From a virus (lineage: Duplodnaviria > Caudoviricetes), in the IMG/VR virus record IMGVR_UViG_3300044724_008054, positions 1,129 through 65,128 of that record: a stretch of DNA of 64,000 nt. The stretch is one strand, 5' to 3'. The translations under genes and the position numbers were made by a program. Within the stretch, counting starts at the first letter, position 1, and each line of letters begins with the position of its first letter. Of this stretch, positions 1 to 64,000 are shown one piece after another. The notes beneath the pieces are model-generated. The model made no database searches, was not told the origin of the DNA, and saw only the letters and a program-made list of their open reading frames with translations.

Positions 1-1323
1 AGTGAATACTTCTTCAACAAGTGTGTTGAAATATAATATGTTTCTTGGAACGTATATGCTTGGTTCATCTGTCTTGTCCGATGCCTTTGTTTTACGCCAA
101 TGTTTTACCTCTGGCTTGTATTTCATTGATTCTATATCGTTTAGATCGTTTGCTATCTGTATCGCTCTGATCTGATTGTAAACATTATGGGCCATCATTA
201 GCACATAACTGAAACTGTCCCAACTGGTTGCACCAACTTTGCCATTTTTATTTAGGTCATTCTCACCATACCAACAAACATCCTTCATTTTCAGTCTACG
301 TCCGATGCCACTGTCAAATGGAAACTGTATGTCTGATCCTTTTAAATTTTTATCATCTGGAGCCTTGTCCATGACAAATGAGAATCTGTCATTGGCGAAT
401 GAGTTGTGTGTATAGACCAACCCGTTTGCAGTCGACAAGAATGCTGATGCACTGTCAAAACTGATCGTGAAGTTTGGATTTATATGTTTTCTGACCTGTC
501 TCTGTACCTGTGTAAGATAACACCCCCAGTCCATCTGTGAAGTTCCTAGTACGTGCATCCAGTCCTTGCCGTCGAGTTTCTTCTCATCTCTCATTATGAT
601 CAACCTTTTCAGCATGACTTCCATGTCACACATGTTGATACCACCCATTGCCCAACCTTCGAATTCGAAATCTTTGACAGCGTCATACCATATCTGTGCT
701 GTGTTCCAGTCATCGCCTTGTAGCACATTCAAAAGTTTTGTCTGTCCCAATCTGTTCTTTTGGAAGAACTTGTTGTTGTATATTGTTCCGTCCAGTGTGT
801 CTTGGAAACTTGTAAGTCCTGTCTTTGGACTGTTTAGGTCGTCTGCCGCCCATGTGGGTACATCCAGTGTCATTGCCCAATCACTAGTAAGTTCTAGCCA
901 GTTGAGTATGTCTGATCTCACTTTGTTTGCTTTGTTACCTTCGAAATCTTTCCAATCAAATTTGATAACACCTTTTCCTATCTGGTATCCACCGGAATCG
1001 CCCACTATCGTACTGAACTTCCTGTCTCTGTTTACGAACATGTGATCCCTGTCATTGACCTTTTCCATGTCCAAGCAGGCATGTCCCGCCGAGTACAGTG
1101 CAGTTGGGTATGTGAACATACCTTGTTCAGGATTCAAGAAGTTCAACCCTTCAACACCATTTTCAAAACCCTGTGGTATTCTCTCTGTTGATATGTGTTT
1201 GCCTTCCGATACCCTCTGCTTACTGATAAACGTGTTGTAGAAGTTTGATATAGCAGGCAAGAACACCGCGAAGTCTCTACTCAACTCCCCTAAGTGTTCC
1301 TGCTTGTTATTGCTCGTCGTCAT
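1..1323 (-). CDS. tRNA-guanine transglycosylase-fold protein (DpdA-like 7-deazaguanine insertase candidate), runs off the left edge
   Basis: Not in the ORF track. Manual translation from ATG at 1323 (TAATG overlap with the upstream stop) is open to base 1 (441 codons): MTTSNNKQEHLGELSRDFAVFLPAIS...TIVGDSGGYQIGKG...TLDVP...NVLQG...GWAMGG...MHVLGTS...ISFDSAS. DSGG(Y/F)Q, QG, H-x-LG and FDS are TGT-family motifs. Confidence 0.75.
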   Translation of the reverse strand, partial: MTTSNNKQEHLGELSRDFAVFLPAISNFYNTFISKQRVSEGKHISTERIPQGFENGVEGLNFLNPEQGMFTYPTALYSAGHACLDMEKVNDRDHMFVNRDRKFSTIVGDSGGYQIGKGVIKFDWKDFEGNKANKVRSDILNWLELTSDWAMTLDVPTWAADDLNSPKTGLTSFQDTLDGTIYNNKFFQKNRLGQTKLLNVLQGDDWNTAQIWYDAVKDFEFEGWAMGGINMCDMEVMLKRLIIMRDEKKLDGKDWMHVLGTSQMDWGCYLTQVQRQVRKHINPNFTISFDSASAFLSTANGLVYTHNSFANDRFSFVMDKAPDDKNLKGSDIQFPFDSGIGRRLKMKDVCWYGENDLNKNGKVGATSWDSFSYVLMMAHNVYNQIRAIQIANDLNDIESMKYKPEVKHWRKTKASDKTDEPSIYVPRNILYFNTLVEEVFT

Positions 1324-2060
1324 TATTGCGCCTGTGCTGGTATGATGTATTGATACTTGCCCAACCCCGAGTCAACAGAGACCTGCATCGCACCCTCGTT
1401 AGAGAAGTGTAATGTGACCTTTGCTGAATCCGAAAGTTTAAGTATTTGTAACACCTGTCCTACTGGCCAACTCCAACCTTTGTTAAGTGTGCCCTTAACG
1501 TCAGTTGCAAATGTAAACTCACCACCATGCGATGCTTGATCACCAAAAGTGAAAATCAAGTTTCCATCCTCGGTCCTCACAACGAATGAGTTGTGTTCTG
1601 TGTTTGCAGTTGCTTGGAAGTTGAATCTTTGCACACTTGCCACGCTCGGTTCGATCTCAACGTCCCACTTAACACCTTTGAACTTCACGGTCTTAAGTTT
1701 CTCGTTGATGATCTCGGCATTCATAAATCTGTAGTCATTCTTGAAGTCACCCTTTTCGTTCTCGAAGTGGATGCCTGTTGGAACAGTTGCACCGTTTCTC
1801 TCACCGGACAACACAGTTATGTTCGCCTTCTCCTTGTACTCCGGACACTTCAGGTGGATGTCTAACTTACCCATCTGAGGCATACCAAAAGTACCCGTCA
1901 TCTCTGATTGTGGTTTGTGGAAAGACCCTTGTAGGATCACGGATCTGTCTTCTGCCATTGAATCAATTGCAGTCTCCTCAGTGCTACCACTGATTTTGAC
2001 AAGATCTAGGAATCCCAGTCCATGCGTATGTTTAACGATGTCTTTTAAGATGTCTATCAT
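1323..2060 (-). CDS. DNA polymerase sliding clamp (gp45/PCNA-like)
   Basis: 245 aa with a two-domain alpha/beta pattern; lies next to polB; a clamp loader is present at 34904-35827. Confidence 0.6.
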   Translation of the reverse strand: MIDILKDIVKHTHGLGFLDLVKISGSTEETAIDSMAEDRSVILQGSFHKPQSEMTGTFGMPQMGKLDIHLKCPEYKEKANITVLSGERNGATVPTGIHFENEKGDFKNDYRFMNAEIINEKLKTVKFKGVKWDVEIEPSVASVQRFNFQATANTEHNSFVVRTEDGNLIFTFGDQASHGGEFTFATDVKGTLNKGWSWPVGQVLQILKLSDSAKVTLHFSNEGAMQVSVDSGLGKYQYIIPAQAQ

Positions 2061-2069
2061 AATGTTTTA

Positions 2070-2098
2070 ATTGTATATGATATTTAGATCTTAGTCTA
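2070..2098 (-). promoter_or_regulatory. sigma70-like promoter for the clamp-TGT unit
   Basis: TAGACT-17 nt-TACAAT, 9 nt upstream of ATG 2060. Confidence 0.55.
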
Positions 2099-2888
2099 GT
2101 GTTATTTCAGAAACTTTGTACACAACTGGATTTTGTTTACCAGGATTACGGAAAATGGCATAACTGGCACCCGGTCGGAATTGATTCATCTCCACAACCT
2201 CGTAACCTTCGTCCTTTATCATCTTTTCCATATCGGTCTTGGTATTGTAGTTCCAGTAGCCTCTCTTGGCGAGATCTAGTTCTAGATCGTAATGGCAGTC
2301 TGCATAGTGTATGAATCCATACCCACCTGGTATAAGCACACGTTTGATGTCATGCAGGTACTGTTGTACGTGCTGTTGTGTGAAGAAAACAAAGGTGTCC
2401 CAACTGAACACTAGATTACAACTGCCCTGTGGAACAGATGAACAGTCGGTCTTTGTTGTGGTGCAAAATTTCAGGTACTTGTGATGTCTTGGATTGAATT
2501 TTTGTCTTATTACCTTTTCCCTGTCCAATAACACGTCAACAAAGAAATTCAGCCTCCATGTTCGAAAATCCATAGAAAACATTCCGTTGCCTGGTCCAAT
2601 CTCTAGACTGTTGTAAAGGTTTGTTCTAGCAAACTGGAATATCTTGCTTTGAACCATTCTTTCTGTTACAGGATCAACAAATGGTTTCAATTTCTTTTGT
2701 TCTATGTCTCTACGGAACCACTCCGGAGTCTTGTCTAGTCTGTCTATGACCTCTTTGTTGTTTGCGTCAACGGCCAACTCTATGTCTTTTAGTATCTTGA
2801 GATTTGAATCTATGAGTGCCTGCAGGTCCTCTTTTTTGACCTTTTCTAGTTTCTCGATCAGTAGTTTTATTTCTTCAATGCTCAGCAT
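2091..2888 (-). CDS. class I SAM-dependent methyltransferase
   Basis: SAM-binding motif SLEIGPGNG, NLVFSWDTF, post-motif LIPGGYGFI. Confidence 0.8.
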   Translation of the reverse strand: MLSIEEIKLLIEKLEKVKKEDLQALIDSNLKILKDIELAVDANNKEVIDRLDKTPEWFRRDIEQKKLKPFVDPVTERMVQSKIFQFARTNLYNSLEIGPGNGMFSMDFRTWRLNFFVDVLLDREKVIRQKFNPRHHKYLKFCTTTKTDCSSVPQGSCNLVFSWDTFVFFTQQHVQQYLHDIKRVLIPGGYGFIHYADCHYDLELDLAKRGYWNYNTKTDMEKMIKDEGYEVVEMNQFRPGASYAIFRNPGKQNPVVYKVSEITLD

Positions 2889-2896
2889 ACACTTAT

Positions 2897-5560
2897 TTAG
2901 AATTCAAACAGTTTGTTGAATGTATTACTGGTTTCTGTTGATTGGACGTCCCACCCCAGAACCCCTATAAGATTGTCTATCTTTTGATCCAATATAGTTG
3001 ACTCCATTGCATCACCATCAAAAGGCAAGTCCTTGAACCATTCCGGAATACGCATCTCATCTACTGGATACGCGATGCTTGTATAACCCATTGGGTTATT
3101 CTTGAGTTTGCACACAATCACTTTTGCACCATCCGTTATTGGCATACTGTACTTGTCACCATACATCTCCCTGCATCTGTTCCAGTTTATACTTGCCCTC
3201 ACGTGTCCCGGCATGTTTGCTCTACCCTTGGCTTCTTCAGCCGCTGTGTACTTGGTCATGTTGTTTGCCCTCTTGGGTGATCCTTTCTCCCAACCTGGTC
3301 TCGATTTGAACTCCGCTCTAAATTCACTTATTCTATCCAGTACATTCTTCTCTTCTTTTCCTGTGAGCACCATGTACAGAAGATCACTCAAGAAGTCTTG
3401 TACGAACACAGGAGTGTCAGATCTTTTCAGATCCAATCCCATTGCCTTCATTTTTCCTTCTTTGCCTTCCACGTCTGTGCGTTTGCCTTCCTTGTCGTAG
3501 TACAGCACTGCATATCTTTTCTTTGTGATGAACAGTCCTTTTGATGCAACAAGTTCCCTACCTGCTTTGATTACTTCTCCCCTTGTGCTTGGAGTGTGGA
3601 ATGCTTTTGTCATGAATGCCTTGAACGAGATATTCACTTCTTCTGCAATTTTATCATACAACGCAATCACAGATTCTTTGGTCCATGGAATAGTGCCTTC
3701 GTTTATTTCTTTCTTTAAAGTTTTGTGTGCTGAAAAATACACAGAGTCTGTGTCACCATACACAACACTCTCACCTTTGTGGTCATACTTGCCTGCGACT
3801 ATCTCGTTCACTTTGGCTCCCATGTGTTTTGTTATACATCTACCTGTCAATGTCACACTTTGTCCTATACGTATGTCAAAGAATCTACATCCTGGATTTA
3901 GGATTGCACCATACAGACTGTTCAGGTTAATCTTTTTAACAAGTTGCCTCTTGTCCCAATACTCTCGCTCAATCTCGTTGTCTCCGCAGTCACGCATCTT
4001 TTGTTGCATCTCCTGTCTCTCTGCATACCAACGTTTCAATAATCCTGGAATGATCGCTTCATACTCGTATGTGAATATTGTACCATTGGCACTCAACATC
4101 CATTTGTTGTTGCCGTCGAATATTATCTCATACATCTGTGCCGCACTCATACGCACACTGGTTTTGTCTTCCCAGTCTACAATTATTTCCGTACCTTTCT
4201 CCTTGTTCATCACCGCAACATACTCCCAACTACCGAACTGGCTATCCCAAGCCGCCGCAAATGATTTCTTGGCGTGTTTGGCCCTGTTGATCTCTGCTGA
4301 AGTTATCACAGGCCTTATCTGTCCTATAATGGTCTCCGGTCCCATGTTCAGTGCCCTAATCACACTTGGGTACAGTGAGTTGATGTCAATGGATCCTATC
4401 CAGTCGTGTATTCCTTTTTGCGGAGTGGCCACGTATGCACCCGCCGCCGGTTGGTTCTCTTCGCCATCCTTCTTGTACTTCCTGCCAGGCACAATCATAC
4501 CACGCCTGTGTGTTTCGTTTACGATTGCTTGTTCTGTAACTGCAACTGCACCCATCGTTGTTTGTAGCAACACAGTGTTTTGGTGTGCAATCTCATTGGC
4601 CAGTTCTATGAATTTTAGTTTCTTTTCGAGTTTGGCCAACAGTGCAGTATCTTGCCTGTTGTATTCTATGAACAATCCAAAATCGTTTTTGTACAGGTTG
4701 TCTAAGGAACCCTCGTATACAGTTTTCTTTTCACCCAGCTCATGCTCTCCTATCGCATCAAGTCTGAAACTGTGCCTCTCCTCGTATGTGTATTTCCTAT
4801 AAAGTTCTAGCAAGTCCAAGTGTACCCGACCGATCAGATCAAAACTCAACTGTTCCCTGCCGTATTTTTCAAACACTCTCTTCTTGGGTTTTTGACCCCA
4901 GAAGCACAATCTCCTTGTGTCATCACCACTCAGCACTTTCTGTATCCTACCAACTGTGTATGGAATATCATATCCCTCACTGTTCCAACCTGACAGTATG
5001 TCTGCGTCTTCCACTAGTTGTAAGAATGCGTCCAGCATGTCTTTCTCTTTCTCGAACAACATCGTATTTGAAAATCTCTCTGTCAATACTTTTGCATCTT
5101 GCATACTGATTGTCTTTGGAGGTACTGCAAGTGTGACCAGTTGATCCGTCCAGCTCATATAACAACTTATGGCAGTTATGGGCATGAACGGATCATCTGT
5201 AGTTGAGTAACCCCTCTCAGGGTCAAAGTCAACTTCAATATCAAAGAACATGGTGTTCAACTTGGGAGTCTCCTTGCCTAGGTAGTTCTCCTCAAGGCAT
5301 CTGAACACTGGATTGATATCTTGTTCATAAAGTTGCTTGTTGGACCTAATCCTCTGCTCCTTAATGAATTCCTTGTTTGTCTGACACACCACTCTCTGCA
5401 ATGGTTCTCCAGTCATGCTTCTGTGTTTGCCCCTCGCATCTGGATAGTAGAAAACGTAACGTGCATCGTATTCTACGAACACACGACCCTTCTTGGGATC
5501 ACGTTCTACAACGTATATCCTGTCTTCGTCTTTTTTGTATAGTGCGTCTATGTAACTCAT
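2897..5560 (-). CDS. family B DNA polymerase with 3'-5' exonuclease (T4 gp43-like)
   Basis: Exo motifs FFDIEV, GWNSEGYD; polymerase motifs DINSLYPS, KINLNSLYG, YGDTDS, KKRY. Start moved to MSYID (5560), directly after the upstream stop. Confidence 0.97.
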   Translation of the reverse strand: MSYIDALYKKDEDRIYVVERDPKKGRVFVEYDARYVFYYPDARGKHRSMTGEPLQRVVCQTNKEFIKEQRIRSNKQLYEQDINPVFRCLEENYLGKETPKLNTMFFDIEVDFDPERGYSTTDDPFMPITAISCYMSWTDQLVTLAVPPKTISMQDAKVLTERFSNTMLFEKEKDMLDAFLQLVEDADILSGWNSEGYDIPYTVGRIQKVLSGDDTRRLCFWGQKPKKRVFEKYGREQLSFDLIGRVHLDLLELYRKYTYEERHSFRLDAIGEHELGEKKTVYEGSLDNLYKNDFGLFIEYNRQDTALLAKLEKKLKFIELANEIAHQNTVLLQTTMGAVAVTEQAIVNETHRRGMIVPGRKYKKDGEENQPAAGAYVATPQKGIHDWIGSIDINSLYPSVIRALNMGPETIIGQIRPVITSAEINRAKHAKKSFAAAWDSQFGSWEYVAVMNKEKGTEIIVDWEDKTSVRMSAAQMYEIIFDGNNKWMLSANGTIFTYEYEAIIPGLLKRWYAERQEMQQKMRDCGDNEIEREYWDKRQLVKKINLNSLYGAILNPGCRFFDIRIGQSVTLTGRCITKHMGAKVNEIVAGKYDHKGESVVYGDTDSVYFSAHKTLKKEINEGTIPWTKESVIALYDKIAEEVNISFKAFMTKAFHTPSTRGEVIKAGRELVASKGLFITKKRYAVLYYDKEGKRTDVEGKEGKMKAMGLDLKRSDTPVFVQDFLSDLLYMVLTGKEEKNVLDRISEFRAEFKSRPGWEKGSPKRANNMTKYTAAEEAKGRANMPGHVRASINWNRCREMYGDKYSMPITDGAKVIVCKLKNNPMGYTSIAYPVDEMRIPEWFKDLPFDGDAMESTILDQKIDNLIGVLGWDVQSTETSNTFNKLFEF

Positions 5561-5561
5561 C

Positions 5562-5846
5562 TTACCACCAATAACTTGCCACGCCGTAGCCGTAGACATT
5601 TATGATTGCGAAGTAGCCAGTGATCATCATCACGAACGCCGCTTCTCTCCTGTATGAAGCATAACATTGTGTGAGTGCTCCTACTAGGAATCCCGGATAC
5701 ACTATAGTCATGTCCGGATCCGAGGCTGTGATCGCAAGTGTTAGGCTGGCTCCAACTGTGAAAATGAAACTGACGAGTTCGAAGTAGAACGCCGTCCTGT
5801 CACTCTCAAAACTACGAAGCCAGAATGATCTGACTTTCGCCAACAT
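5562..5846 (-). CDS. small membrane protein (about 3 TM helices)
   Basis: Hydrophobic 94 aa ORF coupled by overlap to its neighbours. Confidence 0.6.
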   Translation of the reverse strand: MLAKVRSFWLRSFESDRTAFYFELVSFIFTVGASLTLAITASDPDMTIVYPGFLVGALTQCYASYRREAAFVMMITGYFAIINVYGYGVASYWW

Positions 5847-6103
5847 TAAAGTTTGCCGGCCGTGTTTAGGATGCTCTCCAGCGTGTCCATCTCGTCCGCG
5901 ATGTTCTGGTAGTTGCCCTTGTGTGCCACTGATATCGCTTTGTTGATAAGTGCTGGTTTCAGTTCCAGTTCTTCCGCTATTGCCTTGACTGTGTCTTTCA
6001 ATCCACCTTTCAAGTCCTCGACCTCACCCAGTACCTGTGAGCCCTGTGATATGATCTGTATTAGTTTCTGCTTCTCAGCGTCGTTGAAGTTTCTTACTGC
6101 CAT
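5846..6103 (-). CDS. dsDNA-binding protein (T4 DsbA/GapR-like)
   Basis: 85 aa helical protein, pattern EVEDLKGGLKDTVKAIAEELELKPALINKAI; SD AGGAG. Confidence 0.55.
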   Translation of the reverse strand: MAVRNFNDAEKQKLIQIISQGSQVLGEVEDLKGGLKDTVKAIAEELELKPALINKAISVAHKGNYQNIADEMDTLESILNTAGKL

Positions 6104-6128
6104 TTGTTTCTCCTGTTGTTATCCAACA

Positions 6129-6157
6129 AGTATATAACAGAATTGTAAGGAATGCAA
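6129..6157 (-). promoter_or_regulatory. sigma70-like promoter for the dsbA-like/polB unit
   Basis: TTGCAT-17 nt-TATACT. Confidence 0.55.
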
Positions 6158-6184
6158 ATTATTTTTTCTTGGTGGCCTAGTATT

Positions 6185-6793
6185 TTACCGCAAGAACCTT
6201 CGAAGGTCTTTTTCCACTTGTGCTATTTGGTCATCCACTGTGTCTCTGTCATCATCGGAGTTATTGATCACGTGTAAATCATCAAACAAACGCCGGAACC
6301 TTCCCAGATTTTGTGTAATGGTTTTGAAATTCCGATGTATTAGTTCATCTGGTAATGTACGTTCCCTTTCTTTGTTCCTACGCAGTGCGGTCTGTAGATC
6401 TGTGTTGACGAAAACCATGGTCGTTTCATATCCTTTGTCCTCGAGCTCTTTGTTGATATCTCGCACGGTTTCGTATGATCTGCCGGTTGAATCGATCAAC
6501 AAGCCCAGGCCACTCTTGGTGTGTGACTGTTGCTGTTTGGCGACCAATTCTTTTGATCTTTGCCTTTGTCTTTCTCTCTCGGGTTCTTCTTCGGGAGGCA
6601 TTTTCCAAGACAGGTTTTTCTTTGTCATGAGACGCTTGAACCAGATATCCATGTTCACCTGTTTCAATCCTTGAAATGTGCCTGCTAATCTCCTGGCAAC
6701 ATACGTCTTGCCCGCACCGGGAGACCCAGCGAAAAAAATTGCCTTGTGGGTGTAAGGATCATGAGGACCTTCTGTGATGTCTTTGATCTTCAT
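6185..6793 (-). CDS. P-loop kinase (zeta-toxin/AAA_33-like) with capsid-targeting-like leader
   Basis: Walker A GSPGAGKT, LLIDSTG, lid ALRRNKERERT; N-terminus MKIKDITE. Confidence 0.75.
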   Translation of the reverse strand: MKIKDITEGPHDPYTHKAIFFAGSPGAGKTYVARRLAGTFQGLKQVNMDIWFKRLMTKKNLSWKMPPEEEPERERQRQRSKELVAKQQQSHTKSGLGLLIDSTGRSYETVRDINKELEDKGYETTMVFVNTDLQTALRRNKERERTLPDELIHRNFKTITQNLGRFRRLFDDLHVINNSDDDRDTVDDQIAQVEKDLRRFLR

Positions 6794-7185
6794 TTTTTTT
6801 TGGTTTTGACGTTTTTGGCTTTACCACGCCTGTTGGGATTGGGATCTTGTCTTCTCTTTCTCTGAGCCGCACTCGCCCTACCCTTCTTGCCGAGAGCGTA
6901 GGCCTTCTTGGCTGGTAAACATTTCGGTTTGCCTTCCTTCTCACTGCCACGAGCACAGGCTCCACGGATCTTGCCCTTGGGACCGAAACGCACCCATTTC
7001 TGTTTGAACCATTTCTTGAGGTCCTCGTTCAATGTCTCTGCCATTATGATGTCGCCACAACGCACACAGAAGTCGACGTCCTCACGTTTGACGCAGTTGG
7101 GCACACGTTTTCCGAACATGGTCTTCATGCCCCGCTTCTCGTACCCCTTCCAACACTTCTCTGTGATTACGTCTGTGATTCTCAT
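6790..7185 (-). CDS. modular basic Cys-containing protein, putative internal head protein
   Basis: Leader MRITDVITE followed by three short modules separated at Glu; ATGA overlaps on both sides. Confidence 0.6.
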   Translation of the reverse strand: MRITDVITEKCWKGYEKRGMKTMFGKRVPNCVKREDVDFCVRCGDIIMAETLNEDLKKWFKQKWVRFGPKGKIRGACARGSEKEGKPKCLPAKKAYALGKKGRASAAQRKRRQDPNPNRRGKAKNVKTKKK

Positions 7186-7364
7186 TTGCTCTTGTTACCC
7201 CAGTTGGCCGCACCCTTCTTGCGACACTGGACCAGAGCACCACTGGCATAGGCCGATGGCCAAACTTTGTATCTTGATTTAACCTTGTGGTAGCAGGCGT
7301 CCTTCTTCTCTGCCAATTTCTCAAATTCGGCTTCGGATATCCCAACTACTTCCGTGATCTTCAT
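7182..7364 (-). CDS. small basic protein, putative internal head protein
   Basis: MKITEVV leader plus KKDACYHKVKSRYKVWPSAYASGALVQCRKKG module. Confidence 0.6.
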   Translation of the reverse strand: MKITEVVGISEAEFEKLAEKKDACYHKVKSRYKVWPSAYASGALVQCRKKGAANWGNKSK

Positions 7365-9317
7365 TTACCATTTCCTGCATGACCAATATCTGGCCTTGGT
7401 CTTTGGTCCTGGGTTGGCACAGTTGTGACGTGCCCTGAAACTTTTCCTCGCCTTTGGATTTGACTTCCTGATCTTCATCGTCTTCTGTCCCGCCTTCCTG
7501 GCTGAACTTCCACCGTGTCCGAAGTTGACCTTCTTGACGTTGCCAGATTTTGGATCTTTGACATACACTTTGAATTTCTTCACATCACCACGCATTGGTT
7601 TATTAAGCGGAACTTTACGTCCTCTGTACTCCGCGTCAAACAATTCGTTCTCGTCTTCTGGGAAACCCAGTTCACCAAACGCTTCGTAGAACGCATCATC
7701 GTCCTCGAAAGTCATCTCGTCTTCTTCTGGGAACGGTTTGAATGATTCTTCTGCTTGGACTTGTTTGAACATTGAAGAACCCGCCACTTTACCTATGGCT
7801 GTGCTGGCCACGTCGAAGTGTGCCCTGCCCTTCTCCTGTTGTCCCTGTTCTGACCATTTGATGGATCCTGACGGCATGCCCAGTGTCTTCTCCAGTGCGG
7901 CTTCCACCGCCTTGTCCGTGTAGATCTCCCATGGTCCGTCGTGTTCCATTGTGAGTTCCACGTAGTCATCCATGTCAGGATAGTGTGATATCATGATGGA
8001 CTCCACGTTGATCACGCCTGGGATATCGGCCTTGTTGGCCCAGACTGATTCTCCGCTGGGTCTGATCGCGAATGCCTTGCCCGTGTATTCGTAGTATTTT
8101 GTTTCGTTGTCGTCTTCCTGGATGCCTGACAGTTCCTTGAGCCTGCTGAGTTCGTCCTCGTGTTCTGAAACTGATTCGGACGCCTGTACTCTTGAAACTT
8201 TTCTCTGCAATGGCGTGCCTTCGAAATCCTGTTGGAAAACCAACATGGCCGACGATATGTGTGGATCGTCGTCGATGTAATCCAGCACTCCTCTGATCGT
8301 CTTGACCGTGTAATCTTGACCTTTGCTCTTTAACTTTTCTAGGCCAGCCGTATAGTTCGTGGCGTGTTGTGAAAAATCCTTGGCTTGGTAGTAACCATCA
8401 TCATTCGTTAACAGATCTTCATCACCGAATTTTTCCTCCACATCCAATACATCGTCTGCGAATTGATCTAGGTTGCCTTTGGCATGTGATTGTTGTAAAA
8501 ATTCCTTTACTTTTGGAAGAAGTTTTATCTGTTCGTCATCGAGGTCATATGGATCATCGCCAATTTCATTCACTCCTTCGAGAGCCCTTTCAAAATATTC
8601 GTTTGCGGTGGCAGTCAACCACTTCGCGAACTGCTGTCTCTCCTGTGGCGTTAACGGAGTCTTGTCCACGTCACCGTATTTCTCCATGTTGTCCGCATAT
8701 TCATCACGATTTTCATAATCAAAGTAATTGTCGCCTGCGTCTTCTGAAACTGATTCATCTAGTGCCACCAGGGCCTCTTCCGCGTTTGTCAGTGACTGCA
8801 ACGCTGACCTCTTGGCATCCTCGTCCACAGACAGTGCTTCCACCCTGTCCTTGATCTGCGATATGTCCAGCATCACCTTCGTGAATTCAATCTTGTCGTC
8901 GTCCGCCAGTTCGTTGATCTCGTTTGTTGGCACGTGTGCACCGCCCTGCATCTTTTCGTAGTGTTCCGCGGCCTCTTCTGGAGTTAGACCTAACTCATCA
9001 GCATGACCCATGAACTGGTCCTTGGTCATGTTCTGTGCCATATTGGCGATCTTCTCGCCTGCGTCTTCCTGCACCGGTACGTTCACACCGTCGATCCTGT
9101 TTAGTATGTTTCTTATTTCTACCATTGATTCTGCTATCGGTGAGTTGCCCATCTGCATCTGTGTCCTGTCGTTTGTGAATTGTGTTGTTTTTGCCAAACC
9201 CCTGCTACCTGCACTTGCTGGAGACTGGATCTGTTTGCCTGCGTCTACTGTACCCTGATCACGCAGTCTAACTGTGTCATCAACGTATTTGCCATAGTTA
9301 TAGGGTATTGAGCTCAT
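7365..9317 (-). CDS. acidic modular polyprotein with basic C-terminal module
   Basis: 650 aa; repeated QEDAG/ESVSEDAG/ESVSE/QEDD boundaries; ATAAATA late promoter 6 nt upstream. Confidence 0.7.
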   Translation of the reverse strand: MSSIPYNYGKYVDDTVRLRDQGTVDAGKQIQSPASAGSRGLAKTTQFTNDRTQMQMGNSPIAESMVEIRNILNRIDGVNVPVQEDAGEKIANMAQNMTKDQFMGHADELGLTPEEAAEHYEKMQGGAHVPTNEINELADDDKIEFTKVMLDISQIKDRVEALSVDEDAKRSALQSLTNAEEALVALDESVSEDAGDNYFDYENRDEYADNMEKYGDVDKTPLTPQERQQFAKWLTATANEYFERALEGVNEIGDDPYDLDDEQIKLLPKVKEFLQQSHAKGNLDQFADDVLDVEEKFGDEDLLTNDDGYYQAKDFSQHATNYTAGLEKLKSKGQDYTVKTIRGVLDYIDDDPHISSAMLVFQQDFEGTPLQRKVSRVQASESVSEHEDELSRLKELSGIQEDDNETKYYEYTGKAFAIRPSGESVWANKADIPGVINVESIMISHYPDMDDYVELTMEHDGPWEIYTDKAVEAALEKTLGMPSGSIKWSEQGQQEKGRAHFDVASTAIGKVAGSSMFKQVQAEESFKPFPEEDEMTFEDDDAFYEAFGELGFPEDENELFDAEYRGRKVPLNKPMRGDVKKFKVYVKDPKSGNVKKVNFGHGGSSARKAGQKTMKIRKSNPKARKSFRARHNCANPGPKTKARYWSCRKW

Positions 9318-9326
9318 ATGCTGTAT

Positions 9327-9968
9327 TTATTTCCACAGCACCATCTTGAAACGTTCTTTGTCTATACCAAAGAACCGTGTTTTCCATTCGCTCTGCTCGA
9401 AAAAGCCCAATCCGTGCCATTCTTCCTTGCGTTCCAGCATCTGTTCTGCCCTTTCATCCCAGTCCTGGTTCACGAGGAACTCCTCCATCCGCGCCTTCTT
9501 GTCCTCGATCTCGTTGTATTCGAAACTGTCATACTCCCAGTGTAGCAGTTCGAACACGTTGCCGTCCCTGTCACAGTAGTCTATTGAAAAATCTAATCCC
9601 CACTTAGGTTTCATCGACACCAGTTTGTGGAACTGTGGCCTGTAGTCTGCCCATGATTTCAGTTGTTGCAGTGCGTCTCCGCTATACCCTTTCCTCTCGA
9701 ACATCACAGCATGATTTATGTGTGGACCAGAATCTGGGGAATCAGCAGTGAACCATGTTTTTCGTAGTGTGATGTGTTCCCCGTCCCTGTGTTTTGTGGT
9801 ATTTTCGCCGTTGGCCACAGCATATAGTTGTTCCAGTCGAGTAAGGTCATAGCCATTCTGGTCAAACAGGTCAACTGTGTCTTTGGGTGGACAGGCAAAC
9901 ACACTTGTGATACGTTCACTCCAGTAGGGATTGGGGGTGAATTTATTGTCGGTCAAGTGTAGTTGCAT
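9327..9968 (-). CDS. hypothetical protein
   Basis: 213 aa ORF on the majority strand; late-promoter-like TAAATA upstream. Confidence 0.7.
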   Translation of the reverse strand: MQLHLTDNKFTPNPYWSERITSVFACPPKDTVDLFDQNGYDLTRLEQLYAVANGENTTKHRDGEHITLRKTWFTADSPDSGPHINHAVMFERKGYSGDALQQLKSWADYRPQFHKLVSMKPKWGLDFSIDYCDRDGNVFELLHWEYDSFEYNEIEDKKARMEEFLVNQDWDERAEQMLERKEEWHGLGFFEQSEWKTRFFGIDKERFKMVLWK

Positions 9969-9991
9969 ACACTTATATTTAATTTTTTAGA

Positions 9992-10864
9992 TTATTTTTT
10001 TTCTGATGGGTCTAGGTCGTTTGTGAACTTGTCTTCTGCGGGCAGTTCTACTTCTTCACCCATTTCTTCGTCATCGAACTCTGGGTCTAGCATAGGAAGT
10101 TCACCGTCATCGTCTTTCTCGTCTGACTTGTCCTCTGCTTCTTCTTCACCGTCTTTTTCCGGTGTGTGTGGCTCTTCTTTGTTTCTGTCGTAATCCACAA
10201 AGTCTTTAGTTTTTTCACTTACTTCAGCATCTGCAATAACTTCCTCTTCTGGTGCTTCTGCCTTCTCTGCATCTGCTATGATCTCAGTAGTTTCTGGAGT
10301 TCTAATAATAAAAGCATTCTCGTTCATGTCAACTTCGTTGGCTGAGAACTTGTTGTAAAGTTCCACTAAATCTGTTGCTTCTGCTTCTTTGACGTATTCT
10401 GTGATTTCTTTTGTGAACACTTCTCTGAATGCTTTGTCATCCATGGTGGCATCTTCTTTTTCTGCCGCTTTCAATTCTGCCAGTTGTGTTTCTAGTTCTG
10501 CAATCTTGTCCAATCTTTTAACTTCTTCGTTCACTTCTTTTTTGATAGAAGTTGATATGGAATCATCTGCGTCTGATTCTGCAATCGCTTTTGTTATGAC
10601 AGATTCTGCTTTTGGTTCAGCAACGATAGACTCTACTAATTTTTCTGCTTTTTTAGAATGTTTTACTGTCTCAACATACTCCTTGATGCCTGCTAGTCTG
10701 GCAATGTCAGCCAATGAAACTTCTTTATCATCCAATACTTTTGGTGCTTGTCCAACAGATTCTATCAATGCTTGTCTTTCCTGCTCTGGAGTAACATTAT
10801 TCATAGCATTCAAACGAGCTACTAGATCCCTGAAACTTGTGTCTGCTGATTTTTTTGTTGCCAT
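9992..10864 (-). CDS. acidic scaffold/prohead-core-like protein
   Basis: Very Glu/Asp-rich, coiled-coil, DIARLAGIKE motif; TATAAATA 5 nt upstream. Confidence 0.5.
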   Translation of the reverse strand: MATKKSADTSFRDLVARLNAMNNVTPEQERQALIESVGQAPKVLDDKEVSLADIARLAGIKEYVETVKHSKKAEKLVESIVAEPKAESVITKAIAESDADDSISTSIKKEVNEEVKRLDKIAELETQLAELKAAEKEDATMDDKAFREVFTKEITEYVKEAEATDLVELYNKFSANEVDMNENAFIIRTPETTEIIADAEKAEAPEEEVIADAEVSEKTKDFVDYDRNKEEPHTPEKDGEEEAEDKSDEKDDDGELPMLDPEFDDEEMGEEVELPAEDKFTNDLDPSEKK

Positions 10865-10890
10865 ATGAGTATTTATAAATTGTTTCGTGT

Positions 10891-12855
10891 TTATTTAAGA
10901 CGTTGATTTAGGTTTATTTGCAGTTTTGACTCGTATGTCAGGCTCTCTGTCTGTATGAATTTCTCATACTTGTCCTGTAGGTATTTGACTTGATTCAGAT
11001 CCTTGCCTATGTCAAGCCTCAATTTAGCACCTTTCAGGTCTTTTTCAATTTGTGCCACTAGATTATCGTCGCCTCTCTCTTTTGCCATTTCTAGTGCTGT
11101 GTTCATTGCCTGTATTGCCGGCACACTGTTGTTGATTGCATCGTTGATTGATCCAACGCCTGCCAACCCTGCAACAAATACACCCGCCATTGCTAGGCTC
11201 TTTGCCCAGTCTTTGATTTTGCCTTCATCCAAATCCATCTCATTCACATCTGCTGTGACAGTTTGTTTTTTGTTTGCCCTCATTATCAACTGTCTAAAAA
11301 CTTGTGCCAACTTAGGATCAGCCATTATCTTTTGTATCTGTGCGGCATATGGTGCCAACTGCTTGATCTGTACCGGATCCATTCTCTGTCCTTGGGCCGC
11401 CTTGCCCAGTCCTTTTGCGACCTGTTGTGCCGATCCACCTTGTTGTCCCAACACACCCTTCATCTGATTGGCTCTCTGTGCCACTGATTTTGCTACATCC
11501 TGTTGTGGTTGTGGTTGCTTCCTGTTAACTTTTCCGGCGAAACTGTCCGCCGCAATTTTATCTATCAGTTTACCTGCCTGTTGTTGGTTGATCGGACCCT
11601 TCACGTACTGCATGTACTTCTGATCAATGCCTTGTTTCTGCAGGAATCCTTGTAATATATTTGGTGCAATCTTGTTCTTGTCTCCCCTTTGCTGTCCAAC
11701 GTATTGTGCTAATGCTGTATCTAGTTCTGCTGACTTCTTGTCCACATCAACTCTGCCTTGTAAACCTGCCGCGGTTTTCTTCATTCCAACAGCACCTGCC
11801 GCCTTGGCACCTAACTTTCTTGCCCCAGTACCGAATGCTTTTTTAATACTGTCCAACGGTCCTTCGTTTGTCTCTTTCCTGTTCTCTTTGGCTATCTCTT
11901 TCTCAACTTCGTTTACTCTTTTCTTTAATATTCTCATCATGCCTGGTTTTGTGTCAACATCTTCCGCCCTGCATTTCCTCTCCAAGATCTCGTCTAGATG
12001 TTTCTGTATTATTCCTGCGTGTTTCTGCATCAATGAACTGTCTAGTTCTTCCCTGTATGGATTTAACTTCTGGTAGTCTTCGTAGTGGTAAACTGCTTGT
12101 AGGTAGTCCGCCGCTAGGTTCAGTTTGGTCTGCACCCAACCCTCAAGGTCATCACCTTTTTTGATCATGTCCAGTAGTTCTATTGACATCTTGGCAGTCT
12201 GGTACAACTGGCTTTTGCTCATGTGTCCCTCGCCCGCGTCCTCTGAAACTGATTCCGTGCTGTTGAATGCTTTCTTGAACTCCGGAGAGTTTACTATGTT
12301 CTGTGCGTATTTGATTGTGTCTGCTGTTGGTTTAAATTTTAAAGTGTCTCCTATATAGCCTGCCTTTTCAATATCAGCCATATGATCTCTGATCGCTCCC
12401 GTGACTTCTCCTCCGATTGTGTCATCTGCCCTTGCGTTTGCATCTAGGTCATTAAGTGGTCTTCCATCATCCATGTCATCGTAATAACTGTCCCAAGCCG
12501 GTATATCTATAGGTTGTCCTTTCGCCAATCGCATAAGTTCAAGTCCATGGTCTTCTACTTTTTCGTTAGACCACGCCTCCGCATCAAAGTCCGCGTCTTC
12601 GGTCATGCCCGCGTCATCGTAGGTGCCCGCCTTTTCGCCAGCGGTGTAACCGTGTACACTTTTCACGTAGTTTGATGCCAGGTCGATCTTCTTGGCCACC
12701 CATGCCTCCATCTCCTGGTCGTCCTTGATCATGTTGTGTATCTTGATCGCGTGTGTGCCTATCTTCAGCAGTTGGTTCAGTGCCATGCCGGCCTCGTAGG
12801 TGTCCGGTTTCACTTCCGGTTTCTGCATGAGTTCGTGGATGTCCTCGAACTTCAT
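10891..12855 (-). CDS. modular polyprotein with a duplicated helical domain, putative internal head protein
   Basis: MKFEDIHE leader; two copies of the domain (EAGMALNQL...EAWVAKKIDLASNY / EGHMSKSQL...EGWVQTKLNLAADY); ESVSEDAG boundary. Confidence 0.7.
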   Translation of the reverse strand: MKFEDIHELMQKPEVKPDTYEAGMALNQLLKIGTHAIKIHNMIKDDQEMEAWVAKKIDLASNYVKSVHGYTAGEKAGTYDDAGMTEDADFDAEAWSNEKVEDHGLELMRLAKGQPIDIPAWDSYYDDMDDGRPLNDLDANARADDTIGGEVTGAIRDHMADIEKAGYIGDTLKFKPTADTIKYAQNIVNSPEFKKAFNSTESVSEDAGEGHMSKSQLYQTAKMSIELLDMIKKGDDLEGWVQTKLNLAADYLQAVYHYEDYQKLNPYREELDSSLMQKHAGIIQKHLDEILERKCRAEDVDTKPGMMRILKKRVNEVEKEIAKENRKETNEGPLDSIKKAFGTGARKLGAKAAGAVGMKKTAAGLQGRVDVDKKSAELDTALAQYVGQQRGDKNKIAPNILQGFLQKQGIDQKYMQYVKGPINQQQAGKLIDKIAADSFAGKVNRKQPQPQQDVAKSVAQRANQMKGVLGQQGGSAQQVAKGLGKAAQGQRMDPVQIKQLAPYAAQIQKIMADPKLAQVFRQLIMRANKKQTVTADVNEMDLDEGKIKDWAKSLAMAGVFVAGLAGVGSINDAINNSVPAIQAMNTALEMAKERGDDNLVAQIEKDLKGAKLRLDIGKDLNQVKYLQDKYEKFIQTESLTYESKLQINLNQRLK

Positions 12856-12856
12856 C

Positions 12857-13486
12857 CTAGTTGAATCCCACGTGTGTTATTTCTGGATGTTCTTTCTTGA
12901 ATCTTGTGGCTTCTTGGTGTACCGCTTCCACGTTGTCGTACTCCACAGAATCTTTGTCCTGTGCGTTGATGCGTAGGAAGGCGTCCGTGGCCTTTAGGAA
13001 TTCGTCAATTGGGTATGGACTGGTGTTCTCGAAATCTCTTTCAAGTCCCAGTGATCCCAGTATTGATCTAGCCGTCACGTTGCTGACGTGTCCTATGTTG
13101 AACTTCATGCCCTTGGGATATGACCAATAGCCCTTTTCCTTGTCCTTGTAGTAGCCGTAGAAGTCAGCGCCTTCGTTTATCTCTGAATCTGCAAGATCTT
13201 TAACAGGTTCCATGGTAGAGAAGTAACCTTCCTGGTCACCATACATCTTCCTGAAAGTTTCTGGATCTTTCTTTGAAATAACTTTCATCACATACTCCCT
13301 TGGAGATGTGTCAGCATAGTATAGATGTTGTGCCAGTGATTTCAACTTTCCAGCGTCCAACAACTCAGCGGACTTCTTGAACATGTCATAGTCCATGCTG
13401 TCTGAACCAATCTCATCAGCGTATCTGCTGATCGTTCTTGATGCTAACGTTGATCCTTTGTCTTCTTTAAATTCGTGGAATCTCAT
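12857..13486 (-). CDS. hypothetical protein with capsid-targeting-like leader
   Basis: MRFHEFKE start; ATAAATA 8 nt upstream. Confidence 0.65.
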   Translation of the reverse strand: MRFHEFKEDKGSTLASRTISRYADEIGSDSMDYDMFKKSAELLDAGKLKSLAQHLYYADTSPREYVMKVISKKDPETFRKMYGDQEGYFSTMEPVKDLADSEINEGADFYGYYKDKEKGYWSYPKGMKFNIGHVSNVTARSILGSLGLERDFENTSPYPIDEFLKATDAFLRINAQDKDSVEYDNVEAVHQEATRFKKEHPEITHVGFN

Positions 13487-13497
13487 AGTGTCAGTAT

Positions 13498-13671
13498 TTA
13501 TGCTTGGCAGGCGTCACATCTACACTGCCGACACACCTCTATGTCGTACTCGAAATATCCGTCTACAGGGTAGTGTTTTTCTTTCCTTTTGCACTCCTTG
13601 CCGCAGTGTGAGTCGCAACCGCAGTTCTTACACTTGATTGCCCATTCCTCTTTTAGAACCAGTGTGCTCAT
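13498..13671 (-). CDS. small Cys-rich metal-binding protein (57 aa)
   Basis: Not in track. MSTLVLKEEWAIKCKNCGCDSHCGKECKRKEKHYPVDGYFEYDIEVCRQCRCDACQA; TAATG overlap with upstream gene; fills the gap exactly. Confidence 0.7.
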   Translation of the reverse strand: MSTLVLKEEWAIKCKNCGCDSHCGKECKRKEKHYPVDGYFEYDIEVCRQCRCDACQA

Positions 13672-13943
13672 TATCTTCTTATACCCGGTCCACCGAACAG
13701 GCTCACGCCTGGAAGTGCGTGTGCACCTTTGGCTGTGCCATTTGGGTTCTTGTGTTGTACTATTTTGGGCAACTTAGGTGCTTTTGTGCCTGACTTACCA
13801 GGGGTGCCTGTGTATGATTTCTTGAATCTGTCTCTGCCTATCGCTATGTGTGGTGATACTACTGATGCTATGTTGCCCGAACTTGTGGCACCTGCGGTTG
13901 CATTCTCTTGTATTCTCTTGATGATTACTTCGTTGATTTTCAT
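13671..13943 (-). CDS. small basic protein with capsid-targeting-like leader
   Basis: MKINEVIIKRIQE then NATAGATSSGNIA; ATAAATA 8 nt upstream. Confidence 0.65.
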   Translation of the reverse strand: MKINEVIIKRIQENATAGATSSGNIASVVSPHIAIGRDRFKKSYTGTPGKSGTKAPKLPKIVQHKNPNGTAKGAHALPGVSLFGGPGIRR

Positions 13944-13950
13944 TCTATTG

Positions 13951-14742
13951 TTATTTATTCAGTCCTGCCTTCAGCATATAAGTTAAAAATACAGGACACA
14001 TGAAGCAGTACAGTTCGTTTAAGAAGCGATCACTGACGTTCTTGGGTCTTATGACTTTTATGCCATTCCAATCAGTCAGATAGTATTCATAACAGAACGA
14101 ATCTCCCATGGTCAGCATATTGCCAACGAAATCTTCTTTTCCGTCCTGGACCCAATCGTCTTTTTCAGCATCATATTTTGTTTGATTCCGGAGACCAGGC
14201 CAACTCCAATCTTGCACGGTGTCATGATCATAAGGGCTCGATCTTCCATGATTACGGCCAAGTACATCAGGCAGTTCCTTGTCCACAAGACTTATGTCCT
14301 CGAAATATTTCTTAGGTAGTAGTGCTACCATGTCAAACTGGAAAGACGAGGCCTTTGACATAAATCCGTTTGTGTAGTTGTTGTTGTTATGATTGATCAC
14401 ATTCAGCGTTAATTTGTTTTTGAGCATACTGTCGTCTATCTCAAATGTGAAAACTTTTTCGCACACTGACCACTTGTCGTCCCAGTGTTTCCATTTGCCA
14501 TACTTTGGAAATTTGCACTCCCACCTACTCGTTCCCCAACCGGATTTTGATTTTGCTACTTCCCTAGGCCAGAGCTCAGAGAGCTCAGCGTTATGATACG
14601 GATGCACCAACTCACCGTTCTTTCGACCTATCGACTCATGCAACTCAATGCTGTCTATGAGCAGATCATCAGCGAACAGTTCTATGATAGCAGGTTTCTT
14701 GTAGTGTTTGTATTCGAATGCCAGCAATAGAATGTACTTCAT
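13951..14742 (-). CDS. hypothetical protein
   Basis: Long ORF; likely start MKYILL at 14742, after the upstream stop. Confidence 0.65.
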   Translation of the reverse strand: MKYILLLAFEYKHYKKPAIIELFADDLLIDSIELHESIGRKNGELVHPYHNAELSELWPREVAKSKSGWGTSRWECKFPKYGKWKHWDDKWSVCEKVFTFEIDDSMLKNKLTLNVINHNNNNYTNGFMSKASSFQFDMVALLPKKYFEDISLVDKELPDVLGRNHGRSSPYDHDTVQDWSWPGLRNQTKYDAEKDDWVQDGKEDFVGNMLTMGDSFCYEYYLTDWNGIKVIRPKNVSDRFLNELYCFMCPVFLTYMLKAGLNK

Positions 14743-14756
14743 AGTACATGTAATTA

Positions 14757-15500
14757 TTATTTCTTTTTTCTTCCGGATTTCATGTTGGCACACCAGTGAT
14801 ACATCTTTGCACGTTCACCTGATGCTTTTTTGGCCTTGCTTCTCAATGACGTGACAGAGCCGTTGCAACTGGCACCTGAACGTTTCACACGTCCGGGTCT
14901 GCTCTTGCCCTTCTTCTTGCCATCCGCGAAGTTCTCATTAAACTCTCTCCAGTCCAACTTCAATTTCTTCACGTTCATGTACTGGCCGCCTACAGGAACA
15001 TCTTTAGTTGCGTTCTGTTTTGTTACTATGCCAACACCTGCAGTTTCTTCTATGTCTTGTGGTGGAACAATTTTTGCCTTTATGGAACTGGCACCTGCTT
15101 TCCTTTGCCCCCAGAAACGATGATGTCCGTCTATAACTTGATAACCGTTTTTGTGTTTCCTTGCAAGTATGGGTGGCATAGGTTGTTTATTTTGCACAGC
15201 CTTTGCGATTTGATTCACTTTTTCTATGCTCTTAGGATCACTCATTTTGTCTTCTGGCTCAAATCCAATCAATTGTTTGATAGGAACATTCATAACTGGT
15301 AAGCCACTTGAATTATATTTTTCTACACCAACTGCACCAAAATATTTTGGATCTGTTGATAGTTTAATTTTGTTTTCGTTTGCTTTGTTGTTGCTATGAT
15401 TTTTAAAACCAAATCTGTTGTTTGGGCCTGTTCCGGGTTTGTGTATGAGACCCATTGTGTCTGCCGTGTGTGGCATTATTATGAATTCTCGTATCTTCAT
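14757..15500 (-). CDS. ParB/Srx-like domain protein with leader and basic C-terminal module
   Basis: PPILARKHKNGYQVIDGHHRF; MKIREFII start; C-terminal Cys/Lys-rich module. Confidence 0.7.
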   Translation of the reverse strand: MKIREFIIMPHTADTMGLIHKPGTGPNNRFGFKNHSNNKANENKIKLSTDPKYFGAVGVEKYNSSGLPVMNVPIKQLIGFEPEDKMSDPKSIEKVNQIAKAVQNKQPMPPILARKHKNGYQVIDGHHRFWGQRKAGASSIKAKIVPPQDIEETAGVGIVTKQNATKDVPVGGQYMNVKKLKLDWREFNENFADGKKKGKSRPGRVKRSGASCNGSVTSLRSKAKKASGERAKMYHWCANMKSGRKKK

Positions 15501-15724
15501 TTTTTCTTCCCCGCACAGTGGGCCTTCTGTGAGAACCCTTTTGGATTGTTACAATTAATACTTTTTTTGTATTTCTTTGACCAGCCTTCCACCCTGTAAG
15601 GATACGCCATCATGGAGTGATACCCCATTCTTCTTTTACCGGTCATTCTCTTCTCAATCTTTTTCAGTTGAGTGAGTACGTCCGGGTGTACGTATTTTGT
15701 AGCAAGTACCTCCCTGATCTTCAT
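15497..15724 (-). CDS. small basic protein with leader
   Basis: MKIREVLA...E-GWSKKYKKSINCNNPKGFSQKAHCAGKKK. Confidence 0.6.
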   Translation of the reverse strand: MKIREVLATKYVHPDVLTQLKKIEKRMTGKRRMGYHSMMAYPYRVEGWSKKYKKSINCNNPKGFSQKAHCAGKKK

Positions 15725-15725
15725 G

Positions 15726-15911
15726 TTACAGATCTTTCAGTGCTTCAAGTTTGTCTATTGCGTCTGCGAGTGCTTCAAGTTTCTTTTCTGCTGTAACCGT
15801 ATAGTCGATGTGTTCTGCAACACCGATTGGGTTTGCCAGGAAAGTCCTTAGATCTGCCTTTGCAACTTCTACGTCACCTTCGAGTTTTTTAACAAGTGCT
15901 TCTTTTATCAT
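15726..15911 (-). CDS. small coiled-coil hypothetical protein
   Basis: 61 aa; ATAAATA 5 nt upstream. Confidence 0.6.
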   Translation of the reverse strand: MIKEALVKKLEGDVEVAKADLRTFLANPIGVAEHIDYTVTAEKKLEALADAIDKLEALKDL

Positions 15912-15919
15912 ACTGCTAT

Positions 15920-16528
15920 TTATTTGTCAGTTTTGTTGACGTCTATAGTTCCGTGTCTTCCGTCCTTGGCCGGATTACCGTCTTTTAAAATCTGTGCCCA
16001 TGTGACCATGTTGATGGCACAATTTTTTACCTGATCGACTGTGTCATCGTCCTGCGTTATTTCGTCCATTCCCTGTGCTTTTGATTCGACGTTGCAGTTT
16101 GGTGGGATAGTCAATCCAAAGTTGGAAGCGAAAGAATATAAATTCCCATGTATCTTCTGGAATCCGTCACCGCCACCCGATACCAGTGATCCAAATACTT
16201 TGTTGTAGAAAGGCTGATGTTTGTTTTCTTTGGACCAGTTGTATATGGGATCCATTCTTTCCATCAAGCCTTGTATGTGACAACTGTGTCCACTCCACCA
16301 TATGGGTGTTGCGAATACCACACCGTCTGCCTTGAATATCTTCATTATCTCTGGTTTGAGCTCATCGTCGATGTCCGCGGTCGAGCCCTCATAGTTTAAG
16401 TCACGAAGTGTGATGATCTCACAATCCTGTCCTAGTTTTTCAAAAGCCAACTGCAACATCTTACACACTGCGAACGTGTTTGACTCTGCATCAGGCTTCA
16501 GACTGCCATTGAATATTAAGAACTTCAT
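15920..16528 (-). CDS. NADPH-dependent FMN reductase / flavodoxin-like protein
   Basis: FLIFNGSL, DGVVFATPIWW, NKVFGSLVSGG; start moved to the ATGA overlap at 16528. Confidence 0.8.
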   Translation of the reverse strand: MKFLIFNGSLKPDAESNTFAVCKMLQLAFEKLGQDCEIITLRDLNYEGSTADIDDELKPEIMKIFKADGVVFATPIWWSGHSCHIQGLMERMDPIYNWSKENKHQPFYNKVFGSLVSGGGDGFQKIHGNLYSFASNFGLTIPPNCNVESKAQGMDEITQDDDTVDQVKNCAINMVTWAQILKDGNPAKDGRHGTIDVNKTDK

Positions 16529-17202
16529 TTTTTCTTTGCCTTGTTGTGTGCCGCCCACGCAATGGCGTAGGGTGCTGATTTATCTTTCTTGAATTTTTTC
16601 TTCAGTCCTTTGACCATCTTCTCCTTGCCCGGAGGAGCAACTTCTGTCATGTCTTCTGATCTGGTCACGATCACACCACAGGCCAATCTTTCACCTGCGT
16701 TTCCTGTTTTCAAACTTTCTGCGTCTCCGCCCTTGCCTAGGTCATCTTCGTCTTCATGCACCACGAATCCTCTACCTATAACGGAACGTTCTCCGATCAA
16801 GTCAACCCTCTTTGCTTCGATGGTAAACTTCGCTATACCAGATTCATCTGCTGTGATGTTGCCAAGGTCACCTACGTGTCCTTCGTTGATGTCTCCATGG
16901 TCTGCTCCATCTGGATTATAATGTCCGCCCATGCTCTTGCAACCATCACTCATGTCTCCAAACTCGTGTATGTGGAATCCGTGCAATCCAGGTTCCAGTC
17001 CTGTGATTGTGCCTTTGATGAGAGTAGGTGTATTTGGTGCCTGCATAAGCAATATAGTGCCCTTTACAGCGTCAGAATGTTCAAGTGTGCATTGTGCTAC
17101 CACTGTCTGTTCTGCTTCTGTTATCGTGCTGATTTGTTCACAAGTGCATTCTTTTGCTCTTGTTCTAGGACATTTCGTTTCTGTGAATTCTAAGGCTCGC
17201 AT
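16525..17202 (-). CDS. sodC: Cu/Zn superoxide dismutase with N-terminal leader and basic C-terminal module
   Basis: HGFHIHEFGD, GGHYNP, HVGDLGNI, GRGFVVH, GNAGERLACGVI. Confidence 0.92.
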   Translation of the reverse strand: MRALEFTETKCPRTRAKECTCEQISTITEAEQTVVAQCTLEHSDAVKGTILLMQAPNTPTLIKGTITGLEPGLHGFHIHEFGDMSDGCKSMGGHYNPDGADHGDINEGHVGDLGNITADESGIAKFTIEAKRVDLIGERSVIGRGFVVHEDEDDLGKGGDAESLKTGNAGERLACGVIVTRSEDMTEVAPPGKEKMVKGLKKKFKKDKSAPYAIAWAAHNKAKKK

Positions 17203-17213
17203 GTTGCGAGTAT

Positions 17214-17420
17214 TTATTTGTTTTTGGGTATTGGGTTCTCACCAGTGAGTTTAGGCTGTGCGAACCACAGTTTGAACCACTCGGGTGTACCCGCTTTTAT
17301 GTTGTGTTTTCGCTGATACTCTGCTTTTGCAGTGCCGATGTAGGAAAGATTTTCACCCATGGAATCTTCTTTGGGCAGATTATCTATACCTGCTAATCTT
17401 TTTAATTCTTCAATGTCCAC
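17214..17420 (-). CDS. small hypothetical protein
   Basis: GTG start directly after the upstream stop; ELKRLAGI motif. Confidence 0.6.
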   Translation of the reverse strand: MDIEELKRLAGIDNLPKEDSMGENLSYIGTAKAEYQRKHNIKAGTPEWFKLWFAQPKLTGENPIPKNK

Positions 17421-17600
17421 TTATATTGTCCAGTTTTTTAATTGTTCTTTTGTAGGTTTATGTGCTTTGACTTTCTCAACCTTGCCACCCTTTGCCAGAA
17501 AAGCCTTCATCTTGTCGTCTAATTCTCTTTGTTTTTCCTGTGGTGTTTTCTCTATGTCTCCAGACGCATATGGTCTATTGATTCCGCTAAACTTTGGCAT
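17421..17600 (-). CDS. SutA-like RNA polymerase-binding domain protein (59 aa)
   Basis: Not in track. MPKFSGINRPYASGDIEKTPQEKQRELDDKMKAFLAKGGKVEKVKAHKPTKEQLKNWTI; the M-x-x-FL-x-x-GG-K-V core resembles SutA. Confidence 0.5.
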   Translation of the reverse strand: MPKFSGINRPYASGDIEKTPQEKQRELDDKMKAFLAKGGKVEKVKAHKPTKEQLKNWTI

Positions 17601-18747
17601 AGTCTTCTAATCCTTTCTTGACTTTTTCTAGTGAGTCTCTGTTTGCTTGATATAGTATTCCGTAACCTCCGGCCGCCTGCCACTTCTGTATGTTGACTGG
17701 TCTGTCATCGATCAGTATGTTTGGTGTACCTGTGCCTTTGTCTTTGGCATAAGATTCTTTTCTACCTGTCACTATTATTTCATCTGGTTGTTCTATGTTG
17801 TTTGATATCCAAACTTTTTTATACTTGGCACTGTTCTCATGATCTCCTCTCAACGGAGAAGTGTTAATGCTGAACTTTCCGCCTGTGAATTTCTTGACCA
17901 TATCGATCAGTGCGTCTGCTGTTGGAAACTTTGGCAACACTGCAAAGAAATCAGTACCTGTGATTCTGTCAATCACTTGTTTTTTCAAATCTTTTGTTTT
18001 GTCGTTCGTCAGTTCCTTCCAGTGTTCGACACCATAAAGGAATTCCACACCACCGAAGAAGTCTGCTAGGACTCCGTCCATGTCAAGATATACAATTGGT
18101 TTACCATCTGTCATATCTTCATTATACAACTTTTTGTTGTTTTCGTCAATCTGCTCCGCAAGTCTATCTTGTAGTATACTGTACAATTTTTTACCAGTGT
18201 TTCCACCCATTATCACTTTGCTGAATTCATGTTCTTGTCCTTTGTTCGCAAGTTCTCTGGCCTTGGATGCCGAGGCACCTGAGGCACCTTCCTGGTCTGG
18301 ATCCCTTTCGCCAGCACTCACAACATCAATGGAATCAAACTTGTATTCGACATTACCGGCCTTGGTTGGTTTACCATTGTATTGATTCAATAGTTTCTGG
18401 AATTCCATTACCCTGTCCGAGCCAGCGATCATGACAATTCTTGTCCGGCCTTCTGCCTGGATCTTCTGTAATGCCTGTATGATTGTTTTGACACCAGCAT
18501 CTCCTATTGCCAGTTGAGGATAGAACATTTTCATGTAATCCTGCTTTTCTTTGAAAGTCAAAGGATCTTTTTTATTGTTTTGTGTGTGTGTTAAAAATAC
18601 ATAACCTTTTCCATTAACTTGTTTAGTCATGGAAATGACTTTGTCTAGTAATTTCTGGTGTCCTATTGTGGGTGGATTGAATCGGCCAAAGGCAAAGACT
18701 GCTGTTGCTCGATCGTCCTCCCTAAGAAACAGTTCCCTGAGGTACAT
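17587..18747 (-). CDS. cytidyltransferase-like (HIGH) domain fused to a HAD 5'(3')-nucleotidase-like domain
   Basis: FGRFNPPTIGH and AGSDR in the N-half; YLDMDGVLADF and ILIDDR in the C-half; leader MYLRELFLRE. Confidence 0.8.
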   Translation of the reverse strand: MYLRELFLREDDRATAVFAFGRFNPPTIGHQKLLDKVISMTKQVNGKGYVFLTHTQNNKKDPLTFKEKQDYMKMFYPQLAIGDAGVKTIIQALQKIQAEGRTRIVMIAGSDRVMEFQKLLNQYNGKPTKAGNVEYKFDSIDVVSAGERDPDQEGASGASASKARELANKGQEHEFSKVIMGGNTGKKLYSILQDRLAEQIDENNKKLYNEDMTDGKPIVYLDMDGVLADFFGGVEFLYGVEHWKELTNDKTKDLKKQVIDRITGTDFFAVLPKFPTADALIDMVKKFTGGKFSINTSPLRGDHENSAKYKKVWISNNIEQPDEIIVTGRKESYAKDKGTGTPNILIDDRPVNIQKWQAAGGYGILYQANRDSLEKVKKGLEDYAKV

Positions 18748-19078
18748 CGTATTCGCCTTGTTTAATATTTTCTAGTTCTCTGTCTGAAATGATTCTTGCT
18801 AATTGTTCTCTTGTTTCTTTAGGAAACATTGATGCCACATCGTCCTGTGTAGAGCCATGTTCTTTCACGTATTCCTTCGCGGCATCATCAATCAGGTACA
18901 TCCAAAGTTTCTGTGCCTTCTCATGGTCATACACATTCTTCTTTAATTTTCTTCTGATGTTGGATATAATGGGCATAAAACGTCTACGATACAGGTCCTC
19001 ATTGTTCATGATGTAGGTATCCAGCTCGTTTACAGCGTCTGAGTCTATTTGTTCTTTAATGAATTGTGATGCTCTCAT
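18722..19078 (-). CDS. hypothetical protein with capsid-targeting-like leader
   Basis: MRASQFIKE; TATAAATA 7 nt upstream. Confidence 0.65.
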   Translation of the reverse strand: MRASQFIKEQIDSDAVNELDTYIMNNEDLYRRRFMPIISNIRRKLKKNVYDHEKAQKLWMYLIDDAAKEYVKEHGSTQDDVASMFPKETREQLARIISDRELENIKQGEYDVPQGTVS

Positions 19079-19093
19079 ACAAGCATATTTATA

Positions 19094-19576
19094 TTAATAA
19101 AGGTTCTCTAATAGCCACATGTAGAATGGTGATCTAAATTTGAATTTCCATTCTCCATTATGACCCATCTCTGTAACGTTTTTAAAAGATTCTCTCAGCT
19201 CTGTGCCAGACTCACGTTGTTGTGTTGCCCATGGTTCTGGATATTGTGGAGTGTAGATGCCCTCATACACCAATCCACCTATGTCTATCTCATCTATCTC
19301 TATGGACTTGATGTTTAATAGTTGATCTTTGAGCAGGTCTCCGTTTTCGTTGACAACAGTTTGATTTCTACCCTTGCCGGATCTTTTGATGATCAGAGAA
19401 CATTCCTTTCCCTCCTCAATTTCTGCTTCAAATTCTATCAGTGTTGGGTTGTCATCTGTGCTAGTGATGTCGTCGTTGTAGTAACTTTTACCATCCACTA
19501 CTATTTCTACATGAGGAGCCTTATCCCACATGGTTGCGTATAGTTCTAGTTTAAATTTTAGTTTTTCTGTTGCCAT
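19094..19576 (-). CDS. hypothetical beta-rich protein
   Basis: 160 aa ORF on the majority strand. Confidence 0.6.
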   Translation of the reverse strand: MATEKLKFKLELYATMWDKAPHVEIVVDGKSYYNDDITSTDDNPTLIEFEAEIEEGKECSLIIKRSGKGRNQTVVNENGDLLKDQLLNIKSIEIDEIDIGGLVYEGIYTPQYPEPWATQQRESGTELRESFKNVTEMGHNGEWKFKFRSPFYMWLLENLY

Positions 19577-19752
19577 TCAAATTCTAATCCTGCTGTGTGT
19601 CCTGTGTATGGAATATTTACAGTATCTCTGAACATTTCAATTGATATCTGAGTACCTTCTAGCACTACTTTTATGTACTTGTCGTTTTGAACTAACACCT
19701 CGGCTGTTTTTGTTTTGCCGTTGTTAGTGCATGTAATTTCTATTGTTTCCAT
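19558..19752 (-). CDS. hypothetical protein
   Basis: 64 aa; overlaps both neighbours by a few codons. Confidence 0.55.
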   Translation of the reverse strand: METIEITCTNNGKTKTAEVLVQNDKYIKVVLEGTQISIEMFRDTVNIPYTGHTAGLEFEWQQKN

Positions 19753-20084
19753 TTGTACATCCTTTCAAAGTGTTCTCTTATTTTAGCATCATCTCCGCCC
19801 TGTGTCTTGAATTCTTTTATGAAATGTTCTATTAGATCGGCCGCTAATCTTCTGTATTCTGGCAACACACCTGCTTGTAATTTCTTTATTGATTCTTGAG
19901 GTTCAGATTGTATTATTGTGTTTGCTGGCACTTGATCCAACCAAGTTCCTGCCTTGCACATATCATTCTGTATCTTGTGTGACTCTTTTGTGGGATTGAA
20001 TGTTGGCATCATTCTACGTGATTCGTCAACTAGTATACTCATCAGAGTGCCAAAATAATCTTCTTTGTGTATTTCTTTTTGCAT
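19740..20084 (-). CDS. hypothetical protein
   Basis: 114 aa; TAATG coupling to the protease gene. Confidence 0.6.
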   Translation of the reverse strand: MQKEIHKEDYFGTLMSILVDESRRMMPTFNPTKESHKIQNDMCKAGTWLDQVPANTIIQSEPQESIKKLQAGVLPEYRRLAADLIEHFIKEFKTQGGDDAKIREHFERMYKWKQ

Positions 20085-23000
20085 TATTTTTTGATTGGCA
20101 CAAACTTGTCTGTTTCTAGGTCGTATACAAGTCCGTGTTTTGTTAAATTATCTATCTCTTTGCCTTGGTCGGCATACATAGCCTTCATGTCTTTTTTAGA
20201 ACCATCTGCGTTATAACATTTAGGGTTCTTCCAAAACAAAAATCCACAAGCACCATTAAACTTCTTGACATAGTTCATTGCTAGATTAACACCGTCTTGT
20301 CCGTTCTGCCCTGATACGTCCTGTCTGTATTCTGCTGTGAAGTTGAATGTTGCATCTAGATCATGATCCGGTGTCTTGCTGTAAAAGAAACCTAAGTTCT
20401 TCTCTTTAGTAGACTGTTTAAGATCACTGCTGATGTCTGTGTAATTGATCGTGCCATCTAAATTAACACTTTCGGCTACTTCCAAGTCCATCGAACCCGA
20501 TGTTATGTGACTTGGAAGTGAGAACGACCAACCGAAAGTTGTGTGCTTATCTTTGTGTATTTCATAAGCCAACCTGTAAGATTCAGATTCTATGTCTGAA
20601 AAGTTTTTAATCATGCTACCATCTGTTGTGTTTATATCTGTAAAGCCTTTTGTGTAGTCCAGACTTAATACATTGTTGCCTATTGCATATTCAACACCTA
20701 GGTTTCCGAAGTTTGTGGTGTTGTTATCGCCTACACCTAATGCACCGTCCGATGAATTACCTAACCATGTTTCTTGCTCACTCATCTGTCCTATGCTTGT
20801 TTTTAGTTTAAGATTCTTGTGTAACATAAAGTTTTTACCAATGTTTGCAGAGTAATCACCAGCACCGTTTTCACCTGTGTAAAAGCCAAAGTTGTAATTA
20901 TTAAGTAAATTGTACTGTCCACCTTGTGTGAATGATCCATACATCTGTTGTGTGGGCAAGTAAGTGTTGTTGTTTGACATCAGCATATCGATATCTGAAT
21001 ACTTTCTGTTGTCTTTGACTGACATTCCACTACCCAAGTTCATGTAGTAATCTCTGTCATAGTCATCAATGACCATAATTTTTAAGTTTGCTAAACTTGA
21101 GAATGCACTTGTATTTCCTGTTGCGAAGTATGTGTTGTTAAGTGAAGTCAATGTGCCATCCACTCTGCCTGTAGTTGGAATACCTATTGCACCTTGCGGT
21201 TGTGTTGCTTCATCCAGATCCAACATACCCTGTCCGTGTATATTAACATCGTATCCGTTGATGTTTGTGTCGGCTGTGTTCAGTACAAGTTTAACTAGGT
21301 TCTCACCTTTCATGTGAGGCCACATCTGATGTAGTATACCTATTGCACCTGTAACCTGAGGAGCCGCCATACTTGATCCACCCATTGTCAAGTATCCATC
21401 ACCTGGTACACTTGAGTAAACTGAATTACCTGGTGCTAGTATGTAGAAGTCTGATGTTTTGTATGTGTCATTACAGGCATTGTTCACAATGTCCAAACAC
21501 ACGTGACCTGCTTTACTGCCTACAACCTGTCCATCTGCTTTTGTACCACCCCAGTTACCTACGATGATCATCTTGCCACCCAGTACTAGGTCACCATTGT
21601 TGTCTACCTGTGTTGCCCAAATGCCTGGATCCAGTGCGTAGTCGTAGTTCATTGAACCGTTTACATATGTACCGTTACCTGCCGAGTTCACAAGCACTAT
21701 GTCGTTGTCTGTTGCCACCTTCCAGTACTGTGCACCACCACCACTGTGTGTCATAGTGTCTGTAATCTTAGGTGCTGAGTATGTGCCGTCACTTAACTGT
21801 GTAACCGTACCATAATGAAAGTTTGCATTAGTCTTGTTGAAACTCATGTTCACTGCAACAATGTTCATGTTTTCGCCACCCTGTGCAGTAGTGCTTTTTA
21901 ATTTTGTGATGTCTTCTAAGGCCTGCGAAGCATAACTCATGTGTGCTGAACCTGATCCATGATAGTCAATGTTTGCACCAACCAATTCTGCGTCAAAGGC
22001 CACGCCATGGAATTCTGTACCATCACGTTTACCTGCAACAATACCTGCCACGTGTGTACCATGTGATATGTTCTTACCACCGTTTGCAACTGTGCCTAGT
22101 TCATTTCCGTTTGCATCTTTAGTACCGTCTTCGTATCTAACATAGTTGTTGTACCATTTGTATTTGCCGTTCAGTGCTTCGTGATCTGTTTGTTGATATG
22201 AATCAATTACACCAAGTACCGCACCTTTACCTGTCCAACCTCTAGCATAGGCTTTGTCGGCGTTGATAATAGTTTTACTCGTATCTTTGTTGAATTCGTT
22301 TGTTTTAAAGTCATCGGCATTATTACTCAATCCTACTGTTTTAGTACCTAAGTCCTCATCGTCATCCGTGTACGCATTATTTTTTAATGTTTTACTTGCT
22401 TGTGAAACGAAAGTGTCTGTGATGTCTGGTGTTAAGAATATGTTAGATGATACTTCATTTTCTTTAACAGTTCTTTCTATAACTTCGGTTTGTATAGTTT
22501 GCCAATCTGTGTAAACTTTTGCTTGTGGTGTTTCTATGATTTCTGATGTGCCATCTTTATATGTAACTTTTTTCCTCTTTGTTGTTATAGTCCAAGTTCT
22601 CTTTTGTTTTGTTTTTGTATCCTTGTAGACAACATTATCTGAAGTTGTTGAAACTGCAGGTTTAGTCACTGTTGTTTTTGTGTAATTGTCAACAATCACC
22701 CAAACTTGGTTCTTGGTTCCTGTTGCTTCTGTTCTTGTTTTTGTATAATCTACCGTTGCAGTCGATTCTGACCCTGCTACAACTTCTGCGTTATTTGCCG
22801 TTGTGCTTACTTTCACTGTCGTTGTTAGAGTACCGTTTGTTCCATAAGCAGAATTCCATTCTGTTGTTGGATCACTCACAACGTCTGCAAGTGTTTCTGT
22901 AGTCACAACAGGATTAGATCCTTCTTGATATTGCACTACATCTTCTACCTTGGGTGATAGTTCTGTTCTTGTTTCTGCTATACTACAACTTGGGGTGGTT

Positions 23001-23788
23001 TGAGTCACGTTTGTACCATCGGCACTTAATTTTGTTGTTTCGGTCCAAGTACAAGTTTTTGTTTTTACAACTTTTGTTTGTGGGGTAGTGACTTTAACAG
23101 TTCTTTTTTCCTTACCACCCTGTCCTTCGATTGTTTCCCATGTAGAGTTTGAAAAGTCCTCAACTGGAGTACCATCTTCTGTTTGATTGTAAGTTTCTTC
23201 TGTTGATTGTTTTGCTTCTGTGCTTACAACTTGTTTTGCATTAGCATATTCAACTGCCGTACTATTTTTTTCTTGTGTAATAATTTCTTCTGCTTTGTCC
23301 TCTTTTGCAACCTTGTTTAATTGCTCTAATGTAATTGTTTTACCTTCTGATACTCTTGTTATGATAGGTTTAACGTGATCTCTCAAATATACCATGGCCG
23401 CATATGCTTCTTTGTAAGATGCTGAATTGTAAATTTTGTATTTGTCTGCGTTGTTTTGACTTGCAATTAATGTTTCTGATTGTGCCCAAAGAGCCTCTGC
23501 TTGTTGTAATTGTCCTAATAATGTGTTTGCAGTTGAAATATCTTCTGCGTCAGGTCCTGTGATTACGGCCTGTAATGCACCGTAGTCTCCACCAGATATT
23601 GTTGATTGAAAAGTTGATAATAAACTTGAATAAGAACTTACAATAGAACTTGATCCAGATAAATTTGATAAATCTTGTTGTACAAAATCATTTACTGCTC
23701 CAACGCCAGAACCACCTCCGCCTCCACCGCAGGCAGTTAGGGTAGTTGCCATTGCACCTGAAAGCAGTAAGTTTCTTAATCTACTCAT
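20084..23788 (-). CDS. S8 (subtilisin-like) serine protease, lipoprotein with autotransporter-like C-terminal barrel
   Basis: Lipobox LTAC-GGGGGG; triad GVIDS / HGTHVAG / GSSMAAP; C-terminal alternating beta strands; start moved to the ATGA overlap at 23788. Confidence 0.85.
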   Translation of the reverse strand: MSRLRNLLLSGAMATTLTACGGGGGGSGVGAVNDFVQQDLSNLSGSSSIVSSYSSLLSTFQSTISGGDYGALQAVITGPDAEDISTANTLLGQLQQAEALWAQSETLIASQNNADKYKIYNSASYKEAYAAMVYLRDHVKPIITRVSEGKTITLEQLNKVAKEDKAEEIITQEKNSTAVEYANAKQVVSTEAKQSTEETYNQTEDGTPVEDFSNSTWETIEGQGGKEKRTVKVTTPQTKVVKTKTCTWTETTKLSADGTNVTQTTPSCSIAETRTELSPKVEDVVQYQEGSNPVVTTETLADVVSDPTTEWNSAYGTNGTLTTTVKVSTTANNAEVVAGSESTATVDYTKTRTEATGTKNQVWVIVDNYTKTTVTKPAVSTTSDNVVYKDTKTKQKRTWTITTKRKKVTYKDGTSEIIETPQAKVYTDWQTIQTEVIERTVKENEVSSNIFLTPDITDTFVSQASKTLKNNAYTDDDEDLGTKTVGLSNNADDFKTNEFNKDTSKTIINADKAYARGWTGKGAVLGVIDSYQQTDHEALNGKYKWYNNYVRYEDGTKDANGNELGTVANGGKNISHGTHVAGIVAGKRDGTEFHGVAFDAELVGANIDYHGSGSAHMSYASQALEDITKLKSTTAQGGENMNIVAVNMSFNKTNANFHYGTVTQLSDGTYSAPKITDTMTHSGGGAQYWKVATDNDIVLVNSAGNGTYVNGSMNYDYALDPGIWATQVDNNGDLVLGGKMIIVGNWGGTKADGQVVGSKAGHVCLDIVNNACNDTYKTSDFYILAPGNSVYSSVPGDGYLTMGGSSMAAPQVTGAIGILHQMWPHMKGENLVKLVLNTADTNINGYDVNIHGQGMLDLDEATQPQGAIGIPTTGRVDGTLTSLNNTYFATGNTSAFSSLANLKIMVIDDYDRDYYMNLGSGMSVKDNRKYSDIDMLMSNNNTYLPTQQMYGSFTQGGQYNLLNNYNFGFYTGENGAGDYSANIGKNFMLHKNLKLKTSIGQMSEQETWLGNSSDGALGVGDNNTTNFGNLGVEYAIGNNVLSLDYTKGFTDINTTDGSMIKNFSDIESESYRLAYEIHKDKHTTFGWSFSLPSHITSGSMDLEVAESVNLDGTINYTDISSDLKQSTKEKNLGFFYSKTPDHDLDATFNFTAEYRQDVSGQNGQDGVNLAMNYVKKFNGACGFLFWKNPKCYNADGSKKDMKAMYADQGKEIDNLTKHGLVYDLETDKFVPIKK

Positions 23789-23970
23789 GCCAACATACTT
23801 CCTATGATAAATCCACCCAATAAAAAGTACATTATGTAGTTCGTGTAGATTGATGATTTTTTGAGAACTCTGTATCCGTTCTCTTTGAGGCACATTACAT
23901 GAGCATCAACGGATTCCGCTGTAATCTTGATATCAACTGTGTTGATATTTTCTATATCTTTGTCGTTCAT
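23785..23970 (-). CDS. small protein with C-terminal TM helix
   Basis: 61 aa; directly downstream of a consensus promoter. Confidence 0.6.
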   Translation of the reverse strand: MNDKDIENINTVDIKITAESVDAHVMCLKENGYRVLKKSSIYTNYIMYFLLGGFIIGSMLA

Positions 23971-23976
23971 GTTATT

Positions 23977-24004
23977 ATTATAACACGGAACGCATATGTG
24001 TCAA
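23977..24004 (-). promoter_or_regulatory. sigma70 promoter giving a probably leaderless mRNA
   Basis: TTGACA-16 nt-TATAAT, 6 nt before ATG 23970. Confidence 0.75.
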
Positions 24005-24046
24005 CTCGAGTTGATCTTGCTAGAATCTAGTGTTTATGCGACTTTT

Positions 24047-24646
24047 TTAGTGATTGTATAGGATTTTTGTCACTGCACCAGCAGTCATTCCTGAAACTTT
24101 TGCTCTTACCCAAACAAAATTGCCAGTGAAATTGGCATGGAAAGCCAATGTCGATCCATCCAGTGATGCATCAGTGATTTCTGTTCCAGATATATCAAAC
24201 CAATCATCCTCTGTTGGAGTGGTAGCCAGTGTTCCCTGCATGATCAAACCAATAGTTGAATCATCATTTATTGTGGCACCTGGATGATATGCAACGGTGT
24301 GTACACCGTCTGGTTGTGAATAGTATCCGTCACCTTTGGCTTTGTCTGTTACAAAACCTGTGTGGTCCAATGTGAATGTAGTAGAACCATCTGCGTTATC
24401 ATTTGCCGATATTGTTTCTTCAACCGTGAATTCAGTTGTTGAAACTACCGCTTTGACAGTGAATGTTTTGTTGTTGTTAGCCGTTCCAGAAATTGTTACT
24501 AGATCTCTCACAGCCAATTTGCCTGCTCCTGTCAATACTGTGGAAGTAGATGATATCGAACCGCTAGTAGATATGCTTATATCCGTGCCTGTGATATCGA
24601 TTTTGTGTGAAACTTCACCTGATAATGTTGTACTTGTCTGTGCCAT
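24047..24646 (-). CDS. Thr/Ser-rich beta protein, probably structural
   Basis: 199 aa; ATAAATA 6 nt upstream. Confidence 0.55.
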   Translation of the reverse strand: MAQTSTTLSGEVSHKIDITGTDISISTSGSISSTSTVLTGAGKLAVRDLVTISGTANNNKTFTVKAVVSTTEFTVEETISANDNADGSTTFTLDHTGFVTDKAKGDGYYSQPDGVHTVAYHPGATINDDSTIGLIMQGTLATTPTEDDWFDISGTEITDASLDGSTLAFHANFTGNFVWVRAKVSGMTAGAVTKILYNH

Positions 24647-24655
24647 CGTTGTTAT

Positions 24656-24952
24656 TTATTCGCTTTTGCGTCTCTTGAATCTTGCTGTTTTTGGACCCAG
24701 TCCGTACACAGCGGCCAGTTCATTTGGCTCCTGTCCGTCCACAGTCAGTATGTTGATGTACTTGATCTTGTAGGCCTTGCCGTCTGCTTCACCTAGTTCT
24801 TCACAGACACAGTCATCTTCTCGTACTTTACGTACCCTCAACAGGCTTCTTTTTATGACTGGAGATCCCATCCAATATTTTGGTATCATACTCTCAACAA
24901 TACTCTGGTCATTGAATATCTTCTTATCTCGTAACTTTTTTATTGCTTCCAT
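24656..24952 (-). CDS. hypothetical protein
   Basis: 98 aa ORF on the majority strand. Confidence 0.6.
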   Translation of the reverse strand: MEAIKKLRDKKIFNDQSIVESMIPKYWMGSPVIKRSLLRVRKVREDDCVCEELGEADGKAYKIKYINILTVDGQEPNELAAVYGLGPKTARFKRRKSE

Positions 24953-25592
24953 TTTTTACCTTTCTAAATTTAATTACTTTGTCTATGGCCTCCTGTGCCA
25001 TCATGTATATGGGAGTGATAAATTGTTCCTTTGTCACGTAGAAATATCCACCAAAACAGTACGGACACTTGTCCTCTAGATAATTCATTATAGCATAACC
25101 TGGCACCAAGCAGTGGTCCACGTTGCGTTCCAAAAATTCCCTAAGGTTATCTCTCTGTGCTTTTGTTATATGCAGGTGTGCATCTTTTTTGAGGTACACT
25201 TGATATTGATATTTGCCGTGTGGCAATCTTGTGCAACCAACTGTGTTCCTGTCTAATTTTGTAAATTTTGGATCAACAGTTTCGGATCCTATCCAATAAT
25301 CCCAATATTGTTCTATCAGTTGTTGTGCAAGTTTTTTATCTGAATAAAACATTGATTTTCTATCCTGGAATCTGAATTTCATTTTGTTTCTGTTTTGCAT
25401 TATGAAATTAGCAAGATAGACCATGTCCGAAGCATCGTAATGCCTTTTCTTAATAGAAATCAAATGTTCGTTGGTGGTAGGATAAAATTGTATACTGCCC
25501 GGCATCTTGAAAATTGTTTTATACCTATACTTGCCGTAGTATAATCTATTGTGATGTTTTCTCATCCGATACCTTTGGCTTGAATTGTTCAA
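24924..25592 (-). CDS. hypothetical protein
   Basis: 222 aa ORF; true start may be 25565. Confidence 0.65.
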   Translation of the reverse strand: MNNSSQRYRMRKHHNRLYYGKYRYKTIFKMPGSIQFYPTTNEHLISIKKRHYDASDMVYLANFIMQNRNKMKFRFQDRKSMFYSDKKLAQQLIEQYWDYWIGSETVDPKFTKLDRNTVGCTRLPHGKYQYQVYLKKDAHLHITKAQRDNLREFLERNVDHCLVPGYAIMNYLEDKCPYCFGGYFYVTKEQFITPIYMMAQEAIDKVIKFRKVKNGSNKKVTR

Positions 25593-27888
25593 TAACTTTT
25601 TTTGCTTTAAAGTTTACAGAAAGTTTAGGGTCACTGTCAGTGGTTAGGCTGACTTCTACCATGCCTCCTTCTGTAAGTTCTCCAAACAACATCATCTTAC
25701 TCAACGGTTTCTTGATCTCATCATCTATCACACGTTGTAGTGGTCTCGCACCCAACTTGGCGTCGAATCCTTTTTTGACCAAATAGTCTATTGCTGGATC
25801 TGTTGCATTTACTTCTACATTTTTTTCAATGGTCATTGTGTTTAATTCTAACAAGAACTTCTTAACAATTGACTTCATTGTAGGTTCTGCAAGTTTATCA
25901 AATTTAATAACAGCATCTAGCCTATTTCTAAACTCTGGTGGGAAGAACTTCTTGAGTGCATTATCATCCTCACCTTGTCTTTCACTTGGTCCAAAACCTA
26001 TGTTGTTTCTTTCCATTGCTTCTGCACCCAGGTTAGAAGTCATGATAAGTGTGATGTTTCTACAGTCTGCTTTTTTGCCATTTGAACCTGTGACAGTACC
26101 ATAATCCATCACTTGCAATAGCATATTGGACACATCTCGATGTGCTTTCTCGATCTCATCAAATAAAACTACTGCGTGTGGATTCTTCTCAACCTCGTTG
26201 ATGAACATACCACCACCCATGTTGCTGTCTTCATACCCCACATAACCTGGAGGTGATCCAATCAGTTTTGCGATAGAATGTTTTTCTTGATATTCTGACA
26301 TGTCAAATCTTATCAATTCAACACCTAGTGTTTTTGCCAGTTGTCTTGCAGTCTCAGTCTTACCGCATCCTGTTGGTCCTAGGAACAAGAATGATCCTAC
26401 TGGTTTTGTAAGGCTTTTCAAGCCTGCTCTGGCAACTAAAATCTTGTCTGTAATAGTGTTGATTGCTTTGTCCTGTCCGTAAACCTGCAGTTTCATCTTC
26501 TCTTCTAAAGTTTTTAAATTACTTGCCTGCTTTTGACTCAATTGCTCAATGCTTATACCTGTCATGACAGATATCTCATGTATTATCTCTTCATGATCTA
26601 TCTTACCATCTTTTACTCCATTCAGTCTCAATCTAGCACATGCTACATCAATCACATCTATGGCCTTGTCTGGCAGTTTCTTGTCAGCGATAAATTTAGT
26701 GGAGTAGTCCACAGCGTCCTCACAGGCCTCATCGGTAATCGTGCAGTTGTGGAACTTCTCGTAGTATTGCTTCACACCTTTCAATATTTTCACTGCTGTC
26801 TCTTTGCTGGGTTCTCCCACTTGTAGTCTCTGGAATCTCCTCATCAATGCTCTGTCCTTTTCAAAGTATTTCCTGTATTCTTCCCAAGTGGTTGATGCAA
26901 GTACTTTTATTGAACCTTTTAGCAGTGCAGGTTTAAGCATGTTTGCCATGTCCATGTTGTTGCCTTGACCAGTTGCGCCAGCACCCACTATCATGTGTGC
27001 TTCATCAATAAACAAGATTGACTTGCCTTTTTGATCTAATGCGTTTACAATCAATTTTAATCTCTCCTCGAAGTCACCTCTGAATTTACTGCCCGCTATA
27101 AGGCTGTTGACATCTAGGCTCCAAACAATGTGATCCTTCAAGTATTCTGGCACATCGTCCTTGTTCTTCGCAATCCTTCTTGCCAGTCCTTCTACCACCG
27201 CTGTCTTACCAACACCGGGGTCACCAACGATAAGAACATTGTTCTTGTTCCTTCTTGCTAATATCTGTTTTAGATCTTCCGTTTCTTGCTCCCTACCTAT
27301 CACGGGATCAATCTTCTTGTCGAAGTATTTCTGGTTCAGGTTCTCACAGTAACTCTTTAGTATCCTGTCCGCTTGGTTGGGTCTCAGTTTCTGCTCTGGT
27401 CCTGCTTCTCCCGGGCCTCCCATGCCTGCCATGCCTTCATCCAGTATGGTCTCTGTTGACACAAGGTCTATGAGGTCCTGTTTGTTGACCTGATGTTTTT
27501 TAAGGAAGAATGCCGCGTAGCTCTTCTTCTCTGCAAATATTGATATTAGTATGTCCACAGAACTGACATCCTGTCTGCCCTGGAATAGTGCCTGGGTGAA
27601 TGCCCTGTTCATCAATCTTTCTAGAGAGGCAGTCTTCCTTGGGGTCATGGGTTCTTTGCCCTTTGTGATTATGTCGTTGCATTTAGTATCTAGGTAGTCT
27701 TCGATGTCTTTTATCAAAGCACCAACTTGTATTTTGAAGTCGTGTAGCACTGTGCCTATAGCCTCATCTTTGACAAGTGCTAACAGTACATGTTCTATCG
27801 TAACGTACTCGTGCTGTCTTTTCTCTGCCTCTTTAACTGCGTTTTCGAATATGTTTTCTAGTCCTTCGTTTGCTTCTAACATCTCCAC
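25546..27888 (-). CDS. clpA: ATP-dependent Clp protease ATP-binding subunit ClpA
   Basis: Clp N-domain (HEYVTIEH), two AAA+ modules GDPGVGKT and GPTGCGKT, RFDMSEY, GARPLQR; no ClpB middle domain. Confidence 0.9.
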   Translation of the reverse strand: MEMLEANEGLENIFENAVKEAEKRQHEYVTIEHVLLALVKDEAIGTVLHDFKIQVGALIKDIEDYLDTKCNDIITKGKEPMTPRKTASLERLMNRAFTQALFQGRQDVSSVDILISIFAEKKSYAAFFLKKHQVNKQDLIDLVSTETILDEGMAGMGGPGEAGPEQKLRPNQADRILKSYCENLNQKYFDKKIDPVIGREQETEDLKQILARRNKNNVLIVGDPGVGKTAVVEGLARRIAKNKDDVPEYLKDHIVWSLDVNSLIAGSKFRGDFEERLKLIVNALDQKGKSILFIDEAHMIVGAGATGQGNNMDMANMLKPALLKGSIKVLASTTWEEYRKYFEKDRALMRRFQRLQVGEPSKETAVKILKGVKQYYEKFHNCTITDEACEDAVDYSTKFIADKKLPDKAIDVIDVACARLRLNGVKDGKIDHEEIIHEISVMTGISIEQLSQKQASNLKTLEEKMKLQVYGQDKAINTITDKILVARAGLKSLTKPVGSFLFLGPTGCGKTETARQLAKTLGVELIRFDMSEYQEKHSIAKLIGSPPGYVGYEDSNMGGGMFINEVEKNPHAVVLFDEIEKAHRDVSNMLLQVMDYGTVTGSNGKKADCRNITLIMTSNLGAEAMERNNIGFGPSERQGEDDNALKKFFPPEFRNRLDAVIKFDKLAEPTMKSIVKKFLLELNTMTIEKNVEVNATDPAIDYLVKKGFDAKLGARPLQRVIDDEIKKPLSKMMLFGELTEGGMVEVSLTTDSDPKLSVNFKAKKVIEQFKPKVSDEKTSQ

Positions 27889-28084
27889 TCCAATCTATTA
27901 TTCCTTTTTGTATTTTTAAATGTGTTGCTATGTCCTTCTTGTCCCATTCTAATTCCTGTTGTATTGCACAAATCAATCTCTCCACGTCTTTCTGTATTGG
28001 AGTTTGTTTCTTGTATGTCCCATTCAATATTTTCCATACTTTAGTCCGCTTTCCTATTTTGATTTTGTCTTTGCCATTTCCCAT
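27833..28084 (-). CDS. hypothetical basic protein
   Basis: 83 aa between def and clpA. Confidence 0.5.
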   Translation of the reverse strand: MGNGKDKIKIGKRTKVWKILNGTYKKQTPIQKDVERLICAIQQELEWDKKDIATHLKIQKGIIDWSGDVRSKRRTRKHIRKRS

Positions 28085-28554
28085 CGCAGTTTACTAACCC
28101 TTTTATTAAATGTAATACCTTCAAGGTGATCGAGTTCATGCTGGAAGCACTTGGATTCCATTCCGTCGAGTCTTGCTGTTTTTGTTTCACCTTGTGTTGT
28201 TTCATATTGTACTTCTATTTGCTTTGGTCTCTCTACTTTTACAAAGATGCCTGGAAAGCTCAAACACCCTTCCACGTCAAAAATTTTTTCTTCACTTTGT
28301 GTTTTTATCAATGGATTCCAAATTATAGCATGTTTCTTAAATGTGTCAAATGTTTCATGTCCTATTGCAAAGAATCTTTTGGTAATGCCGATCTGATTTG
28401 CGGCCAGTCCCATACCCCGTTCATCCAGCATGACCTTGATCATGTCCTGTTCGAAGTGTTCGATGTCATCATATCCCTCGATGCGATCATGCTCCGTCCA
28501 GGGTGTGCTGGTTTGCATCAGTGTCTCGTGTGGGTATTGGAACACTTGTATCAT
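28054..28554 (-). CDS. def: peptide deformylase
   Basis: GMGLAANQIG, EGCLS, QHELDH. Confidence 0.95.
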   Translation of the reverse strand: MIQVFQYPHETLMQTSTPWTEHDRIEGYDDIEHFEQDMIKVMLDERGMGLAANQIGITKRFFAIGHETFDTFKKHAIIWNPLIKTQSEEKIFDVEGCLSFPGIFVKVERPKQIEVQYETTQGETKTARLDGMESKCFQHELDHLEGITFNKRVSKLRWEMAKTKSK

Positions 28555-28787
28555 TTCACTATCTCCACGTCCGCTTCTGTCTCTATGACCACTCTCGCAC
28601 CGCAGGCCAGCAACGGCTTGTCGTTGCCACCGTATACGATCTTGCTTGGTCCTTTGATCTCGACCTCGTGGCAGTAGGTGTTCTTACTACCTTGCTTGAT
28701 TGTGATCACGGGATCGTTCGTTCCGTGCTTCTTGTTCGCCCTGATCACGTGTTGGTTCACGTGTATGTATTTCTTCTTTGTCCTCAT
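28551..28787 (-). CDS. hypothetical protein
   Basis: 78 aa; ATGA overlaps on both sides. Confidence 0.65.
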   Translation of the reverse strand: MRTKKKYIHVNQHVIRANKKHGTNDPVITIKQGSKNTYCHEVEIKGPSKIVYGGNDKPLLACGARVVIETEADVEIVK

Positions 28788-29659
28788 AGGTCCTTTATCT
28801 TCTTCAAGTCCGCGGCACTCAATTGTGGAATCAGCACGTGTATCTTAACGTACAGGTTCCCACGTATGCCTATTGTCTTGTGTACGGGCATTCCCTGTCC
28901 TTTGACCTGTAGTATGGTGTTGGGTTGTGTGCCCGCAGGTACTTTTACTTTAATTATTTTGTCTTCCAGTGTCCGGAGATTGAATTCATATCCACGCACT
29001 GCTTGGAAGCAGTCTATGGTCTTGTCTGTGTATAGGTCATTGCCTTTCCTTGTGTAGCCGTCTGAGTCAAGTACACTCATCACTACCATCAGATCACCAC
29101 GTGGTAGGTTCTTTATAGAATCATCACCCATGCCTGAGTACTTGAATGTGACACCGTGTTGCACACCCGCTGGAATGTTCACTGTTGCGAACTCCTCCCT
29201 GCCACTTGGCAGTTTGTAGTTGATAGTCTTCTCACTCTTGGTCATGGCTTCCTTGATGCTGATTGCCATCCTGACTTGTACGTTCCTGTTGCCCCTAGTC
29301 TGTGTCCTGTTCTGCCTGAAGATCCTCTCACCGCCTGGTCCTCTGGTGAAGTTGAAACTGGTGTTGAAGTCCATGTCTCCACCCTGGAAACCCGAGAAGA
29401 AGTCACCGAATATGTCCTCGTTGAAGAACGGATGCTGTCCGCCTCCGGTGTTGGCGTTGCCAAACTTACGCATGGTGTCGTAGTCGTGCCTCTTCTGTGA
29501 GTTCTTCAGTGTGTCGTGTGCCTCGTTTATCTCCTGGAACTTGTCCTTGTCACCGCCCCTGTCTGGGTGGTGTTGCTTGGCCAGGTCCTTGAATGCCTTC
29601 GTGATGTCCGCACTGGTGCACTGTTCATTCACACCTAGCACGTCATAATAATTCTTCAT
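28784..29659 (-). CDS. dnaJ: DnaJ/CbpA-type co-chaperone (no zinc finger)
   Basis: J-domain with HPD, G/F-rich linker, C-terminal GDL/GNL repeats. Confidence 0.9.
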   Translation of the reverse strand: MKNYYDVLGVNEQCTSADITKAFKDLAKQHHPDRGGDKDKFQEINEAHDTLKNSQKRHDYDTMRKFGNANTGGGQHPFFNEDIFGDFFSGFQGGDMDFNTSFNFTRGPGGERIFRQNRTQTRGNRNVQVRMAISIKEAMTKSEKTINYKLPSGREEFATVNIPAGVQHGVTFKYSGMGDDSIKNLPRGDLMVVMSVLDSDGYTRKGNDLYTDKTIDCFQAVRGYEFNLRTLEDKIIKVKVPAGTQPNTILQVKGQGMPVHKTIGIRGNLYVKIHVLIPQLSAADLKKIKDL

Positions 29660-29666
29660 TACTAAT

Positions 29667-29694
29667 ATTTTATACTAGATATGGCGTTTGTCAA
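29667..29694 (-). promoter_or_regulatory. sigma70 promoter, probably leaderless
   Basis: TTGACA-16 nt-TAAAAT, 7 nt before ATG 29659. Confidence 0.65.
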
Positions 29695-29704
29695 CGCCTG
29701 GTGG

Positions 29705-30022
29705 TTATTTGCTTGATTTTGCTCTTGAACCTGTGTACAGACCAAACCATGCCGCACCCGCACCAACCACGATACTTACCAAACCTGATTGTTCCATTGT
29801 AGGAGCCGCTAAATCCATATACCATATAACAACTTTGTACAATAAAAAGATATAAGTTGTTATGAATATTCTTGGAAATATTCTCCAACTGTCAATTGCT
29901 TTTGCTAGATCAATCAATCCTTGATATCTATTTTTGCTACTGTCATTTAGGTTTGTATCTACTTCTAGTTCGATATTGATTTTTTTCTTTGGGATCAATT
30001 TGTCTTCGTTAAGTGTTGCCAT
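29705..30022 (-). CDS. two-TM membrane protein
   Basis: WRIFPRIFI...GLVSIVVGAGAAWFGLY hydrophobic segments. Confidence 0.65.
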   Translation of the reverse strand: MATLNEDKLIPKKKINIELEVDTNLNDSSKNRYQGLIDLAKAIDSWRIFPRIFITTYIFLLYKVVIWYMDLAAPTMEQSGLVSIVVGAGAAWFGLYTGSRAKSSK

Positions 30023-30612
30023 TATTTAATTCCTGGTATTTTAGCGTCTCTTTTTCTATGACCATTCCATGCAACAAAGCCGCCCAATCTCAATGACCAG
30101 TATGCTAGATAGTTCATGGTGTAGAAACCGTTCACAATAATATTAATATCTCTGAAGATCTCGTCCGCCCTCTTCTGTGTTAGATCGCCCATTGTTTTCT
30201 TTTTGTTGACTTGTAGAAGTGTTTTGTACTTGTATGCGTAGTCGTGTACAAGTCCGCCGATCAATAAAACTCCCACAGGTGAGAAGAAAGTTCTTAGGAA
30301 CTTTGGAATGCTCGCACCATCAAACGTGAATCCTGCCGGTATAACATATTCTGTTCCATCAATGTTATACTTCCAGTCTTTTGTGATCTCCCAATTACGT
30401 GTTGACAGCAACCACATAGCGATTCCTTTCCAGAAACCTTTACCTTTTGTTTTAATAGGTAGTGGCTTCAACTCAGGAAAGCCTTTGAAGTTGAATTTAA
30501 GATTTGGTTTTTTTCTTTTGTCTGCGAAGTTGATAATCGCTCCAATAATTACAACGGCTATTAGAATTGTCCATTGCCAAAATTTCATTGCTAATGCTAA
30601 AATAAGTTCCAT
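30022..30612 (-). CDS. DUF1353-like protein with N-terminal TM
   Basis: IPAGFTFDGASIP, LVHDYAY, RADEIF. Confidence 0.7.
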   Translation of the reverse strand: MELILALAMKFWQWTILIAVVIIGAIINFADKRKKPNLKFNFKGFPELKPLPIKTKGKGFWKGIAMWLLSTRNWEITKDWKYNIDGTEYVIPAGFTFDGASIPKFLRTFFSPVGVLLIGGLVHDYAYKYKTLLQVNKKKTMGDLTQKRADEIFRDINIIVNGFYTMNYLAYWSLRLGGFVAWNGHRKRDAKIPGIK

Positions 30613-30643
30613 GTTTTTTTCCTCTAATTAATAATATACGTAT

Positions 30644-31078
30644 TTATTCTATCGCACCTTTGACAACACCCTCGGCCACTAGTTTTTTCCGGTTTTTCAT
30701 GTGTTGTTTCTGTGTGTCTGCTTTAGATCCACCAAAGTATGCCACAGCATGGCCTTCCTTGCACATGATCTGTGATACCTGTTTGCCGTCTATTATGAAG
30801 TCTCCAAGCACCCTTCCGAACTTGCCCTTCATGTCCTCGCCTTTCTTGCTGATGGTTGTCTGCAATACCGGTTTTGGTCCAAGCAGTGATTTCAGTTTGG
30901 CTTTTGCGGCCAATCCAAATTTCTTTTCAATCTTGTCCCTTGTCCTTGATTCTGGTGTGTCTATGCCCATGATCCTCACACGTTCATTCATCTGCCATAT
31001 GCCAAAGCCCAGGTCGATGTCCACGTCCACAGTGTCTCCGTCCACCACTCTTCTCAATTTACATCTGTAGGTCCACAT
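30644..31078 (-). CDS. staphylococcal nuclease (thermonuclease)-like protein
   Basis: RVVDGDTVDV, RIMGIDTPE, KFGRVLG. Confidence 0.85.
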   Translation of the reverse strand: MWTYRCKLRRVVDGDTVDVDIDLGFGIWQMNERVRIMGIDTPESRTRDKIEKKFGLAAKAKLKSLLGPKPVLQTTISKKGEDMKGKFGRVLGDFIIDGKQVSQIMCKEGHAVAYFGGSKADTQKQHMKNRKKLVAEGVVKGAIE

Positions 31079-31533
31079 TATTCCGTCTCCTTTGGTTCGT
31101 AGTATTTCTTGTATTCTTCCAGGAGGTTGTTGGTCTCTTGCAGTTTCTGTCTGATCTGTGCGAAGTTCCTAGCAAGTACTTGGTAGTCCTTGTCTGTCAA
31201 TCCAAAAAGCACAGGATCTATGCCTGCCGCTTCTAGTTTAGCAAACACTTCGTCTGCGTTCTCACTTGTAATGATAATCCATTTAAGTTCTTCCAACTGT
31301 AATGCTGTCGGCATTGGATAATCAAGTTTCTCTCTAGGTTGTTCGATTTGGAAAAGTTTGATTTTCTTTTCTCCGCCTATGCTACAACCTGTCAGTGCTA
31401 ATATCAAAAGCACTAGAATCACACCCTTAAAGAAACTTACCCAGTATGTTCCATAGTGAGACATCTTCATTGCCTGTCTCCATTTCTCGCACCACGCCTT
31501 ATGCCAATTGATGATCTTATTCATAGTGTACAT
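31078..31533 (-). CDS. lipoprotein, o-spanin-like
   Basis: Lipobox LTGC at about residue 50; adjacent to an i-spanin-like gene and a peptidase. Confidence 0.5.
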   Translation of the reverse strand: MYTMNKIINWHKAWCEKWRQAMKMSHYGTYWVSFFKGVILVLLILALTGCSIGGEKKIKLFQIEQPREKLDYPMPTALQLEELKWIIITSENADEVFAKLEAAGIDPVLFGLTDKDYQVLARNFAQIRQKLQETNNLLEEYKKYYEPKETE

Positions 31534-31990
31534 AGTTCGGATTTGCCAAACTAGGGCATTCCGGATTTATCTCTGATTTTAAAGTTGCTTTTAATTCTGC
31601 TTCTGTGTGTTCGGCACCCGATGCCAATTCAACACATCTTGCCGCATTGGCTGAACCTTTGTTGATTATTCTCTCAATGGCCTCGGTTCTGTCTATGGCC
31701 AGTTTGCCGATGTCTCTGTTTTTCTTTGTGAAACGTTTGTCGAGGTCTTGTAAATCTTTCTTGAAGGTGTTGATCAACACATTAAGTTTTTTATTACTTT
31801 CTAGTATTGCTGTGAAGTCTTCTTTTTGTTGTTCCAAAACTTTTGTTTGTTCGGCAACAGCAGTTTCAAGTTTGATTTGATTTGCTTTGAGTGTGGCGTT
31901 GTCGCTTCTCAATTTCATCACATACATACCCGCACCGGCTATACCCGCGATGAGTATTATCGTTATTACCATTTTAATTTGTCCGAACAT
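31517..31990 (-). CDS. N-anchored coiled-coil membrane protein, i-spanin-like
   Basis: One N-terminal TM, long coiled coil, two C-terminal Cys. Confidence 0.5.
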   Translation of the reverse strand: MFGQIKMVITIILIAGIAGAGMYVMKLRSDNATLKANQIKLETAVAEQTKVLEQQKEDFTAILESNKKLNVLINTFKKDLQDLDKRFTKKNRDIGKLAIDRTEAIERIINKGSANAARCVELASGAEHTEAELKATLKSEINPECPSLANPNYVHYE

Positions 31991-32001
31991 TATGTACGTA
32001 T

Positions 32002-32463
32002 TTATTGGATGAGATCAGTCTTGTAAACAGTTTTTCCATTCTCTTTCATTGCTGTAAGAACGTGTTTCCTGTTCCCTTCTGATTTGTACGACACATGAAC
32101 CCAACCTGAATCAGGTATGCCCGGTGTGTAGAATTCCAATATCAATTGGTCGAAGTCACAGTTTTGTTTGATCCAGTTTGCCACGTCGTAGTTGGGAGTG
32201 CCTGGACATTCAATATCAACTGCTTCGCCTTTGCAGTGTTGTGATTTGGTTGATCCGCCAACCGCTTCGTTCAGTGCCGGACCTCTGTATCCTGAATTGA
32301 TCACTGTGACGCCAAAGTTCTCTCTGACTTTTTGCACAACGTTCTCAAATAATTTTTTAGCACTTGCTAGGTGTTGTTCGTTCGGAGTGTTGTCTAGGCC
32401 TTGCCTTAAGGCTGTCTGACTTTTAGTAAATTCCTGTAGTGTGAAGTTCGCACTCAATCTCAT
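32002..32463 (-). CDS. peptidase M15 (endolysin-like)
   Basis: NSGYR, SQHCKGEAVDI, WVHVS; start MRLSANF 5 nt after ATAAATA. Confidence 0.8.
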   Translation of the reverse strand: MRLSANFTLQEFTKSQTALRQGLDNTPNEQHLASAKKLFENVVQKVRENFGVTVINSGYRGPALNEAVGGSTKSQHCKGEAVDIECPGTPNYDVANWIKQNCDFDQLILEFYTPGIPDSGWVHVSYKSEGNRKHVLTAMKENGKTVYKTDLIQ

Positions 32464-32497
32464 GCAATTATTTATCAATATATGCGTATATTATTTT

Positions 32498-33238
32498 TTA
32501 CCAGCCGGTCTTGCTCATCAGTGTCGAATGACCATCTTTGCTGAATATGAATCTGTTTTCTGTGGTTTTTGTGATGTTGTAAGGACCGAAGTACTTGGTC
32601 AGGAACATGCACTCGCTCATGGCCGTTTCGTCTAATTTGAATGCTTTGATTTCGTTCATGATCAGTTTCGTCTCACCAAATGCGTGAAGCTCGAACTTCA
32701 ACTCATCTGCATTCTGTTTCTTTATCGTGACCATGTTGTTGTCCAGTTTGAATTCCATCATCTGGAATCTGTCAAAGAAGTCTTTCACTTCGCCTAGTCT
32801 GAGTGCATTTATTTTTTGGTTGTATGCTTCTGGTGTCCTTGGTAGAACATCTGCTAGATTTTTCGCACTTGCTTCAAACGGATTTGTTCTCTTGTGATAC
32901 GTGAATTCAAACTTTTCTATGTTGGTAAGTTTTTTCAAATCATCTAGAAATTTTCTTATAGATTGATCTACATTTTCTTTTCTTGCAAACTCTATGAATA
33001 CCCTGTGTTTGCCGTCTTCCAGTGTGCCTGGTGTGGCATCTGCATCCAACACATCTTTGTATCCAGCCTCTGCAAAACGTTCCAGGTCCTTCGCAGGCGC
33101 CTGTCCATCTACACTGAATGCTAGGACCATGATGTTCTTGTCATCGCCCATCTTGGATTTGAATCGATCGACGGAAAATCTGTTTGAGACCACTCCCTCC
33201 AGGTCTCCGGCTTTTAAACCTTCATTAACTAATATCAT
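32498..33238 (-). CDS. hypothetical protein
   Basis: 246 aa ORF. Confidence 0.7.
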   Translation of the reverse strand: MILVNEGLKAGDLEGVVSNRFSVDRFKSKMGDDKNIMVLAFSVDGQAPAKDLERFAEAGYKDVLDADATPGTLEDGKHRVFIEFARKENVDQSIRKFLDDLKKLTNIEKFEFTYHKRTNPFEASAKNLADVLPRTPEAYNQKINALRLGEVKDFFDRFQMMEFKLDNNMVTIKKQNADELKFELHAFGETKLIMNEIKAFKLDETAMSECMFLTKYFGPYNITKTTENRFIFSKDGHSTLMSKTGW

Positions 33239-33704
33239 TTAAACCTAAGTCTCCTATGGTTTCAACCGGTGCGTCACCTCTTTCAATCTCGTCTTTGCCG
33301 TGTTTGAAATTGCCAATCAATTCTTTTGGCATTCTTATCTCCACCACCCATATGTCATGTGCGTCGATTCTACCTTTTGTAGTTCCTGGTCTGTAGTCAG
33401 CCGGTGTTTTGATCTTTCTTGGCTTCATCAGTTCGTCTTTTTTATACGAAACTTTACAGCCTTTGTCTAAAAGTCTTTTCCCACCTGCTGGATCAGGCAT
33501 CTTGTCTGCTGGCCACATGAATGAACAAGTGACAAAATGTCTTGAATCTTCAGGACCTGTCAACAGTTCACCGTCTTCCCAATTGGCAAAAACATACACA
33601 TCTAATTCGTCTACCACACGTTCAAAATCCTTTAAAATGGACAGAGTAGGTCCTACTGCGTATAGTGTTTGTACGTTTTTGATTATGTCTAATACATCAT
33701 GCAT
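33225..33704 (-). CDS. hypothetical protein
   Basis: 159 aa; ATAAATA 9 nt upstream. Confidence 0.7.
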   Translation of the reverse strand: MHDVLDIIKNVQTLYAVGPTLSILKDFERVVDELDVYVFANWEDGELLTGPEDSRHFVTCSFMWPADKMPDPAGGKRLLDKGCKVSYKKDELMKPRKIKTPADYRPGTTKGRIDAHDIWVVEIRMPKELIGNFKHGKDEIERGDAPVETIGDLGLNDIS

Positions 33705-33842
33705 AGTAATTCTTATTTATCCTTAATAACTGTGTTGTAAAATATGCATAGTTTATCTGGTATTTTGATAGTAAGTATTTGTATATGAGTCATATACAAA
33801 GACACATTAAATCACAATCAAACACAACCTACGAGGAACTTT

Positions 33843-34067
33843 ATGCTATATCAGAGCCTACAACTGCGACCTTTATTTCAACGGAAATTATGGAAACAAA
33901 TGAGGAAAAAGAGAGTGTACGACAAGAGAACCAAGTTGTACATGATGAATCAAGATTGGCTGAAGATTAGAAAACAGAAAGATAGACGTAGGCGTAGAGT
34001 GTTGAATAGATTATGGCGAGCCAATCGTTTGGCCATGCTCAAACGTATGTACAATCAGATTATTTGA
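33843..34067 (+). CDS. highly basic small protein
   Basis: SD GAGG at 33833-33836; 25 Lys/Arg in 74 aa; fills a gap between minus-strand genes. Confidence 0.55.
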   Translation: MLYQSLQLRPLFQRKLWKQMRKKRVYDKRTKLYMMNQDWLKIRKQKDRRRRRVLNRLWRANRLAMLKRMYNQII

Positions 34068-34335
34068 TAAAGGTGTCCATCGCTTCAGCGTACCACTGTC
34101 GGTAGTGCTGTTCGATTTTTTCATAGGGGATTTCGTCCCTCTGGGCAACTGGTATCCCAGGCAACTCGTTCTTCATGACCTCTTTGTTGACGAGGTCCAG
34201 TATCACTGTGTATTCCCGTGCTTTGCCAGAACCGATCTTTTTCTTTGAAAGCTCAACGAACTCGTCAAACTTCTTGTCTGGCTTGATTATGTATTTCACA
34301 CAGAAATATCTTTTTTTGTTATGCTTACTGCCCAA
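34060..34335 (-). CDS. hypothetical protein
   Basis: 91 aa ORF. Confidence 0.6.
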   Translation of the reverse strand: MGSKHNKKRYFCVKYIIKPDKKFDEFVELSKKKIGSGKAREYTVILDLVNKEVMKNELPGIPVAQRDEIPYEKIEQHYRQWYAEAMDTFIK

Positions 34336-34888
34336 CTGGTTCTCCTTCGAATGACATCCAGTATCTGTCTGTTATACCGGCGTTGCAACCTGAGTGCATG
34401 GACGAACCATGCCATTCAAATGCTGTGCCTTTTGGCAAGTTGTATGCCACCCTTTCCCTGTCTAGGAAGAAAGCGTGTCCGAGATGATTTGTCACACACA
34501 CCCATACTCTCTTTACTTTCTTAATTTCTTTACCTGGATTTGCTTTTTGTTTGAAACCGTTGTATCTGTCTACATGCGGATGAGAAAAATTCCCTGGTCT
34601 CATTCCGTTTATTTTGACCACTGCGTTCGAGTGTTCAATACCGAATTTGTCAAAATATTTTTTTGGAATACATTCTTTTACTTCTGGAAAGTCTTTGCTA
34701 TGCCATTGTAGTATTTCTGTTTTTTGTGCATACATCTTTGTACTCTTGTCCTCGGTCTTGTTACGATCGGTCGGGAAGAAGAATGCTTCCTCAACGTAAA
34801 ACTCTTTGGGTTTCACATTTTTTGTGATATTATTGATTTTATTCCAGTCGAGCTCTAATACTGTTGTTTCCACATCTTTTAATGACAT
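34325..34888 (-). CDS. Fe(II)/2-oxoglutarate oxygenase-like (cupin) protein
   Basis: HPHVD...HSGCN...RYW facial-triad pattern. Confidence 0.6.
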   Translation of the reverse strand: MSLKDVETTVLELDWNKINNITKNVKPKEFYVEEAFFFPTDRNKTEDKSTKMYAQKTEILQWHSKDFPEVKECIPKKYFDKFGIEHSNAVVKINGMRPGNFSHPHVDRYNGFKQKANPGKEIKKVKRVWVCVTNHLGHAFFLDRERVAYNLPKGTAFEWHGSSMHSGCNAGITDRYWMSFEGEPVGQ

Positions 34889-34903
34889 ATCGATATTTAT
34901 TTG

Positions 34904-35827
34904 TTAGGCAGATAGCCTTGCAAGTTTTATCATCACACTGGCTAGGTTTATCTCAGGATCGGCCACGAACGAATGATCAACCAATCCCTGTTTGATTATG
35001 AGAACTGCTTTGTCTTGTGCGTCCTCATCTTTGCTTATGATCTCCAAGTTGTCGTACAGCCATCTGTATATCTCCTCGCACTCCTCTGGTCTCGCTTGGG
35101 CACAAACAAGTTTCCTTGCTTCTTGTATCTTGCCCTGTTTGAACAGGTCTACCATCTGCAGTCTATAATCCTGTTGTCCAGAATCTCCTGACTGTGGTGG
35201 CATCAGTTTGCCATCCCTACAATTCTGTTGTATCATGTTGATGCATTTTCTAAGGTCAGGGTATGATGCTTTCACATAAGTGTCTAGCACTTCTATGTCT
35301 GGCTCCATCTTCTCCGCAATCAATATCTCCGCTGTCCTTGCCGTGAATTCATTTTTGTCAATAGTCTCCATGTGGAAGCCTTGACATCTGCTGTGTAGTG
35401 CCGGGATGACCCTGTTGGGATAGTTGCAAGTCAATATGAATCTTGCTGATGTGTGATACATCTCCATCACACCACGCAACGCCGCTTGTCCATTTGGACT
35501 CATATAATCTGCCTCATCCAGCAACACATATTTGTAATCACCAAATGGCATGATTTGTACGAAGTTGTTAATCTTCTCTCGTACTGTGTCCACTGAATTT
35601 TCTCTTGAAGCATTTATTTCTAGTATGTCATAACTGCTTACTTCTAGTTCTTGGAACAGTACTTTTGCCAGTGTGGTCTTGCCCACCCCTGGAGCACCAC
35701 TCAATAACAAATGCGGAATCGCTTTGTCATTGATCCATGTCTGTATCTGTTGACGTTGTGCTTCATCTCTGACCACATACTCTTTTAGAGTCTTAGGTCT
35801 GTATTTCTCTACCCAGAGTTCTTTCAT
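34904..35827 (-). CDS. clamp loader AAA+ subunit (RFC small subunit / gp44-like)
   Basis: WVEKYRP, GAPGVGKT, EINAS, LLDEAD, SRC. Confidence 0.92.
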   Translation of the reverse strand: MKELWVEKYRPKTLKEYVVRDEAQRQQIQTWINDKAIPHLLLSGAPGVGKTTLAKVLFQELEVSSYDILEINASRENSVDTVREKINNFVQIMPFGDYKYVLLDEADYMSPNGQAALRGVMEMYHTSARFILTCNYPNRVIPALHSRCQGFHMETIDKNEFTARTAEILIAEKMEPDIEVLDTYVKASYPDLRKCINMIQQNCRDGKLMPPQSGDSGQQDYRLQMVDLFKQGKIQEARKLVCAQARPEECEEIYRWLYDNLEIISKDEDAQDKAVLIIKQGLVDHSFVADPEINLASVMIKLARLSA

Positions 35828-36066
35828 TATTCGTATCCTTTAACTTTTTTATAAAGTCTGTGCAAGACGTAAAACCAAACACCATTTATAATGGGTTCAA
35901 TCAGTGCAACTGCACCTGCCTCCCACAAACTTGCACCGGTCATCAAACTCACGACAGTCATTGCAATCACAATGTGTCCTAGTGTGTACGTTACTGCCAA
36001 TCCAACACTTGATCCTGCTACAAGTTTCTTTAATGCACCTTGTATGCCATGTGTAAACTCTGTCAT
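35827..36066 (-). CDS. small membrane protein (DUF2061-like)
   Basis: YTLGHIVIA...EPIINGVWFYVLHR. Confidence 0.55.
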   Translation of the reverse strand: MTEFTHGIQGALKKLVAGSSVGLAVTYTLGHIVIAMTVVSLMTGASLWEAGAVALIEPIINGVWFYVLHRLYKKVKGYE

Positions 36067-36281
36067 TTACGTCTCTCCATCAGTATCTGTTTTGGTGTCT
36101 TGCTACCTGGATGTAGTTTTGATAGTCTACAACTCAGTAGTTTTTTGGCACCCTTGCTTGTTATTATAACAGGTTGTCCATTTTCATCCAACTCTATTTT
36201 TTTGATCTTTGTAGAAACATTCCTGAACCTGCCCACTTCTATGAGGTCACCAACCTTCACAACAAGTTTGAACTCTTTCAT
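36063..36281 (-). CDS. hypothetical SH3/KOW-like small protein
   Basis: VKVGDLIEVGRF; ATGA couplings. Confidence 0.55.
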   Translation of the reverse strand: MKEFKLVVKVGDLIEVGRFRNVSTKIKKIELDENGQPVIITSKGAKKLLSCRLSKLHPGSKTPKQILMERRK

Positions 36282-36442
36282 CTACGTAACCACTTCCTTG
36301 CCGCTTCGATTGGATTTTTCAACCCATCATATGTTGAATCGATAAACTTAATATGTTTGTAAAGGCTTTGTGCGAGTTTGTCAACAGTGTTCTGAAGTTT
36401 ATCAATTTTCTTGTTTAATTCTTCAAGTTCTTTTTTTGTCAT
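36278..36442 (-). CDS. small coiled-coil protein (54 aa)
   Basis: Not in track; MTKKELEELNKKIDKLQNTVDKLAQ...; ATGA overlaps at both ends. Confidence 0.6.
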   Translation of the reverse strand: MTKKELEELNKKIDKLQNTVDKLAQSLYKHIKFIDSTYDGLKNPIEAARKWLRR

Positions 36443-36657
36443 TTAACACTTCTTTTATGCGTTTCAAAATTGTTTACAAATACTCTAATAAGTCTCGATA
36501 CATCGACTGTTTCTTCTCTTAATGTTTTTGGGTTTTTAAAAACCACTCTGCTTGAATTAACTTTCAATACTTTTTCACCTTTGTCGTCCACAACAACTGC
36601 GTCGTGAGTATTTTTACGCCAATCATGTGAACTATATCCTAATACATCTTCTGCCAT
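36439..36657 (-). CDS. hypothetical protein
   Basis: SD AGGAG; promoter TAGACA-17-TATAAT at 36682-36710. Confidence 0.65.
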   Translation of the reverse strand: MAEDVLGYSSHDWRKNTHDAVVVDDKGEKVLKVNSSRVVFKNPKTLREETVDVSRLIRVFVNNFETHKRSVK

Positions 36658-36682
36658 TTGTATCTCCTGTTAGTGCTATTGA

Positions 36683-37723
36683 TTATACAATATTTTCCAA
36701 ATACTGTCTATATAATTGTTCTGAAGCCATGTTTTTACCTTTGGCCTCAACCTGGATGTCGAAGTTTTCGGAGAACGATAGTGCCCAGTCATTTACCTTC
36801 TTGTTTGGTAATAGGTCTGAGTGTGCTCGTAGTTTCTGTTTCTTACATCCTCTTGCCAATAGGTCCTTGATGTCATGCATCTCTGTGTGTGTCTTATCTC
36901 CCAATCCTGCAACTGCAAGATGTTCGTCCCTGGAATATGAGTAGTGCATACTGGGCCTCACACCACGCCAACTGTCTATCACACGTTTTACTCTGTCATC
37001 TGTTGCTTCGATGTACTCCTCATCTCTGATCCAGTGATGGTGTATGTCCAGAACAAGGGCTAGGTGCTTTTCCAGTTCAAGGCTTTTCTCAAGTCCATGT
37101 CCCATCTCGTCATTCTCGATTGTGATAAGGTTCCTTGCTTCTGGTGATAGTCTAGGAAGTGCCTTTATTATTCCTTCTGGTCCTTGCTTGCCTGAGATGT
37201 GTACATTGATCTTGCAACCATCCTGGAAGCTCTTGCCAAATCCCATCCAACGTGCCATGTCCGCATGGTATTCAAATTCCTCTATGCTACGTTCCACTAT
37301 GTCGGGTGTTGCACTTGACAGCACACAGAATTGTCCCGGGTGAAAACTAATTTTCACATCTAACTTCCTTGCCATCTCACCAACGGGTGCGAATAAATTT
37401 TGTAAATGATCTTGTATTTCAGGCTGTTGCCACCATGTCTTCCAGTCCTTCTCTGTGTAGCCCTGTAGCATCTCTGATCCTAGTCTCACCATCCTACGTT
37501 CAGGCGGCAGTGTGCCCACACGTTCTATCATCCTACGTGCCGCTGTGGTGTTGTGTGTCATGATATCCCACTGTCGTTGTACCGCTTCGTCTTTGTGTTC
37601 TCTTAACCAACGCATGGTTGTTGATCTGCCGTTGAGTTCTCTGTCCTTGGCATTCACTTTCATGCCGCCAAATTCAGATGTGTCATTAAGCCATTTACAG
37701 CAGAAACCGAAACGTTGTACCAT
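36683..37723 (-). CDS. uvsE: UV damage endonuclease
   Basis: SFHPGQF, INVHISG, IENDE, VLDIHHH, MHYS, HSD, EAKGK motifs; promoter TAGACA-16-TATAAT at 37730-37757. Confidence 0.88.
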   Translation of the reverse strand: MVQRFGFCCKWLNDTSEFGGMKVNAKDRELNGRSTTMRWLREHKDEAVQRQWDIMTHNTTAARRMIERVGTLPPERRMVRLGSEMLQGYTEKDWKTWWQQPEIQDHLQNLFAPVGEMARKLDVKISFHPGQFCVLSSATPDIVERSIEEFEYHADMARWMGFGKSFQDGCKINVHISGKQGPEGIIKALPRLSPEARNLITIENDEMGHGLEKSLELEKHLALVLDIHHHWIRDEEYIEATDDRVKRVIDSWRGVRPSMHYSYSRDEHLAVAGLGDKTHTEMHDIKDLLARGCKKQKLRAHSDLLPNKKVNDWALSFSENFDIQVEAKGKNMASEQLYRQYLENIV

Positions 37724-37754
37724 GCTTATATTATAACAGATATTTTTTATATGT

Positions 37755-38228
37755 CTACTCTTCTAACAGTGTTTGCATCATGGCCCAATGTCCTATGATG
37801 TTGCTACAATCCAGTTTGAAGCCGAACTCCCTGTCAATGTCTCGCAAGATCTTGTTGGCCTTGGCCATGCTCAAACCTGCGTTGGCTGGTAATTGCAACG
37901 CATTTATTGTTTTTCTTTTGAGTGCTGTTGCGGCCTGTACTCTGTGCCAACCGTCTGTCAGCAGATAGTAGCCTGAATCTTTGATTGGTGTCACAAGTAT
38001 TGGATCCCACACACCCTCTTTCTTCAGTTTGTTGATCCATGTTCTCTTCTCTTTGTTCAGAGGACGAACTGCACCCAGTCCCATCTCTGCCATGGTCACT
38101 AGTTTGCTTATTTCTACTTTGATTTTTTTAATTTTAATTTTATTCACAATGTATTGTAAAATATTTTTGTAATTAAAGCAAAGGTTAAATATTATTATGT
38201 CAGCACAAAAATATGGTATTTTACCCAA
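37755..38228 (-). CDS. ParB/Srx-like domain protein
   Basis: DPILV...LLTDGWHRVQA; real start probably downstream of the track start. Confidence 0.65.
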   Translation of the reverse strand: MGKIPYFCADIIIFNLCFNYKNILQYIVNKIKIKKIKVEISKLVTMAEMGLGAVRPLNKEKRTWINKLKKEGVWDPILVTPIKDSGYYLLTDGWHRVQAATALKRKTINALQLPANAGLSMAKANKILRDIDREFGFKLDCSNIIGHWAMMQTLLEE

Positions 38229-38715
38229 TACTGTGGACGATGCAATTTTGGATCAGTGGAGAGAGATATATCAGAAGACAACTATAACCAAAACTGCATA
38301 TAACGATAACTGCTGGGGCATAGATAAAAAGTGTCATGCTTACAATTGGTTTCTAAAAAAAGTGATGCCAATAATTGGAAAAACTTTTAATGAAGGGGCG
38401 AAATTAATATTTTCATCCTTTATAGATTTACACACACCACTTAAAATACACACAGACCTCAAACCGTTGCCAGAAGGTGAATCCGGAGAGCACTATGTAA
38501 GCATATTGATTCCATATAGCATAGATTATCAGAAAGAAAATTTTAATAATGCATCGACATGTTTTTACAACGAGGACAAAGCATTGATTGATACAATACC
38601 ATGGCAACGTAATTCTTTGATATGGTGGGATAGCAGTCTCCTGCACGACAGTGGAGAATTTTTACAGCATAACATAAAATCAAAACAATATTTTATCACC
38701 CACACTTATGTATAA
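38197..38715 (+). CDS. 2OG-Fe(II) oxygenase-like protein
   Basis: IHTD...LLHDSG pattern; TTAAATA 5 nt upstream. Confidence 0.55.
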   Translation: MSAQKYGILPNTVDDAILDQWREIYQKTTITKTAYNDNCWGIDKKCHAYNWFLKKVMPIIGKTFNEGAKLIFSSFIDLHTPLKIHTDLKPLPEGESGEHYVSILIPYSIDYQKENFNNASTCFYNEDKALIDTIPWQRNSLIWWDSSLLHDSGEFLQHNIKSKQYFITHTYV

Positions 38716-39529
38716 CAAAGATAATTTAATACATCCGCAGTTGCCACCACTCGATTGCAAAGAATTCGATCAGTTAAGGGCAGAAATAGTGGTCCCCGAT
38801 GTCAGAGATCTGGATAGAATTGAATTCAAGAAAAGACTGGCCAAACATTTCCAAGAAAATGATTCAAACACGTTGACCGGTTTTGATGCATTTCCGCAAA
38901 ATGATATTATTTTAGGATGTCAACAGTACATAGACAATTTGATATCTAAAAAAGGTCTCGATGGACTACAAATATTCAAACATGATTATCATTACTACGA
39001 AATGTTAAATCCAAAAATAAAATACGTCACTGTCGATACATTAGAATCTAACAAACCATTACTGATTGCTATGCCATTTCCTGGGCATTTACAGACGCAT
39101 AGACAAATGGATGAAATATTAGAAGTATGTAAAGAGAAAAAAATTGATGTACATATAGATTGTGCTTGGTTGACTTCGGCATTCGATGTAAACTTCAATT
39201 TTAATCAAACTTGTATTAAAAGTTTTGCAATGAGCTTCAGCAAGTCCTACTCCTTGCATTGGAACAAGATAGGATTAAGATGGTCTAGGGAACTAGACAA
39301 CAGCGATGCAATTACTATACAAAATAATGTAGGTGGGATATCGAGATTCAATCTTTACGTCGCAGAAAAATATATGGAAAAGTTTCCAATAGATTACCTC
39401 TGTAAAAAATATAAAGATGAATATTTTAAGATTTGTAGAACGTTGAAATTACGTCCAAGCAACATAATACATGCCTGTTTTTCTATCGACCGTAAGTTTC
39501 TTTATGGTATGAAAAATTTTTTCAATTAA
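38708..39529 (+). CDS. PLP-dependent aminotransferase-fold protein (truncated class I/II-like)
   Basis: VHIDCAW and SFSKSYSL...IGLR motifs. Confidence 0.55.
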   Translation: MYNKDNLIHPQLPPLDCKEFDQLRAEIVVPDVRDLDRIEFKKRLAKHFQENDSNTLTGFDAFPQNDIILGCQQYIDNLISKKGLDGLQIFKHDYHYYEMLNPKIKYVTVDTLESNKPLLIAMPFPGHLQTHRQMDEILEVCKEKKIDVHIDCAWLTSAFDVNFNFNQTCIKSFAMSFSKSYSLHWNKIGLRWSRELDNSDAITIQNNVGGISRFNLYVAEKYMEKFPIDYLCKKYKDEYFKICRTLKLRPSNIIHACFSIDRKFLYGMKNFFN

Positions 39530-39771
39530 TCTGTTTTATAATCTATCGAATTTATATCTGTTATTATCTGCCATTGTTCTCCTCTAGGCAGAGGTCTGCG
39601 TTGCGGGTAGTCGTTCACGTCTGATATTTCCCTGTACTTGTTTGCACAAGGTGGACCACAGAATGGTCGGATGATCCTTTTGTCGTACTTTGTGTCGTGT
39701 AGACTGTCATACCAGTATATTGCGTTTAAGAATTGTTTGTTGCAGACGTAACAGGTGTGTAGTTTAGTCAT
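39526..39771 (-). CDS. small zinc-finger protein
   Basis: CYVC...CGPPC. Confidence 0.55.
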   Translation of the reverse strand: MTKLHTCYVCNKQFLNAIYWYDSLHDTKYDKRIIRPFCGPPCANKYREISDVNDYPQRRPLPRGEQWQIITDINSIDYKTD

Positions 39772-40207
39772 TGCCAGGTAGTTTGGTCATCTGTCGCATA
39801 CCACCAGTGTTGACATATCCTGCCTGCATTCTGTTCTGATCTGGTTCGTCTTCTGATACCAACAAGATGTCATTCTCGTCGATCATCCTCACTTCCAGTT
39901 CAACACCTTTTTTCTTGATCTTGAATCCTCTGCTCCAACGTCCATGTGATACCATGACCCACTCTCCGACCTTGACGTCTTCCTGTTGATCGCCTATCGC
40001 GTAGACCTTGCCCCATCTAGGATGTATTCCCGATTCTGATCCGTCGTCGTCTGTGAGTATGATTCCACCTTTGGTCTTTGTCTCACCAAAGTGCATGTCT
40101 GAAACTAGCACTCTTTTCTTGAGTGGAGTTATATCGTTGTCAACGGTGTATTGCTTACCACCGTGTGATCCAAATCCTTTTGCTTGTAAGTCTTCTATCT
40201 GTCCCAT
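39764..40207 (-). CDS. groES: co-chaperonin GroES-like
   Basis: ITPLKKRVLV, TKGGIIL mobile loop, VKVGEWV, ENDILLV; promoter TTGACG-17-TATAAT at 40216-40244. Confidence 0.8.
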   Translation of the reverse strand: MGQIEDLQAKGFGSHGGKQYTVDNDITPLKKRVLVSDMHFGETKTKGGIILTDDDGSESGIHPRWGKVYAIGDQQEDVKVGEWVMVSHGRWSRGFKIKKKGVELEVRMIDENDILLVSEDEPDQNRMQAGYVNTGGMRQMTKLPGND

Positions 40208-40227
40208 ATAGAAGTATTATAACTGAT

Positions 40228-40656
40228 TTATTCTAGTCCGTCAAGAGCCGCATCAATACCTTTTTTGGCTGTGCTCTCTGTTTTTGGTTTGAAAGTTTCC
40301 ACAGGTTTTGTTTCGACCTTTGGTGTTGGCGCCACTGCTTTCTGTGGTGCAGGCTTACTTGCTACCGGTGTCATCTTCTGAATGGTTTTCTTTGGTTCGG
40401 TTTTAGGGGCCGGTGCTGGTTTGCTTTTGACTGGTGTGTCATCAACCATGCCCTTTGGTTGTTCGTAATATTTTTTGATTACTTCCGCTTTGGGAGTTAC
40501 TATTGCTCCGCCTAGTCCTAACACGTCACCTCTGGCATTCACATTCATGTTACCAACAGCCTGTACTGATTCGTTGGCCGCTCGTAATTTTTCTATGTCC
40601 ACCATACGTCCCTGCATGGTTCTGTACATTCTTTTTCTGGGTGCTCTTGCTACCAT
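40228..40656 (-). CDS. hypothetical protein with Pro/Lys-rich tail
   Basis: 142 aa; SD AGGAG. Confidence 0.65.
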   Translation of the reverse strand: MVARAPRKRMYRTMQGRMVDIEKLRAANESVQAVGNMNVNARGDVLGLGGAIVTPKAEVIKKYYEQPKGMVDDTPVKSKPAPAPKTEPKKTIQKMTPVASKPAPQKAVAPTPKVETKPVETFKPKTESTAKKGIDAALDGLE

Positions 40657-40675
40657 AATATGCTCCTATTATACT

Positions 40676-41698
40676 TTACTTATCATCACGCTGATCGCCT
40701 GGTCCTAAAATTTCGCCTGGAAGATCACCATACACGATTAAAACACTCCTGGGTTCATCACTGTCGTTGACTGCTGTGTGCGTGTGTTCCAGTGTGTTTA
40801 TCAAATATGGTCTATCCTTGAATGGTAGCACACCTGCTTTACCGAGTTTGAAATAATTGTTTGCTAGATCTCCTGTCAAGGGCCAATACATTTTTTTACA
40901 TCCACGGATGATTGGATATTTTTCTCTTTTGTAATGATCATCTCTATGCAGGGCTATACAGCTATTTGGTGCCAATGTCTGCATTGATATATCGATTATA
41001 TTATTGTAACCGATCTGCTCTAGCAGTAGTTTCCTTAGGTGAGGGGCATTCTCCCAATCAACGTGTTTAAAGGGTAAATCAGCTTTGTTTTTACAAATAG
41101 TCTTAAGGTCCATGACCCCGTCAAACGCCTTTTTGTCGTAGATGCATATCTTGTGCAATTCCTCTATTATTGTTTCCTGTGGAGGAGGGCTGGTATCTAA
41201 AATTCTGTACGGGGTGAAGTCTGTACCTAGTTTCCACCAGTGCGGGCCATCTCCGTGTGCGAAATAACTTTTAATACTTTCTGGAAAAGTTTTATTAAAC
41301 ACACAGGGTCTGTCGACTGTGAACAAATATTTTTGTAATAGATTTTCTCCAAAATCTCCACCGTCGATCTCTGTGAAGAGTCGATCAAACAAAACTCCAA
41401 GGTTTGTGTGTATCCATACTTTCATCACACCACCTTCGTCCCACATGGCCGCCGCAGGCTGGTGCTTGTTGCCTTTGCCATCGACGTAGTGTCCTGCCCA
41501 TAGAGTTTCTACGATGCTTTCGTTATTGATTTTGATATCTTTTATCTCTGTTTTTTGTCCAGTGTAAGGTAGGTGCAGTTCATACCACCCCTCGTCTAAA
41601 TTGAAATTTTCGTCTAGTTTGAAATCTATCTTGTTTTCCGATAGGTCAAGCAAGTAATGTTCGGTGATAGGCTTTGAGCTCTCTATGGAAATCTTCAT
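40676..41698 (-). CDS. aspartyl/asparaginyl beta-hydroxylase-like cupin protein
   Basis: LAPNSCIALHRD...INTLEHTHTAVNDSDEPRSVL. Confidence 0.7.
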   Translation of the reverse strand: MKISIESSKPITEHYLLDLSENKIDFKLDENFNLDEGWYELHLPYTGQKTEIKDIKINNESIVETLWAGHYVDGKGNKHQPAAAMWDEGGVMKVWIHTNLGVLFDRLFTEIDGGDFGENLLQKYLFTVDRPCVFNKTFPESIKSYFAHGDGPHWWKLGTDFTPYRILDTSPPPQETIIEELHKICIYDKKAFDGVMDLKTICKNKADLPFKHVDWENAPHLRKLLLEQIGYNNIIDISMQTLAPNSCIALHRDDHYKREKYPIIRGCKKMYWPLTGDLANNYFKLGKAGVLPFKDRPYLINTLEHTHTAVNDSDEPRSVLIVYGDLPGEILGPGDQRDDK

Positions 41699-42222
41699 CT
41701 TAAGAATTCTTTGATGTCCAGGTTATACAGCATTGGATTGATTTTGTGTACACCTATTAAGAACAAACAAAAACTGGCCACACTGGAACCTCTTCCAACT
41801 CCCCACACTATGTTGTTTGCCCGTAGTGTGTCCACAAAGTATATTAAGAATTGTAAAACTTTTATGAACTTTTTCTTTTCAAATAAATCGTATTCCGTTT
41901 GCACTCTCATCTTTTCCTCGTCGTTTTGACACTTGTCCAGTAACCATTCCAACACATTTATTTGATAGTACTTGTCTGGCATGTGCCAATTACCAATATT
42001 TATTTTGTCAAATTCTGCCGGAGGTTTCCTTTTGGGTGCAGTGTTGATCGGTGTCAAGTCAGCACTTATTTGTTTGATGGCGTCGTTGTACTGTTCTGTG
42101 TGTTCGAAGAACAGTTTAGAAATGTCAAAGTCTGGGTTGGTGTAAAGTAGATCTATTGCTTCTTGCTCTGTGAATATGACATCGCCGTGATCATTTATCT
42201 TTGTTTTTGTTTTTGCCGCCAT
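41695..42222 (-). CDS. DNA polymerase III alpha subunit fragment
   Basis: WGVGRGSSVASFCLFLIGVHKINP matches the DnaE GRGS motif; only 175 aa. Confidence 0.7.
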   Translation of the reverse strand: MAAKTKTKINDHGDVIFTEQEAIDLLYTNPDFDISKLFFEHTEQYNDAIKQISADLTPINTAPKRKPPAEFDKINIGNWHMPDKYYQINVLEWLLDKCQNDEEKMRVQTEYDLFEKKKFIKVLQFLIYFVDTLRANNIVWGVGRGSSVASFCLFLIGVHKINPMLYNLDIKEFLR

Positions 42223-42835
42223 CTAAAACCTTTGGTTGGAACTCAAACACTTTAGCATGATACTCGTGCCTCTTGTCAACTGGAATCTGCTGATCGTTCC
42301 AACTGAAGTGTCCTGTGTATATTCCCTTGTCGAGTTCTTCATCATATGTTGCCGTGTCGGGTCTCAACCACCATGGGTCAAACGTGTTATATTTTTCCGA
42401 AAACCAGTCCGGTCTATCTAAAAGTATAAGCTCTTTGCTGTCTTTGTCAACCGTGTAGGTAATACCGTCACCCTGCCATGAGCTCAATGATATGTTATTG
42501 ATGGTGATGTTGCTCTCTAGAATGCTGTTGGCCTTGCAGAAACACACAGCCGCCATTATCTGATCATAGGGAGGCTTTGGTAATTCAATAAATCTGTTAT
42601 TTGTGTTCTTCTTCAGGACCTTGTACAATGGTTCATCTCTCCATGTGGTAATTGTGTTGGTGAACACCTGCTCAAAAAGATTTTTCAATCTCTCGAAGTA
42701 TTGTGTCTGTTCCTTTAAGTTTGCTGTGTGAGGTGTGAGTGATACAGTCAATTTGTATTCGTTTGAAAACAATTCTCCGTCTACAATAATGATCGATTTA
42801 AATTTTGTTTTCCAAGTAAAGGTGTTTGACATCAA
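42191..42835 (-). CDS. hypothetical protein
   Basis: 214 aa ORF. Confidence 0.65.
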   Translation of the reverse strand: MMSNTFTWKTKFKSIIIVDGELFSNEYKLTVSLTPHTANLKEQTQYFERLKNLFEQVFTNTITTWRDEPLYKVLKKNTNNRFIELPKPPYDQIMAAVCFCKANSILESNITINNISLSSWQGDGITYTVDKDSKELILLDRPDWFSEKYNTFDPWWLRPDTATYDEELDKGIYTGHFSWNDQQIPVDKRHEYHAKVFEFQPKVLDGGKNKNKDK

Positions 42836-42844
42836 TAATACTTA

Positions 42845-43096
42845 CTAGTCGATGTTGATCAGTTCTCCGATATCTGGCTCACCTCTTAACTTCTTATTAT
42901 TCTTGTGCCACTCCTCTACCCTTCTTTCTCGGATGGCATTTCGATATGTGTTGAGTACATGTTGCAGGTTTGCCAACATCTCAGGATTACGACCACGCCT
43001 TGCAATGGCAACCTTCCTTGTGAGATCTTTTATTCTTTTAGAGATGTCCTCATCACTCATGTTGCCTATCTCTTCTTGTAATGGATGGAAGTACAT
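42845..43096 (-). CDS. hypothetical protein
   Basis: SD AAGGAGG; 83 aa. Confidence 0.65.
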   Translation of the reverse strand: MYFHPLQEEIGNMSDEDISKRIKDLTRKVAIARRGRNPEMLANLQHVLNTYRNAIRERRVEEWHKNNKKLRGEPDIGELINID

Positions 43097-43112
43097 GATC
43101 CTCCTTTAAATG

Positions 43113-43673
43113 TTAGGTGTACTGTTTGCCTAGTTGATGCATCAGTACAGTTGTTCCACCATCTGGCGACATGAACTCGTACATCACACGTCCTAGTCCT
43201 GGTTGGATGGTGTCTGATGTACCATCACTACCATGAACGTTGTCCGCTTTGATCACTGCTGATGGGAAAATTAGGTTGGTTGCACCTACTGACACAGTTA
43301 TGTCCAATATGATTCTGCCTAACGCACCTGCTGGAAAATTCGTAAATGCGAATGTCGTGTCTGCTGTCACAGTTGCAGTGTGATAGTGACCGTTGTTGTG
43401 ATTCAAAGTGATTGCTCCACTGGCCACAGATCCATGTGCGTAAATTATCTCTGATGTGTTTTTGAATTTGGCACGTAGCACTTCGTTGTTGGCAAAGTCG
43501 CTTGATGCATTGAGGCTGGCCTTGTTTGCCTGTAGTGCCGTGATCTCTGTTGATGCTTCTGTGAAATTGTCTTTGATCGCTGAGAAGTTATCTCTCATGC
43601 CTTGTGAGCTGTTGTCCTGTCCTGCTTTAGGATATGTTCCGTCTACGTTTCCTGGTACTATGTTACTTGCCAT
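43113..43673 (-). CDS. virion fibre/baseplate-associated protein
   Basis: N-terminus SQGMRDNFSAIKDNF related to the gp9/10-like motif; TAATG coupling. Confidence 0.55.
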   Translation of the reverse strand: MASNIVPGNVDGTYPKAGQDNSSQGMRDNFSAIKDNFTEASTEITALQANKASLNASSDFANNEVLRAKFKNTSEIIYAHGSVASGAITLNHNNGHYHTATVTADTTFAFTNFPAGALGRIILDITVSVGATNLIFPSAVIKADNVHGSDGTSDTIQPGLGRVMYEFMSPDGGTTVLMHQLGKQYT

Positions 43674-46198
43674 TAAAATATTCCTTTGTCTCTAAATTTA
43701 AGATATTTATCGTTCAATCTCTCCACCTTTATAATTGTATTCAGTGCTGGTGCTTCTTTGGTAAATGTCATCGTTGTTTTCTTGTTGGCTGTGTCATGTG
43801 TCAGTGTTATCCCAAACTCGTGGTCTGCTGACCTCAAAGTGCCGTCAACTGTGAGATAACTTGGAATCACATTGTTGTCCGCAGTGACTCCTTCACCAGC
43901 ATATATCCTTTGAGTGCCCTCGAGAATCTTGATGTCTTCCTCGTGAACAATTTCGTTGAGCTGGAATGATTTAGTTGTACCATCACCTATAAATTGATTA
44001 GAAGAAATCTTGTTGTTTCCAACAGTGTATCTGTCAATGGTAAAAGCAATATTCTGGAACTTCAGTGCTTTGTCTTGTATTCTTTTCTTAACCAACCCTG
44101 CTGTACCCGGTTTGCAATAGCATAAAGGCACTGCCATAACATATCCAAGCGGTGCTTTATCTCCTGATTGCGTGGTCTTCATCCATAATGGAAGATAATC
44201 CCATTCCTTGTGTCCAAGGGTCTTCATTCTTGATCTCATATTAGCAACAGCATTTGGATAAAGTGTTTCCATAAAACCTAGGTCTGCACTCAACTGATTT
44301 GCGTACCTGACTTTGGATCCTGCTGTGCTGAACGCCAATCCACCGTCTGTGGTCACTTCATACTCGTTGGTATCCGTTGTGGCGTTCATGGTGGAAGCCC
44401 TAGGACCTAGCATGGGTTTTGAAATAGCATCTCGTAATTTTACAGATTGTGAAACAGATTCGCCTTTACTGTTCATCATGTTGTCTTTTACTTCAATGTA
44501 AACCACTTCATATTTTGTAGTTGCGCCTTCTTTTGCCGTGGCTGTTTTTAGATCTCCGAAGTAAAGAGTTTTAGGGGCATGGTTCTGTTCCATCTGTTGT
44601 TGGAAAATGGTCAAAGTCTGTGACTCTAATCCAGCCATCATCAGCATTTCTGGTTTCAATTTGATTCCGAAGTTTGGATCTTCCGATCTATACACATACG
44701 TTGTATCATTGATAGTTGGATCTTGTGCCACACTATAGAATATGTTCTGATCTATGAATGATGTTGCGTGTCCGGTCATGTTTCCGTATTCTGTCTGTGT
44801 GTTGGGTATGTCGATGTTGATTGTGAATTCTTTTTTGGTTGCAGATGTCTGGTACTGGTCACTCACTGTGACCTCAAACGTAAATGCTCTTATTGAATCT
44901 GAGAAGTCACTAGGGTCTATCTTGCCTATAAAGTTACCCTGCTGAGACAGTGTTATACCTGTTGGTAAACTTCCTGAAGTCACATTGTAACTTAATACTC
45001 TATCTGTGTCATCTGTTATTGCCTCCACATTCAATATGCTAGGTTGATCGGCAGTTATTGTTCCTACCACTGTTGGTGTTGTGAATGCTATTCCTATGTC
45101 TGTTTCACCTATTACTTTCATTGTGAAATCTTTGTCCGTGAACACTTCCACACCTGGTGATATTACCCTCTTGGCTCTGACTGTGAAATTGTAGTCCACC
45201 TCCACTGCTGACTGCCTTGCCAACATTCCATAAAGTTCACCTGATGTAATATCAATTGAAATTCCTGTAGGCAAAGATCCTGAATGTATTGAATACTCTA
45301 GATCTGCCTGCAATGGATCAAAGTCTTCAACGTCTATCTTAACAACAAACCTATTGTCATGTCTGAATGTTCCTAGATCAGAACCTGTCCTGAAAACAGG
45401 TCTCCTGTTACCACTGAAATCCATTGTCAACGCTGTTCCGTCGATCTCTGTGGCATCGATCGTTATTCCGGAGTTAGAAACTCTCCAGTAGTCCGCGGAG
45501 TAAACAAATATTGAGTTGCTCTGTTCCACGTAACTTACTCCATCTGATGCCCTTATTATGAAATCAAAATTCTTACTTACACTTTTTGAAGTTACCGTTC
45601 TGTCGTATATTCCATTGAACTTGTCATCTGGTTCTCCGCCATCGTAACCTCCACGTATTCCAAACTTCTGGTCGTCTGTGAGTGCCACAATACCTGAAAT
45701 CAGTCCTGTCTTGCTGAGGGTCACCCCAGGTGGCAGTGATCCTTGCACTATCTCATAGACTAATTGTTGTCCAGTTGCTGTGTCTGTATCCGTGGCCTGC
45801 ATTTGAAGTTGAACACTGGCGCCATCTATGACCCAATACAATCCAACACTTGTGGAATCGTCCAATTGTAGTTTTCCTGATGCTGTTGTGAATGTGGGGG
45901 AGTCTGCACCCTGCACGTCCAACTTGAATGTTCTGTCTGTGATAGCGGTACCGGCCGTGGCTCGCACGACGAAGGTGTAAAGAGTTCTTTTGGCAACCTC
46001 AGCCGGAGTACCTGTCAGTAAGCCCGTGGATGTGACCTGCATTCCTGCGGGTAGGCTTCCTGCTATCACGGAGTAAGTGACGGCCGTGGAATCGCCCATG
46101 GGAACAGGATCATTTGCTTCGAGTTGTAGCGAATATGCTACTTGCTCTTGTATAGTTGCTAATTTACCTTCCGTGGTTGTCCACACCGGTGTTGCCAT
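43673..46198 (-). CDS. baseplate wedge-like protein with putative Ig (He_PIG-like) repeats
   Basis: Repeated GSLPxG(M/V/I)x(L/V)xxxGx(L/I)xG units; SD AGGAG; ATAAATA upstream. Confidence 0.65.
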   Translation of the reverse strand: MATPVWTTTEGKLATIQEQVAYSLQLEANDPVPMGDSTAVTYSVIAGSLPAGMQVTSTGLLTGTPAEVAKRTLYTFVVRATAGTAITDRTFKLDVQGADSPTFTTASGKLQLDDSTSVGLYWVIDGASVQLQMQATDTDTATGQQLVYEIVQGSLPPGVTLSKTGLISGIVALTDDQKFGIRGGYDGGEPDDKFNGIYDRTVTSKSVSKNFDFIIRASDGVSYVEQSNSIFVYSADYWRVSNSGITIDATEIDGTALTMDFSGNRRPVFRTGSDLGTFRHDNRFVVKIDVEDFDPLQADLEYSIHSGSLPTGISIDITSGELYGMLARQSAVEVDYNFTVRAKRVISPGVEVFTDKDFTMKVIGETDIGIAFTTPTVVGTITADQPSILNVEAITDDTDRVLSYNVTSGSLPTGITLSQQGNFIGKIDPSDFSDSIRAFTFEVTVSDQYQTSATKKEFTINIDIPNTQTEYGNMTGHATSFIDQNIFYSVAQDPTINDTTYVYRSEDPNFGIKLKPEMLMMAGLESQTLTIFQQQMEQNHAPKTLYFGDLKTATAKEGATTKYEVVYIEVKDNMMNSKGESVSQSVKLRDAISKPMLGPRASTMNATTDTNEYEVTTDGGLAFSTAGSKVRYANQLSADLGFMETLYPNAVANMRSRMKTLGHKEWDYLPLWMKTTQSGDKAPLGYVMAVPLCYCKPGTAGLVKKRIQDKALKFQNIAFTIDRYTVGNNKISSNQFIGDGTTKSFQLNEIVHEEDIKILEGTQRIYAGEGVTADNNVIPSYLTVDGTLRSADHEFGITLTHDTANKKTTMTFTKEAPALNTIIKVERLNDKYLKFRDKGIF

Positions 46199-46231
46199 TA
46201 CTTTACTCCTTACACGGGTATTTATTGGCGA

Positions 46232-46390
46232 TTACCTGCTATTATTCTGTGTACGAATCCAGTGTTCTAGGTGCTGTTGTAGGCTTTCCCGTTGGATCTT
46301 GTCAGGCTCACGTTTTATGGCTTCTTCAAGACGGTTGATCTCAGATTTTGGAGATCTATACCTTTTACGGTCGTTGTGATATTTCCTCAT
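46232..46390 (-). CDS. small hypothetical protein (52 aa)
   Basis: Not in track; MRKYHNDRKRYRSPKSEINRLEEAIK...; SD AAGGA. Confidence 0.55.
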   Translation of the reverse strand: MRKYHNDRKRYRSPKSEINRLEEAIKREPDKIQRESLQQHLEHWIRTQNNSR

Positions 46391-46429
46391 TATTTTTCCT
46401 TTATGAAGGATTGTGTTTTTTATCTATTA

Positions 46430-47863
46430 TTATGCTTGATCGTAGAACGGTATAACTCTCAACGTTCCTGCAATCTTGATCTTCAAGTATCCTGTAGGTG
46501 CACCTGGTATTGCTGAAGCACTTCCCGCCGATCCTATTGTTGTCTGCGTTGGAGTGTTGAAGTTAATAGTACCTGTACCCTGGGTGCTTATTGCTAAATC
46601 ACCGTCGGAAGTGTCAGTCGATAACGTATCTGTCCTCAAGGTTACGAATTCACCTAGTGTTGCTTGGAATTCAGATGCAGTTACAACACCATTGCCTGTC
46701 GCTCCCAACACAAGGTTCTGCCCTGCCAATGGAGATATTGTAATACTTCCAGTTGTTGATGATATTGTATTCCCGTCAATTCTAATGTTGTCTACATTTA
46801 ATTGTCCTGCTGTTGTCTGCGTTCCTGTGTGCGTGACATCAGAAGTTATTACAACAACACCTGTTCCTGATGGATTGAAATCTATGTTTCCATTTGTGTC
46901 TGTTGTGAATTTTCCAGATGCATCAATGTTCAAGTCACCAACGTTGAAAGTGCCTGTTGTCAATGATCCTGATATTGTTGTGTTACCTGTTGTGGCAACG
47001 TCTGCTGTGTTCAATGTACCTGATACTCCTAGGTTTCCTGTAACATTTGTCGCCGCCGCTAATTCTATTGTTCCTGTACCTTGCGGATCCAACGTTAGGT
47101 TAGCATTCGAACCGTTTGTTGTGATGTCGTTAGTTGTCAATGACGTTGTTGTCAGTACACCATTGATTGTAGGTGCAGTAATTGTTGGACTTGTCAACAC
47201 TTTGTTTGTCAATGTCTGAGATCCTGTCAGTGTTGCCACAGTTGCGTCGATGTTCATTGTAACTGTTTGACTACTGGCAACAGATGTCAACCCTGTTCCG
47301 CCTGCGATAGTAAGTGATTGTGAATCTAAATCAACTGCTCCTGTGCCTGAGTCACCTGCTAGATCTAAATCTTGTGCTGTAACTTGTGAGTCAACATAAG
47401 TTTTGATTGCACCTTGTGTGGCCAATAGTGTTGCACTTGATCCCAGTGCTCCGTTGTCTATGCCTGTGACTGTTGCACCAGTGGCCAATGCCATCGATGT
47501 ACCAACAGTTAAAGTAGATCCAAGTGCTGTTGCACCATCTACGTTCAATGTACCTGTTGTCTGGATGTTGTCTGCTAGTGTGATCTGCGTTGAATCATTG
47601 GAACTTACTTGGCTTCCGTTTATTGTGATTGATCCTAAATTTATATTTCCTGTGCCGTTTGGTGTTATTGTGATGTTTCCATTTGTTACACCTGATGTGA
47701 TTGCGAAGTTGTTTACATTCAGGTTTGCGTCCAGGGTGTTTATGTCGTTGTCATCACCATATAATTCTACGAAGTTGTCGTTTATCTTGTCAAATGCTGT
47801 TCTTAATGGATCGCCTGTACCGTCATTTGCACTTGATCCTATATTGATTGCTTGTCTAGCCAT
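46430..47863 (-). CDS. fibre protein with T4 gp9/gp10-like N-terminal domain
   Basis: MARQAINIGSSANDGTGDPLRTAFDKINDNFVELY; G(T)GxI shaft repeats. Confidence 0.7.
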   Translation of the reverse strand: MARQAINIGSSANDGTGDPLRTAFDKINDNFVELYGDDNDINTLDANLNVNNFAITSGVTNGNITITPNGTGNINLGSITINGSQVSSNDSTQITLADNIQTTGTLNVDGATALGSTLTVGTSMALATGATVTGIDNGALGSSATLLATQGAIKTYVDSQVTAQDLDLAGDSGTGAVDLDSQSLTIAGGTGLTSVASSQTVTMNIDATVATLTGSQTLTNKVLTSPTITAPTINGVLTTTSLTTNDITTNGSNANLTLDPQGTGTIELAAATNVTGNLGVSGTLNTADVATTGNTTISGSLTTGTFNVGDLNIDASGKFTTDTNGNIDFNPSGTGVVVITSDVTHTGTQTTAGQLNVDNIRIDGNTISSTTGSITISPLAGQNLVLGATGNGVVTASEFQATLGEFVTLRTDTLSTDTSDGDLAISTQGTGTINFNTPTQTTIGSAGSASAIPGAPTGYLKIKIAGTLRVIPFYDQA

Positions 47864-47924
47864 AGTTCGTTAAATCCTTGTTATGCTATTATTTATTTTA
47901 AATTTTGTAAACCTAATGTAATTA

Positions 47925-48896
47925 TTAGACGTTGACGGCTATCCTTTGGTATTTGAAAACCGTGCTGTTATTACTGATATTTGTCGCTAATAATCTTACA
48001 CGACCGTCATCTATGTCTGCTGTGAACGTACACAGTGATCCAGTGTAAGAAGTTGTGCCTCCAAACACAGTTACATATGCTTCGATGGTGCTGTCTGCAC
48101 TTGGTCCGTGAACCACGTTTGCTTCAATAAATTCATGTCTTCCATTTGTTGCATCTGTGATTGATATGTAATATTTTGCACTCCTGTATGTTGTGGACTG
48201 GAAACTGTCTATCTCACTAGTGGTAGACGTGGCAACAGTCCTTGTGCCGTCATTGATTGCTGAATAATTCAATGTTGGTGTTACAGTGACGAAGCTCAAT
48301 ACTCCTGATCCGTTTGTTTTTATTTCTTGGTTGGCACTTCCATCTGAAGTTGGAAACGAAAGTCCGTTGATCGAAACTGTTCCTGTGCCGTTGCCTGAAA
48401 GTTCTAGATCGGCGTTTGATTCATTTGCCGATACCGTGTTGTCCTTTATCATCACACCATCAAGAGTAGCACTTGTATTCGCTGTCACTGTTGTGAACGT
48501 TCCTGCCACTGGTGTCGTGGCACCTATTGTTGTGTTATCTATTGTGCCTCCATTTATGTCTGCTTTTGCCATCATGACACTTCCTGTGCCGGATGCAGTT
48601 AATTTTAGATCGGAGTTTGACACGGTGGTTTTGATTTCATTGTCCGTGATGTTGATGTTTGAGTCAACTGTGAGGCTGTCCATTGTGACTATACCTGTTC
48701 CGCTTGGAGTCAACACAAGGTCGTCATTGGATCTTGTTGCTTTGATTTCATTTCCACTCAACTGGATACCGTCATCGAAAAGTGATGAAGCGTATATTTC
48801 TGTGAACATTGTGTTCACATTTTGCATCGCAGTACGTAAAGTGTCGCCTTTACCGTCGTTAGCATTGTCTCCTACGTTTAAGTTTATCCTTGCCAT
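47925..48896 (-). CDS. fibre protein with gp9/gp10-like N-terminus
   Basis: NDGKGDTLRTAMQNVNTMF; paralog of the adjacent gene at 48898-49881. Confidence 0.7.
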   Translation of the reverse strand: MARINLNVGDNANDGKGDTLRTAMQNVNTMFTEIYASSLFDDGIQLSGNEIKATRSNDDLVLTPSGTGIVTMDSLTVDSNINITDNEIKTTVSNSDLKLTASGTGSVMMAKADINGGTIDNTTIGATTPVAGTFTTVTANTSATLDGVMIKDNTVSANESNADLELSGNGTGTVSINGLSFPTSDGSANQEIKTNGSGVLSFVTVTPTLNYSAINDGTRTVATSTTSEIDSFQSTTYRSAKYYISITDATNGRHEFIEANVVHGPSADSTIEAYVTVFGGTTSYTGSLCTFTADIDDGRVRLLATNISNNSTVFKYQRIAVNV

Positions 48897-48897
48897 A

Positions 48898-49881
48898 TTA
48901 TACCTTTATTGGTCTCCTTACGAATTTTACAACTTGGTTGTTAGTGTTATTTACTGTTCCTAGCAGTCTTACGTTACCGCCTGAAACGTCTGCTGTGAAC
49001 TCCAACGAATCATACACGGTGGATCCGTCTCCTGTTCCGTTGTCTACGCCACCGAAAACACTGATGTATGCGTTGGTGCCGTCGTGCATGACGTTTGCTT
49101 CTATCAATGTGTATCTATCTGCTGTAGCGTCTGAAATTTGTATATGGTATTTCGCACTTCTGTATGTTGCGACTGCGAAAGTGTCTATGACCTGCACGGC
49201 AGATGAAGCACCTGATATGGTTGCGGTACCGTCATCCAATGCCGCATATTCGAATGTCATATCTCTGTAGAAGAATGCCAGTTGTCCGCTTCCGTTTGTT
49301 CTCAACACAGAACCATCCGAACTGTCAGCGATTGGAAATTTTAATCCCTCGAATGACACCGTCCCTGTGCCGTTTCCTGAAAATTCCAGGTTGGCGTTTG
49401 TAGCATTCGTTGATACTTCGTTGTCTGTTATTGTGACTCCGTCTAGCACAGAGGATCCTGAAACCGTTAGTGTTGTGAATGCCCCGGATGATGCGGTCGA
49501 GGCCCCAATGATGGTACCTTCTATGGTTCCAGAGTTGACATCTATTTTATCTGTCATGACAGAACCTGTGCCATTCGCACTCATGACAAGATCCGCGTTG
49601 GACGTGTTGACTTTGATGTCGTTATCTGTCATGTTTATTGTTGAATCTATTGTTATCTCAGGAACGGTAACTGATCCTGTTCCGCTGGCACTGAGTTCTA
49701 GGTCAGCGTTTGACTGTGTGCCTTTCACTTGATTGCCGGAGAACTCCAGGTGAGTCAGTGTCAGGTGAGGTCTTGCATAGACTTCCGTGAAATTGTTGTT
49801 GATTTTAGTTCCGGCACCTCGTATGGTATCGCCCGTGCCATCATCGGCCTGTAATCCAATGTTGATTATTTCCTGTGCCAT
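48898..49881 (-). CDS. fibre protein with gp9/gp10-like N-terminus
   Basis: DDGTGDTIRGAGTKINNNF; shares the C-terminal domain TYRSAKY with its neighbour. Confidence 0.7.
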   Translation of the reverse strand: MAQEIINIGLQADDGTGDTIRGAGTKINNNFTEVYARPHLTLTHLEFSGNQVKGTQSNADLELSASGTGSVTVPEITIDSTINMTDNDIKVNTSNADLVMSANGTGSVMTDKIDVNSGTIEGTIIGASTASSGAFTTLTVSGSSVLDGVTITDNEVSTNATNANLEFSGNGTGTVSFEGLKFPIADSSDGSVLRTNGSGQLAFFYRDMTFEYAALDDGTATISGASSAVQVIDTFAVATYRSAKYHIQISDATADRYTLIEANVMHDGTNAYISVFGGVDNGTGDGSTVYDSLEFTADVSGGNVRLLGTVNNTNNQVVKFVRRPIKV

Positions 49882-49899
49882 TTCACAATCTACCTTTTA

Positions 49900-50388
49900 T
49901 TATAGACTGACTTTGACCGTAGCACCATCTCTGTACAATCTGCCTGCCACTCCTGGGTCTGACGTTGGAAGTGCTGTGAAGTCTATCTGTGCGCCTGTTA
50001 CTTTTAAATTTCCATTTACATCAACCGCTTCTGCTATTGATATTTTCGTTGAGTCATCTGAACTAATTGTAGTGCCATTTACTTTGAGAGCACCTACAAT
50101 GATGTTTCCTGTTCCGTTAGCACTTAATGTTAAATTACTGTTTGTTGCGATTGGTGTAATTGCCGCGTTATTGATTTGTAATTGATCTATTTCAACGACA
50201 CCTGCACCGTTTGGTTGAACCTTTATGTTGCCGTTTGTAACACTTGTTGTCAACAATCCTGTGTCACCGTCGCCGACCAACGAGTAAACTTCTTCGAAAT
50301 TCGTGTTGATCTTCGTCATGGCCGTACGTAAAGTATCGCCTGTTGCCGGGTTTCCTACCGCTCCTGTGTCTATGTTTAATCTAGCCAT
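49900..50388 (-). CDS. short fibre protein with gp9/gp10-like N-terminus
   Basis: MARLNIDTGAVGNPATGDTLRTAMTKINTNF. Confidence 0.7.
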   Translation of the reverse strand: MARLNIDTGAVGNPATGDTLRTAMTKINTNFEEVYSLVGDGDTGLLTTSVTNGNIKVQPNGAGVVEIDQLQINNAAITPIATNSNLTLSANGTGNIIVGALKVNGTTISSDDSTKISIAEAVDVNGNLKVTGAQIDFTALPTSDPGVAGRLYRDGATVKVSL

Positions 50389-50402
50389 ATATCGAATATA
50401 CA

Positions 50403-50415
50403 TATTTATTAAATA
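50403..50415. promoter_or_regulatory. back-to-back T4-type late promoters
   Basis: TATTTATTAAATA: ATAAATA on the minus strand and TTAAATA on the plus strand between divergent genes. Confidence 0.55.
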
Positions 50416-50418
50416 CTA

Positions 50419-50700
50419 TTGATGTTTGTTGAAACATTAAAAACAATGAGACTGTACGAACGCCAGAGCAAATGTGGCGTTTACCACACCTTTCACCGAA
50501 AAAATACTGTATTTGTGTTCAAATGTGATTCATGCGGAGTGCAATTCCTGAGACCGAGAGCGAAAGTGGATCCTGAGAGGGCCACCAATGATTACAAACA
50601 TGTCTGTTCGTGTTGTGACACAAAGAGGTTCGCACAGAAGGTGGGTGTGAAAATGCGTAAGGTCTATAAACTTGACGCTAGTAGCACAATAACTCTATAG
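50419..50700 (+). CDS. small zinc-binding protein
   Basis: CDSC...CSCC; start probably 50422. Confidence 0.6.
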   Translation: MMFVETLKTMRLYERQSKCGVYHTFHRKNTVFVFKCDSCGVQFLRPRAKVDPERATNDYKHVCSCCDTKRFAQKVGVKMRKVYKLDASSTITL

Positions 50701-51438
50701 GGTTTTCCACTTGATATCATCCCTGCCACCAGAGATCCATCTCTGCAGGTCAGCGTATATCCCACACTTGATGTTTGGTTGATCGAAGTACCACCTCAGG
50801 AACGGATTGCCTTCTAGGTATTCCCTCCTGTTGATGAAATGGAAGTTGGTATCTGGAAACTTCCTAAAAGTTTGTCTGAGTTGATACATCCATTCATACT
50901 TGAGATATGCCTTCATGCTTTCTCGTCCTGGATAGTTGTTAGAGCTCTTGTATATGTTGTTCTGTATCCTGCTAGGGGTTTCCATCTCCCATTGTCTGGC
51001 ACCCATGATGTCGAAGGCCAATATCACAATATTTTTAACACCAGATTCAGCGGCCAACAACACAGCGGAACACCCTGAGCCCTTGGCTCTGCTGAAGTCA
51101 TTGGTTTTTATCTTGCCACCTTTCTTGATGTCACCACCCCTCCACACTCTGTATATCTTGAGTCCTTCTGGAACATCTGTTTCGTCGTCACCATCACAGA
51201 TGTAATCCCATTCCGAGATGTTTTCTCTTCCGTATATCTGTGGAGATTCCTTTCCGTTGTTGTGCCATGTCGCCAGTTCCTCGTACATGGGAGGATTTAC
51301 CGCCACTATGTGATCACACAACATAGGGTGGTCCCGGTATATGGCGTTGCAACCATATATCACACCTTTGCCTTTTAAGTTTTCTATTGGAAATATATTT
51401 CTTGACTCACCGTTACCAACTATGAATGCTGTGTCCAT
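50695..51438 (-). CDS. GT29/MptE(DUF115)-like Rossmann-fold transferase
   Basis: AFIVGNGESR...GCNAIYRD...LAFD; paralog of 55424-56059; start at TAATG 51438. Confidence 0.55.
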   Translation of the reverse strand: MDTAFIVGNGESRNIFPIENLKGKGVIYGCNAIYRDHPMLCDHIVAVNPPMYEELATWHNNGKESPQIYGRENISEWDYICDGDDETDVPEGLKIYRVWRGGDIKKGGKIKTNDFSRAKGSGCSAVLLAAESGVKNIVILAFDIMGARQWEMETPSRIQNNIYKSSNNYPGRESMKAYLKYEWMYQLRQTFRKFPDTNFHFINRREYLEGNPFLRWYFDQPNIKCGIYADLQRWISGGRDDIKWKTL

Positions 51439-51791
51439 TACACCCCAAATGATTCTCCACACCCACACCCACTAGATGCATTAGGATTGGTTATTTCAAA
51501 TTGAGAACCAAAGGTCTCTTCTATCCAGTCAATCTTGGTTCCTGCCACGTACAGCATTGAAGTCTCGTCCACAACGAAACGTCCTGTATGCCAGTCTTCC
51601 ACATGGTCGTCTTTGCTTATAGATTCCTTTGTGTCTGCAAATCCCCACTCGTACTTGAAACCTGCACATCCGCCTCCCTGTACTGCTAAACTTACAGCAT
51701 ACTTTCCAGGATTCTTAGACAGAAGTTTCTCTATCTGGTTTTTGGCTTCGTCTGTAATTTCGAACCACTTTTGATTTTCGTAACCTTCCAT
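51438..51791 (-). CDS. iscA: HesB/IscA iron-sulfur cluster assembly protein
   Basis: GGGCAGFKY and CGCGESF. Confidence 0.9.
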   Translation of the reverse strand: MEGYENQKWFEITDEAKNQIEKLLSKNPGKYAVSLAVQGGGCAGFKYEWGFADTKESISKDDHVEDWHTGRFVVDETSMLYVAGTKIDWIEETFGSQFEITNPNASSGCGCGESFGV

Positions 51792-51799
51792 ACTATTAA

Positions 51800-52120
51800 T
51801 TATCTACTTCTCTTCCCCATGTTATTAACTCCGACGGCTAACCAAAATCTTGTGGCATCTCTTTTGTATTGGAAACTCATGTAACTGTCTTGGTCCTCCC
51901 AATTATGGCGCATAGGATCATAAAGCTCAGTAGGTCCCTTGAACCACCAACCCCATTTGCCTTCGCAATTTATCTGGCACCATTCTATGCAGTCACCCAC
52001 TATACCATTTGAGTTCATGTCTATGTTGAACCGGAATTTTTTCTCGTAGCCGCAGTCCTCCGGTATGTCTGATAGATCGGGTTTGATCCTTTTCACATCC
52101 ACTTTGCCGAAACTTTTCAT
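51800..52120 (-). CDS. hypothetical Trp/Cys-rich protein
   Basis: Start at the ATGA overlap 52120. Confidence 0.6.
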   Translation of the reverse strand: MKSFGKVDVKRIKPDLSDIPEDCGYEKKFRFNIDMNSNGIVGDCIEWCQINCEGKWGWWFKGPTELYDPMRHNWEDQDSYMSFQYKRDATRFWLAVGVNNMGKRSR

Positions 52121-52818
52121 TTCCAGTTGTCCTCCACAAACTTGTCTGCACATTCCATAGGATTGGGTGAGCCATGGAATACTGCTACCCTATTGCCAGG
52201 TTCTATTTTAGCCGGTTTCCTAAACCATTTCTTGCCATCCTTGTTGGTCAGCAGTTTGGTATCTTTCAGTCCTACCATCTCCCACTTGTACGATCTTATC
52301 CATTCATCCGGCCACCAATTGATATCGTTCTTGGCCCTCTTGGTTATCCAATCTTGATCTCCGTGGTTCTGTTGCATTATCTGTGCTGATCTGTCTTTGA
52401 ATTCATTCCACAGGTAGTTCATTGTACCTGACTGCCAACGCATACAACTGGAGTTGGACAGTTTCCAGTCTTTTACTCTGCATCTATTGAAGTCTCTTAT
52501 GATCATGAACTTGTCAGGATTGTGAGTGAACAACTGATCTATGTTTTCGAATATCACAACATCCAGATCAAAGAATAATATGTTCCCTTGCAATGGCATC
52601 TCTGGTGCGAACATCCAAAGTTTGCTCCACCATGAGTTGATACATGGATCGTTTGGTAGTTTGATTACATTAATCTCTGGATCCAATCCTGCAGGATCAT
52701 CTGTTAGACAATGGAATTCAAAAGGCACAGTGGTGTGTCTCTTGACCATGCTGTTGAGTACATTGGCGTACTGTGAAACATACTTGTTGCCCCACTTAAC
52801 GCACACTACGTGATTCAT
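52117..52818 (-). CDS. GT-A fold glycosyltransferase-like protein
   Basis: VCVKWG, LFFDLDVVI (DxD), HGDQDW, VFHGSPNP. Confidence 0.75.
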   Translation of the reverse strand: MNHVVCVKWGNKYVSQYANVLNSMVKRHTTVPFEFHCLTDDPAGLDPEINVIKLPNDPCINSWWSKLWMFAPEMPLQGNILFFDLDVVIFENIDQLFTHNPDKFMIIRDFNRCRVKDWKLSNSSCMRWQSGTMNYLWNEFKDRSAQIMQQNHGDQDWITKRAKNDINWWPDEWIRSYKWEMVGLKDTKLLTNKDGKKWFRKPAKIEPGNRVAVFHGSPNPMECADKFVEDNWK

Positions 52819-53974
52819 ATCCCCTTTTCAATCCTTCCATTTGTATCTGTTTCCAGTCCTTGCTGTCCAGTGTGTAAGGAAAATCATTTTCATGAGTTTC
52901 TTTGCCCCTGATAGTGATGTTCTTTATATTTAAATTATCTTTCATCATGTCGTATATCCCAAGGAACGGACGATTTTGAAAAGATGTGGCCAGATCTACC
53001 TGTCCTATCTTGATGTACCCGAGAGAAAGTTTTGGATCTTCCCAATCGTAGTTGTTCTCCTTAAGCCATGCTCGGTATCCGTCCATTTCTTCTTTTTTGA
53101 AATCATGTGTCTGTTCCGTGATCGTATCCCCCCACTCAATATCAAATTCCCCCGAGTAGTATTTTTGGTGATTTATTGCTGAACACAGTGCGTCTGTCAT
53201 CTTAGGTGCGTGTTCGTCTCTGTAAACCTCATACAAAGTTTTGCCTACCTGTGACCAGTGTAGGTACACACCACCCAACTCTCTGTCATACCTATTCTGT
53301 TTGAACAAGTCATAATCTTCTTCGTGTAGGTTATACCTCGGTGAGTTTAGGAATGTGGTTATCTGTGAAGGCCTTATCCATTCAGGTTCGATAAACTTTT
53401 TCCTGTATGCTTCTACCCAACTTTCTATTTCATGGCATATGTTATTCAACTGTCTTATGGCATACTTTGTTTCATGGTCTGCCTGTTTGTAATACTCAGA
53501 AAGTTTCCATGCTGTGCCTTGCAGGTCCTCGAAGTATCTGTGTAGTAGATTACATGCCTCGTGTTTCAACCTAAGTCCGGGTGTCCTTTTAACATCACCG
53601 TCTATCGCTTTGCCTATGGGTAATTTTGAACTGTACTGGAAATCGTCCGCAACAAAGGGATCCATCCTTTCATATGGTGGATCGAATTTGAATGAGTTGA
53701 TCTGTTCTATGCTTTTGTTCAACTCACGACAAAGAAAATTTAAATCTCTGTTGGAGTCCGCCCAACCCAGGAAACAGAAGTTCTTCTCCAGTATTCTTTT
53801 TTTTAATAGATTGTCCTTGAGTGCTTCTATGAATCTTTTACCTAGCGGGGTGTCGTAAACATCAACCTTGACAAGTTTATGATCGTACTCTATTAATATT
53901 TTATCCTCTAGTGTATATGGCACTATTCGCTCCGTGTTCCATACATTCAACACTTTCCACGAAACATCTGTCAT
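52796..53974 (-). CDS. hypothetical protein
   Basis: About 370-390 aa ORF; start uncertain (overlaps the queD end). Confidence 0.7.
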   Translation of the reverse strand: MTDVSWKVLNVWNTERIVPYTLEDKILIEYDHKLVKVDVYDTPLGKRFIEALKDNLLKKRILEKNFCFLGWADSNRDLNFLCRELNKSIEQINSFKFDPPYERMDPFVADDFQYSSKLPIGKAIDGDVKRTPGLRLKHEACNLLHRYFEDLQGTAWKLSEYYKQADHETKYAIRQLNNICHEIESWVEAYRKKFIEPEWIRPSQITTFLNSPRYNLHEEDYDLFKQNRYDRELGGVYLHWSQVGKTLYEVYRDEHAPKMTDALCSAINHQKYYSGEFDIEWGDTITEQTHDFKKEEMDGYRAWLKENNYDWEDPKLSLGYIKIGQVDLATSFQNRPFLGIYDMMKDNLNIKNITIRGKETHENDFPYTLDSKDWKQIQMEGLKRGYESRSVR

Positions 53975-54350
53975 CTGTTTTCTCTCTGATCAGTTTGTCA
54001 GCGAAGTCAAATGCATGTTTGGCAAACATCTCAGCACCCACTCCGTCGAAGATTCTGATTTCTGCCAAGTCAAGACTTTCTAAGTGCTTGAATGTTTCTA
54101 AAAATGGATCTGCCTTGTCCAGTGCAAGTTTGTGATCGAAGTGATCTTCCAACCAAGCCTTCAAAGGTTTTAGTCCACCAAAGTCCACTGCCCAGTTCTT
54201 GTTGTCCAGTCCCTTACATCCAAATGTGAATTTGAAAGCAAGACTGTATCCGTGTAGTAGATGGCAGTGTGAATGATCTGCGTTGGGTTGTCTGAACACA
54301 CAGGCCAATCCTATGTTGTGTCCGTATGTTTTAGTTGAGTAGTAAGTCAT
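53901..54350 (-). CDS. queD: 6-carboxytetrahydropterin synthase QueD-like
   Basis: HCHLLHGY, WAVDFG, FDHK, AEMFA; SD AGGAG 5 nt before ATG 54350. Confidence 0.8.
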   Translation of the reverse strand: MTYYSTKTYGHNIGLACVFRQPNADHSHCHLLHGYSLAFKFTFGCKGLDNKNWAVDFGGLKPLKAWLEDHFDHKLALDKADPFLETFKHLESLDLAEIRIFDGVGAEMFAKHAFDFADKLIREKTDDRCFVESVECMEHGANSAIYTRG

Positions 54351-54414
54351 CGTTTCTCCTGTTTTGATGACTTGCAGAGTGTTTATAGAGGGATGAAAGT
54401 CTTTGAGTCCTCTC
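54344..54414 (-). promoter_or_regulatory. candidate preQ1-I-like riboswitch / translational RNA switch
   Basis: AGAGG-loop-C-CCUCU-AUAAA directly upstream of queD; AAGUC pairs either with the loop GACUU or with the start-codon region. Confidence 0.45.
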
Positions 54415-54419
54415 AATCA

Positions 54420-54674
54420 TTAGTTGAGTTTCTTGTTCAACTTCTGATCTAGATCCAACTGGAACGCTGTGTCTCTGATGCGATCCGTTAGCTCGTTTGG
54501 TATATTTAATTCTCCATCGATGATGCTCTTGAGAAAATGTATCATCACAGTGAACTCATTTGATTTGGACACTGTTTCTGGATCTATTCCATGTTCCTCC
54601 ATGGCATTCAACATTGCCTCCGACACGTCTATCAGTGCCTTGATACTTGTTGAGTGTTTGTCGAAGTGTGCCAT
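54420..54674 (-). CDS. hypothetical protein
   Basis: 84 aa; TAATG coupling. Confidence 0.6.
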   Translation of the reverse strand: MAHFDKHSTSIKALIDVSEAMLNAMEEHGIDPETVSKSNEFTVMIHFLKSIIDGELNIPNELTDRIRDTAFQLDLDQKLNKKLN

Positions 54675-54979
54675 TATGTTATAATCTTGGGTTTTGCAGG
54701 AACTTCGATCTTGCTGAAGACTCTGTTGTACTCATCACGGATCTTGTCGTTGATGTGTGCTATCGACACAATCTTGCTTATTGCAATATCAAAAGGTACG
54801 TCCTGTCTGGCAGTGGAGAAAAATGTAGCAAATGCCAGGCCCTGTGGACCTTGCATCAATACAAGTGCCTTTTCAATACTGACGTATGTGTCAGCCTTGC
54901 CTGTGAATTTTGCGATGACTTCTTCTCCCGAAGCCAATTTAAGAGTTACTAGATCTTCATCTTTTATTTTATCAAACAT
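54674..54979 (-). CDS. Sm-like fold phage protein
   Basis: VTLKLASGEEVIAK; promoter TTGACA-16-TATAAT at 54986-55013. Confidence 0.45.
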   Translation of the reverse strand: MFDKIKDEDLVTLKLASGEEVIAKFTGKADTYVSIEKALVLMQGPQGLAFATFFSTARQDVPFDIAISKIVSIAHINDKIRDEYNRVFSKIEVPAKPKIIT

Positions 54980-54993
54980 ATCCTTATTATAAA

Positions 54994-55404
54994 CTATCCT
55001 ACGAGTTTGTCAATGTATTTTCTTAATTCTTTATCCTGTACGTTGGGTGGAACGTTATTGAAAAAAAATATCTGGTAACTATCGGAACCGTACTTGCCTA
55101 TGCCGTGTAGGTCACTGGCCTCTTTCTTGTTCCAATTCAGATATTGTTCAGTCATCTTACGAATTCTACGTGACCTCACTTCCCACATGCCTAAGGGTTT
55201 AAGCATCTGCTGTTGGGTCTTCAACCTTCCGCGTAGATAAGATTGTGGATCTGGATATCTGTCGAAAAGTTTTGGTAAGATTATTTTGACATGTTTTCTG
55301 TATGTAAGATTAAGGCACATCACAGCCACCATGTGTTTCCATTTCTTGTGGGGAGCCTTTAGTTGCTGTTGCACCATCAGGTGTTCTACCATCGGTTTGA
55401 TCAT
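54994..55404 (-). CDS. HhH-GPD DNA glycosylase (MBD4-like)
   Basis: LKPLGM...LHGIGKYGSDSYQIF. Confidence 0.8.
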   Translation of the reverse strand: MIKPMVEHLMVQQQLKAPHKKWKHMVAVMCLNLTYRKHVKIILPKLFDRYPDPQSYLRGRLKTQQQMLKPLGMWEVRSRRIRKMTEQYLNWNKKEASDLHGIGKYGSDSYQIFFFNNVPPNVQDKELRKYIDKLVG

Positions 55405-55423
55405 ACTGTAATTTTATATGAGA

Positions 55424-56059
55424 TTACTTCTTTGTCAACTGCCTGTTGATGAACTTGGCCATGCCATCATAGGTCTCCTGGAACACGTTCGCCTGTGCCT
55501 TCCATTCCTTGGGCATCTCCCAACGATCATGATTTACCACGATCCATCTTGTGTCTGGATCTGAGTAACCCATTAACTTCTGGAACTGATATATCCAGTA
55601 ACTGGGGTCAACAGGCCTCTTGATGTACTTGTAACCATCGGAACCTGTGTACATATTGTTGATCTTGTCCTTCTCCAATGGATGTAGGTCAAAGCCAAGC
55701 ATGAATATGGCCTTTGGCTTGAAACTCAATGCAACGTTCCCGGCGTGTGGACCGGTGCCCCAGTGAAATGTGTCGTCCTGTCTCTTGTCTCCTGCGTAGG
55801 GTAGTGCTGGTAATGTTTTTACATTGGACCAATTGGCGAATTGGCCTGCCCACATTTCTCTGGTGTATATTGTTGTTCCTTTACCAACGGCGTTGACTGC
55901 CTGTTGGCACATATGCTTGTCTGCACACACCAGGTATTCGGTAACGAAATCTCTGTATATGGCATTACATCCAATAACCGTGCTGAACATCTTCAGAGGA
56001 GAAACGTCAAATCCTCTCCTGCTTTCACCGTTGCCTATTATACTAACATACTTGGTCAT
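55424..56059 (-). CDS. GT29/MptE(DUF115)-like transferase
   Basis: SIIGNGESR...GCNAIYRD...WGTG...MLGFD. Confidence 0.55.
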   Translation of the reverse strand: MTKYVSIIGNGESRRGFDVSPLKMFSTVIGCNAIYRDFVTEYLVCADKHMCQQAVNAVGKGTTIYTREMWAGQFANWSNVKTLPALPYAGDKRQDDTFHWGTGPHAGNVALSFKPKAIFMLGFDLHPLEKDKINNMYTGSDGYKYIKRPVDPSYWIYQFQKLMGYSDPDTRWIVVNHDRWEMPKEWKAQANVFQETYDGMAKFINRQLTKK

Positions 56060-56140
56060 AATGCTATTTAATCACCCCTTTAAACCCACACAGATGCACA
56101 TATACGCATGGTAAAGGTTGGTCTGGAGTAGTTGTATATA

Positions 56141-56422
56141 TCACTCATTATCGTTGATTAAATGCCACACGGTGCGGTATTGATCCCATGCTTTCTGCAG
56201 AGTTGGATGTTGTCGCCTCAACTCCAGGGCCTTTGTTCCTACCATTTCCAACTCCTCATATGCGGTTTCGTTGTCCATGGCTTTCTGTGATTTTTCTATC
56301 AGTCTGCGTTCACCATTACCAATCTGCTCGTACACAGTTTCGCCACCATCTGGAGACGTGTATATGGGCATGGGTCTTATTTTCCTGCTGACTTTCTTTT
56401 TTCTTTTGATTGTTTTCTTCAT
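56141..56422 (-). CDS. hypothetical protein
   Basis: IYTSPDGGETVY motif; TAATG coupling. Confidence 0.6.
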   Translation of the reverse strand: MKKTIKRKKKVSRKIRPMPIYTSPDGGETVYEQIGNGERRLIEKSQKAMDNETAYEELEMVGTKALELRRQHPTLQKAWDQYRTVWHLINDNE

Positions 56423-56823
56423 TAGTAATATTGCTTGTGGTCTGCTCCTGGGTGTGCGTGTCTCAGTCCGCCTGTGTGGTCTGCGTCATCTTTGTTCCTG
56501 GGTATGAAGTGTATGTGTGGCCACATGATGGTTTGTCCTGCACAAAGTCCTATGTTCATGCCCACGTTGAATCCTTCCATCTTGCCTTCCTTGATCCATT
56601 CTTTGCCACAGTAGTAGGCCAGTTTGTATGACTCTCCTATGAATACTGGATCATCCTCTTTTGGTATGAAAAGTGTGTGTCCGGCAGTGCATGGATATTT
56701 GTCTTTGAATACTGCTGTGTGCTTGTTCTCAAATATGGGTGTGTCGTTGCCCAACCAGGTACATTCCTCGTATCGGTCTATGGTCTCAAAGGCCTTCTTG
56801 TAGATAGGTTTTTTTAATGGCAT
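56422..56823 (-). CDS. HIT family hydrolase
   Basis: GHTLFIPK, GFNVGMN, AGQTIMWPHIHFIPR. Confidence 0.85.
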   Translation of the reverse strand: MPLKKPIYKKAFETIDRYEECTWLGNDTPIFENKHTAVFKDKYPCTAGHTLFIPKEDDPVFIGESYKLAYYCGKEWIKEGKMEGFNVGMNIGLCAGQTIMWPHIHFIPRNKDDADHTGGLRHAHPGADHKQYY

Positions 56824-57136
56824 TGGTTTTTATTATTCCTATCTTAATGTTACTACTATTTGGTTTGTGTTGCAACCGGATTTCATGCCAATACTTGGTC
56901 TTGGGCACACCGGGATTGTGATCATGCACGTCCAGTAGATTTACCAATGCCTTCCTGACCTTTTCTGCACCACCGTGCTTCTTGCAGGTGTCGGATCTGC
57001 CCACGTGTACGATTTTATTTCCTATCTTTATTTTATAAACACAGGACAATCTTATCCATGGTGTTTTGGGATTTTTACTGTGTCGGATCTTGTATCGCTC
57101 CAAGGTGTAAAGGTCTTCTATAGTGTACCATTTCAT
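56786..57136 (-). CDS. GIY-YIG-like protein
   Basis: CVYKIKIGNKIVHVGRS resembles a degenerate GIY-YIG; ATGA start. Confidence 0.4.
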   Translation of the reverse strand: MKWYTIEDLYTLERYKIRHSKNPKTPWIRLSCVYKIKIGNKIVHVGRSDTCKKHGGAEKVRKALVNLLDVHDHNPGVPKTKYWHEIRLQHKPNSSNIKIGIIKTNAIKKTYLQEGL

Positions 57137-57399
57137 GCTATCAGTCCAACGAAATAGGCACCCATGATCCAACCCATGACGCCAAACACGAAGTCATCCC
57201 AACTCCAGTGTCCTTTGGTCCATAGATCCAGTGATTCCTTTATGACTGTGGCAACTAGGCCTAGGTATATAAATGGTTGCCAGAACACCGCGAACAGTGT
57301 AAGGAACATGGCCCATAAAAAATGAAGTTGCAGGTCAAACCTCAAGTATAGAGTAACAGTTTGTGCGATTTGTCTATATAGTTTTTTACTATCTAGCAT
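57133..57399 (-). CDS. small membrane protein
   Basis: Three hydrophobic segments. Confidence 0.55.
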   Translation of the reverse strand: MLDSKKLYRQIAQTVTLYLRFDLQLHFLWAMFLTLFAVFWQPFIYLGLVATVIKESLDLWTKGHWSWDDFVFGVMGWIMGAYFVGLIA

Positions 57400-57925
57400 T
57401 TTTAATTCCTAATTGTTTGTAAACCCGTTGTACCTTTTTTGCCTGGAAGTAGCAGTCCTCCAGTGCGTTGTGTAAACCGGTCCTCTTCTCATTAGGATCA
57501 CGTGGTACCAGACTGAACAGTGTTCTGGAATCCCTTATCTGCCAGTACTGCCATGGCTGGGGGTGTCCCAGTTGTGTGTATAGATTCTGAAGTATAGCAT
57601 AATCAAACAAAGGTCCTTGACACCAGAAAACATCAACTCCCACAGACCATTTGTTGATTGTTTTGATCATTTGGTCCAGGGAAATCCTGTCCTTGTCTCC
57701 CAATGCTTCCTCCATGATCTCTGGGTCTTGCCTGCCCCACCAGTCCAAGGTGTCCTGCATGACATCACGACCCATCTCGGTCTGACTATCAACATCAACC
57801 CTGAAGTACATGCCCTGTGCGGGCTCCGCCGTGGTGTGGGGATCGAACTTGACCCCGCCCACTGTCAGTATGGTGGCGTTGGGGTTGGTGGAAAGTGTTT
57901 CCAGATCTATCATGGCGTGTATCAT
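57389..57925 (-). CDS. DEDDh 3'-5' exonuclease (RNase AS-like)
   Basis: MIDLET, FDYAIL, HNALEDC. Confidence 0.85.
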   Translation of the reverse strand: MIHAMIDLETLSTNPNATILTVGGVKFDPHTTAEPAQGMYFRVDVDSQTEMGRDVMQDTLDWWGRQDPEIMEEALGDKDRISLDQMIKTINKWSVGVDVFWCQGPLFDYAILQNLYTQLGHPQPWQYWQIRDSRTLFSLVPRDPNEKRTGLHNALEDCYFQAKKVQRVYKQLGIKNAR

Positions 57926-57931
57926 GCCACA

Positions 57932-57960
57932 ATTATACTACACTATCTTGGTAATGTCAA
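57932..57960 (-). promoter_or_regulatory. consensus sigma70 promoter, leaderless
   Basis: TTGACA-17 nt-TATAAT, 6 nt before ATG 57925. Confidence 0.8.
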
Positions 57961-58197
57961 TCAGGCGTCGTTTTTGTTTGACTGTTCCTGCTGTTCGAGA
58001 TACTGCCAGTATTCCTGAAACTCGTCAGTGGTCAGGCACCAGATCTCACCAGAACTGCTAGGGTAGGTCTCCATTATGTACTGCTTGGCTTTGGCGCCCT
58101 CGGCCTCGCAAAGTTCCTTTGAGTCGTACAGGCGCTCCTCGTACAGGTTGTTACATTGTCCGCTGATGCATATGAGGATGACCATAATGAATTTCAT
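57961..58197 (-). CDS. small secreted Cys-containing protein
   Basis: Hydrophobic N-terminus, CISGQC...C...C. Confidence 0.55.
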   Translation of the reverse strand: MKFIMVILICISGQCNNLYEERLYDSKELCEAEGAKAKQYIMETYPSSSGEIWCLTTDEFQEYWQYLEQQEQSNKNDA

Positions 58198-58258
58198 GTA
58201 AAGTATTTAAGATCGGTGTTTTACCATAATACTAGCGGTTCATAAATACCAGTATATT

Positions 58259-58537
58259 ATGGATTTCGTGACATTCATCGCAGAAGTGGGTTTCCCAATC
58301 GCGGGTGCCATAGCCGCGGGTGCTTTCGTGTTCATCACGCTCAAGTTCATCCTGGCCTCAGTGACCGGATCAGTGAACAGTTTGAAGGCCATCATCGGAG
58401 CCCTGGACAACAGGGTGCAAACCATGAACAATGACCTGGTCAAGATAGACGCATTATTGAGTTATGTTTTGAAGATCAGACCAAACGCGGACAGGTTGGC
58501 CGCAAACGAGGGCAAGAACGATGCTAGACGCGACTAA
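58259..58537 (+). CDS. YvrJ-like single-TM coiled-coil protein
   Basis: FIAEVGFPI; ATAAATA 10 nt upstream. Confidence 0.6.
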   Translation: MDFVTFIAEVGFPIAGAIAAGAFVFITLKFILASVTGSVNSLKAIIGALDNRVQTMNNDLVKIDALLSYVLKIRPNADRLAANEGKNDARRD

Positions 58538-58862
58538 CGATATAGTGACAATGATCAAGGATTTTGGCTTCCCTATCGTGGCCGCGATGGGTCTAGGTTA
58601 CTTCGTGTACTACATTTGGAAATGGGTGACAGAAGAGATCAAACCCGTTCTTGGTGATGCCTCAAGCACACTGATAAAACTGGTTGATCGTATCCGCATG
58701 CTGGACAATGACATGATCAGGCTCAACACCAAACTCAGCATGGTGCTGGAGTACAAGGAAGAGATAGTCAAAGCCGGACGTTCGGACGAGCTGGACGAGA
58801 TATTGGCAAAATACAAGAGCAAGTCGGAATCGTTTGATTCCACGGGCGATACCAAGAAATAA
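58521..58862 (+). CDS. YvrJ-like single-TM coiled-coil protein, paralog of the previous gene
   Basis: IKDFGFPI...LVDRIRMLDNDMIRL vs LDNRVQTMNNDLVKI. Confidence 0.65.
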   Translation: MLDATNDIVTMIKDFGFPIVAAMGLGYFVYYIWKWVTEEIKPVLGDASSTLIKLVDRIRMLDNDMIRLNTKLSMVLEYKEEIVKAGRSDELDEILAKYKSKSESFDSTGDTKK

Positions 58863-58869
58863 TCAATTC

Positions 58870-58996
58870 AATTTTGTAAATTTTGTAAATTTAAATTTAC
58901 AAAACATTTACTCCGTTTACACCTTACGGCTAGGATTTCGTGGATTTTCCATATAAGTTTACTATAAGTAAATTTACAAGCAATAATTTACAAAAA
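58870..58996. repeat. AT-rich array of GTAAA/TTTAC motifs with a 24-bp perfect palindrome
   Basis: TTTTGTAAATTTAAATTTACAAAA at 58881-58904; nine exact pentamer copies between 58876 and 58991. Confidence 0.85.
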
Positions 58997-59008
58997 GGAA
59001 ACAATACA

Positions 59009-59158
59009 ATGTACGAAGACAAGAAAAAGACCAAGAAGATTTATGTAGAAAGCAAATGTGTTTCTCGTGACGACTGCTGTTGGGATGAAACACCGGACAC
59101 ATCAGAAGTCGTTGCTGTAAATGATAAACACCTCGAGAATGAGCATGTGGCCGTATAA
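59009..59158 (+). CDS. small hypothetical protein (49 aa)
   Basis: SD AAGGA then ATG 59009; MYEDKKKTKKIYVESKCVSRDDCCW. Confidence 0.45.
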   Translation: MYEDKKKTKKIYVESKCVSRDDCCWDETPDTSEVVAVNDKHLENEHVAV

Positions 59159-59191
59159 CGAAGACGAGTTAGATTGGTTATCTGGTAAAAA

Positions 59192-61018
59192 TTAATTTTT
59201 AATAGTATAAACTTTAACAGCCTCGGTCTTGCCCTTTACCGTGATGCTGTCGATGTATTCGAATGGATAGACAGTCTCTATCGTGTGTCTAGTGTCCTCA
59301 CCTATCACCAATGTCTTTTCTAGCGTTTTGCTTGAACTCTCCAACCTGGATGCTAAATTGACTGGGTCACCTATAACAGAATAATCAAATCTCTGTTCAG
59401 ATCCCATGTTACCAACCAGTGCGTCACCTGTGTTTATTCCAATACCTATTTTTATCTCATCTGTGAACCCTTCAGCGACTAGTTGCATGTTCAGATGTTG
59501 CAGTGCTTCTATCATGTCCATGGCCGCGGCCACAGCCGCCTCTCTGTGTTTCTTGTTTTCAATAGGTGCGTTCCAGAATGCCATGATGCAGTCGCCCATG
59601 AACTTGTCTATGGTTCCGCCGTTTGCTATTATCACATCTGTCATGCGTGTCAGGAACCTGTTGATCAGTCTTGTGAGTCCTGCAGGATCTCCCTTGTACT
59701 TCTCACTGAGGGGTGTGAATCCTCGGATGTCACAGAACAGGAATGTCATGTTCCTCGTCTCGCCACCCAGTTTCAACAGTGAAGGATCCTTCTGTAATTT
59801 CTTGACCATGCCAGGATCCAGGTAGTGTTCGAACTGTTTCTTTATCTGTAGTTTGAGGCTGAACTCTTTGACGAACCTGTTGAACACTGCATGGAATCCT
59901 GTCACCGTGGTCACTAGTATTATCCAACTGGCGTCCCAGAGTTGTAGATGTTTTACGAAGTAGAAATACGCACCATAGGCCGTTCCTGACCACACAGTCA
60001 ACAACACAGCACCGACCAACCAGTAGGGTGCGAAAGCCGCCAATACGATTATCATGATTGCTAATATGCCAGCCGCGACATATTCCAGGAATGTGGCCGT
60101 GTCCAACCTCACTAGGTTCTCACCGTTCAACACGGTCTGTAGGCTGACCGCCATGGCCGTGTGGCTGTACTGCTCACCGTTGGGTGTTGCTATTATGGTG
60201 CTTATGCCCTGTGCGGTGTTTCCTATTATGACGGTCTTGCCCGCCACTGACGTAAAGTCATCTGTGATGCTGATCGTTTGGAACTGCTTGTTCCATCGCA
60301 ACCATATCCTTGCGTACTGGTCTGTCTTGACGGTTTTGAATTTTGGTACCCTTAATGCTATCACGCCACCTTCGCTGGCTTTGACTTGGTAACTGGGATC
60401 TCCAACAGCGACCCTTATAACTTCCAGTGCAACGCTTGGATACACTTCATCTCCAACCCTCATCAGCAACGGCAATCTCCTGACCACACCGTCTATCTCG
60501 GGCGTGGTGTTCGCAACTCCAACTCCGTCCACGTTGTCTCCCAGCAGGGGTATCGGTCCCAGCATTCCTGGCCATTCGAACAGCCAGGGCAAGGGATCTC
60601 CTATCTTGGCCACACCTCGTGGCACCGCGTTCTTGTTCGTCTGTGTGGTGCCCGACTGTGCTATCACAATTCCATTCTGTACCAATGCCTGTGCCAGGTC
60701 CATGTCTCCTCCCAACCTGTCCTCTTCTGAGAACAATATCGGTAGTACTATTATGCCGGCACCTGCTTCTCTCAATCTCCATATCACGTCAGCCAACACT
60801 GTACGCTTCCATGGCCACTGTCCGTTCTGTTCTATGCTCTTCTCGTCTATCTCCACAATGACCACATCCTCACTCATAGTGGGAGTATCGTATTTCTGTA
60901 TTAGGTCAAAACTTTTTAATCTTGCTGTCTCTTTCACGAAAGGATCCTTGAGTCCCCAGGCCATGAGCACAGCCAGGGTTATAAATGCCAGTGTCCAGTG
61001 TGTCAGTATCCGTTTCAT
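59192..61018 (-). CDS. CHASE2-domain class III adenylate cyclase
   Basis: N-terminal TM, CHASE2 (VVIVEIDEKS, WPWKR, DGVVRR), 3 TM, FCDIRGFT, IDKFMGD, YSVIGDPVNLASRLE. Confidence 0.92.
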   Translation of the reverse strand: MKRILTHWTLAFITLAVLMAWGLKDPFVKETARLKSFDLIQKYDTPTMSEDVVIVEIDEKSIEQNGQWPWKRTVLADVIWRLREAGAGIIVLPILFSEEDRLGGDMDLAQALVQNGIVIAQSGTTQTNKNAVPRGVAKIGDPLPWLFEWPGMLGPIPLLGDNVDGVGVANTTPEIDGVVRRLPLLMRVGDEVYPSVALEVIRVAVGDPSYQVKASEGGVIALRVPKFKTVKTDQYARIWLRWNKQFQTISITDDFTSVAGKTVIIGNTAQGISTIIATPNGEQYSHTAMAVSLQTVLNGENLVRLDTATFLEYVAAGILAIMIIVLAAFAPYWLVGAVLLTVWSGTAYGAYFYFVKHLQLWDASWIILVTTVTGFHAVFNRFVKEFSLKLQIKKQFEHYLDPGMVKKLQKDPSLLKLGGETRNMTFLFCDIRGFTPLSEKYKGDPAGLTRLINRFLTRMTDVIIANGGTIDKFMGDCIMAFWNAPIENKKHREAAVAAAMDMIEALQHLNMQLVAEGFTDEIKIGIGINTGDALVGNMGSEQRFDYSVIGDPVNLASRLESSSKTLEKTLVIGEDTRHTIETVYPFEYIDSITVKGKTEAVKVYTIKN

Positions 61019-61446
61019 CCTCTTATGTCCTCTAACATTTTTTGTCTAAACTTAATTTCCCACCAAGCACTGAATCTGTCTTTGTGATTTTTGTATGTGT
61101 AAAACACTTTGCCCAACCATCTGTCCATTGTTCTTTGTGTGGTGAACTGTTCACTGATCTGGTAACCAAGAGCAAACTGACGGCACCCAATTTCTGCGAG
61201 ATGTTCTTGGTCCACTGTGCCGTCAAATTCTGTTTCGTCAAAAATTATCTTGTTGCCATCATTATCTATCAATTCGTGTACCTCACCAACGATATGCACG
61301 TGGGAAACGATACAGTCTATCAACTGTTGTCTATCCGACCTTTCGTTCACACGTGACTCCCAACCATCGTACAGCGTGATCACCTGTGTCACAATTAATA
61401 CGGGCACGGCGAATCTCGTGGTGAACTTGTTCCAGAAGTCTTTCAT
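61015..61446 (-). CDS. hypothetical protein
   Basis: 143 aa; ATGA-coupled to the cyclase; TTAAATA upstream. Confidence 0.6.
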   Translation of the reverse strand: MKDFWNKFTTRFAVPVLIVTQVITLYDGWESRVNERSDRQQLIDCIVSHVHIVGEVHELIDNDGNKIIFDETEFDGTVDQEHLAEIGCRQFALGYQISEQFTTQRTMDRWLGKVFYTYKNHKDRFSAWWEIKFRQKMLEDIRG

Positions 61447-61493
61447 TATGTGTGTATTTAATGAGATCTAGTTCTGTGTTAAAATCTTTTTAA

Positions 61494-61634
61494 TCATATG
61501 GGTTTGCTACCGTCCAGCATCAGGTGTAGGTTGAACTGGTACCACATCTGCTGTCGGTCCTTCCACAGGTAGATGTTGGACACACTCAGCACCACGATGC
61601 CGAGTAGGATCAATATCAGGTATGTGCGTCTCAT
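61494..61634 (-). CDS. small membrane protein (46 aa)
   Basis: Not in track; MRRTYLILILLGIVVLSVSNIYLW...; starts directly after the upstream stop. Confidence 0.5.
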   Translation of the reverse strand: MRRTYLILILLGIVVLSVSNIYLWKDRQQMWYQFNLHLMLDGSKPI

Positions 61635-61877
61635 CTATTCCTTGACGTAGCAACCGGCCACCACCGAACAGTACTGCGTGGTAGTAGGCACTATCAGTGA
61701 TTTCTCGAATGAGGTTCCGCTATTGGGTTGTTGGAATGTTGATCCGGTCTGGGTCTTGGTCTTGGTCTCCAGGGCCACCTTGTCACTCTCGGTGTTCACC
61801 TCCGCCTGCTCCACGTAGATGTCGTTGGCGTGTACCGACACGCAGAACAACAACGATATCAATAACGCTCTGACCAT
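61635..61877 (-). CDS. small secreted protein
   Basis: Signal peptide ...VSVHA-NDIYVEQ; C-terminal CSVVAGC. Confidence 0.6.
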   Translation of the reverse strand: MVRALLISLLFCVSVHANDIYVEQAEVNTESDKVALETKTKTQTGSTFQQPNSGTSFEKSLIVPTTTQYCSVVAGCYVKE

Positions 61878-61925
61878 AATAGCAGTATTTAAATTATGTG
61901 CGTAGTTTTATTATGTGCGTATATA

Positions 61926-63410
61926 TTAGTTCTGGTTGACGGTGGTGGTGCCGCAACCGTTGGCATTGGTGCAGATCTGCGTCAGCGAGTAGGTCTGGTC
62001 CGTTGATCCGGATTGGTCCAGGTCCAGCGTTGAGCTGTAGCCGGTCATGTCTATGGTTGCCGCGTGTGATCCCGATCCGTCCTGTAGTACGTCTATGGTC
62101 TGGTTACTGCCCGCCGTGACGTCCAGGAAGTGCTCGCCGGTGCCCTGCTGTATGATGTCCACGTCGTTACTTGACCCGTTCACGTCCAGGAACAGCATCT
62201 TGTCACCGTCGTCCTTCTGGTCCATGTACATGATGTTGCTGTTGCCCGCGACGTCGATCTCCATGTAGTGTCCGTTGCTACCGACCCCACCGTCGTTCTC
62301 CTGTAGGATGCCCAGCGTGTTGTAGTTGCCCACCACGTTGGTGCTACTGCGATGTCCCCCCGCGTCATCCATGTTGTCACCCTGCCTCACCGTGATCGAG
62401 TTGTTGGTGCCGTTGACGTCCAACAGCGTGACGTTGTCGTCACTGAACGAGCCCGCGTTGTTGCCCTGTGTGATGTTGACCGTGTTGTCGTCACCGGTTA
62501 TGGTGGCGTTGGCCATGGTGCTGGATGTGGTGCTGGTGCCCGCCACCAGGTTGTCGTTGTCGTACTGTGTGATGTCCAAGTCGATGTTGTCACCGCTCTG
62601 CTGTACGTATATGGCGTTGCCGTTCGACGTTATGCCCCTTGCGTCAGTCCTGGACTGTAGTTGTGCTGATGTGGGTGCTGAACTGTACGTGGGTGTAGAA
62701 CTTGCCATTGTGCCATTCTCACCGTAATACATCACATCATCAACATATTCAAATGTAGCATCAGAATCATAATTTGATTGGAACTGATTGATGTCAAATG
62801 TCACTGTCACAGATCCCGTGTAGCCTGACGGTAAATCATCACCACGCCACATCATCCAAATGATTGCTCCACCGGAAGTCTTTGCCAACCATAAACCATC
62901 TGATGTTGTGGCAATACTTGATCCATAGATGTATTGTCCGCCATCGTCGGCATCACTGACTGATGTGTTGACCGTGTTGTTTGAGGTATTGTATTGTGTT
63001 CCACCATACACATCCGAACTTAGATCCAATGTGCCACCAAACTTGTTTTCAATGAGGCTTTCAATGTTTGAGTTTCTGGTAGGAAAGGATGAGTTCTCAC
63101 CCACAATTATCAGATGCCCACCGTCCTTGACATAGGTGTCATAGTTGGCACGACAGGTTGATCCGCAGTTGTTGTTGTAGAGTTGGTCTATCACCACGTC
63201 ATAGTTTGCCAGGGTTGATGCTGAAGCAACCGTGGTTGATGTTGAGCCTGTCACTGTGTGGCCTTGTGCTTCAAGTCCAGCCTTGGTGTCAGTGTATGCA
63301 TAGTTGTTATGATAGATTAGGATATCCAAGGCCTTGGCCGGCGTGGCCGCCATCCACACCATGATGGCAAACAGCCAGTATGTTATGATGTATAGGATTC
63401 GTTCAAACAT
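61926..63410 (-). CDS. secreted protein with C-terminal curlin-like beta-solenoid repeats
   Basis: Start at TAATG 63410 (MFERILY...PAKA-LDI signal peptide); repeats G-x-x-N-x-h-x-h-x-Q. Confidence 0.75.
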   Translation of the reverse strand: MFERILYIITYWLFAIMVWMAATPAKALDILIYHNNYAYTDTKAGLEAQGHTVTGSTSTTVASASTLANYDVVIDQLYNNNCGSTCRANYDTYVKDGGHLIIVGENSSFPTRNSNIESLIENKFGGTLDLSSDVYGGTQYNTSNNTVNTSVSDADDGGQYIYGSSIATTSDGLWLAKTSGGAIIWMMWRGDDLPSGYTGSVTVTFDINQFQSNYDSDATFEYVDDVMYYGENGTMASSTPTYSSAPTSAQLQSRTDARGITSNGNAIYVQQSGDNIDLDITQYDNDNLVAGTSTTSSTMANATITGDDNTVNITQGNNAGSFSDDNVTLLDVNGTNNSITVRQGDNMDDAGGHRSSTNVVGNYNTLGILQENDGGVGSNGHYMEIDVAGNSNIMYMDQKDDGDKMLFLDVNGSSNDVDIIQQGTGEHFLDVTAGSNQTIDVLQDGSGSHAATIDMTGYSSTLDLDQSGSTDQTYSLTQICTNANGCGTTTVNQN

Positions 63411-64000
63411 TAGTTCTGTTGGTTTATGGTTATGCGGTTGTTGATACTGCCACCGTCGGGGTTGATCTCGAAGCCGATTATCTCGTTGCCATTCTGGTTG
63501 TGATCTATGGAATAGTTGTAGCCCTGTTGCAGTTCCATCCTCACGTAGTTGCCTGACGCACCCTCCCTGATGTAGATCCAACGGGGATCCTGGTTCAGTA
63601 TGGTCACTCCTGTGTCAGCGTCGAAGCCCAGTTTGGGATTAGTCTCCTTACGATCAAGGTCAGTCCTGGCCTGACGTATCAAGTTGTCCATTGATTGGTC
63701 CAGTGCGTCGAACAGGAAGTCTCCAGCCAAGGGATCGAAGTCTAAATCTGTCTGCCAACGATCCGCTTCACCCTCTGCCAGGTAGTCCCGGTTCAGTTCC
63801 TCGAACACGAGCAGATCAAGGTCCAGTATGTTGGCCACGGCCTTGATCGCGTCTCGGTTTTTCTCGTCATCTATCTGCTTTGGAGGGGTGATGATGAGGA
63901 GGTTGTTTATGAAGCTCTCGTCCAGTTTGAGCAGGAGAGGCTTCAAGGGCGTCGACTTGGCGGTGTCCACCACCGTTGCCTGGAACGCCTGATTCATTAT
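63410..64000 (-). CDS. FecR-domain protein, C-terminal part (runs off the right edge)
   Basis: Frame open at the window edge (I-M-N-Q-A-F-Q-A-T...); NQAFQAT and INNLLIITPP recalled from the tail of FecR-domain proteins. Confidence 0.55.
   Translation of the reverse strand: MMNQAFQATVVDTAKSTPLKPLLLKLDESFINNLLIITPPKQIDDEKNRDAIKAVANILDLDLLVFEELNRDYLAEGEADRWQTDLDFDPLAGDFLFDALDQSMDNLIRQARTDLDRKETNPKLGFDADTGVTILNQDPRWIYIREGASGNYVRMELQQGYNYSIDHNQNGNEIIGFEINPDGGSINNRITINQQN

Follow-up and report, generated by a model that had tools for sequence, protein, structure and literature searches.

Background

Mullaney and Black are said to have found in 1996 that the capsid-targeting sequence (CTS) of phage T4 is removed by the gp21 prohead protease. 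The T4 proteins that lose a CTS to gp21 are IPI, IPII, IPIII, Alt and gp24 (PMC9026906, PMC3012670), and within the sequence residues 4 and 7 serve targeting and residues 8 and 10 serve processing (PMC9026906, section 2.6). In the T4 record these sequences read MKTYQEFIAE/A in IPII and IPIII, MKTFKEFT..STITE/A in IPI and MAKINELLRE/S in gp24, the slash marking the cut. Two enzymes of cyanophages, the cytidylyltransferase T4-GC190 of S-SM1 (PMC3037559, section 26) and the NMNAT (ORF91) of S-SCSM1 (PMC9602691, section 13), were detected in purified virions by mass spectrometry. Both start with 10-residue leaders, MKKFSAFLNE/A and MKSFLQFLKE/A respectively, and the searchable full text of the two papers invokes no capsid-targeting sequence for their presence in the virion. 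In the phiKZ-like giant phages (SPN3US, phiKZ, 201phi2-1) a homologous protease family also cuts after Glu, at A/S-x-E, and many head-internal proteins reach the host, but the propeptides are mostly longer than 100 residues, share no short N-terminal tag and belong to another lineage without a T4-type scaffold (PMC5694885).

The locus described here lies in the window, meaning the whole 64,000-nucleotide stretch of DNA that was analysed, and belongs to a marine phage that, unlike T4, is an uncultured jumbo phage of about 350 kb (CheckV estimate). With the polB of cultured phages its own polB shares no more than 42-50% identity, and the stretch is present in metagenomes of 22 studies. Eleven N-termini, all on the minus strand within 6185-19078 (ORF list and crude gene call), carry a leader with the consensus M-[KR]-h-x-[ED]-h-h-x-E (h, hydrophobic). 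What is new here is a variant of a known system, as the T-even internal proteins already have just a CTS in common. Like the polymorphic T-even internal-protein loci (Repoila et al.), the marine array is hypervariable, has the leader as its sole common feature and turns its cargo over between strains, but it is larger, adjoins polB and combines enzymes with basic peptides of modular build, whereas small anti-restriction proteins are the cargo described for the T-even phages. The reading that we prefer, with a probability of about 0.75, is that the leader is this lineage's version of the T4 CTS, through which tagged late proteins would be loaded into the head and trimmed by the protease, some of them to be injected.

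Genes of the cluster and properties of the leader

The features of the cluster, all on the minus strand, are as follows.

6185..6793, minus: 202-aa P-loop kinase (Zeta-toxin/AAA_33 fold; Pfam 5e-14, phrog_12810), leader MKIKDITE, I-T-E ending at residue 8
6790..7185, minus: 131-aa basic protein, leader MRITDVITE, I-T-E ending at residue 9; a CWKGY..VPNCV module, then a second basic module
7182..7364, minus: 60-aa basic protein, leader MKITEVVGISE; the body is a SAYASGALV..CRKKGAANWG module (phrog_727 at 6e-24)
7365..10864, minus: co-transcribed genes without the leader, for a 650-aa acidic modular protein, a 213-aa protein and a 290-aa acidic protein
9318..19092, minus: seven late-type ATAAATA motifs, at 9324, 10870, 13495, 13952, 15917, 17211 and 19086
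10891..12855, minus: 654-aa modular protein, leader MKFEDIHE, I-H-E ending at residue 8
12857..13486, minus: 209-aa orphan protein, leader MRFHEFKE, F-K-E ending at residue 8
13671..13943, minus: 90-aa protein, leader MKINEVIIKRIQE, the top leader score (17.7 bits)
14757..15500, minus: 247-aa ParB_N-like protein, leader MKIREFII joined straight to the body; basic C-terminal module
15497..15724, minus: 75-aa basic protein, leader MKIREVLA (12.6 bits); Cys-containing basic module at the end
15920..16558, minus: FMN reductase without the leader (FMN_red 3e-14; orthologue at 79-681 of the related genome G001)
16525..17202, minus: 225-aa Cu/Zn superoxide dismutase (SOD; Sod_Cu 9e-46), leader MRALEFTE
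17587..18747, minus: 386-aa fusion of an NMNAT-like cytidylyltransferase and an NT5C 5'-nucleotidase, leader MYLRELFLRE, L-R-E ending at residue 10
18722..19078, minus: 118-aa orphan protein, leader MRASQFIKE, I-K-E ending at residue 9; heads a late unit

The eleven N-termini quoted in a first-pass annotation of this DNA were each recovered exactly by both the ORF list and the crude gene call, and all begin at the first ATG of their ORF. The regular expression M-[KRY]-h-x-[EDQ]-h matches 11 of the 19 ORFs in 6185-19078 and none of the 81 elsewhere in the window (Fisher p 5e-10); among six-frame Met positions it matches 12 of 2476. The leaders, described in that annotation as mostly ending in (I/L/F)-x-E, do have an h-x-E ending at residues 8-13 in nine of eleven cases, against 7 of 89 other ORFs (p 3e-7); F-x-E is the sole form in two of the nine, and no h-x-E was found after the leader in the ParB-like protein (14757-15500) or the 75-aa protein (15497-15724). 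Orthologues of the ParB-like protein, which start MKIKDIVERGL..., do have a site (I-V-E). Leader length is 8-13 residues, and 29 in the SOD. Positions 3 and 6 are hydrophobic in 11/11 window leaders and in 74/74 distinct leaders of the clade, a regularity that is partly a consequence of the regular expression used for collecting them. Scoring with a leader profile, a check that had been proposed together with the motif, gave a bimodal distribution in the window (at least 7.0 bits for the 11 cluster ORFs, 4.5 for the next best). When the 19 cluster proteins were compared all against all by BLASTP, each matched only itself, in keeping with the description of the eleven bodies as otherwise unrelated.

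Conservation lies in the peptide and not in the DNA, because the first 27 nucleotides of the leaders are just 30-78% identical and synonymous codons vary. Over related contigs 88 distinct leader N-termini were found, and orthologues exchange valid leaders, so that MRITDVITE, MRASEIITE and MKINEILE all precede one CWKGY body. The motif is kept in 12/12 orthologue variants of the 118-aa protein (leader score 13.5 bits), which has no match in Pfam, PHROG, PDB or cultured phages, and in all 11 orthologue variants, with differing leaders, of the 209-aa protein, for which family searches gave no match.

Promoters and transcription

Each ATAAATA motif of the cluster lies 5-8 nt ahead of an ATG, and the seven short units that these motifs define span the cluster, which would be transcribed late. 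In the window 19 such sites occur, 18 on the coding strand, against an expectation of 10.1 +/- 2.6. Promoter-like sites in the intergenic gaps of the cluster are late-type in 7/7 cases, and the sigma-70-like matches in the cluster are all intragenic and not in excess (30 vs 21 +/- 4.6 expected). ATAAATA motifs also precede structural genes of G001, and a gp55-like gene is present (N-terminus read by eye). That several leaders directly follow ATAAATA, as first noted, holds for four of the eleven genes (ATG 13486, 13943, 17202 and 19078), which start 7-8 nt behind one.

With late promoters 5-8 nt before the ATG, the first codons could affect initiation, and the shared N-terminus might then reflect translation-start optimisation on leaderless or near-leaderless late mRNAs, or else be a scar of cassette recombination, with no function at the protein level. 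A scar would fit the RNA-library contigs with variant joints near leader starts (15488 to 19070 and 13943 to 14778), joints that are weak, their joined sides being only 19-23 nt, in contigs uninformative on expression timing. Either origin is highly improbable. Of the eleven leader genes, seven have no promoter in front, and six of those abut or overlap the gene before them; genes behind identical promoters (ATG 9317, 10864 and 15911) lack the motif, as do the other late structural genes of G001; leader codons vary synonymously; and the invariant Glu of the SOD, 29 residues in, is inexplicable by start context.

Comparison with the T4 capsid-targeting sequence

The marine leader agrees with the T4 CTS, to which the first-pass annotation had likened it, in position, length, hydrophobic spacing and, for most leaders, h-x-E end. 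As in the T4 internal proteins, a leader of 8-19 residues starts at Met1 with Lys or Arg at position 2, contains two hydrophobic or aromatic residues three apart and in most cases ends in h-x-E before a small residue; the protease family is present in the lineage, the promoters are late-type and the bodies are otherwise unrelated. The hydrophobic positions 3 and 6 of the clade leader and its h-x-E at 7-9 correspond to T4 residues 4/7 and 8/10, the core of the marine leader being one residue shorter than that of T4. A profile built from 74 marine leaders retrieved the T4 CTS proteins from among 238 T4 ORFs, with gp24 3rd, Alt 7th, IPI 9th, IPII 13th and IPIII 14th, and the chance of all five falling in the top 14 is about 3e-7. 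Rank 6th went to T4 61.1, from an early-gene region, which starts MKTFKEFIKE, and gp030 of S-SCSM1 has a perfect T4-type leader, yet no annotation as a virion protein. A CTS-like N-terminus is therefore insufficient alone. Run on S-SCSM1, the clade profile did not place that phage's two CTS-like N-termini among its top hits; the likeness is one of pattern and not of strong alignment.

The marine system differs from T4 in that two leaders end in F-x-E, against the T4 rule of L or I, and two lack a cleavage site; in that recognisable enzymes (SOD, kinase, ParB-like protein, NMNAT-like protein with nucleotidase) stand beside small basic proteins in the cargo; and in that some cargo has extra C-terminal basic modules after h-x-E. 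Eleven tagged genes also stand in one 13-kb array, compared with two in cyanophage S-SCSM1 and a handful in T4, which bears out the term 'expanded' used at first. 'Addressable' is likewise apt, as nucleotidyltransferase homologues exist with and without a leader: those of L102, L123, L134 and coliphage A4 start at the enzyme core, and others have T4-type leaders.

Head module of relatives and putative cleavage sites

In G001, whose polB is 95% identical, a T4-type head module is encoded (Portal_T4 3e-109, gp21-type Peptidase_S77 1e-24, Gp23 5e-99), and G003 also encodes a Peptidase_S77 protease; no head genes were found on the window's own 65-kb contig, the protease being seen in relatives only. 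The gp21-type protease on which the first-pass annotation relied is thus present in the clade together with a T4 head module, as its relatives show. The N-terminus of the G001 protease reads MASLYLRE. The sole leader ORF of G001 outside the cluster encodes an 80-aa acidic protein between portal and protease, the position of gp67 in T4.

The SOD consists of the leader, a Cys-rich spacer up to I-T-E at residue 29, the core and a basic tail after M-T-E. Among its relatives E29 is found in 120/120, with I, L or M at position 27 and A, G, S or D at position 30, and the adjacent positions vary. The string STITE/A ends both the SOD propeptide and the T4 IPI propeptide. Tails are optional in these relatives and, where they occur, the junction of core and tail is [IVM]-x-E. 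Within protein bodies h-x-E is not enriched, so internal cuts are not inferable from site density.

The bacterial SodC proteins related to the SOD are as a rule exported. The leader might sort proteins to a destination other than the head (membrane, tail, baseplate or export), for which nothing specific speaks; head-module context and likeness to T4 point to the prohead, and such a destination is very unlikely. A Sec or Tat signal was rejected, the leaders being short (8-10 residues), charged or amphipathic, lacking a hydrophobic core and having Glu or Asp at 5 and 8-9, and the SOD has no signal peptide.

A leader could also be the recognition sequence of a modifying enzyme (RiPP-like or a radical-SAM partner) and not a sorting signal, and radical-SAM paralogues are many in the relatives (10 in G001, 12 in G002), one of the G002 genes lying inside the G002 cluster (69498-69800). 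The 65-kb contig of the window, with its eleven tagged genes, has no Radical_SAM match, however, and the nearest match in G001, a weak one, is about 18 kb off the cluster. The leaders are degenerate at the level of the motif and are not near-identical tags, and the T4 CTS likeness and the virion data would be left unexplained, all of which makes a modification signal a most improbable reading.

Proposed cargo proteins and their delivery

The enzyme assignments made at first were confirmed by family matches: the Zeta_toxin/AAA_33 kinase fold, Sod_Cu, a weak ParB_N (1e-4, with ParB PHROGs and ParB/Noc structures at 1.5e-3) and, in the 386-aa fusion, CTP_transf_like and NT5C (phrog_3041 and phrog_395). 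The closest known counterparts of the fusion are the NMNAT-type virion proteins S-SM1 gp190 (E 3e-32) and S-SCSM1 NMNAT (E 1e-25), with a homologous core (36-44% identity) and a 10-residue leader ending L-x-E/A, but only the window enzyme is fused to an NT5C nucleotidase. Homologues of the 131-aa protein were found by tblastn in 287 cyanophage records, and its two modules are embedded in Syn9 gp114, S-SM1 gp115 and S-SCSM1 gp029; the module of the 60-aa protein also occurs within Syn9 gp114 and S-SCSM1 gp029, the latter annotated 'virion protein'. Leader-bearing cyanophage proteins homologous to these basic modules, like those homologous to the nucleotidyltransferase, were detected in virions by mass spectrometry (PMC3037559, PMC9602691). 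The 654-aa protein has an ESVSEDAG joint inside (12241-12255), and among its orthologues the N-terminal module is constant and length ranges from 292 to 654 aa. Cargo sets differ between related strains, an example being the kinase gene, a cassette present in the window and in L023 and absent from G001, L013 and L015. The locus is a variable cassette array with strain-specific cargo sets.

Packaging of the eleven tagged proteins in the virion, with trimming by the head protease, is probable. Each leader would dock its product on the scaffolding core of the prohead and, once the shell has closed, the gp21-type (Peptidase_S77) protease would cut after hydrophobic-x-Glu and remove the leader, and in some proteins would also free the C-terminal basic modules. 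The trimmed proteins would remain in the head alongside the DNA. At least some cargo would then enter the host with the DNA and therefore be able to act ahead of any phage gene expression; for proteins of 200-650 aa, injection is an assumption made by analogy with T4 Alt.

Targeting to the prohead and cleavage would also apply if the tagged proteins served the head itself, as components or assembly factors (core, scaffold-associated, shell-lining or DNA-condensing), and were not injected payload. In T4 the most similar leader is that of the shell protein gp24; in G001 the one leader ORF away from the cluster takes the position of the gp67 core protein; several of the tagged proteins are very small, strongly basic modules suited to DNA binding; and the 90-aa protein contains a mimic of the major capsid protein's N-arm junction. 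It is identical to residues 37-56 of the G001 major capsid protein at 10 of 20 positions (E 1e-4), and, judged by sequence, the surroundings of its I-Q-E are a copy of the propeptide/N-arm junction of the clade's protein. Set against this are the intact enzyme folds of four tagged proteins, the metal-ligand motifs kept in the SOD (read from the sequence), a cargo set that is strain-variable, unlike structural components, and the T4 precedents IPI and Alt, which are injected (PMC9026906). Part of the tagged set may consist of head components and not of injected enzymes, but as an account of the whole set this is unlikely.

Loading and trimming of cargo through a CTS-like leader would allow the content of the virion, beyond its genome, to be predicted from sequence in a group of ocean phages that is very abundant, and would explain the recurring NMNAT-like enzymes of cyanophage virion proteomes, a matter left open in PMC9602691. 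SOD, kinase, ParB-like protein and nucleotidyltransferase/nucleotidase may act at the onset of infection, when host defences decide the outcome, and an active Cu/Zn SOD carried in the head would be an enzyme of a kind new to phage virions. We suggest tentatively, at somewhat under even odds, that the lineage has turned the T4 CTS into a general plug-in loading system, in which an N-terminal leader could address any enzyme to the head and basic tails would be exchangeable and protease-delimited, the virion delivering a strain-specific toolkit for the first seconds of infection; the toolkit would serve NAD/nucleotide metabolism and the removal of superoxide, would include a kinase and a ParB-like DNA protein, and would counter host defences or damage ahead of phage gene expression. 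The diverse natural leader variants would be usable in T4-based protein-delivery engineering.

On the basis of co-transcription only, the genes without the leader at 7365..10864 may belong to the cargo system as well; the 650-aa acidic modular protein encoded there has two ESVSE joints and a basic C-terminal module. The FMN reductase gene follows directly after the SOD gene, and the true start of its product is probably MKFLIFNG.

Leader-bearing proteins of the cluster

The first-pass annotation had reported eleven proteins beginning with a short leader, M-[KRY]-h-x-[EDQ]-h (h, hydrophobic), in the minus-strand gene cluster at 6185-19078, and all eleven N-termini were recovered there, each starting from its ORF's first ATG. 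By a crude gene call, 11 of the 19 ORFs inside the region carry the motif and none of the 81 outside it does (p 5e-10), and only 12 of 2476 methionine positions in the six frames of the window fit it. A scan of the window with a leader profile was bimodal, the eleven scoring 7.0-17.7 bits and the next-best ORF 4.5. An h-x-E end (hydrophobic-x-Glu), the candidate cleavage site, is present at residues 8-13 in nine of the eleven, against 7 of the 89 other ORFs (p 3e-7). The tagged proteins are otherwise unrelated, as had been stated, in that the 19 cluster proteins have no mutual BLASTP similarity. The first 27 nt of the leader genes are only 30-78% identical and use synonymous codons freely, so selection acts on the leader peptide rather than on any DNA or RNA element. 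An export signal was excluded by the leader composition. The kinase, ParB-like, superoxide dismutase (SOD) and nucleotidyltransferase/nucleotidase assignments made earlier were borne out by domain matches, the ParB match being weak.

Leader-bearing genes of the cluster
6185-6793, minus strand, kinase with Zeta-toxin/AAA_33 fold
6790-7185, minus strand, 131-aa protein
7182-7364, minus strand, 60-aa protein
10891-12855, minus strand, 654-aa protein
12857-13486, minus strand, 209-aa protein
13671-13943, minus strand, 90-aa protein
14757-15500, minus strand, ParB-like protein (ParB N-domain, weak match)
15497-15724, minus strand, 75-aa protein
16525-17202, minus strand, Cu/Zn SOD (9e-46)
17587-18747, minus strand, cytidylyltransferase-like domain fused to an NT5C nucleotidase
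18722-19078, minus strand, 118-aa protein

The 118-aa and 209-aa proteins had no match in Pfam, PHROGs, PDB sequences, the protein atlas or a tblastn search of cultured phages, and the ParB-like protein had none among cultured phages. The density of h-x-E within protein bodies was not above that of shuffled sequences, and hence gave no evidence for internal cuts. The 650-aa and 654-aa proteins have the sequence ESVSE where their modules join (8742-8756, 8163-8177 and 12241-12255, minus strand), two copies reading ESVSEDAG, and the V-S-E within it is compatible with a relaxed protease rule. An [IL]-x-R-L-A-G-I helix motif is common to two leader-free minus-strand products, a 290-aa acidic protein (10685-10696) and a 68-aa ORF (about 17385-17396).

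The phage and its relatives

The window makes up 64 kb of a viral contig 65 kb long. The closest counterparts of its family-B DNA polymerase (2897-5599, minus strand) are in two jumbo phages, Phosso and Atu_ph07 (identity 45-50%), and in 121Q/RaK2-like coliphages (42%), and by this comparison the phage has no close cultured relative. IMG/VR holds hundreds of fragments with a polymerase 92-99% identical to that of the window, and the studied stretch is present in estuary and seawater metagenomes from 22 studies. CheckV completeness is 18% for the window's contig and 39% for a 138.7-kb relative, which together suggest a genome of roughly 350 kb.

Related contigs (L001-L101) contain 88 distinct leader-bearing N-termini. 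The leader changes while its pattern is kept, one CWKGY module being preceded by MRITDVITE, MRASEIITE, MKINEILE or MKVNEILE. The kinase, 131-aa and 60-aa genes adjoin polB in the window and in one related contig (L023); in the long relative G001 and two other contigs (L013, L015) the kinase is missing and the cassettes beside it are missing or exchanged, and some strains encode leader proteins not found in the window. A count of families by single-linkage clustering of the leader proteins was dropped because chimeric relatives merged families. Leader ORFs of the two long relatives fall within the same locus with one exception: G001 (138.7 kb) has six there and one elsewhere, and G002 (137.6 kb) has four or five there.

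A proposal that the leader is a recognition tag for a radical-SAM enzyme fits poorly, because the window's contig has no radical-SAM gene, although these two relatives encode 10-12 of them, one lying within the G002 cluster. The paralogues lie mostly in one block (G001 contig C1, about 25-63 kb, 97 kb and 132 kb; G002 contig C1, 12 places, the one in the cluster at 69498-69800).

Contigs from four RNA libraries overlap parts of the cluster and are no indicator of transcription, strand, starts or timing. In marine RNA libraries, some contigs (of strains 90-99% alike) bridge 6176-6809, 13943-14778 and 15488-19070, with joined sides of just 19-26 nt; such joints hint at deletion of the kinase cassette or a 280-aa ORF, or at fusion of the leader of the 118-aa gene to the ParB-like body. 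One related contig (L089) carries MRAKEFIIMPGT, which matches the latter fusion.

Putative late promoters

The window contains 19 copies of ATAAATA (10.1 +/- 2.6 expected), 18 of them on the coding strand. Seven of these sites lie in the cluster, each 5-8 nt upstream of an ATG, and split it into seven short units.

Late-type ATAAATA stretches of the cluster
9318-9330, minus strand, upstream of ATG 9317
10865-10876, minus strand, upstream of ATG 10864
13487-13501, minus strand, upstream of ATG 13486
13944-13958, minus strand, upstream of ATG 13943
15912-15923, minus strand, upstream of ATG 15911
17203-17217, minus strand, upstream of ATG 17202
19079-19092, minus strand, upstream of ATG 19078

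None of the seven stretches contains a Shine-Dalgarno sequence, and with so short a spacing the mRNAs would be leaderless or nearly so if they start as at T4 late promoters. ATAAATA also stands upstream of structural genes in G001, in which a gp55-like gene (recognized by eye from its N-terminus) adjoins gp47 and gp46 homologues. Sigma-70-like matches in the cluster are intragenic only and not in excess; elsewhere in the window, near-consensus TTGACA-N17-TATAAT lies directly upstream of genes. At several of these early-type sites, for example upstream of ATG 29659, the spacing to the ATG is just as short.

Similarity to the T4 capsid-targeting sequence

In the T4 record, IPII and IPIII begin MKTYQEFIAE/A (slash, known or candidate cleavage position), IPI begins MKTFKEFT and continues to STITE/A, gp24 begins MAKINELLRE/S and gp21 begins MNEPQLLIE. 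According to PMC9026906 (section 2.6), residues 4 and 7 of IPIII are important in targeting and residues 8 and 10 in processing. This capsid-targeting sequence (CTS) and the marine leaders share a layout, the marine ones being one residue shorter, with hydrophobic residues at 3 and 6 and then h-x-E at 7-9. MKAQEFIQE and MRASQFIKE come near T4 MKTYQEFIAE, and the 29-residue propeptide of the window SOD ends in STITE/A, the same as T4 IPI.

The proposed likeness to T4 was upheld when an HMM built from 74 distinct clade leaders was run on the N-terminal ends of 238 crudely called ORFs, which account for 88% of T4: gp24 ranked 3rd, Alt 7th, IPI 9th, IPII 13th and IPIII 14th (all five in the top 14 by chance, about 3e-7), the two top matches being artefacts of crude start calls. 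A near-perfect CTS ending in I-K-E, MKTFKEFIKE, also begins T4 61.1 (18966-19130), a 54-aa hypothetical protein of the early-gene region that was not found among the T4 head proteins in the reviews consulted; a CTS-like N-terminus alone is thus no proof of packaging. The clade profile is lineage-specific: on cyanophage S-SCSM1 it missed that phage's own CTS-like proteins, and a strict T4-type regular expression was needed.

We consider it probable, at about three chances in four, that the leader serves as the CTS of this lineage, docking late proteins on the prohead core and being cut off after h-x-E by a gp21-type protease, with the trimmed proteins staying in the head alongside the DNA. By analogy with T4 IPI and Alt, they would then be injected. 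Possible roles for the cargo are action on NAD or nucleotide pools (the NMNAT-like/nucleotidase enzyme), shielding of the DNA or the newly infected cell from superoxide (the SOD) and binding of the DNA (the ParB-like protein and basic modules). The tagging principle is already established for T-even phages. What would be new is its occurrence in a distant, abundant lineage of marine jumbo phages, an array this large, a cargo that includes enzymes (Cu/Zn SOD above all), optional basic tails delimited by putative protease sites, and a connection to unexplained cyanophage virion proteomics. In the open literature, no paper was found that connects the CTS with cyanophage enzymes or SOD, or that makes the connections drawn here.

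Head genes and a candidate capsid protein junction

No head genes lie on the window's contig. G001, whose polB is 95% identical to that of the window and which is syntenic throughout the cluster, has head genes in T4 order.

Head genes of G001, in order
Portal_T4 protein (3e-109)
80-aa acidic ORF beginning MKLMEFF, after the portal, in the position of the T4 80-aa core protein gp67
two ORFs between the 80-aa ORF and the protease
Peptidase_S77 gp21 homologue beginning MASLYLRE, L158:11913-12545 (1e-24)
354-aa ORF in the gp22 position
Gp23 major capsid protein (MCP), L158:13638-14810 (5e-99)

The 80-aa ORF is the sole leader match in G001 outside the cluster and was absent from the training set of the profile. 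The N-terminal region of the G001 MCP includes RYLAE/QSTAGATSAGNVATL, and the 90-aa leader protein of the window (13671-13943, minus strand) contains KRIQE/NATAGATSSGNIASV, identical at 10 of 20 residues (E 1e-4), which suggests that it copies a candidate MCP propeptide junction. When the MCP is aligned to T4 gp23, L-A-E41 falls 12 residues past the known T4 cut, so it is a candidate cleavage site only. The 90-aa protein may serve as a decoy for the capsid lattice or the protease, or may have arisen by duplication of the MCP N-terminus. That the tagged proteins are head components and not payload is a real possibility for this MCP mimic and for the small basic proteins; for the set as a whole we regard it as unlikely.

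Putative superoxide dismutase propeptide and tails

Metagenomes contain thousands of relatives of the Cu/Zn SOD, the best 120 cluster representatives being 66-92% identical to it; one relative (P0006) sits on a contig of 315 kb. Among these 120, M1, R2, A3, E5, F6 and E8 are nearly fixed and position 4 is unconstrained, the spacer has three invariant cysteines, and positions 22-26 and 30-32 are variable; position 27 is I, L or M, position 28 mostly T, position 29 E in 120 of 120, and position 30 A, G, S or D. As read from this alignment, residues 27-30 match the pattern expected of a protease site, with a hydrophobic P3, Glu at P1 and a small P1'. A Glu held invariant 29 residues into the protein contradicts a start-context effect or recombination scar as the origin of the shared N-terminus, as do the synonymous variation of the leader codons and the identical promoters preceding genes without a leader.

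The family has three forms, one tail-free (184 aa), one with the basic tail of the window and one with a second basic tail, and tails, when present, start after [IVM]-x-E. Candidate sites at both ends recall T4 Alt, which is processed at both ends (PMC9026906). Matches to the SOD among cultured phages are limited to exported SodC of prophages and a single Acinetobacter phage. The second tail type (P0008, P0029 and P0074; compare window 16525-16660, minus strand) has VMYATATKQAM, which resembles sequence in the N-terminal part of Syn9 gp114 and S-SM1 gp115, both cyanophage virion proteins.

Cyanophage homologues

More distant nucleotidyltransferase homologues occur with and without a leader. 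Three (L102, L123, L134) begin MS.AVFTFGRMNPP at the enzyme core, as does coliphage A4 gp407, and others have T4-type leaders (L110, MKTFKQFFNE; S-RIM8, MKKFSAFLTE/A; P-RSM1, MKKFSAFLSE/A); judged by these N-termini, the leader is an add-on to the enzyme. The protein of the window matches S-SM1 gp190 (E 3e-32) and the S-SCSM1 NMNAT (E 1e-25), which begin MKKFSAFLNE/A and MKSFLQFLKE/A. Their virion status is taken from paper text and GenBank notes: gp190 is T4-GC190, a putative cytidylyltransferase that Sullivan et al. 2010 (PMC3037559, section 26) list among the proteins detected when S-SM1 virions were purified, and for the S-SCSM1 NMNAT the annotation as a virion protein comes from mass spectrometry. 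PMC9602691 (section 13) points out that cyanophage virion proteomes repeatedly contain NMNAT-like proteins, and offers no mechanism there.

Syn9 gp114, S-SM1 gp115 and S-SCSM1 gp029 string together the modules found in the 131-aa and 60-aa proteins of the window and at the C-terminal end of its 650-aa protein, and S-SCSM1 gp029 is annotated as 'virion protein'. Only two ORFs in the whole S-SCSM1 genome have the strict T4-type leader, against the eleven leader genes here, so the array is a real expansion, as the first-pass annotation had proposed. Between two S-SCSM1 virion proteins confirmed by mass spectrometry lies gp030 (L163:7359-7679), annotated hypothetical, which begins MKTFKQFMSE and is by this start a candidate for a missed internal protein. 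The gene preceding the virion nucleotidyltransferase, S-SM1 gp189 (L170:312-1286) and S-SCSM1 gp282 (L171:1-1168), has a K-W-D-G motif resembling that of ligase-type nucleotidyltransferases; gp282 is annotated as a virion protein, and more enzymes may thus be packaged in cyanophages.

Follow-up and report, generated by a model that had tools for sequence, protein, structure and literature searches.

The leader of queD in a marine jumbo phage raises the question whether translation of this gene is governed by an RNA switch and, if this is the case, what kind of effector such a switch would respond to. The source of the sequence is a marine T4-like jumbo-phage fragment from IMG/VR (65 kb, 18% complete according to CheckV), of which a stretch of 64,000 nt, henceforth termed the window, was analyzed. 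The T4-like assignment is based on the DNA polymerase and on baseplate genes, the polymerase being nearest to those of Atu_ph07 and 121Q-type phages, and no nucleotide match of the window to cultured phages was found. The nearest cultured relatives of the QueD protein encoded in the window are likewise QueD proteins of phages.

The queD leader and its features

On the minus strand, the leader constitutes a gap of 69 nt between the end of an 84-aa open reading frame (54420) and the start of queD (54350), with the stop codon of the upstream frame residing 6 nt ahead of the first predicted helix, P1. An earlier, sequence-only reading of this DNA had given the sequence and coordinates of the leader exactly as they are found on the minus strand. 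It had also regarded the leader as the sole sizeable gap of the operon, which has to be corrected as a second non-coding gap of 81 nt is present on the same strand as queD (56060-56140). The elements discussed in the following are compiled in Table 1.

Table 1. Predicted elements of the queD leader and flanking genes, with positions referring to the window.
Feature	Position	Strand	Remarks
queD (PTPS/QueD family, 149 aa), putative regulated gene	53901..54350	minus	Pfam PTPS 4e-14; PHROG QueD-like 5e-39
84-aa open reading frame upstream of queD	54420..54674	minus	weak Pfam match to phage late-transcription coactivator, E 1.7e-3, below cut-off
P1 5' strand AGAGG	54409..54413	minus	pairs with 54387-54391
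Loop L1, 7 nt	54402..54408	minus	bases 2 and 3 (C, U) invariant; 3' part variable in sequence and length
P2 5' strand GACUU, predicted pseudoknot helix	54397..54401	minus	pairs with 54369-54373
Loop L2 UCAUC	54392..54396	minus	U, C, A and last C conserved
P1 3' strand CCUCU	54387..54391	minus	pairs with 54409-54413
Loop L3, 13 nt	54374..54386	minus	A at alternate positions, then invariant UCUGC; holds TATAAACA
P2 3' strand (54369-54373) plus AUC	54366..54373	minus	arm common to both exclusive pairings
Shine-Dalgarno sequence AGGAG	54356..54360	minus	in loop of predicted sequestering hairpin
Predicted sequestering helix, 3' arm	54344..54351	minus	spans G at -1, ATG (54350-54348) and codon 2

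Conservation and distribution of the leader motif

A QueD search of viral contigs yielded at least 597 loci, and the 80 closest of these (84-100% protein identity) were compared. In this set, conservation of the leader (window 54413-54344, minus strand) exceeds that of the third codon positions of queD. The part from 54413 to 54366 is almost invariant, whereas the 3' end of the 84-aa frame and the synonymous sites of queD drift. Within the leader, variation affects the 3' portion of L1, where 1-nt indels also occur, as well as one base of L2, three bases of L3 and the spacer preceding the Shine-Dalgarno sequence. In the marine clade, the G at position -1 is invariant and its neighbor varies. 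The element is absent from six of the 80 loci, and there queD directly abuts the upstream gene.

A second clade, stemming mostly from freshwater jumbo phages, is represented by contigs of up to 357 kb and by QueD proteins of 173-176 aa that are 43% identical to QueD from the window. This clade came to light because some pattern matches preceded this other QueD, which then served as the query. The motif is present in its queD leaders as well, where the sequence has genuinely diverged. Taking two QueD searches with at least 597 loci each, about 150 of the 160 loci taken carry the motif. When viral contigs were scanned with an exact pattern, 183 of the 188 matches listed were located directly ahead of queD, and the remaining ones among those listed were due to contig ends or to one chance match. 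Searches of the literature did not retrieve any description of the motif.

In prokaryotes, scanning one genome of each species with the pattern gave 14 matches, of which only five are true motifs, and all five reside on short contigs of metagenome-assembled genomes (MAGs) that resemble phage DNA. Three of these five copies in 'bacterial' bins (L284, L291, L295) are on short contigs of freshwater Bacteroidota MAGs, which may faintly suggest where the hosts of the freshwater clade are to be sought, unless the contigs were mis-binned. Pattern matches in Lachnospiraceae fall inside coding sequence and do not represent true motifs, and a weak covariance-model match in G002 (18.3 bits) is confined to L3 and was discarded as well. 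A separate case is locus L245 (2494-3525), where the motif, with a P1 of ACCGG/CCGGU, precedes a gene for a canonical 141-aa PTPS and a QueD-type gene follows directly next to it.

Two further explanations of the conserved stretch were dismissed. A repeated promoter-like element is not compatible with a motif that is unique in the window and present in a single copy per genome in five large records, in which it is placed solely ahead of queD. An N-terminal extension of QueD, for which the frame would be open back to a TTG at 54416, is contradicted by the single-base indels that occur within L1 and within the spacer ahead of the Shine-Dalgarno sequence, by the strength of the latter and by compensatory changes.

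Comparative evidence for an H-type pseudoknot

Single-sequence folding of the 85-nt leader gave a z-score of -0.63, with P1 missing from the minimum free energy structure, and the 51-nt aptamer reached a z-score of 0.08 against shuffled sequences. Leader and aptamer thus fold no better than shuffles, and energy alone provides no evidence for them. The start-codon stem treated below is the centroid fold of a 41-nt piece (-8.1 kcal/mol, z -3.0). What appears decisive for a structure beyond chance is comparative in nature, i.e., near-invariance among relatives together with covariation.

For the latter, 83 distinct copies were aligned with a covariance model that was built with P1 only. As P2 was outside of the alignment model, the counts for this helix are not fitted to it. 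Considering the ten pairs of P1 and P2 together, 97.3% of the cells pair, compared with 83.1% in shuffled controls (0 of 500 reach the observed value) and 30-58% with slid partners, and both-sided changes are seen in seven of the ten pairs. In P1, which was also predicted independently by RNAalifold, 99.8% of the cells pair, three of the five pairs show changes on both sides, and the middle pair is A-U in 44, C-G in 32 and U-A in seven sequences. In P2, the corresponding values are 94.9% and four of five pairs, and five pair types occur at one position; this helix is longer in the second clade, with up to two further pairs, amounting to seven in all. As the stems are invariant in the marine clade, all of the covariation derives from the second clade.

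Taken together, the alignment supports an H-type pseudoknot formed by P1 and P2 as the conserved fold of the leader. Leader conservation and covariation in related phages, which the sequence-only reading had named as a test of its proposal, were both found, and the pairing of P2 with the loop that it had suggested is backed by covariation across queD leaders of two phage clades. Strong motif matches in queD-oriented loci are all on the queD strand, and this fact, in conjunction with G-U pairs in P2, points to an RNA of the queD strand as the conserved entity.

Outside of the helices, about 20 loop bases are invariant, comprising CU in L1, U, C, A and the final C in L2, and U-A-n-A-n-A-y-UCUGC in L3. 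The L2 residue C54392 is a C in 83 of 83 distinct sequences. Furthermore, the L3 base 54383 covaries with the middle pair of P1 (54411:54389), which may reflect either a base triple or shared ancestry.

Comparison with preQ1-I and other pseudoknot riboswitches

PreQ1-I riboswitches (RF00522) are characterized by an H-type pseudoknot with a P1 of 5-6 bp and a highly conserved specificity cytidine in L2, by a conserved ligand-reading uridine in a short L1 (1-3 nt) and by an A-rich L3 with conserved adenines that lie along P1 and, just ahead of P2, make contact with the ligand. In these elements, P2 involves or abuts the Shine-Dalgarno sequence, and ligand binding is repressive (OFF) (PMC10622847). 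The queD leader resembles preQ1-I representatives of types I-III, e.g., those from B. subtilis queC, T. tengcongensis and E. coli, in being a small H-type pseudoknot with a 5-bp P1, in the invariant cytidine that forms the 3'-terminal base of L2 beside P1, in the adenines of L3 and in being located ahead of a preQ0/queuosine-route gene. These likenesses could be taken to indicate a divergent, true member of the preQ1-I family that binds preQ1 or preQ0, a possibility which we regard as very unlikely.

The covariance-model search that the sequence-only reading had proposed lends no support to such membership: neither the window nor 20 diverse loci gave a match to Rfam 15 at gathering threshold, and the preQ1 families, including RF00522, did not match at E<=10 in any of three leaders (window, L199, L269). 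In the loops, L1 has a length of 5-9 nt and lacks the conserved uridine that contacts preQ1, as its first base, next to P1, is A in 57, U in 17 and C in nine sequences and the invariant U occupies the third position. L3, which comprises 13 nt and contains three invariant adenines at alternate positions, ends in an invariant UCUGC, such that the base before P2 is a C instead of the terminal adenine. Of the three ligand contacts of preQ1-I, just the L2 cytidine appears to be kept, and the leader is thus not a demonstrated member of the family. P2 comprises 5-7 bp and is located upstream of the Shine-Dalgarno sequence, its 3' strand ending 8 nt ahead of it in the window and having the start-codon region as its alternative partner. 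Finally, the motif is known from phage DNA only and would act as an ON rather than an OFF switch, and we know of no preQ1 riboswitch with ON logic. The B. subtilis aptamer sequence that the sequence-only reading had used for comparison agrees verbatim with the one printed in three publications. The resemblance drawn from it holds with regard to the place of the L2 cytidine but not with regard to the identity of P1, which has to be viewed as coincidental since P1 covaries.

Compact H-type pseudoknots are also known from SAM-II and SAM-V riboswitches, in which the aptamers contain loop-helix triples, and SAM-V stems from marine bacteria. The queD leader shares this general architecture and an occurrence in marine microbes; it differs in that it is without a match in Rfam, and SAM-II and SAM-V are OFF switches preceding methionine/SAM genes.

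A start-codon helix that excludes the pseudoknot

In the window, the segment 54373-54366 can alternatively pair with 54351-54344, thus forming an 8-bp stem over the ATG at 54350-54348. This stem and P2 have 54373-54369 in common and are, therefore, mutually exclusive. When the region bounded by the P2 3' strand and the start codon was folded, a helix with the P2 3' strand as its 5' arm was obtained for 71 of 72 distinct leaders, and these fall into four classes. In class A, to which the window belongs, the arm pairs with G-AUG-ACUU. Class B has G-AUG-GCA as the partner sequence, to which the 5' arm is adapted, and the Shine-Dalgarno sequence is covered by an inner helix. The arm pairs with the first bases of the Shine-Dalgarno sequence in class C and forms 8-10 bp with CAAUGGCA in class D. 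Native arm duplexes average -8 to -12 kcal/mol as compared to -2 to -4.6 kcal/mol for shuffled arms, and swapping the arms between classes led to weaker duplexes in 11 of 12 pairings. For a small class of the L056 type, no obvious sequestering helix was apparent.

The exclusive start-codon stem of the sequence-only reading is thus kept, with class-specific complementarity, in four different platforms. Because pseudoknot and sequestering helix exclude each other in all four classes, formation of the former would free the ribosome site, in agreement with the ON logic that had been suggested. On this basis we propose that an aptamer-like domain of about 50 nt folds into an H-type pseudoknot with a 5-bp P1, a P2 of 5-7 bp and three loops with many invariant bases. 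Alternatively, the 3' strand of P2 would pair with the start-codon region, and the resulting 8-bp hairpin, with the Shine-Dalgarno sequence in its loop, would block initiation. Stabilization of the pseudoknot would release the start codon and allow translation of QueD. The likeliest stabilizer would be a small molecule bound beside the invariant L2 cytidine.

A translational ON switch of related design is the adenine-sensing add riboswitch from Vibrio vulnificus. In both cases, the ribosome-binding region is an alternative partner for the 3' strand of one of the aptamer helices, and the folded aptamer frees (in the queD leader, is predicted to free) initiation. In contrast to the queD leader, add contains a purine aptamer built around a three-way junction without a pseudoknot, and the sequences are unrelated.

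The covarying conserved aptamer-like core, the varied platforms and the cis position before functionally related genes are generic features of riboswitches, and on balance we consider it probable, if by no great measure, that the queD leader is a cis-acting translational ON riboswitch. Points against a riboswitch are that switches of biosynthetic genes do not usually follow ON logic and that some relatives do without the element. From the sequence comparisons, the leader appears to be a real, strongly conserved phage-borne pseudoknot switch that most likely represents a new riboswitch class of the ON type.

Transcriptional context

In the second clade, a sigma-70-like promoter was detected in 17 of 43 distinct upstream regions when 120 nt were searched. 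In all 17 cases the -10 box ends 3-17 nt ahead of P1, most frequently 7 nt, and the promoter at locus L199 is a perfect 12/12 site. With the -10 box just ahead of P1, the pseudoknot would be situated at the start of the mRNA. In the marine clade, the pseudoknot follows the upstream stop codon after 2-6 nt and is thus read within a polycistronic RNA. A metatranscriptome library contributed one contig that covers 54259-54489 and thereby the leader and parts of both adjacent genes, with DNA carry-over being possible. Contigs from RNA libraries cover parts of the stretch at low depth, and transcript starts and strands are not readable from them, nor do stretches without coverage carry any meaning.

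The marine arrangement bears on a device that operates independently of any ligand, in which the choice between pseudoknot and hairpin would be made by co-transcriptional folding, temperature, Mg2+ or ribosomes terminating at the upstream frame, resulting in a fixed or coupled level of translation. The stop codon is so close to P1 in marine phages that terminating ribosomes must unfold this helix, and the sequestering stem dominates among the predicted folds. The second clade speaks against this explanation, since there a promoter immediately precedes the pseudoknot, with which the transcript would begin without an upstream frame, and about 20 invariant unpaired bases exceed what a simple folding competitor needs. 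We therefore rate a ligand-independent device as quite unlikely.

A different alternative, raised already in the sequence-only reading, views the conserved box as DNA, namely as a late promoter of the T4 type (TATAAACA), perhaps combined with an operator, so that late transcription would start inside of the element and the switch would be temporal. The source phage is indeed T4-like and, judged from T4 biology, a start about 6 nt past the box would coincide with the 5' boundary of the sequestering stem. However, the window contains TATAAACA instead of the expected TATAAATA. Among close relatives, position 2 of the box varies between A, T and C, and other versions of the box occur in the second clade. 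In addition, compensatory changes and G-U pairs are features of RNA, TATAAATA occurs in the window in two copies, which corresponds to chance level, and a sigma-70-like site is not present in the window leader on the queD strand. In view of the variation of the box, a late promoter is hardly credible as the reason for conservation of the leader.

A leader in which a hairpin over the ribosome-binding site and an internal late promoter are combined is that of the T4 lysozyme gene (e). A hairpin at the start site and a TATAAA-like box within one short phage leader are common to both, but the box of the queD leader lacks conservation and is situated upstream of the 5' arm of the hairpin, so that a late queD transcript would keep the hairpin. 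The two TATAAATA copies of the window are positioned at 10870-10877 and 19086-19093 (minus), each within a short gap and at a distance of 5-7 nt from the ATG that follows.

Candidate effectors and pathway genes

Pseudoknots in phage leaders can also serve as binding sites for proteins. The H-type pseudoknot in the leader of T4 gene 32 mRNA nucleates binding of gp32, which represses translation, and leaders bound by ribosomal proteins offer further parallels. The same pseudoknot and alternative helix as in our proposal could, therefore, be operated by a protein or an RNA, with a phage factor or QueD itself setting the level of translation. The long invariant runs in the loops would suit a protein site, and the motif is seen in phage DNA only. 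The queD leader shares with the T4 gene 32 leader the H-type pseudoknot, the origin from a T4-like phage and a presumed role in translational control; a protein partner is known only for T4, and the conserved fold of the queD leader would activate. Stabilization by a bound protein would accordingly be opposite to classical autogenous repression. Moreover, the motif is kept across clades in which the QueD proteins are 43% identical and the neighboring genes differ, and varied platforms around one conserved core are the usual pattern of riboswitches. A protein or RNA effector is thus considered rather unlikely.

As for a small-molecule ligand, the genes accompanying queD may provide guidance. 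Five large motif-bearing records of the second clade were searched, two of which are complete. FolE is encoded in four of these five records, and FolE and a QueE-like gene are present in the related complete genomes. The latter encodes a 290-aa radical-SAM protein near FolE whose best matches are QueE models, with scores far below the cut-offs. TGT/DpdA was found in none of the five large records and QueC in neither of the two complete genomes. A 7-deazaguanine or pterin route in the motif-bearing phages is plausible. The 65-kb record itself, being 18% complete, contains no gene for QueC, TGT/DpdA, FolE, a radical-SAM protein or a QueE-like protein. FolE was likewise not found in five marine fragments, each of which is merely 7-20% complete and thus too partial to bear on its presence. 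Of the idea that the phage uses a metabolite sensor to gate its own deazaguanine pathway, the queD-specific sensor-like RNA is retained, and the gating of the pathway is not borne out by the record, in which the pathway genes were not found.

Our guess as to the ligand would be a heterocycle that presents a guanine-like face and belongs to the FolE-QueD-QueE route, such as dihydroneopterin triphosphate, CPH4, CDG, preQ0 or preQ1, and an inducer such as the substrate of QueD would suit the ON logic. Tentatively, and with somewhat less confidence than we place in an ON riboswitch as such, we propose a new phage-only riboswitch class that would sense an intermediate between GTP and 7-deazaguanines or pterins and turn on translation of QueD, using a scaffold similar to preQ1-I with a different pocket.

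To our knowledge, only a small number of riboswitches are carried by phages, and there is none that occurs exclusively in phages or that turns on a gene of a queuosine or deazaguanine route. If the proposal is true, a phage-only sensor of an intermediate would be the first sensor of the ON type in 7-deazaguanine/pterin metabolism. Identification of the ligand would reveal what these phages monitor while rewiring host GTP, pterin or 7-deazaguanine metabolism, and would show how far a fold of the preQ1-I type can be re-used with another pocket and opposite logic. The motif is abundant, occurs in marine as well as freshwater jumbo phages and, with about 50 nt, has a size suited for biochemical and structural work; it could also give rise to a compact ON switch for engineering.

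Genomic surroundings of queD and of the FolE cluster

The cluster of FolE and the 290-aa QueE-like gene is exemplified by L298 (G001:202500-209500) and L299 (G004:163500-170500); it is located 20-64 kb from queD and is not accompanied by a copy of the motif. In G004, a purine phosphoribosyltransferase-like gene resides beside FolE and the QueE-like gene. Radical-SAM genes number 9-19 in the related jumbo phages and mostly form tight clusters (167-189 kb in G001, a 357-kb record; 230-261 kb in G003; 35-48 kb in G004).

The marine and freshwater clades partly share the neighborhood of queD (window 50695-56059, minus strand; L226, L207, L247). A protein with a 'GNGESR' motif is encoded upstream of queD and a protein of about 233 aa downstream in either clade, the matches in the window being phrog_30607 for the former and the glycosyltransferase phrog_1962 for the latter. 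An IscA-like gene and a weak HhH-GPD match are also found near queD in the window, which furthermore encodes a Lon-like ATP-dependent protease of 778 aa on its minus strand (25546-27882; phrog_4871, E 1e-248).

Follow-up and report, generated by a model that had tools for sequence, protein, structure and literature searches.

Viral curli-like regions raise the question of whether a gene run that ends in a receptor adenylate cyclase serves to sense across the host envelope or to make a fibre. Here, we analyze the far end of a 64,000-nucleotide stretch of the IMG/VR virus IMGVR_UViG_3300044724_008054 (the whole stretch, hereafter the window), which an earlier note, made from the sequence, had read as a possible phage-encoded trans-envelope signalling system. 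Very probably, what lies here is the promoter-distal half of a viral block already in print, in which curli (type VIII secretion) genes run together with FecR and an adenylate cyclase. The system is not new, FecR and adenylate cyclase being already part of the viral curli region CsgF-CsgG-curlin-FecR-curlin-adenylate cyclase (Wittmers et al. 2022, PMC9599517).

Carrier phage and gene content

The source virus is an estuarine giant phage, represented by a 65-kb contig (18% complete, CheckV). DNA polymerase and baseplate genes lie inside the window. The polymerase is nearest to those of Sinorhizobium phage Phosso and Agrobacterium phage Atu_ph07. This giant carrier belongs with Atu_ph07 and Phosso, and not with the pelagimyophages. 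Six co-oriented ORFs were confirmed on the minus strand where the earlier note had placed them, and both of its translational couplings were read in the sequence, as a TAATG overlap between the FecR gene and CurB (63412-63408) and an ATGA junction between o143 and the cyclase (61018-61015). The genes are intact, with the contig end (window position 64000) inside the FecR gene, and their functional role is predicted. The features are as follows.

63410..64000, minus strand: FecR-fold protein, exported, C-terminal 196 codons (phrog_37870, Melnitz gp102 orthology)
61926..63410, minus strand: CurB, secreted, 494 aa (homology to HTVC008M gp018 and Melnitz gp103)
61635..61877, minus strand: o80, small exported protein (sequence; hydrophobic N-terminus 4-22)
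61494..61634, minus strand: o46, 46-aa single-pass membrane peptide (hydrophobic segment 3-25)
61445..61919, minus strand: CRCACATAAT, three copies, in the gaps before o80 (two) and o143 (one)
61015..61446, minus strand: o143, 143 aa, one N-terminal hydrophobic segment (ATGA overlap with cyclase start)
59192..61018, minus strand: receptor adenylate cyclase, 608 aa (Pfam CHASE2 and Guanylate_cyc; phrog_35576)
58259..58862, plus strand: pair of overlapping paralogs, small membrane/coiled-coil proteins of 92 and 113 aa (phrog_18771)

The block in related viruses

CsgG had no match on the contig, which stops within the FecR gene. Between 50.7 and 59 kb, the window is syntenic with three viral loci (L033, L003, and L004) where CsgF, CsgG, and the first curlin (CurA) occur upstream. 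In the close, syntenic relatives L033 and L022, CsgF-CsgG and CurA lie directly upstream, and the window accordingly contains just the final part of the block. Orthologues of the window genes occur in the HTVC008M and Melnitz cassettes, in the order CsgF-CsgG-curlin-FecR-curlin-cyclase. The cyclase is encoded on >599 IMG/VR contigs. Where ≥6 kb of sequence precedes the cyclase (25 viral loci), a FecR-domain gene was present in 24 and the full CsgF-CsgG-curlin-FecR set in 21, bearing out the co-occurrence across genomes on which the earlier note had made its reading depend.

This co-occurrence bears on a proposal from Melnitz, suggested by structure modelling and gene neighbourhood, that CsgG/CsgF form a gated channel or pinholin-like device for lysis timing (Buchholz 2022), the downstream genes being unrelated passengers. 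The lysis proposal is based on synteny alone and leaves unexplained the curlin genes, FecR, and cyclase, conserved companions of the pore genes in 21/25 loci; moreover, no recognised lysis gene adjoins the block in the window. We give it a very small chance of being right.

The paralog pair lies downstream of the cyclase, convergent with it and outside the coordinates covered by the earlier note. Its members matched phrog_18771 (1.6e-31 and 4e-33), and a Pfam search found no domain in them. The tandem pair was present in 39/82 loci, either directly after the cyclase or directly before CsgF (as in Melnitz gp97/98 and HTVC008M gp011/012), and is a constant companion of the block.

FecR-fold protein

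The FecR-like gene of the earlier note stands by its orthologous C-terminal half; the FecR domain proper is missing because the contig end cuts the gene. The partial ORF matched phrog_37870 positions 190-382 (E 1.5e-39) and Melnitz gp102 residues 178-369 (37% identity), alignable from a conserved LNQAFQAT motif to the common C-terminal I-x-I-x-Q end. The Pfam FecR domain of its orthologues, at residues about 54-151, would here fall past the contig end. By this orthology, a FecR-domain protein lies between the curlin genes.

The fold was modelled on the close relative L033 (mean pLDDT 76; >90 in the beta domain). This model resembled the PupR signalling domain 6OVK (Z 15.3), 4M0N (Z 14.0), and the “cell surface anchoring domain” of MpIBP, 5IX9 (Z 11.2; 74/76 residues aligned; 24% identity), on which residues 18-113 superposed with an rmsd of 2.1. 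In full-length viral orthologues, a signal peptide comes first and the beta domain follows from about residue 22. A FecR-type anti-sigma regulator was considered and rejected: the cytoplasmic anti-sigma domain and preceding transmembrane (TM) segment are absent in these full-length orthologues, and the phage protein, lacking that domain, therefore cannot act as a FecR-type anti-sigma factor. The C-terminus showed weak similarity to curlins (hhalign probability, 17%).

Curlin-type proteins and small ORFs

CurB, whose true start is the ATG at 63410, comprises a signal/anchor sequence, an N-terminal domain of ~240 aa, a Ser/Thr linker, and C-terminal curlin-type repeats that terminate in C-x5-C...TVNQN. 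It is 41% identical to HTVC008M gp018 and 36% to Melnitz gp103. The earlier call of a curlin-repeat protein did not pass Pfam, where Curlin_rpt scored 14.6 bits on the window protein (cut-off, 20.7), and was upheld by the family profile, which matched solved curlins (8C50, E 2.2e-13; E. coli CsgA 8ENQ, E 4.3e-4). Curlin_rpt passes in the orthologues of HTVC008M (33.1 bits) and Melnitz (21.8 bits), and the CurB family matched the first curlin family with an hhalign probability of 99.9. An AF2 model of CurB had regular strands over residues 265-494 (pLDDT 80-94); a Foldseek search did not retrieve curlins. Judged by sequence, CurB is a curlin-family member.

Between CurB and the cyclase lie three small ORFs. 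o80 has a signal peptide, then the curlin-family N-terminal motif ANDIYVEQ, with which CurA and short CurB proteins also open, and a C-x5-C loop at its end; o80 resembles a pared-down member of the curlin family. A homologue (40% identical) occupies the same place in L009/L010. The start of o46 abuts the o80 stop (TAGATG), and its homologue in L005 (62% identical) lies directly before the cyclase, as do the o143 homologues in L003 and L164 (76-78% identical). o143 matched no family in a Pfam search, and its clusters in the ESM Atlas are virus-only. Homologues of o80, o46, and o143 were found only in a few related viral contigs, and the three are a lineage-specific insertion into the block. The CRCACATAAT copies, the only three in the 64-kb window (0.59 expected; 3/100 shuffles reached three), are possibly a local promoter-like or insertion-borne sequence.

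CHASE2 adenylate cyclase

The cyclase (phrog_35576, E 3e-216; 57% identical to Melnitz gp104 and 52% to HTVC008M gp019) is laid out as TM1, a periplasmic CHASE2, three TM segments, and a class IIIb cyclase domain. CHASE2 (PF05226) covers residues 16-324 (144.8 bits against a gathering cut-off of 26.3; E 4.6e-42), and Guanylate_cyc (PF00211) scored 78.6 bits (cut-off, 21.9; E 5.8e-22). In the hydropathy profile, residues 4-22 form one hydrophobic stretch and residues 305-344 a block; reading by eye, the region after CHASE2 appears to hold three TM segments at about 311-379. CHASE2 thus sits between TM1 and a three-TM block followed by a cytoplasmic output domain, the CHASE2 receptor architecture.

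The best solved match of the catalytic domain was Pseudomonas aeruginosa CyaB (3R5G; E 3.9e-36, 128 bits). Alignment to it placed the metal Asp residues at D430 and D476, the adenine-selecting residues at K472 and S547 (Thr in CyaB), and the transition-state residues at N554 and R558, which agrees with the complete cyclase described in the earlier note. All 78 viral homologues keep the catalytic D, K, D, and R unchanged. Two catalytic-site positions are changed in the Melnitz clade (DKDDSR), and some lineages may therefore do without cAMP synthesis. The protein is a class III (IIIb) adenylate cyclase, predicted to make cAMP.

A product other than cAMP (e.g., a pyrimidine cyclic nucleotide, Pycsar-like), or a role in defence or counter-defence in place of sensing, has only the faintest chance. 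The cyclase domain does match PADLOC PycC models (best E 5e-28, 96 bits), but such cross-hits are expected within the class III superfamily, of which PycC is also a member. The validated adenylate cyclase CyaB scores higher, the adenine-selecting Lys and Ser/Thr are present, and signalling cyclases typically have this CHASE2 receptor architecture. A Pycsar system was rejected on the further ground that a search of the contig and of five related, block-bearing phage genomes found no cNMP-binding protein that could serve as effector. The same search gave no support to the earlier note's suggestions of CRP-type reprogramming, sensing of secondary infection, and control of lysis timing.

Fibre or sensor

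Zaragoza-Solas 2020 (PMC7029224) and Wittmers 2022 (PMC9599517) read the block as fibre-making only, with curli-like fibres for aggregation (“sibling capture”) or as a superinfection barrier; FecR and cyclase would then be regulators with a loose association to the block, or would influence host physiology apart from the fibre. The curlin families are genuine, the CsgF/CsgG pore genes share the block in relatives, and CurB bears adhesin-like head domains (e.g., PA14 in HTVC008M), all of which agree with that proposal, but FecR and cyclase are not confined to curli. In three viral loci (L026, L029, and L052), the curli set is swapped for a giant FecR-cadherin-RTX protein with TolC-like and HlyD-like genes, a type I secretion-like adhesin set, and FecR, cyclase, and paralog pair are retained.

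The pairing recurs in bacteria, as the earlier note had stated: an FecR-domain ORF lay within 7 kb of 31 of the 80 closest bacterial CHASE2 cyclases (39%, against ~0.01 expected per locus; FecR background, 1-11 genes per 4-8 Mb bacterial genome). Many of these neighbours encode giant FecR-cadherin-RTX adhesins and sit immediately upstream of the cyclase in the same orientation. A search around the 80 loci found neither CsgG nor CsgF nor a curlin gene. Published cases agree. In Sinorhizobium meliloti, cyaD1 adjoins the FecR-domain gene smc02177, which is dispensable for signal perception; in Burkholderia, a LysM/FecR protein adjoins a CHASE2 kinase; and in magnetotactic bacteria, the MtxA gene is followed by a CHASE2 cyclase. 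The persistence of FecR and cyclase without curli argues for a unit tied to a surface structure and not for incidental neighbours. Melnitz-infected cells also showed no clumping (Buchholz et al.), and overall we regard the fibre-only proposal as rather unlikely.

We lean slightly towards the curli-FecR-cyclase block being a trans-envelope sensor, taking identity and mechanism together, and this reading is plausible. Its mechanism, from pore or fibre through FecR and CHASE2 to cAMP, is more tentative, and we hold it to be a little more doubtful than credible. Counting against the sensor reading are the dispensability of smc02177 in S. meliloti, the lack of clumping in Melnitz infections, the weak curlin similarity of the FecR C-terminus, the Melnitz catalytic-site changes, and the failure to find a cNMP-binding protein on this contig and in the five phage genomes; nor does this contig carry the FecR domain, CsgF, or CsgG. 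The infecting phage would equip the host outer membrane with a CsgG/CsgF pore, encoded by genes probably just beyond the contig end, as in L033 and L022. Substrates of this pore would be curlin-type subunits: CurA, CurB (which bears an additional head domain), and perhaps o80. The exported FecR-fold protein would keep its N-terminal beta domain in the periplasm, a step suggested by the resemblance of this domain to the FecR/PupR signalling domain and to the N-terminal anchoring plug of MpIBP. From there, it could report the state of pore or fibre to the periplasmic CHASE2, and the cyclase would then set cytoplasmic cAMP synthesis. o46, o143, and the paralog pair would be accessory envelope parts, and the cAMP receiver would have to be a host protein. 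The physical or genetic FecR-CHASE2 link is putative in all systems, and the surface-to-cAMP circuit of the earlier note can reasonably be inferred and is not a finding.

Comparison with known systems

The pelagiphage type VIII secretion region (PMC9599517; PMC7029224; HTVC008M gp011-019; Melnitz gp97-104) has the same families in the same order for the part present here, and the marine or estuarine phage setting and the small membrane pair are common to both. The window differs in its giant phage carrier, in three extra small genes between curlin and cyclase, and in having the membrane pair after the cyclase, on the other strand. The N-terminal domain of CurB also differs, being PA14 in HTVC008M and none in Melnitz. 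The pelagiphage curli papers do not mention CHASE2 and take FecR as an iron regulator (PMC9599517; PMC7029224).

Alphaproteobacterial FecR/CHASE2 cyclase pairs include the nearest cellular relatives of the window cyclase (30-39% identical over full length). As in the phage, the FecR domain lies near the N-terminus of an exported protein; unlike in the phage, the bacterial partner is either a cadherin/RTX adhesin or a small FecR protein. The FecR/PupR anti-sigma regulators have a similar periplasmic fold, but in the phage protein the signal peptide leads directly into the beta domain, and a cytoplasmic anti-sigma domain is lacking. The retention module of RTX adhesins such as MpIBP and LapA resembles the FecR beta domain (in the superposition on 5IX9), and among the homologues, the bacterial ones and part of the viral ones are genuine FecR-cadherin-RTX adhesins; in contrast, the FecR protein of the curli version is short (~370 aa), has no RTX repeats, and lies beside a CsgG-type and not a TolC-type pore, at which it would be retained. 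All catalytic residues of P. aeruginosa CyaB align with those of the window cyclase, whose sensor part is CHASE2, whereas the solved CyaB chain is the catalytic domain only. Full-length CyaB has a membrane sensor other than CHASE2.

Gene layout and catalytic assignment

The window carries the downstream part of a phage block that comprises CsgF, CsgG, a first curlin (CurA), a FecR-family protein, a second curlin (CurB) and a CHASE2 adenylate cyclase. The window forms the final 64 kb of a 65,128-base IMG/VR virus record, whose contig ends at position 64000. The gene calls of the earlier note were right, and six minus-strand open reading frames (ORFs) were confirmed between 64000 and 59192. Together with a pair of neighboring genes, they are as follows.

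Genes of the block in the window (coordinates, strand, description)
63410-64000, minus: FecR-family ORF, open at its 5' end, C-terminal half
61926-63410, minus: CurB, curlin-repeat ORF of 494 aa, start ATG at 63410
61635-61877, minus: o80, ORF of 80 aa with a signal peptide and curlin-like motifs
61494-61634, minus: o46, ORF of 46 aa
61015-61446, minus: o143, ORF of 143 aa directly before the cyclase
59192-61018, minus: cyclase ORF of 608 aa, CHASE2 plus class III cyclase
58259-58862, plus: two overlapping paralogous small membrane/coiled-coil genes (phrog_18771), convergent with the cyclase

The FecR-family ORF overlaps CurB at TAATG, o80 and o46 meet at TAGATG, and o143 overlaps the cyclase by ATGA (all read from the sequence).

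The cyclase matched Pfam CHASE2 (E 4.6e-42) and the Pfam class III cyclase domain (E 5.8e-22), each far over its curated cut-off, as well as phage family phrog_35576 (E 3e-216); among solved structures, CyaB, an adenylate cyclase of P. aeruginosa, came closest with its catalytic domain (3R5G, E 3.9e-36). Residue alignment to 3R5G placed the metal-binding aspartates at D430 and D476, the adenine-selecting residues at K472 and S547 (a Thr in CyaB), and those of the transition state at Asn554 and Arg558; the enzyme was correctly described beforehand as a CHASE2 receptor cyclase with a full catalytic set. Hydropathy gave a hydrophobic stretch at residues 4-22 and a block at 305-344, and three membrane segments were read after CHASE2 at about 311-379, which would put CHASE2 on the periplasmic side and the cyclase domain on the cytoplasmic side. 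PADLOC models of the Pycsar cyclase (PycC) also matched the catalytic domain; a Pycsar reading was set aside as a superfamily cross-hit because CyaB scored better, the adenine-selecting residues are kept and the effector is absent.

Among 78 full-length viral homologues, the catalytic D, K, D and R were invariant, with Ser or Thr plus Asn at the remaining two positions in 73. The Melnitz clade (5/78; loci L001, which is the cultured phage Melnitz, L009, L010, L012, and L013) has the pattern DKDDSR, with Asp for the adenine-selecting Ser/Thr and Ser for the transition-state Asn, and a C-terminal extension of ~70 aa; these changes may mean an altered product or lower activity. Two viral loci held cyclase-family genes in pairs, convergent in L044 (1277-4381) and on either side of a reversed FecR-CsgG-CsgF set in L062 (1-6925).

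Curlin and FecR-family proteins

CurB scored below the Pfam Curlin_rpt threshold (14.6 versus 20.7 bits), and its assignment as a curlin rests on three other results: 41% identity of the C-terminal 250 residues to gp018 of the cultured phage HTVC008M, matches of a profile of 18 viral CurB homologues to solved curlin 8C50 (E 2e-13) and E. coli CsgA 8ENQ (E 4e-4), and clear homology between the CurB and CurA families (hhalign probability, 99.9). An AlphaFold model had regular short strands at residues 265-494 (pLDDT 80-94), preceded by a separate, poorly modelled alpha/beta domain of ~240 residues (AF2 pLDDT ~55-65). Foldseek with the CurB model returned no significant match, and no assignment was found for the N-terminal domain with Foldseek, an ESM Atlas look-up and the AF2 model. 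Homologues begin in one of three forms, namely, the window-type domain, PA14 (HTVC008M), or none (Melnitz).

The ORF at 63410-64000 matched positions 190-382 of phrog_37870 (E 1.5e-39) and shared 37% identity with Melnitz gp102 (residues 178-369), annotated "FecR domain protein." In the Melnitz and HTVC008M orthologues, residues ~54-151 form the Pfam FecR domain; the corresponding region of the window protein falls past the contig end, and no Pfam FecR domain appears in the record. The earlier label "FecR-like" thus holds by orthology, for a C-terminal half from which the FecR domain itself is missing.

For the fold, the full-length protein of relative L033 was modelled (mean pLDDT 76, with the beta domain >90). 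The model could be superposed on PupR, an anti-sigma regulator, at its periplasmic signalling domain (6OVK, Z 15.3), and residues 18-113 superpose on 5IX9 of MpIBP (Z 11.2, 74/76 residues, 24% identity). Beyond the beta domain lie ~100 acidic residues, modelled with low confidence, and then six short strands. A C-terminal motif, h-x-h-x-Q-x-(N/D/Q/E), is common to all FecR, CurA and CurB proteins, and hhalign aligned the last 70 FecR residues to the curlin families end to end; at probabilities of 17% versus CurB and 2% versus CurA, these matches were too weak to accept that segment as a curlin rung.

A further copy of a published module

The order CsgF-CsgG-curlin-FecR-curlin-cyclase is present in both HTVC008M and Melnitz. 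Zaragoza-Solas et al. 2020 (PMC7029224) described a "curli operon" of pelagimyophages, Buchholz et al. 2022 discussed the block for Melnitz, and Wittmers et al. 2022 (PMC9599517) extended the viral T8SS region by FecR, adenylate cyclase and a "histidine kinase," detected parts of it at each of the 65 GOV2 stations and reported its expression in metatranscriptomes. CHASE2 goes unmentioned in these three papers, and FecR was taken as an iron regulator. The window block is a further, partly visible copy of this very common phage module.

Relatives of the cyclase are encoded by >599 IMG/VR contigs. Co-occurrence was examined in the best 80 of these plus two isolates (82 loci), and gene order was counted in the 25 with at least 6 kb upstream of the cyclase. 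The genes had been expected to co-occur across genomes, and they do: 21 of the 25 well-flanked loci keep the full CsgF-CsgG-curlin-FecR(-curlin)-cyclase set. Three others (L026, L029, and L052) encode a giant FecR-cadherin-RTX protein instead, and one has neither.

As proposed in the earlier note, csgG and csgF were looked for next to the window genes. The contig ends in the FecR gene, and the entire 65-kb record has neither a CsgG nor a FecR Pfam domain, which the contig end explains and which is not evidence of absence. The stretch from 50.7 to 59 kb is syntenic with L003, L004, L005, L006, L031, and L033, and L033, whose cyclase is 84% identical to that of the window, carries genes for CsgF, CsgG and CurA upstream. 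Very probably, therefore, the absent front half of the window block (CsgF, CsgG, first curlin) sits just off the contig.

The phrog_18771 pair was found in tandem in 39/82 loci, either immediately before CsgF (Melnitz, HTVC008M) or immediately after the cyclase, a recurrent position that marks it as part of the block. Wittmers et al. 2022 (PMC9599517) probably meant this pair by their "histidine kinase"; Pfam gave no kinase domain for it.

Small genes before the cyclase

Insertion of three small genes between CurB and the cyclase is particular to the window copy. In o80, the signal peptide is followed by ANDIYVEQ, a motif shared with the start of mature CurA and of short CurB proteins, and the C terminus has a C-x5-C loop as in CurB; from these motifs, we read o80 as a putative stripped-down member of the curlin family. 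Homologues of o143 were found only in the closest relatives, L003 and L164 (76-78% identity), always immediately upstream of the cyclase. Other viral loci (L033 [7232-7633], L012, L029, L048, L060, and L063) have a small polytopic membrane protein of ~130 aa at that place, conserved in curli-type and type I secretion-type loci with cross-type identity of up to 63%. In the window, o143 occupies its position, and the two proteins are unrelated: a divergent copy was rejected, given no BLAST similarity and an unlike topology.

The decamer CRCACATAAT has three copies in the 64-kb window (61445-61919, minus strand), all in short gaps, two before o80 and one before o143; three matches were reached in 3/100 shuffles. 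It may be a local promoter-like element brought in with the inserted small genes. Scanning 58200-64000 for promoters and terminators yielded nothing decisive.

Carrier phage and samples

The DNA polymerase at 2897-5599 (minus strand) was nearest to those of Sinorhizobium phage Phosso (50%) and Agrobacterium phage Atu_ph07 (45%), giant phages of 470-490 kb, followed by those of Rak2-like phages. Given this kinship and a CheckV completeness of 18%, the 65-kb record is taken to be one piece of a giant-phage genome of roughly 350 kb, not of a pelagimyophage. A Megablast search of GenBank phages with the stretch gave no match, relatives being visible at the protein level only. The best DNA holders were estuary metagenomes, where sampling mainly lies. 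Salt-marsh metatranscriptome contigs from Logan (90-99% alike) gave partial coverage of the small ORFs, the cyclase, CurB and the C-terminal half of FecR; they come from RNA libraries, which is not proof of transcription, and gaps in coverage are uninformative.

Proposed working and comparison with known systems

In our preferred reading, the FecR-fold protein would be located in the periplasm, at the export pore or inside it, and would report the state of the fibre to CHASE2 of the cyclase, as suggested by the conserved gene pairing and the modelled fold. Neither the contig nor five phage genomes that carry the block, both isolates among them, yielded a cyclic-nucleotide-binding protein; the receiver of cAMP would have to be a host protein. 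The outputs suggested in the earlier note, namely, CRP-type control, sensing of secondary infection and lysis timing, are speculative. A more elaborate tether, which we consider unlikely, would have an N-terminal plug held in the periplasm at CHASE2, with the acidic linker and a curlin-ending beta unit crossing the CsgG pore to join the fibre, so that pull, growth or loss of the fibre at the cell surface would be translated into cAMP. The core of a portable surface-contact sensor would then consist of the FecR plug, the CHASE2 cyclase and the pair of small membrane paralogs, and phages and Alphaproteobacteria would attach it to curli-type or type I secretion-type adhesins.

The block is abundant in ocean phages and is predicted to give infected cells envelope structures, which the hosts of its cultured carriers (SAR11, OM43) are without. 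The window alone adds little: it extends the block to a lineage of estuarine giant phages, with small additions specific to that lineage.

Bacterial loci bear on the preferred reading, in which FecR reports to CHASE2. The closest cellular relatives of the cyclase were alphaproteobacterial CHASE2 cyclases (30-39% identity, full length). A FecR-domain ORF lay within 7 kb in 31/80 of the closest bacterial loci, against ~0.01 FecR neighbors per locus expected by chance from 1-11 FecR-domain genes per 4-8 Mb genome (five of the bacterial genomes counted), which upholds the statement that bacterial CHASE2 cyclases often neighbor FecR genes. A CsgG, CsgF or curlin gene was near none of the 80. Against the preferred reading, the adjacent FecR-domain gene of S. 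meliloti was dispensable for signal perception. The sensor interpretation is reasonable, though unproven, and the comparisons with bacterial and type I secretion loci strengthen it somewhat.

Many of the bacterial FecR neighbors are giant proteins directly upstream of the cyclase and co-directional with it, with a FecR domain near the N terminus followed by cadherin, Ig-like and RTX repeats; the giant protein of viral loci L026, L029, and L052 is of the same kind. These three loci (2519-11932 in L029) lack curli genes. After the giant-protein gene come genes for a TolC-like protein of 578 aa, a protein of 250 aa with no assigned function, a short HlyD-like protein of 241 aa, a small polytopic membrane protein and the cyclase, in that order; no ABC ATPase gene was seen within ~10 kb in L029. 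From the type I-like and curli loci together, it follows that FecR, the cyclase and the paralog pair stay joined while the secretion system and fibre vary. MpIBP is itself an RTX adhesin, and 5IX9 is its N-terminal "cell surface anchoring domain," like the beta domain of L033 FecR. This wider comparison favors FecR and the CHASE2 cyclase as one predicted sensor unit, tied to whichever fibre is exported.
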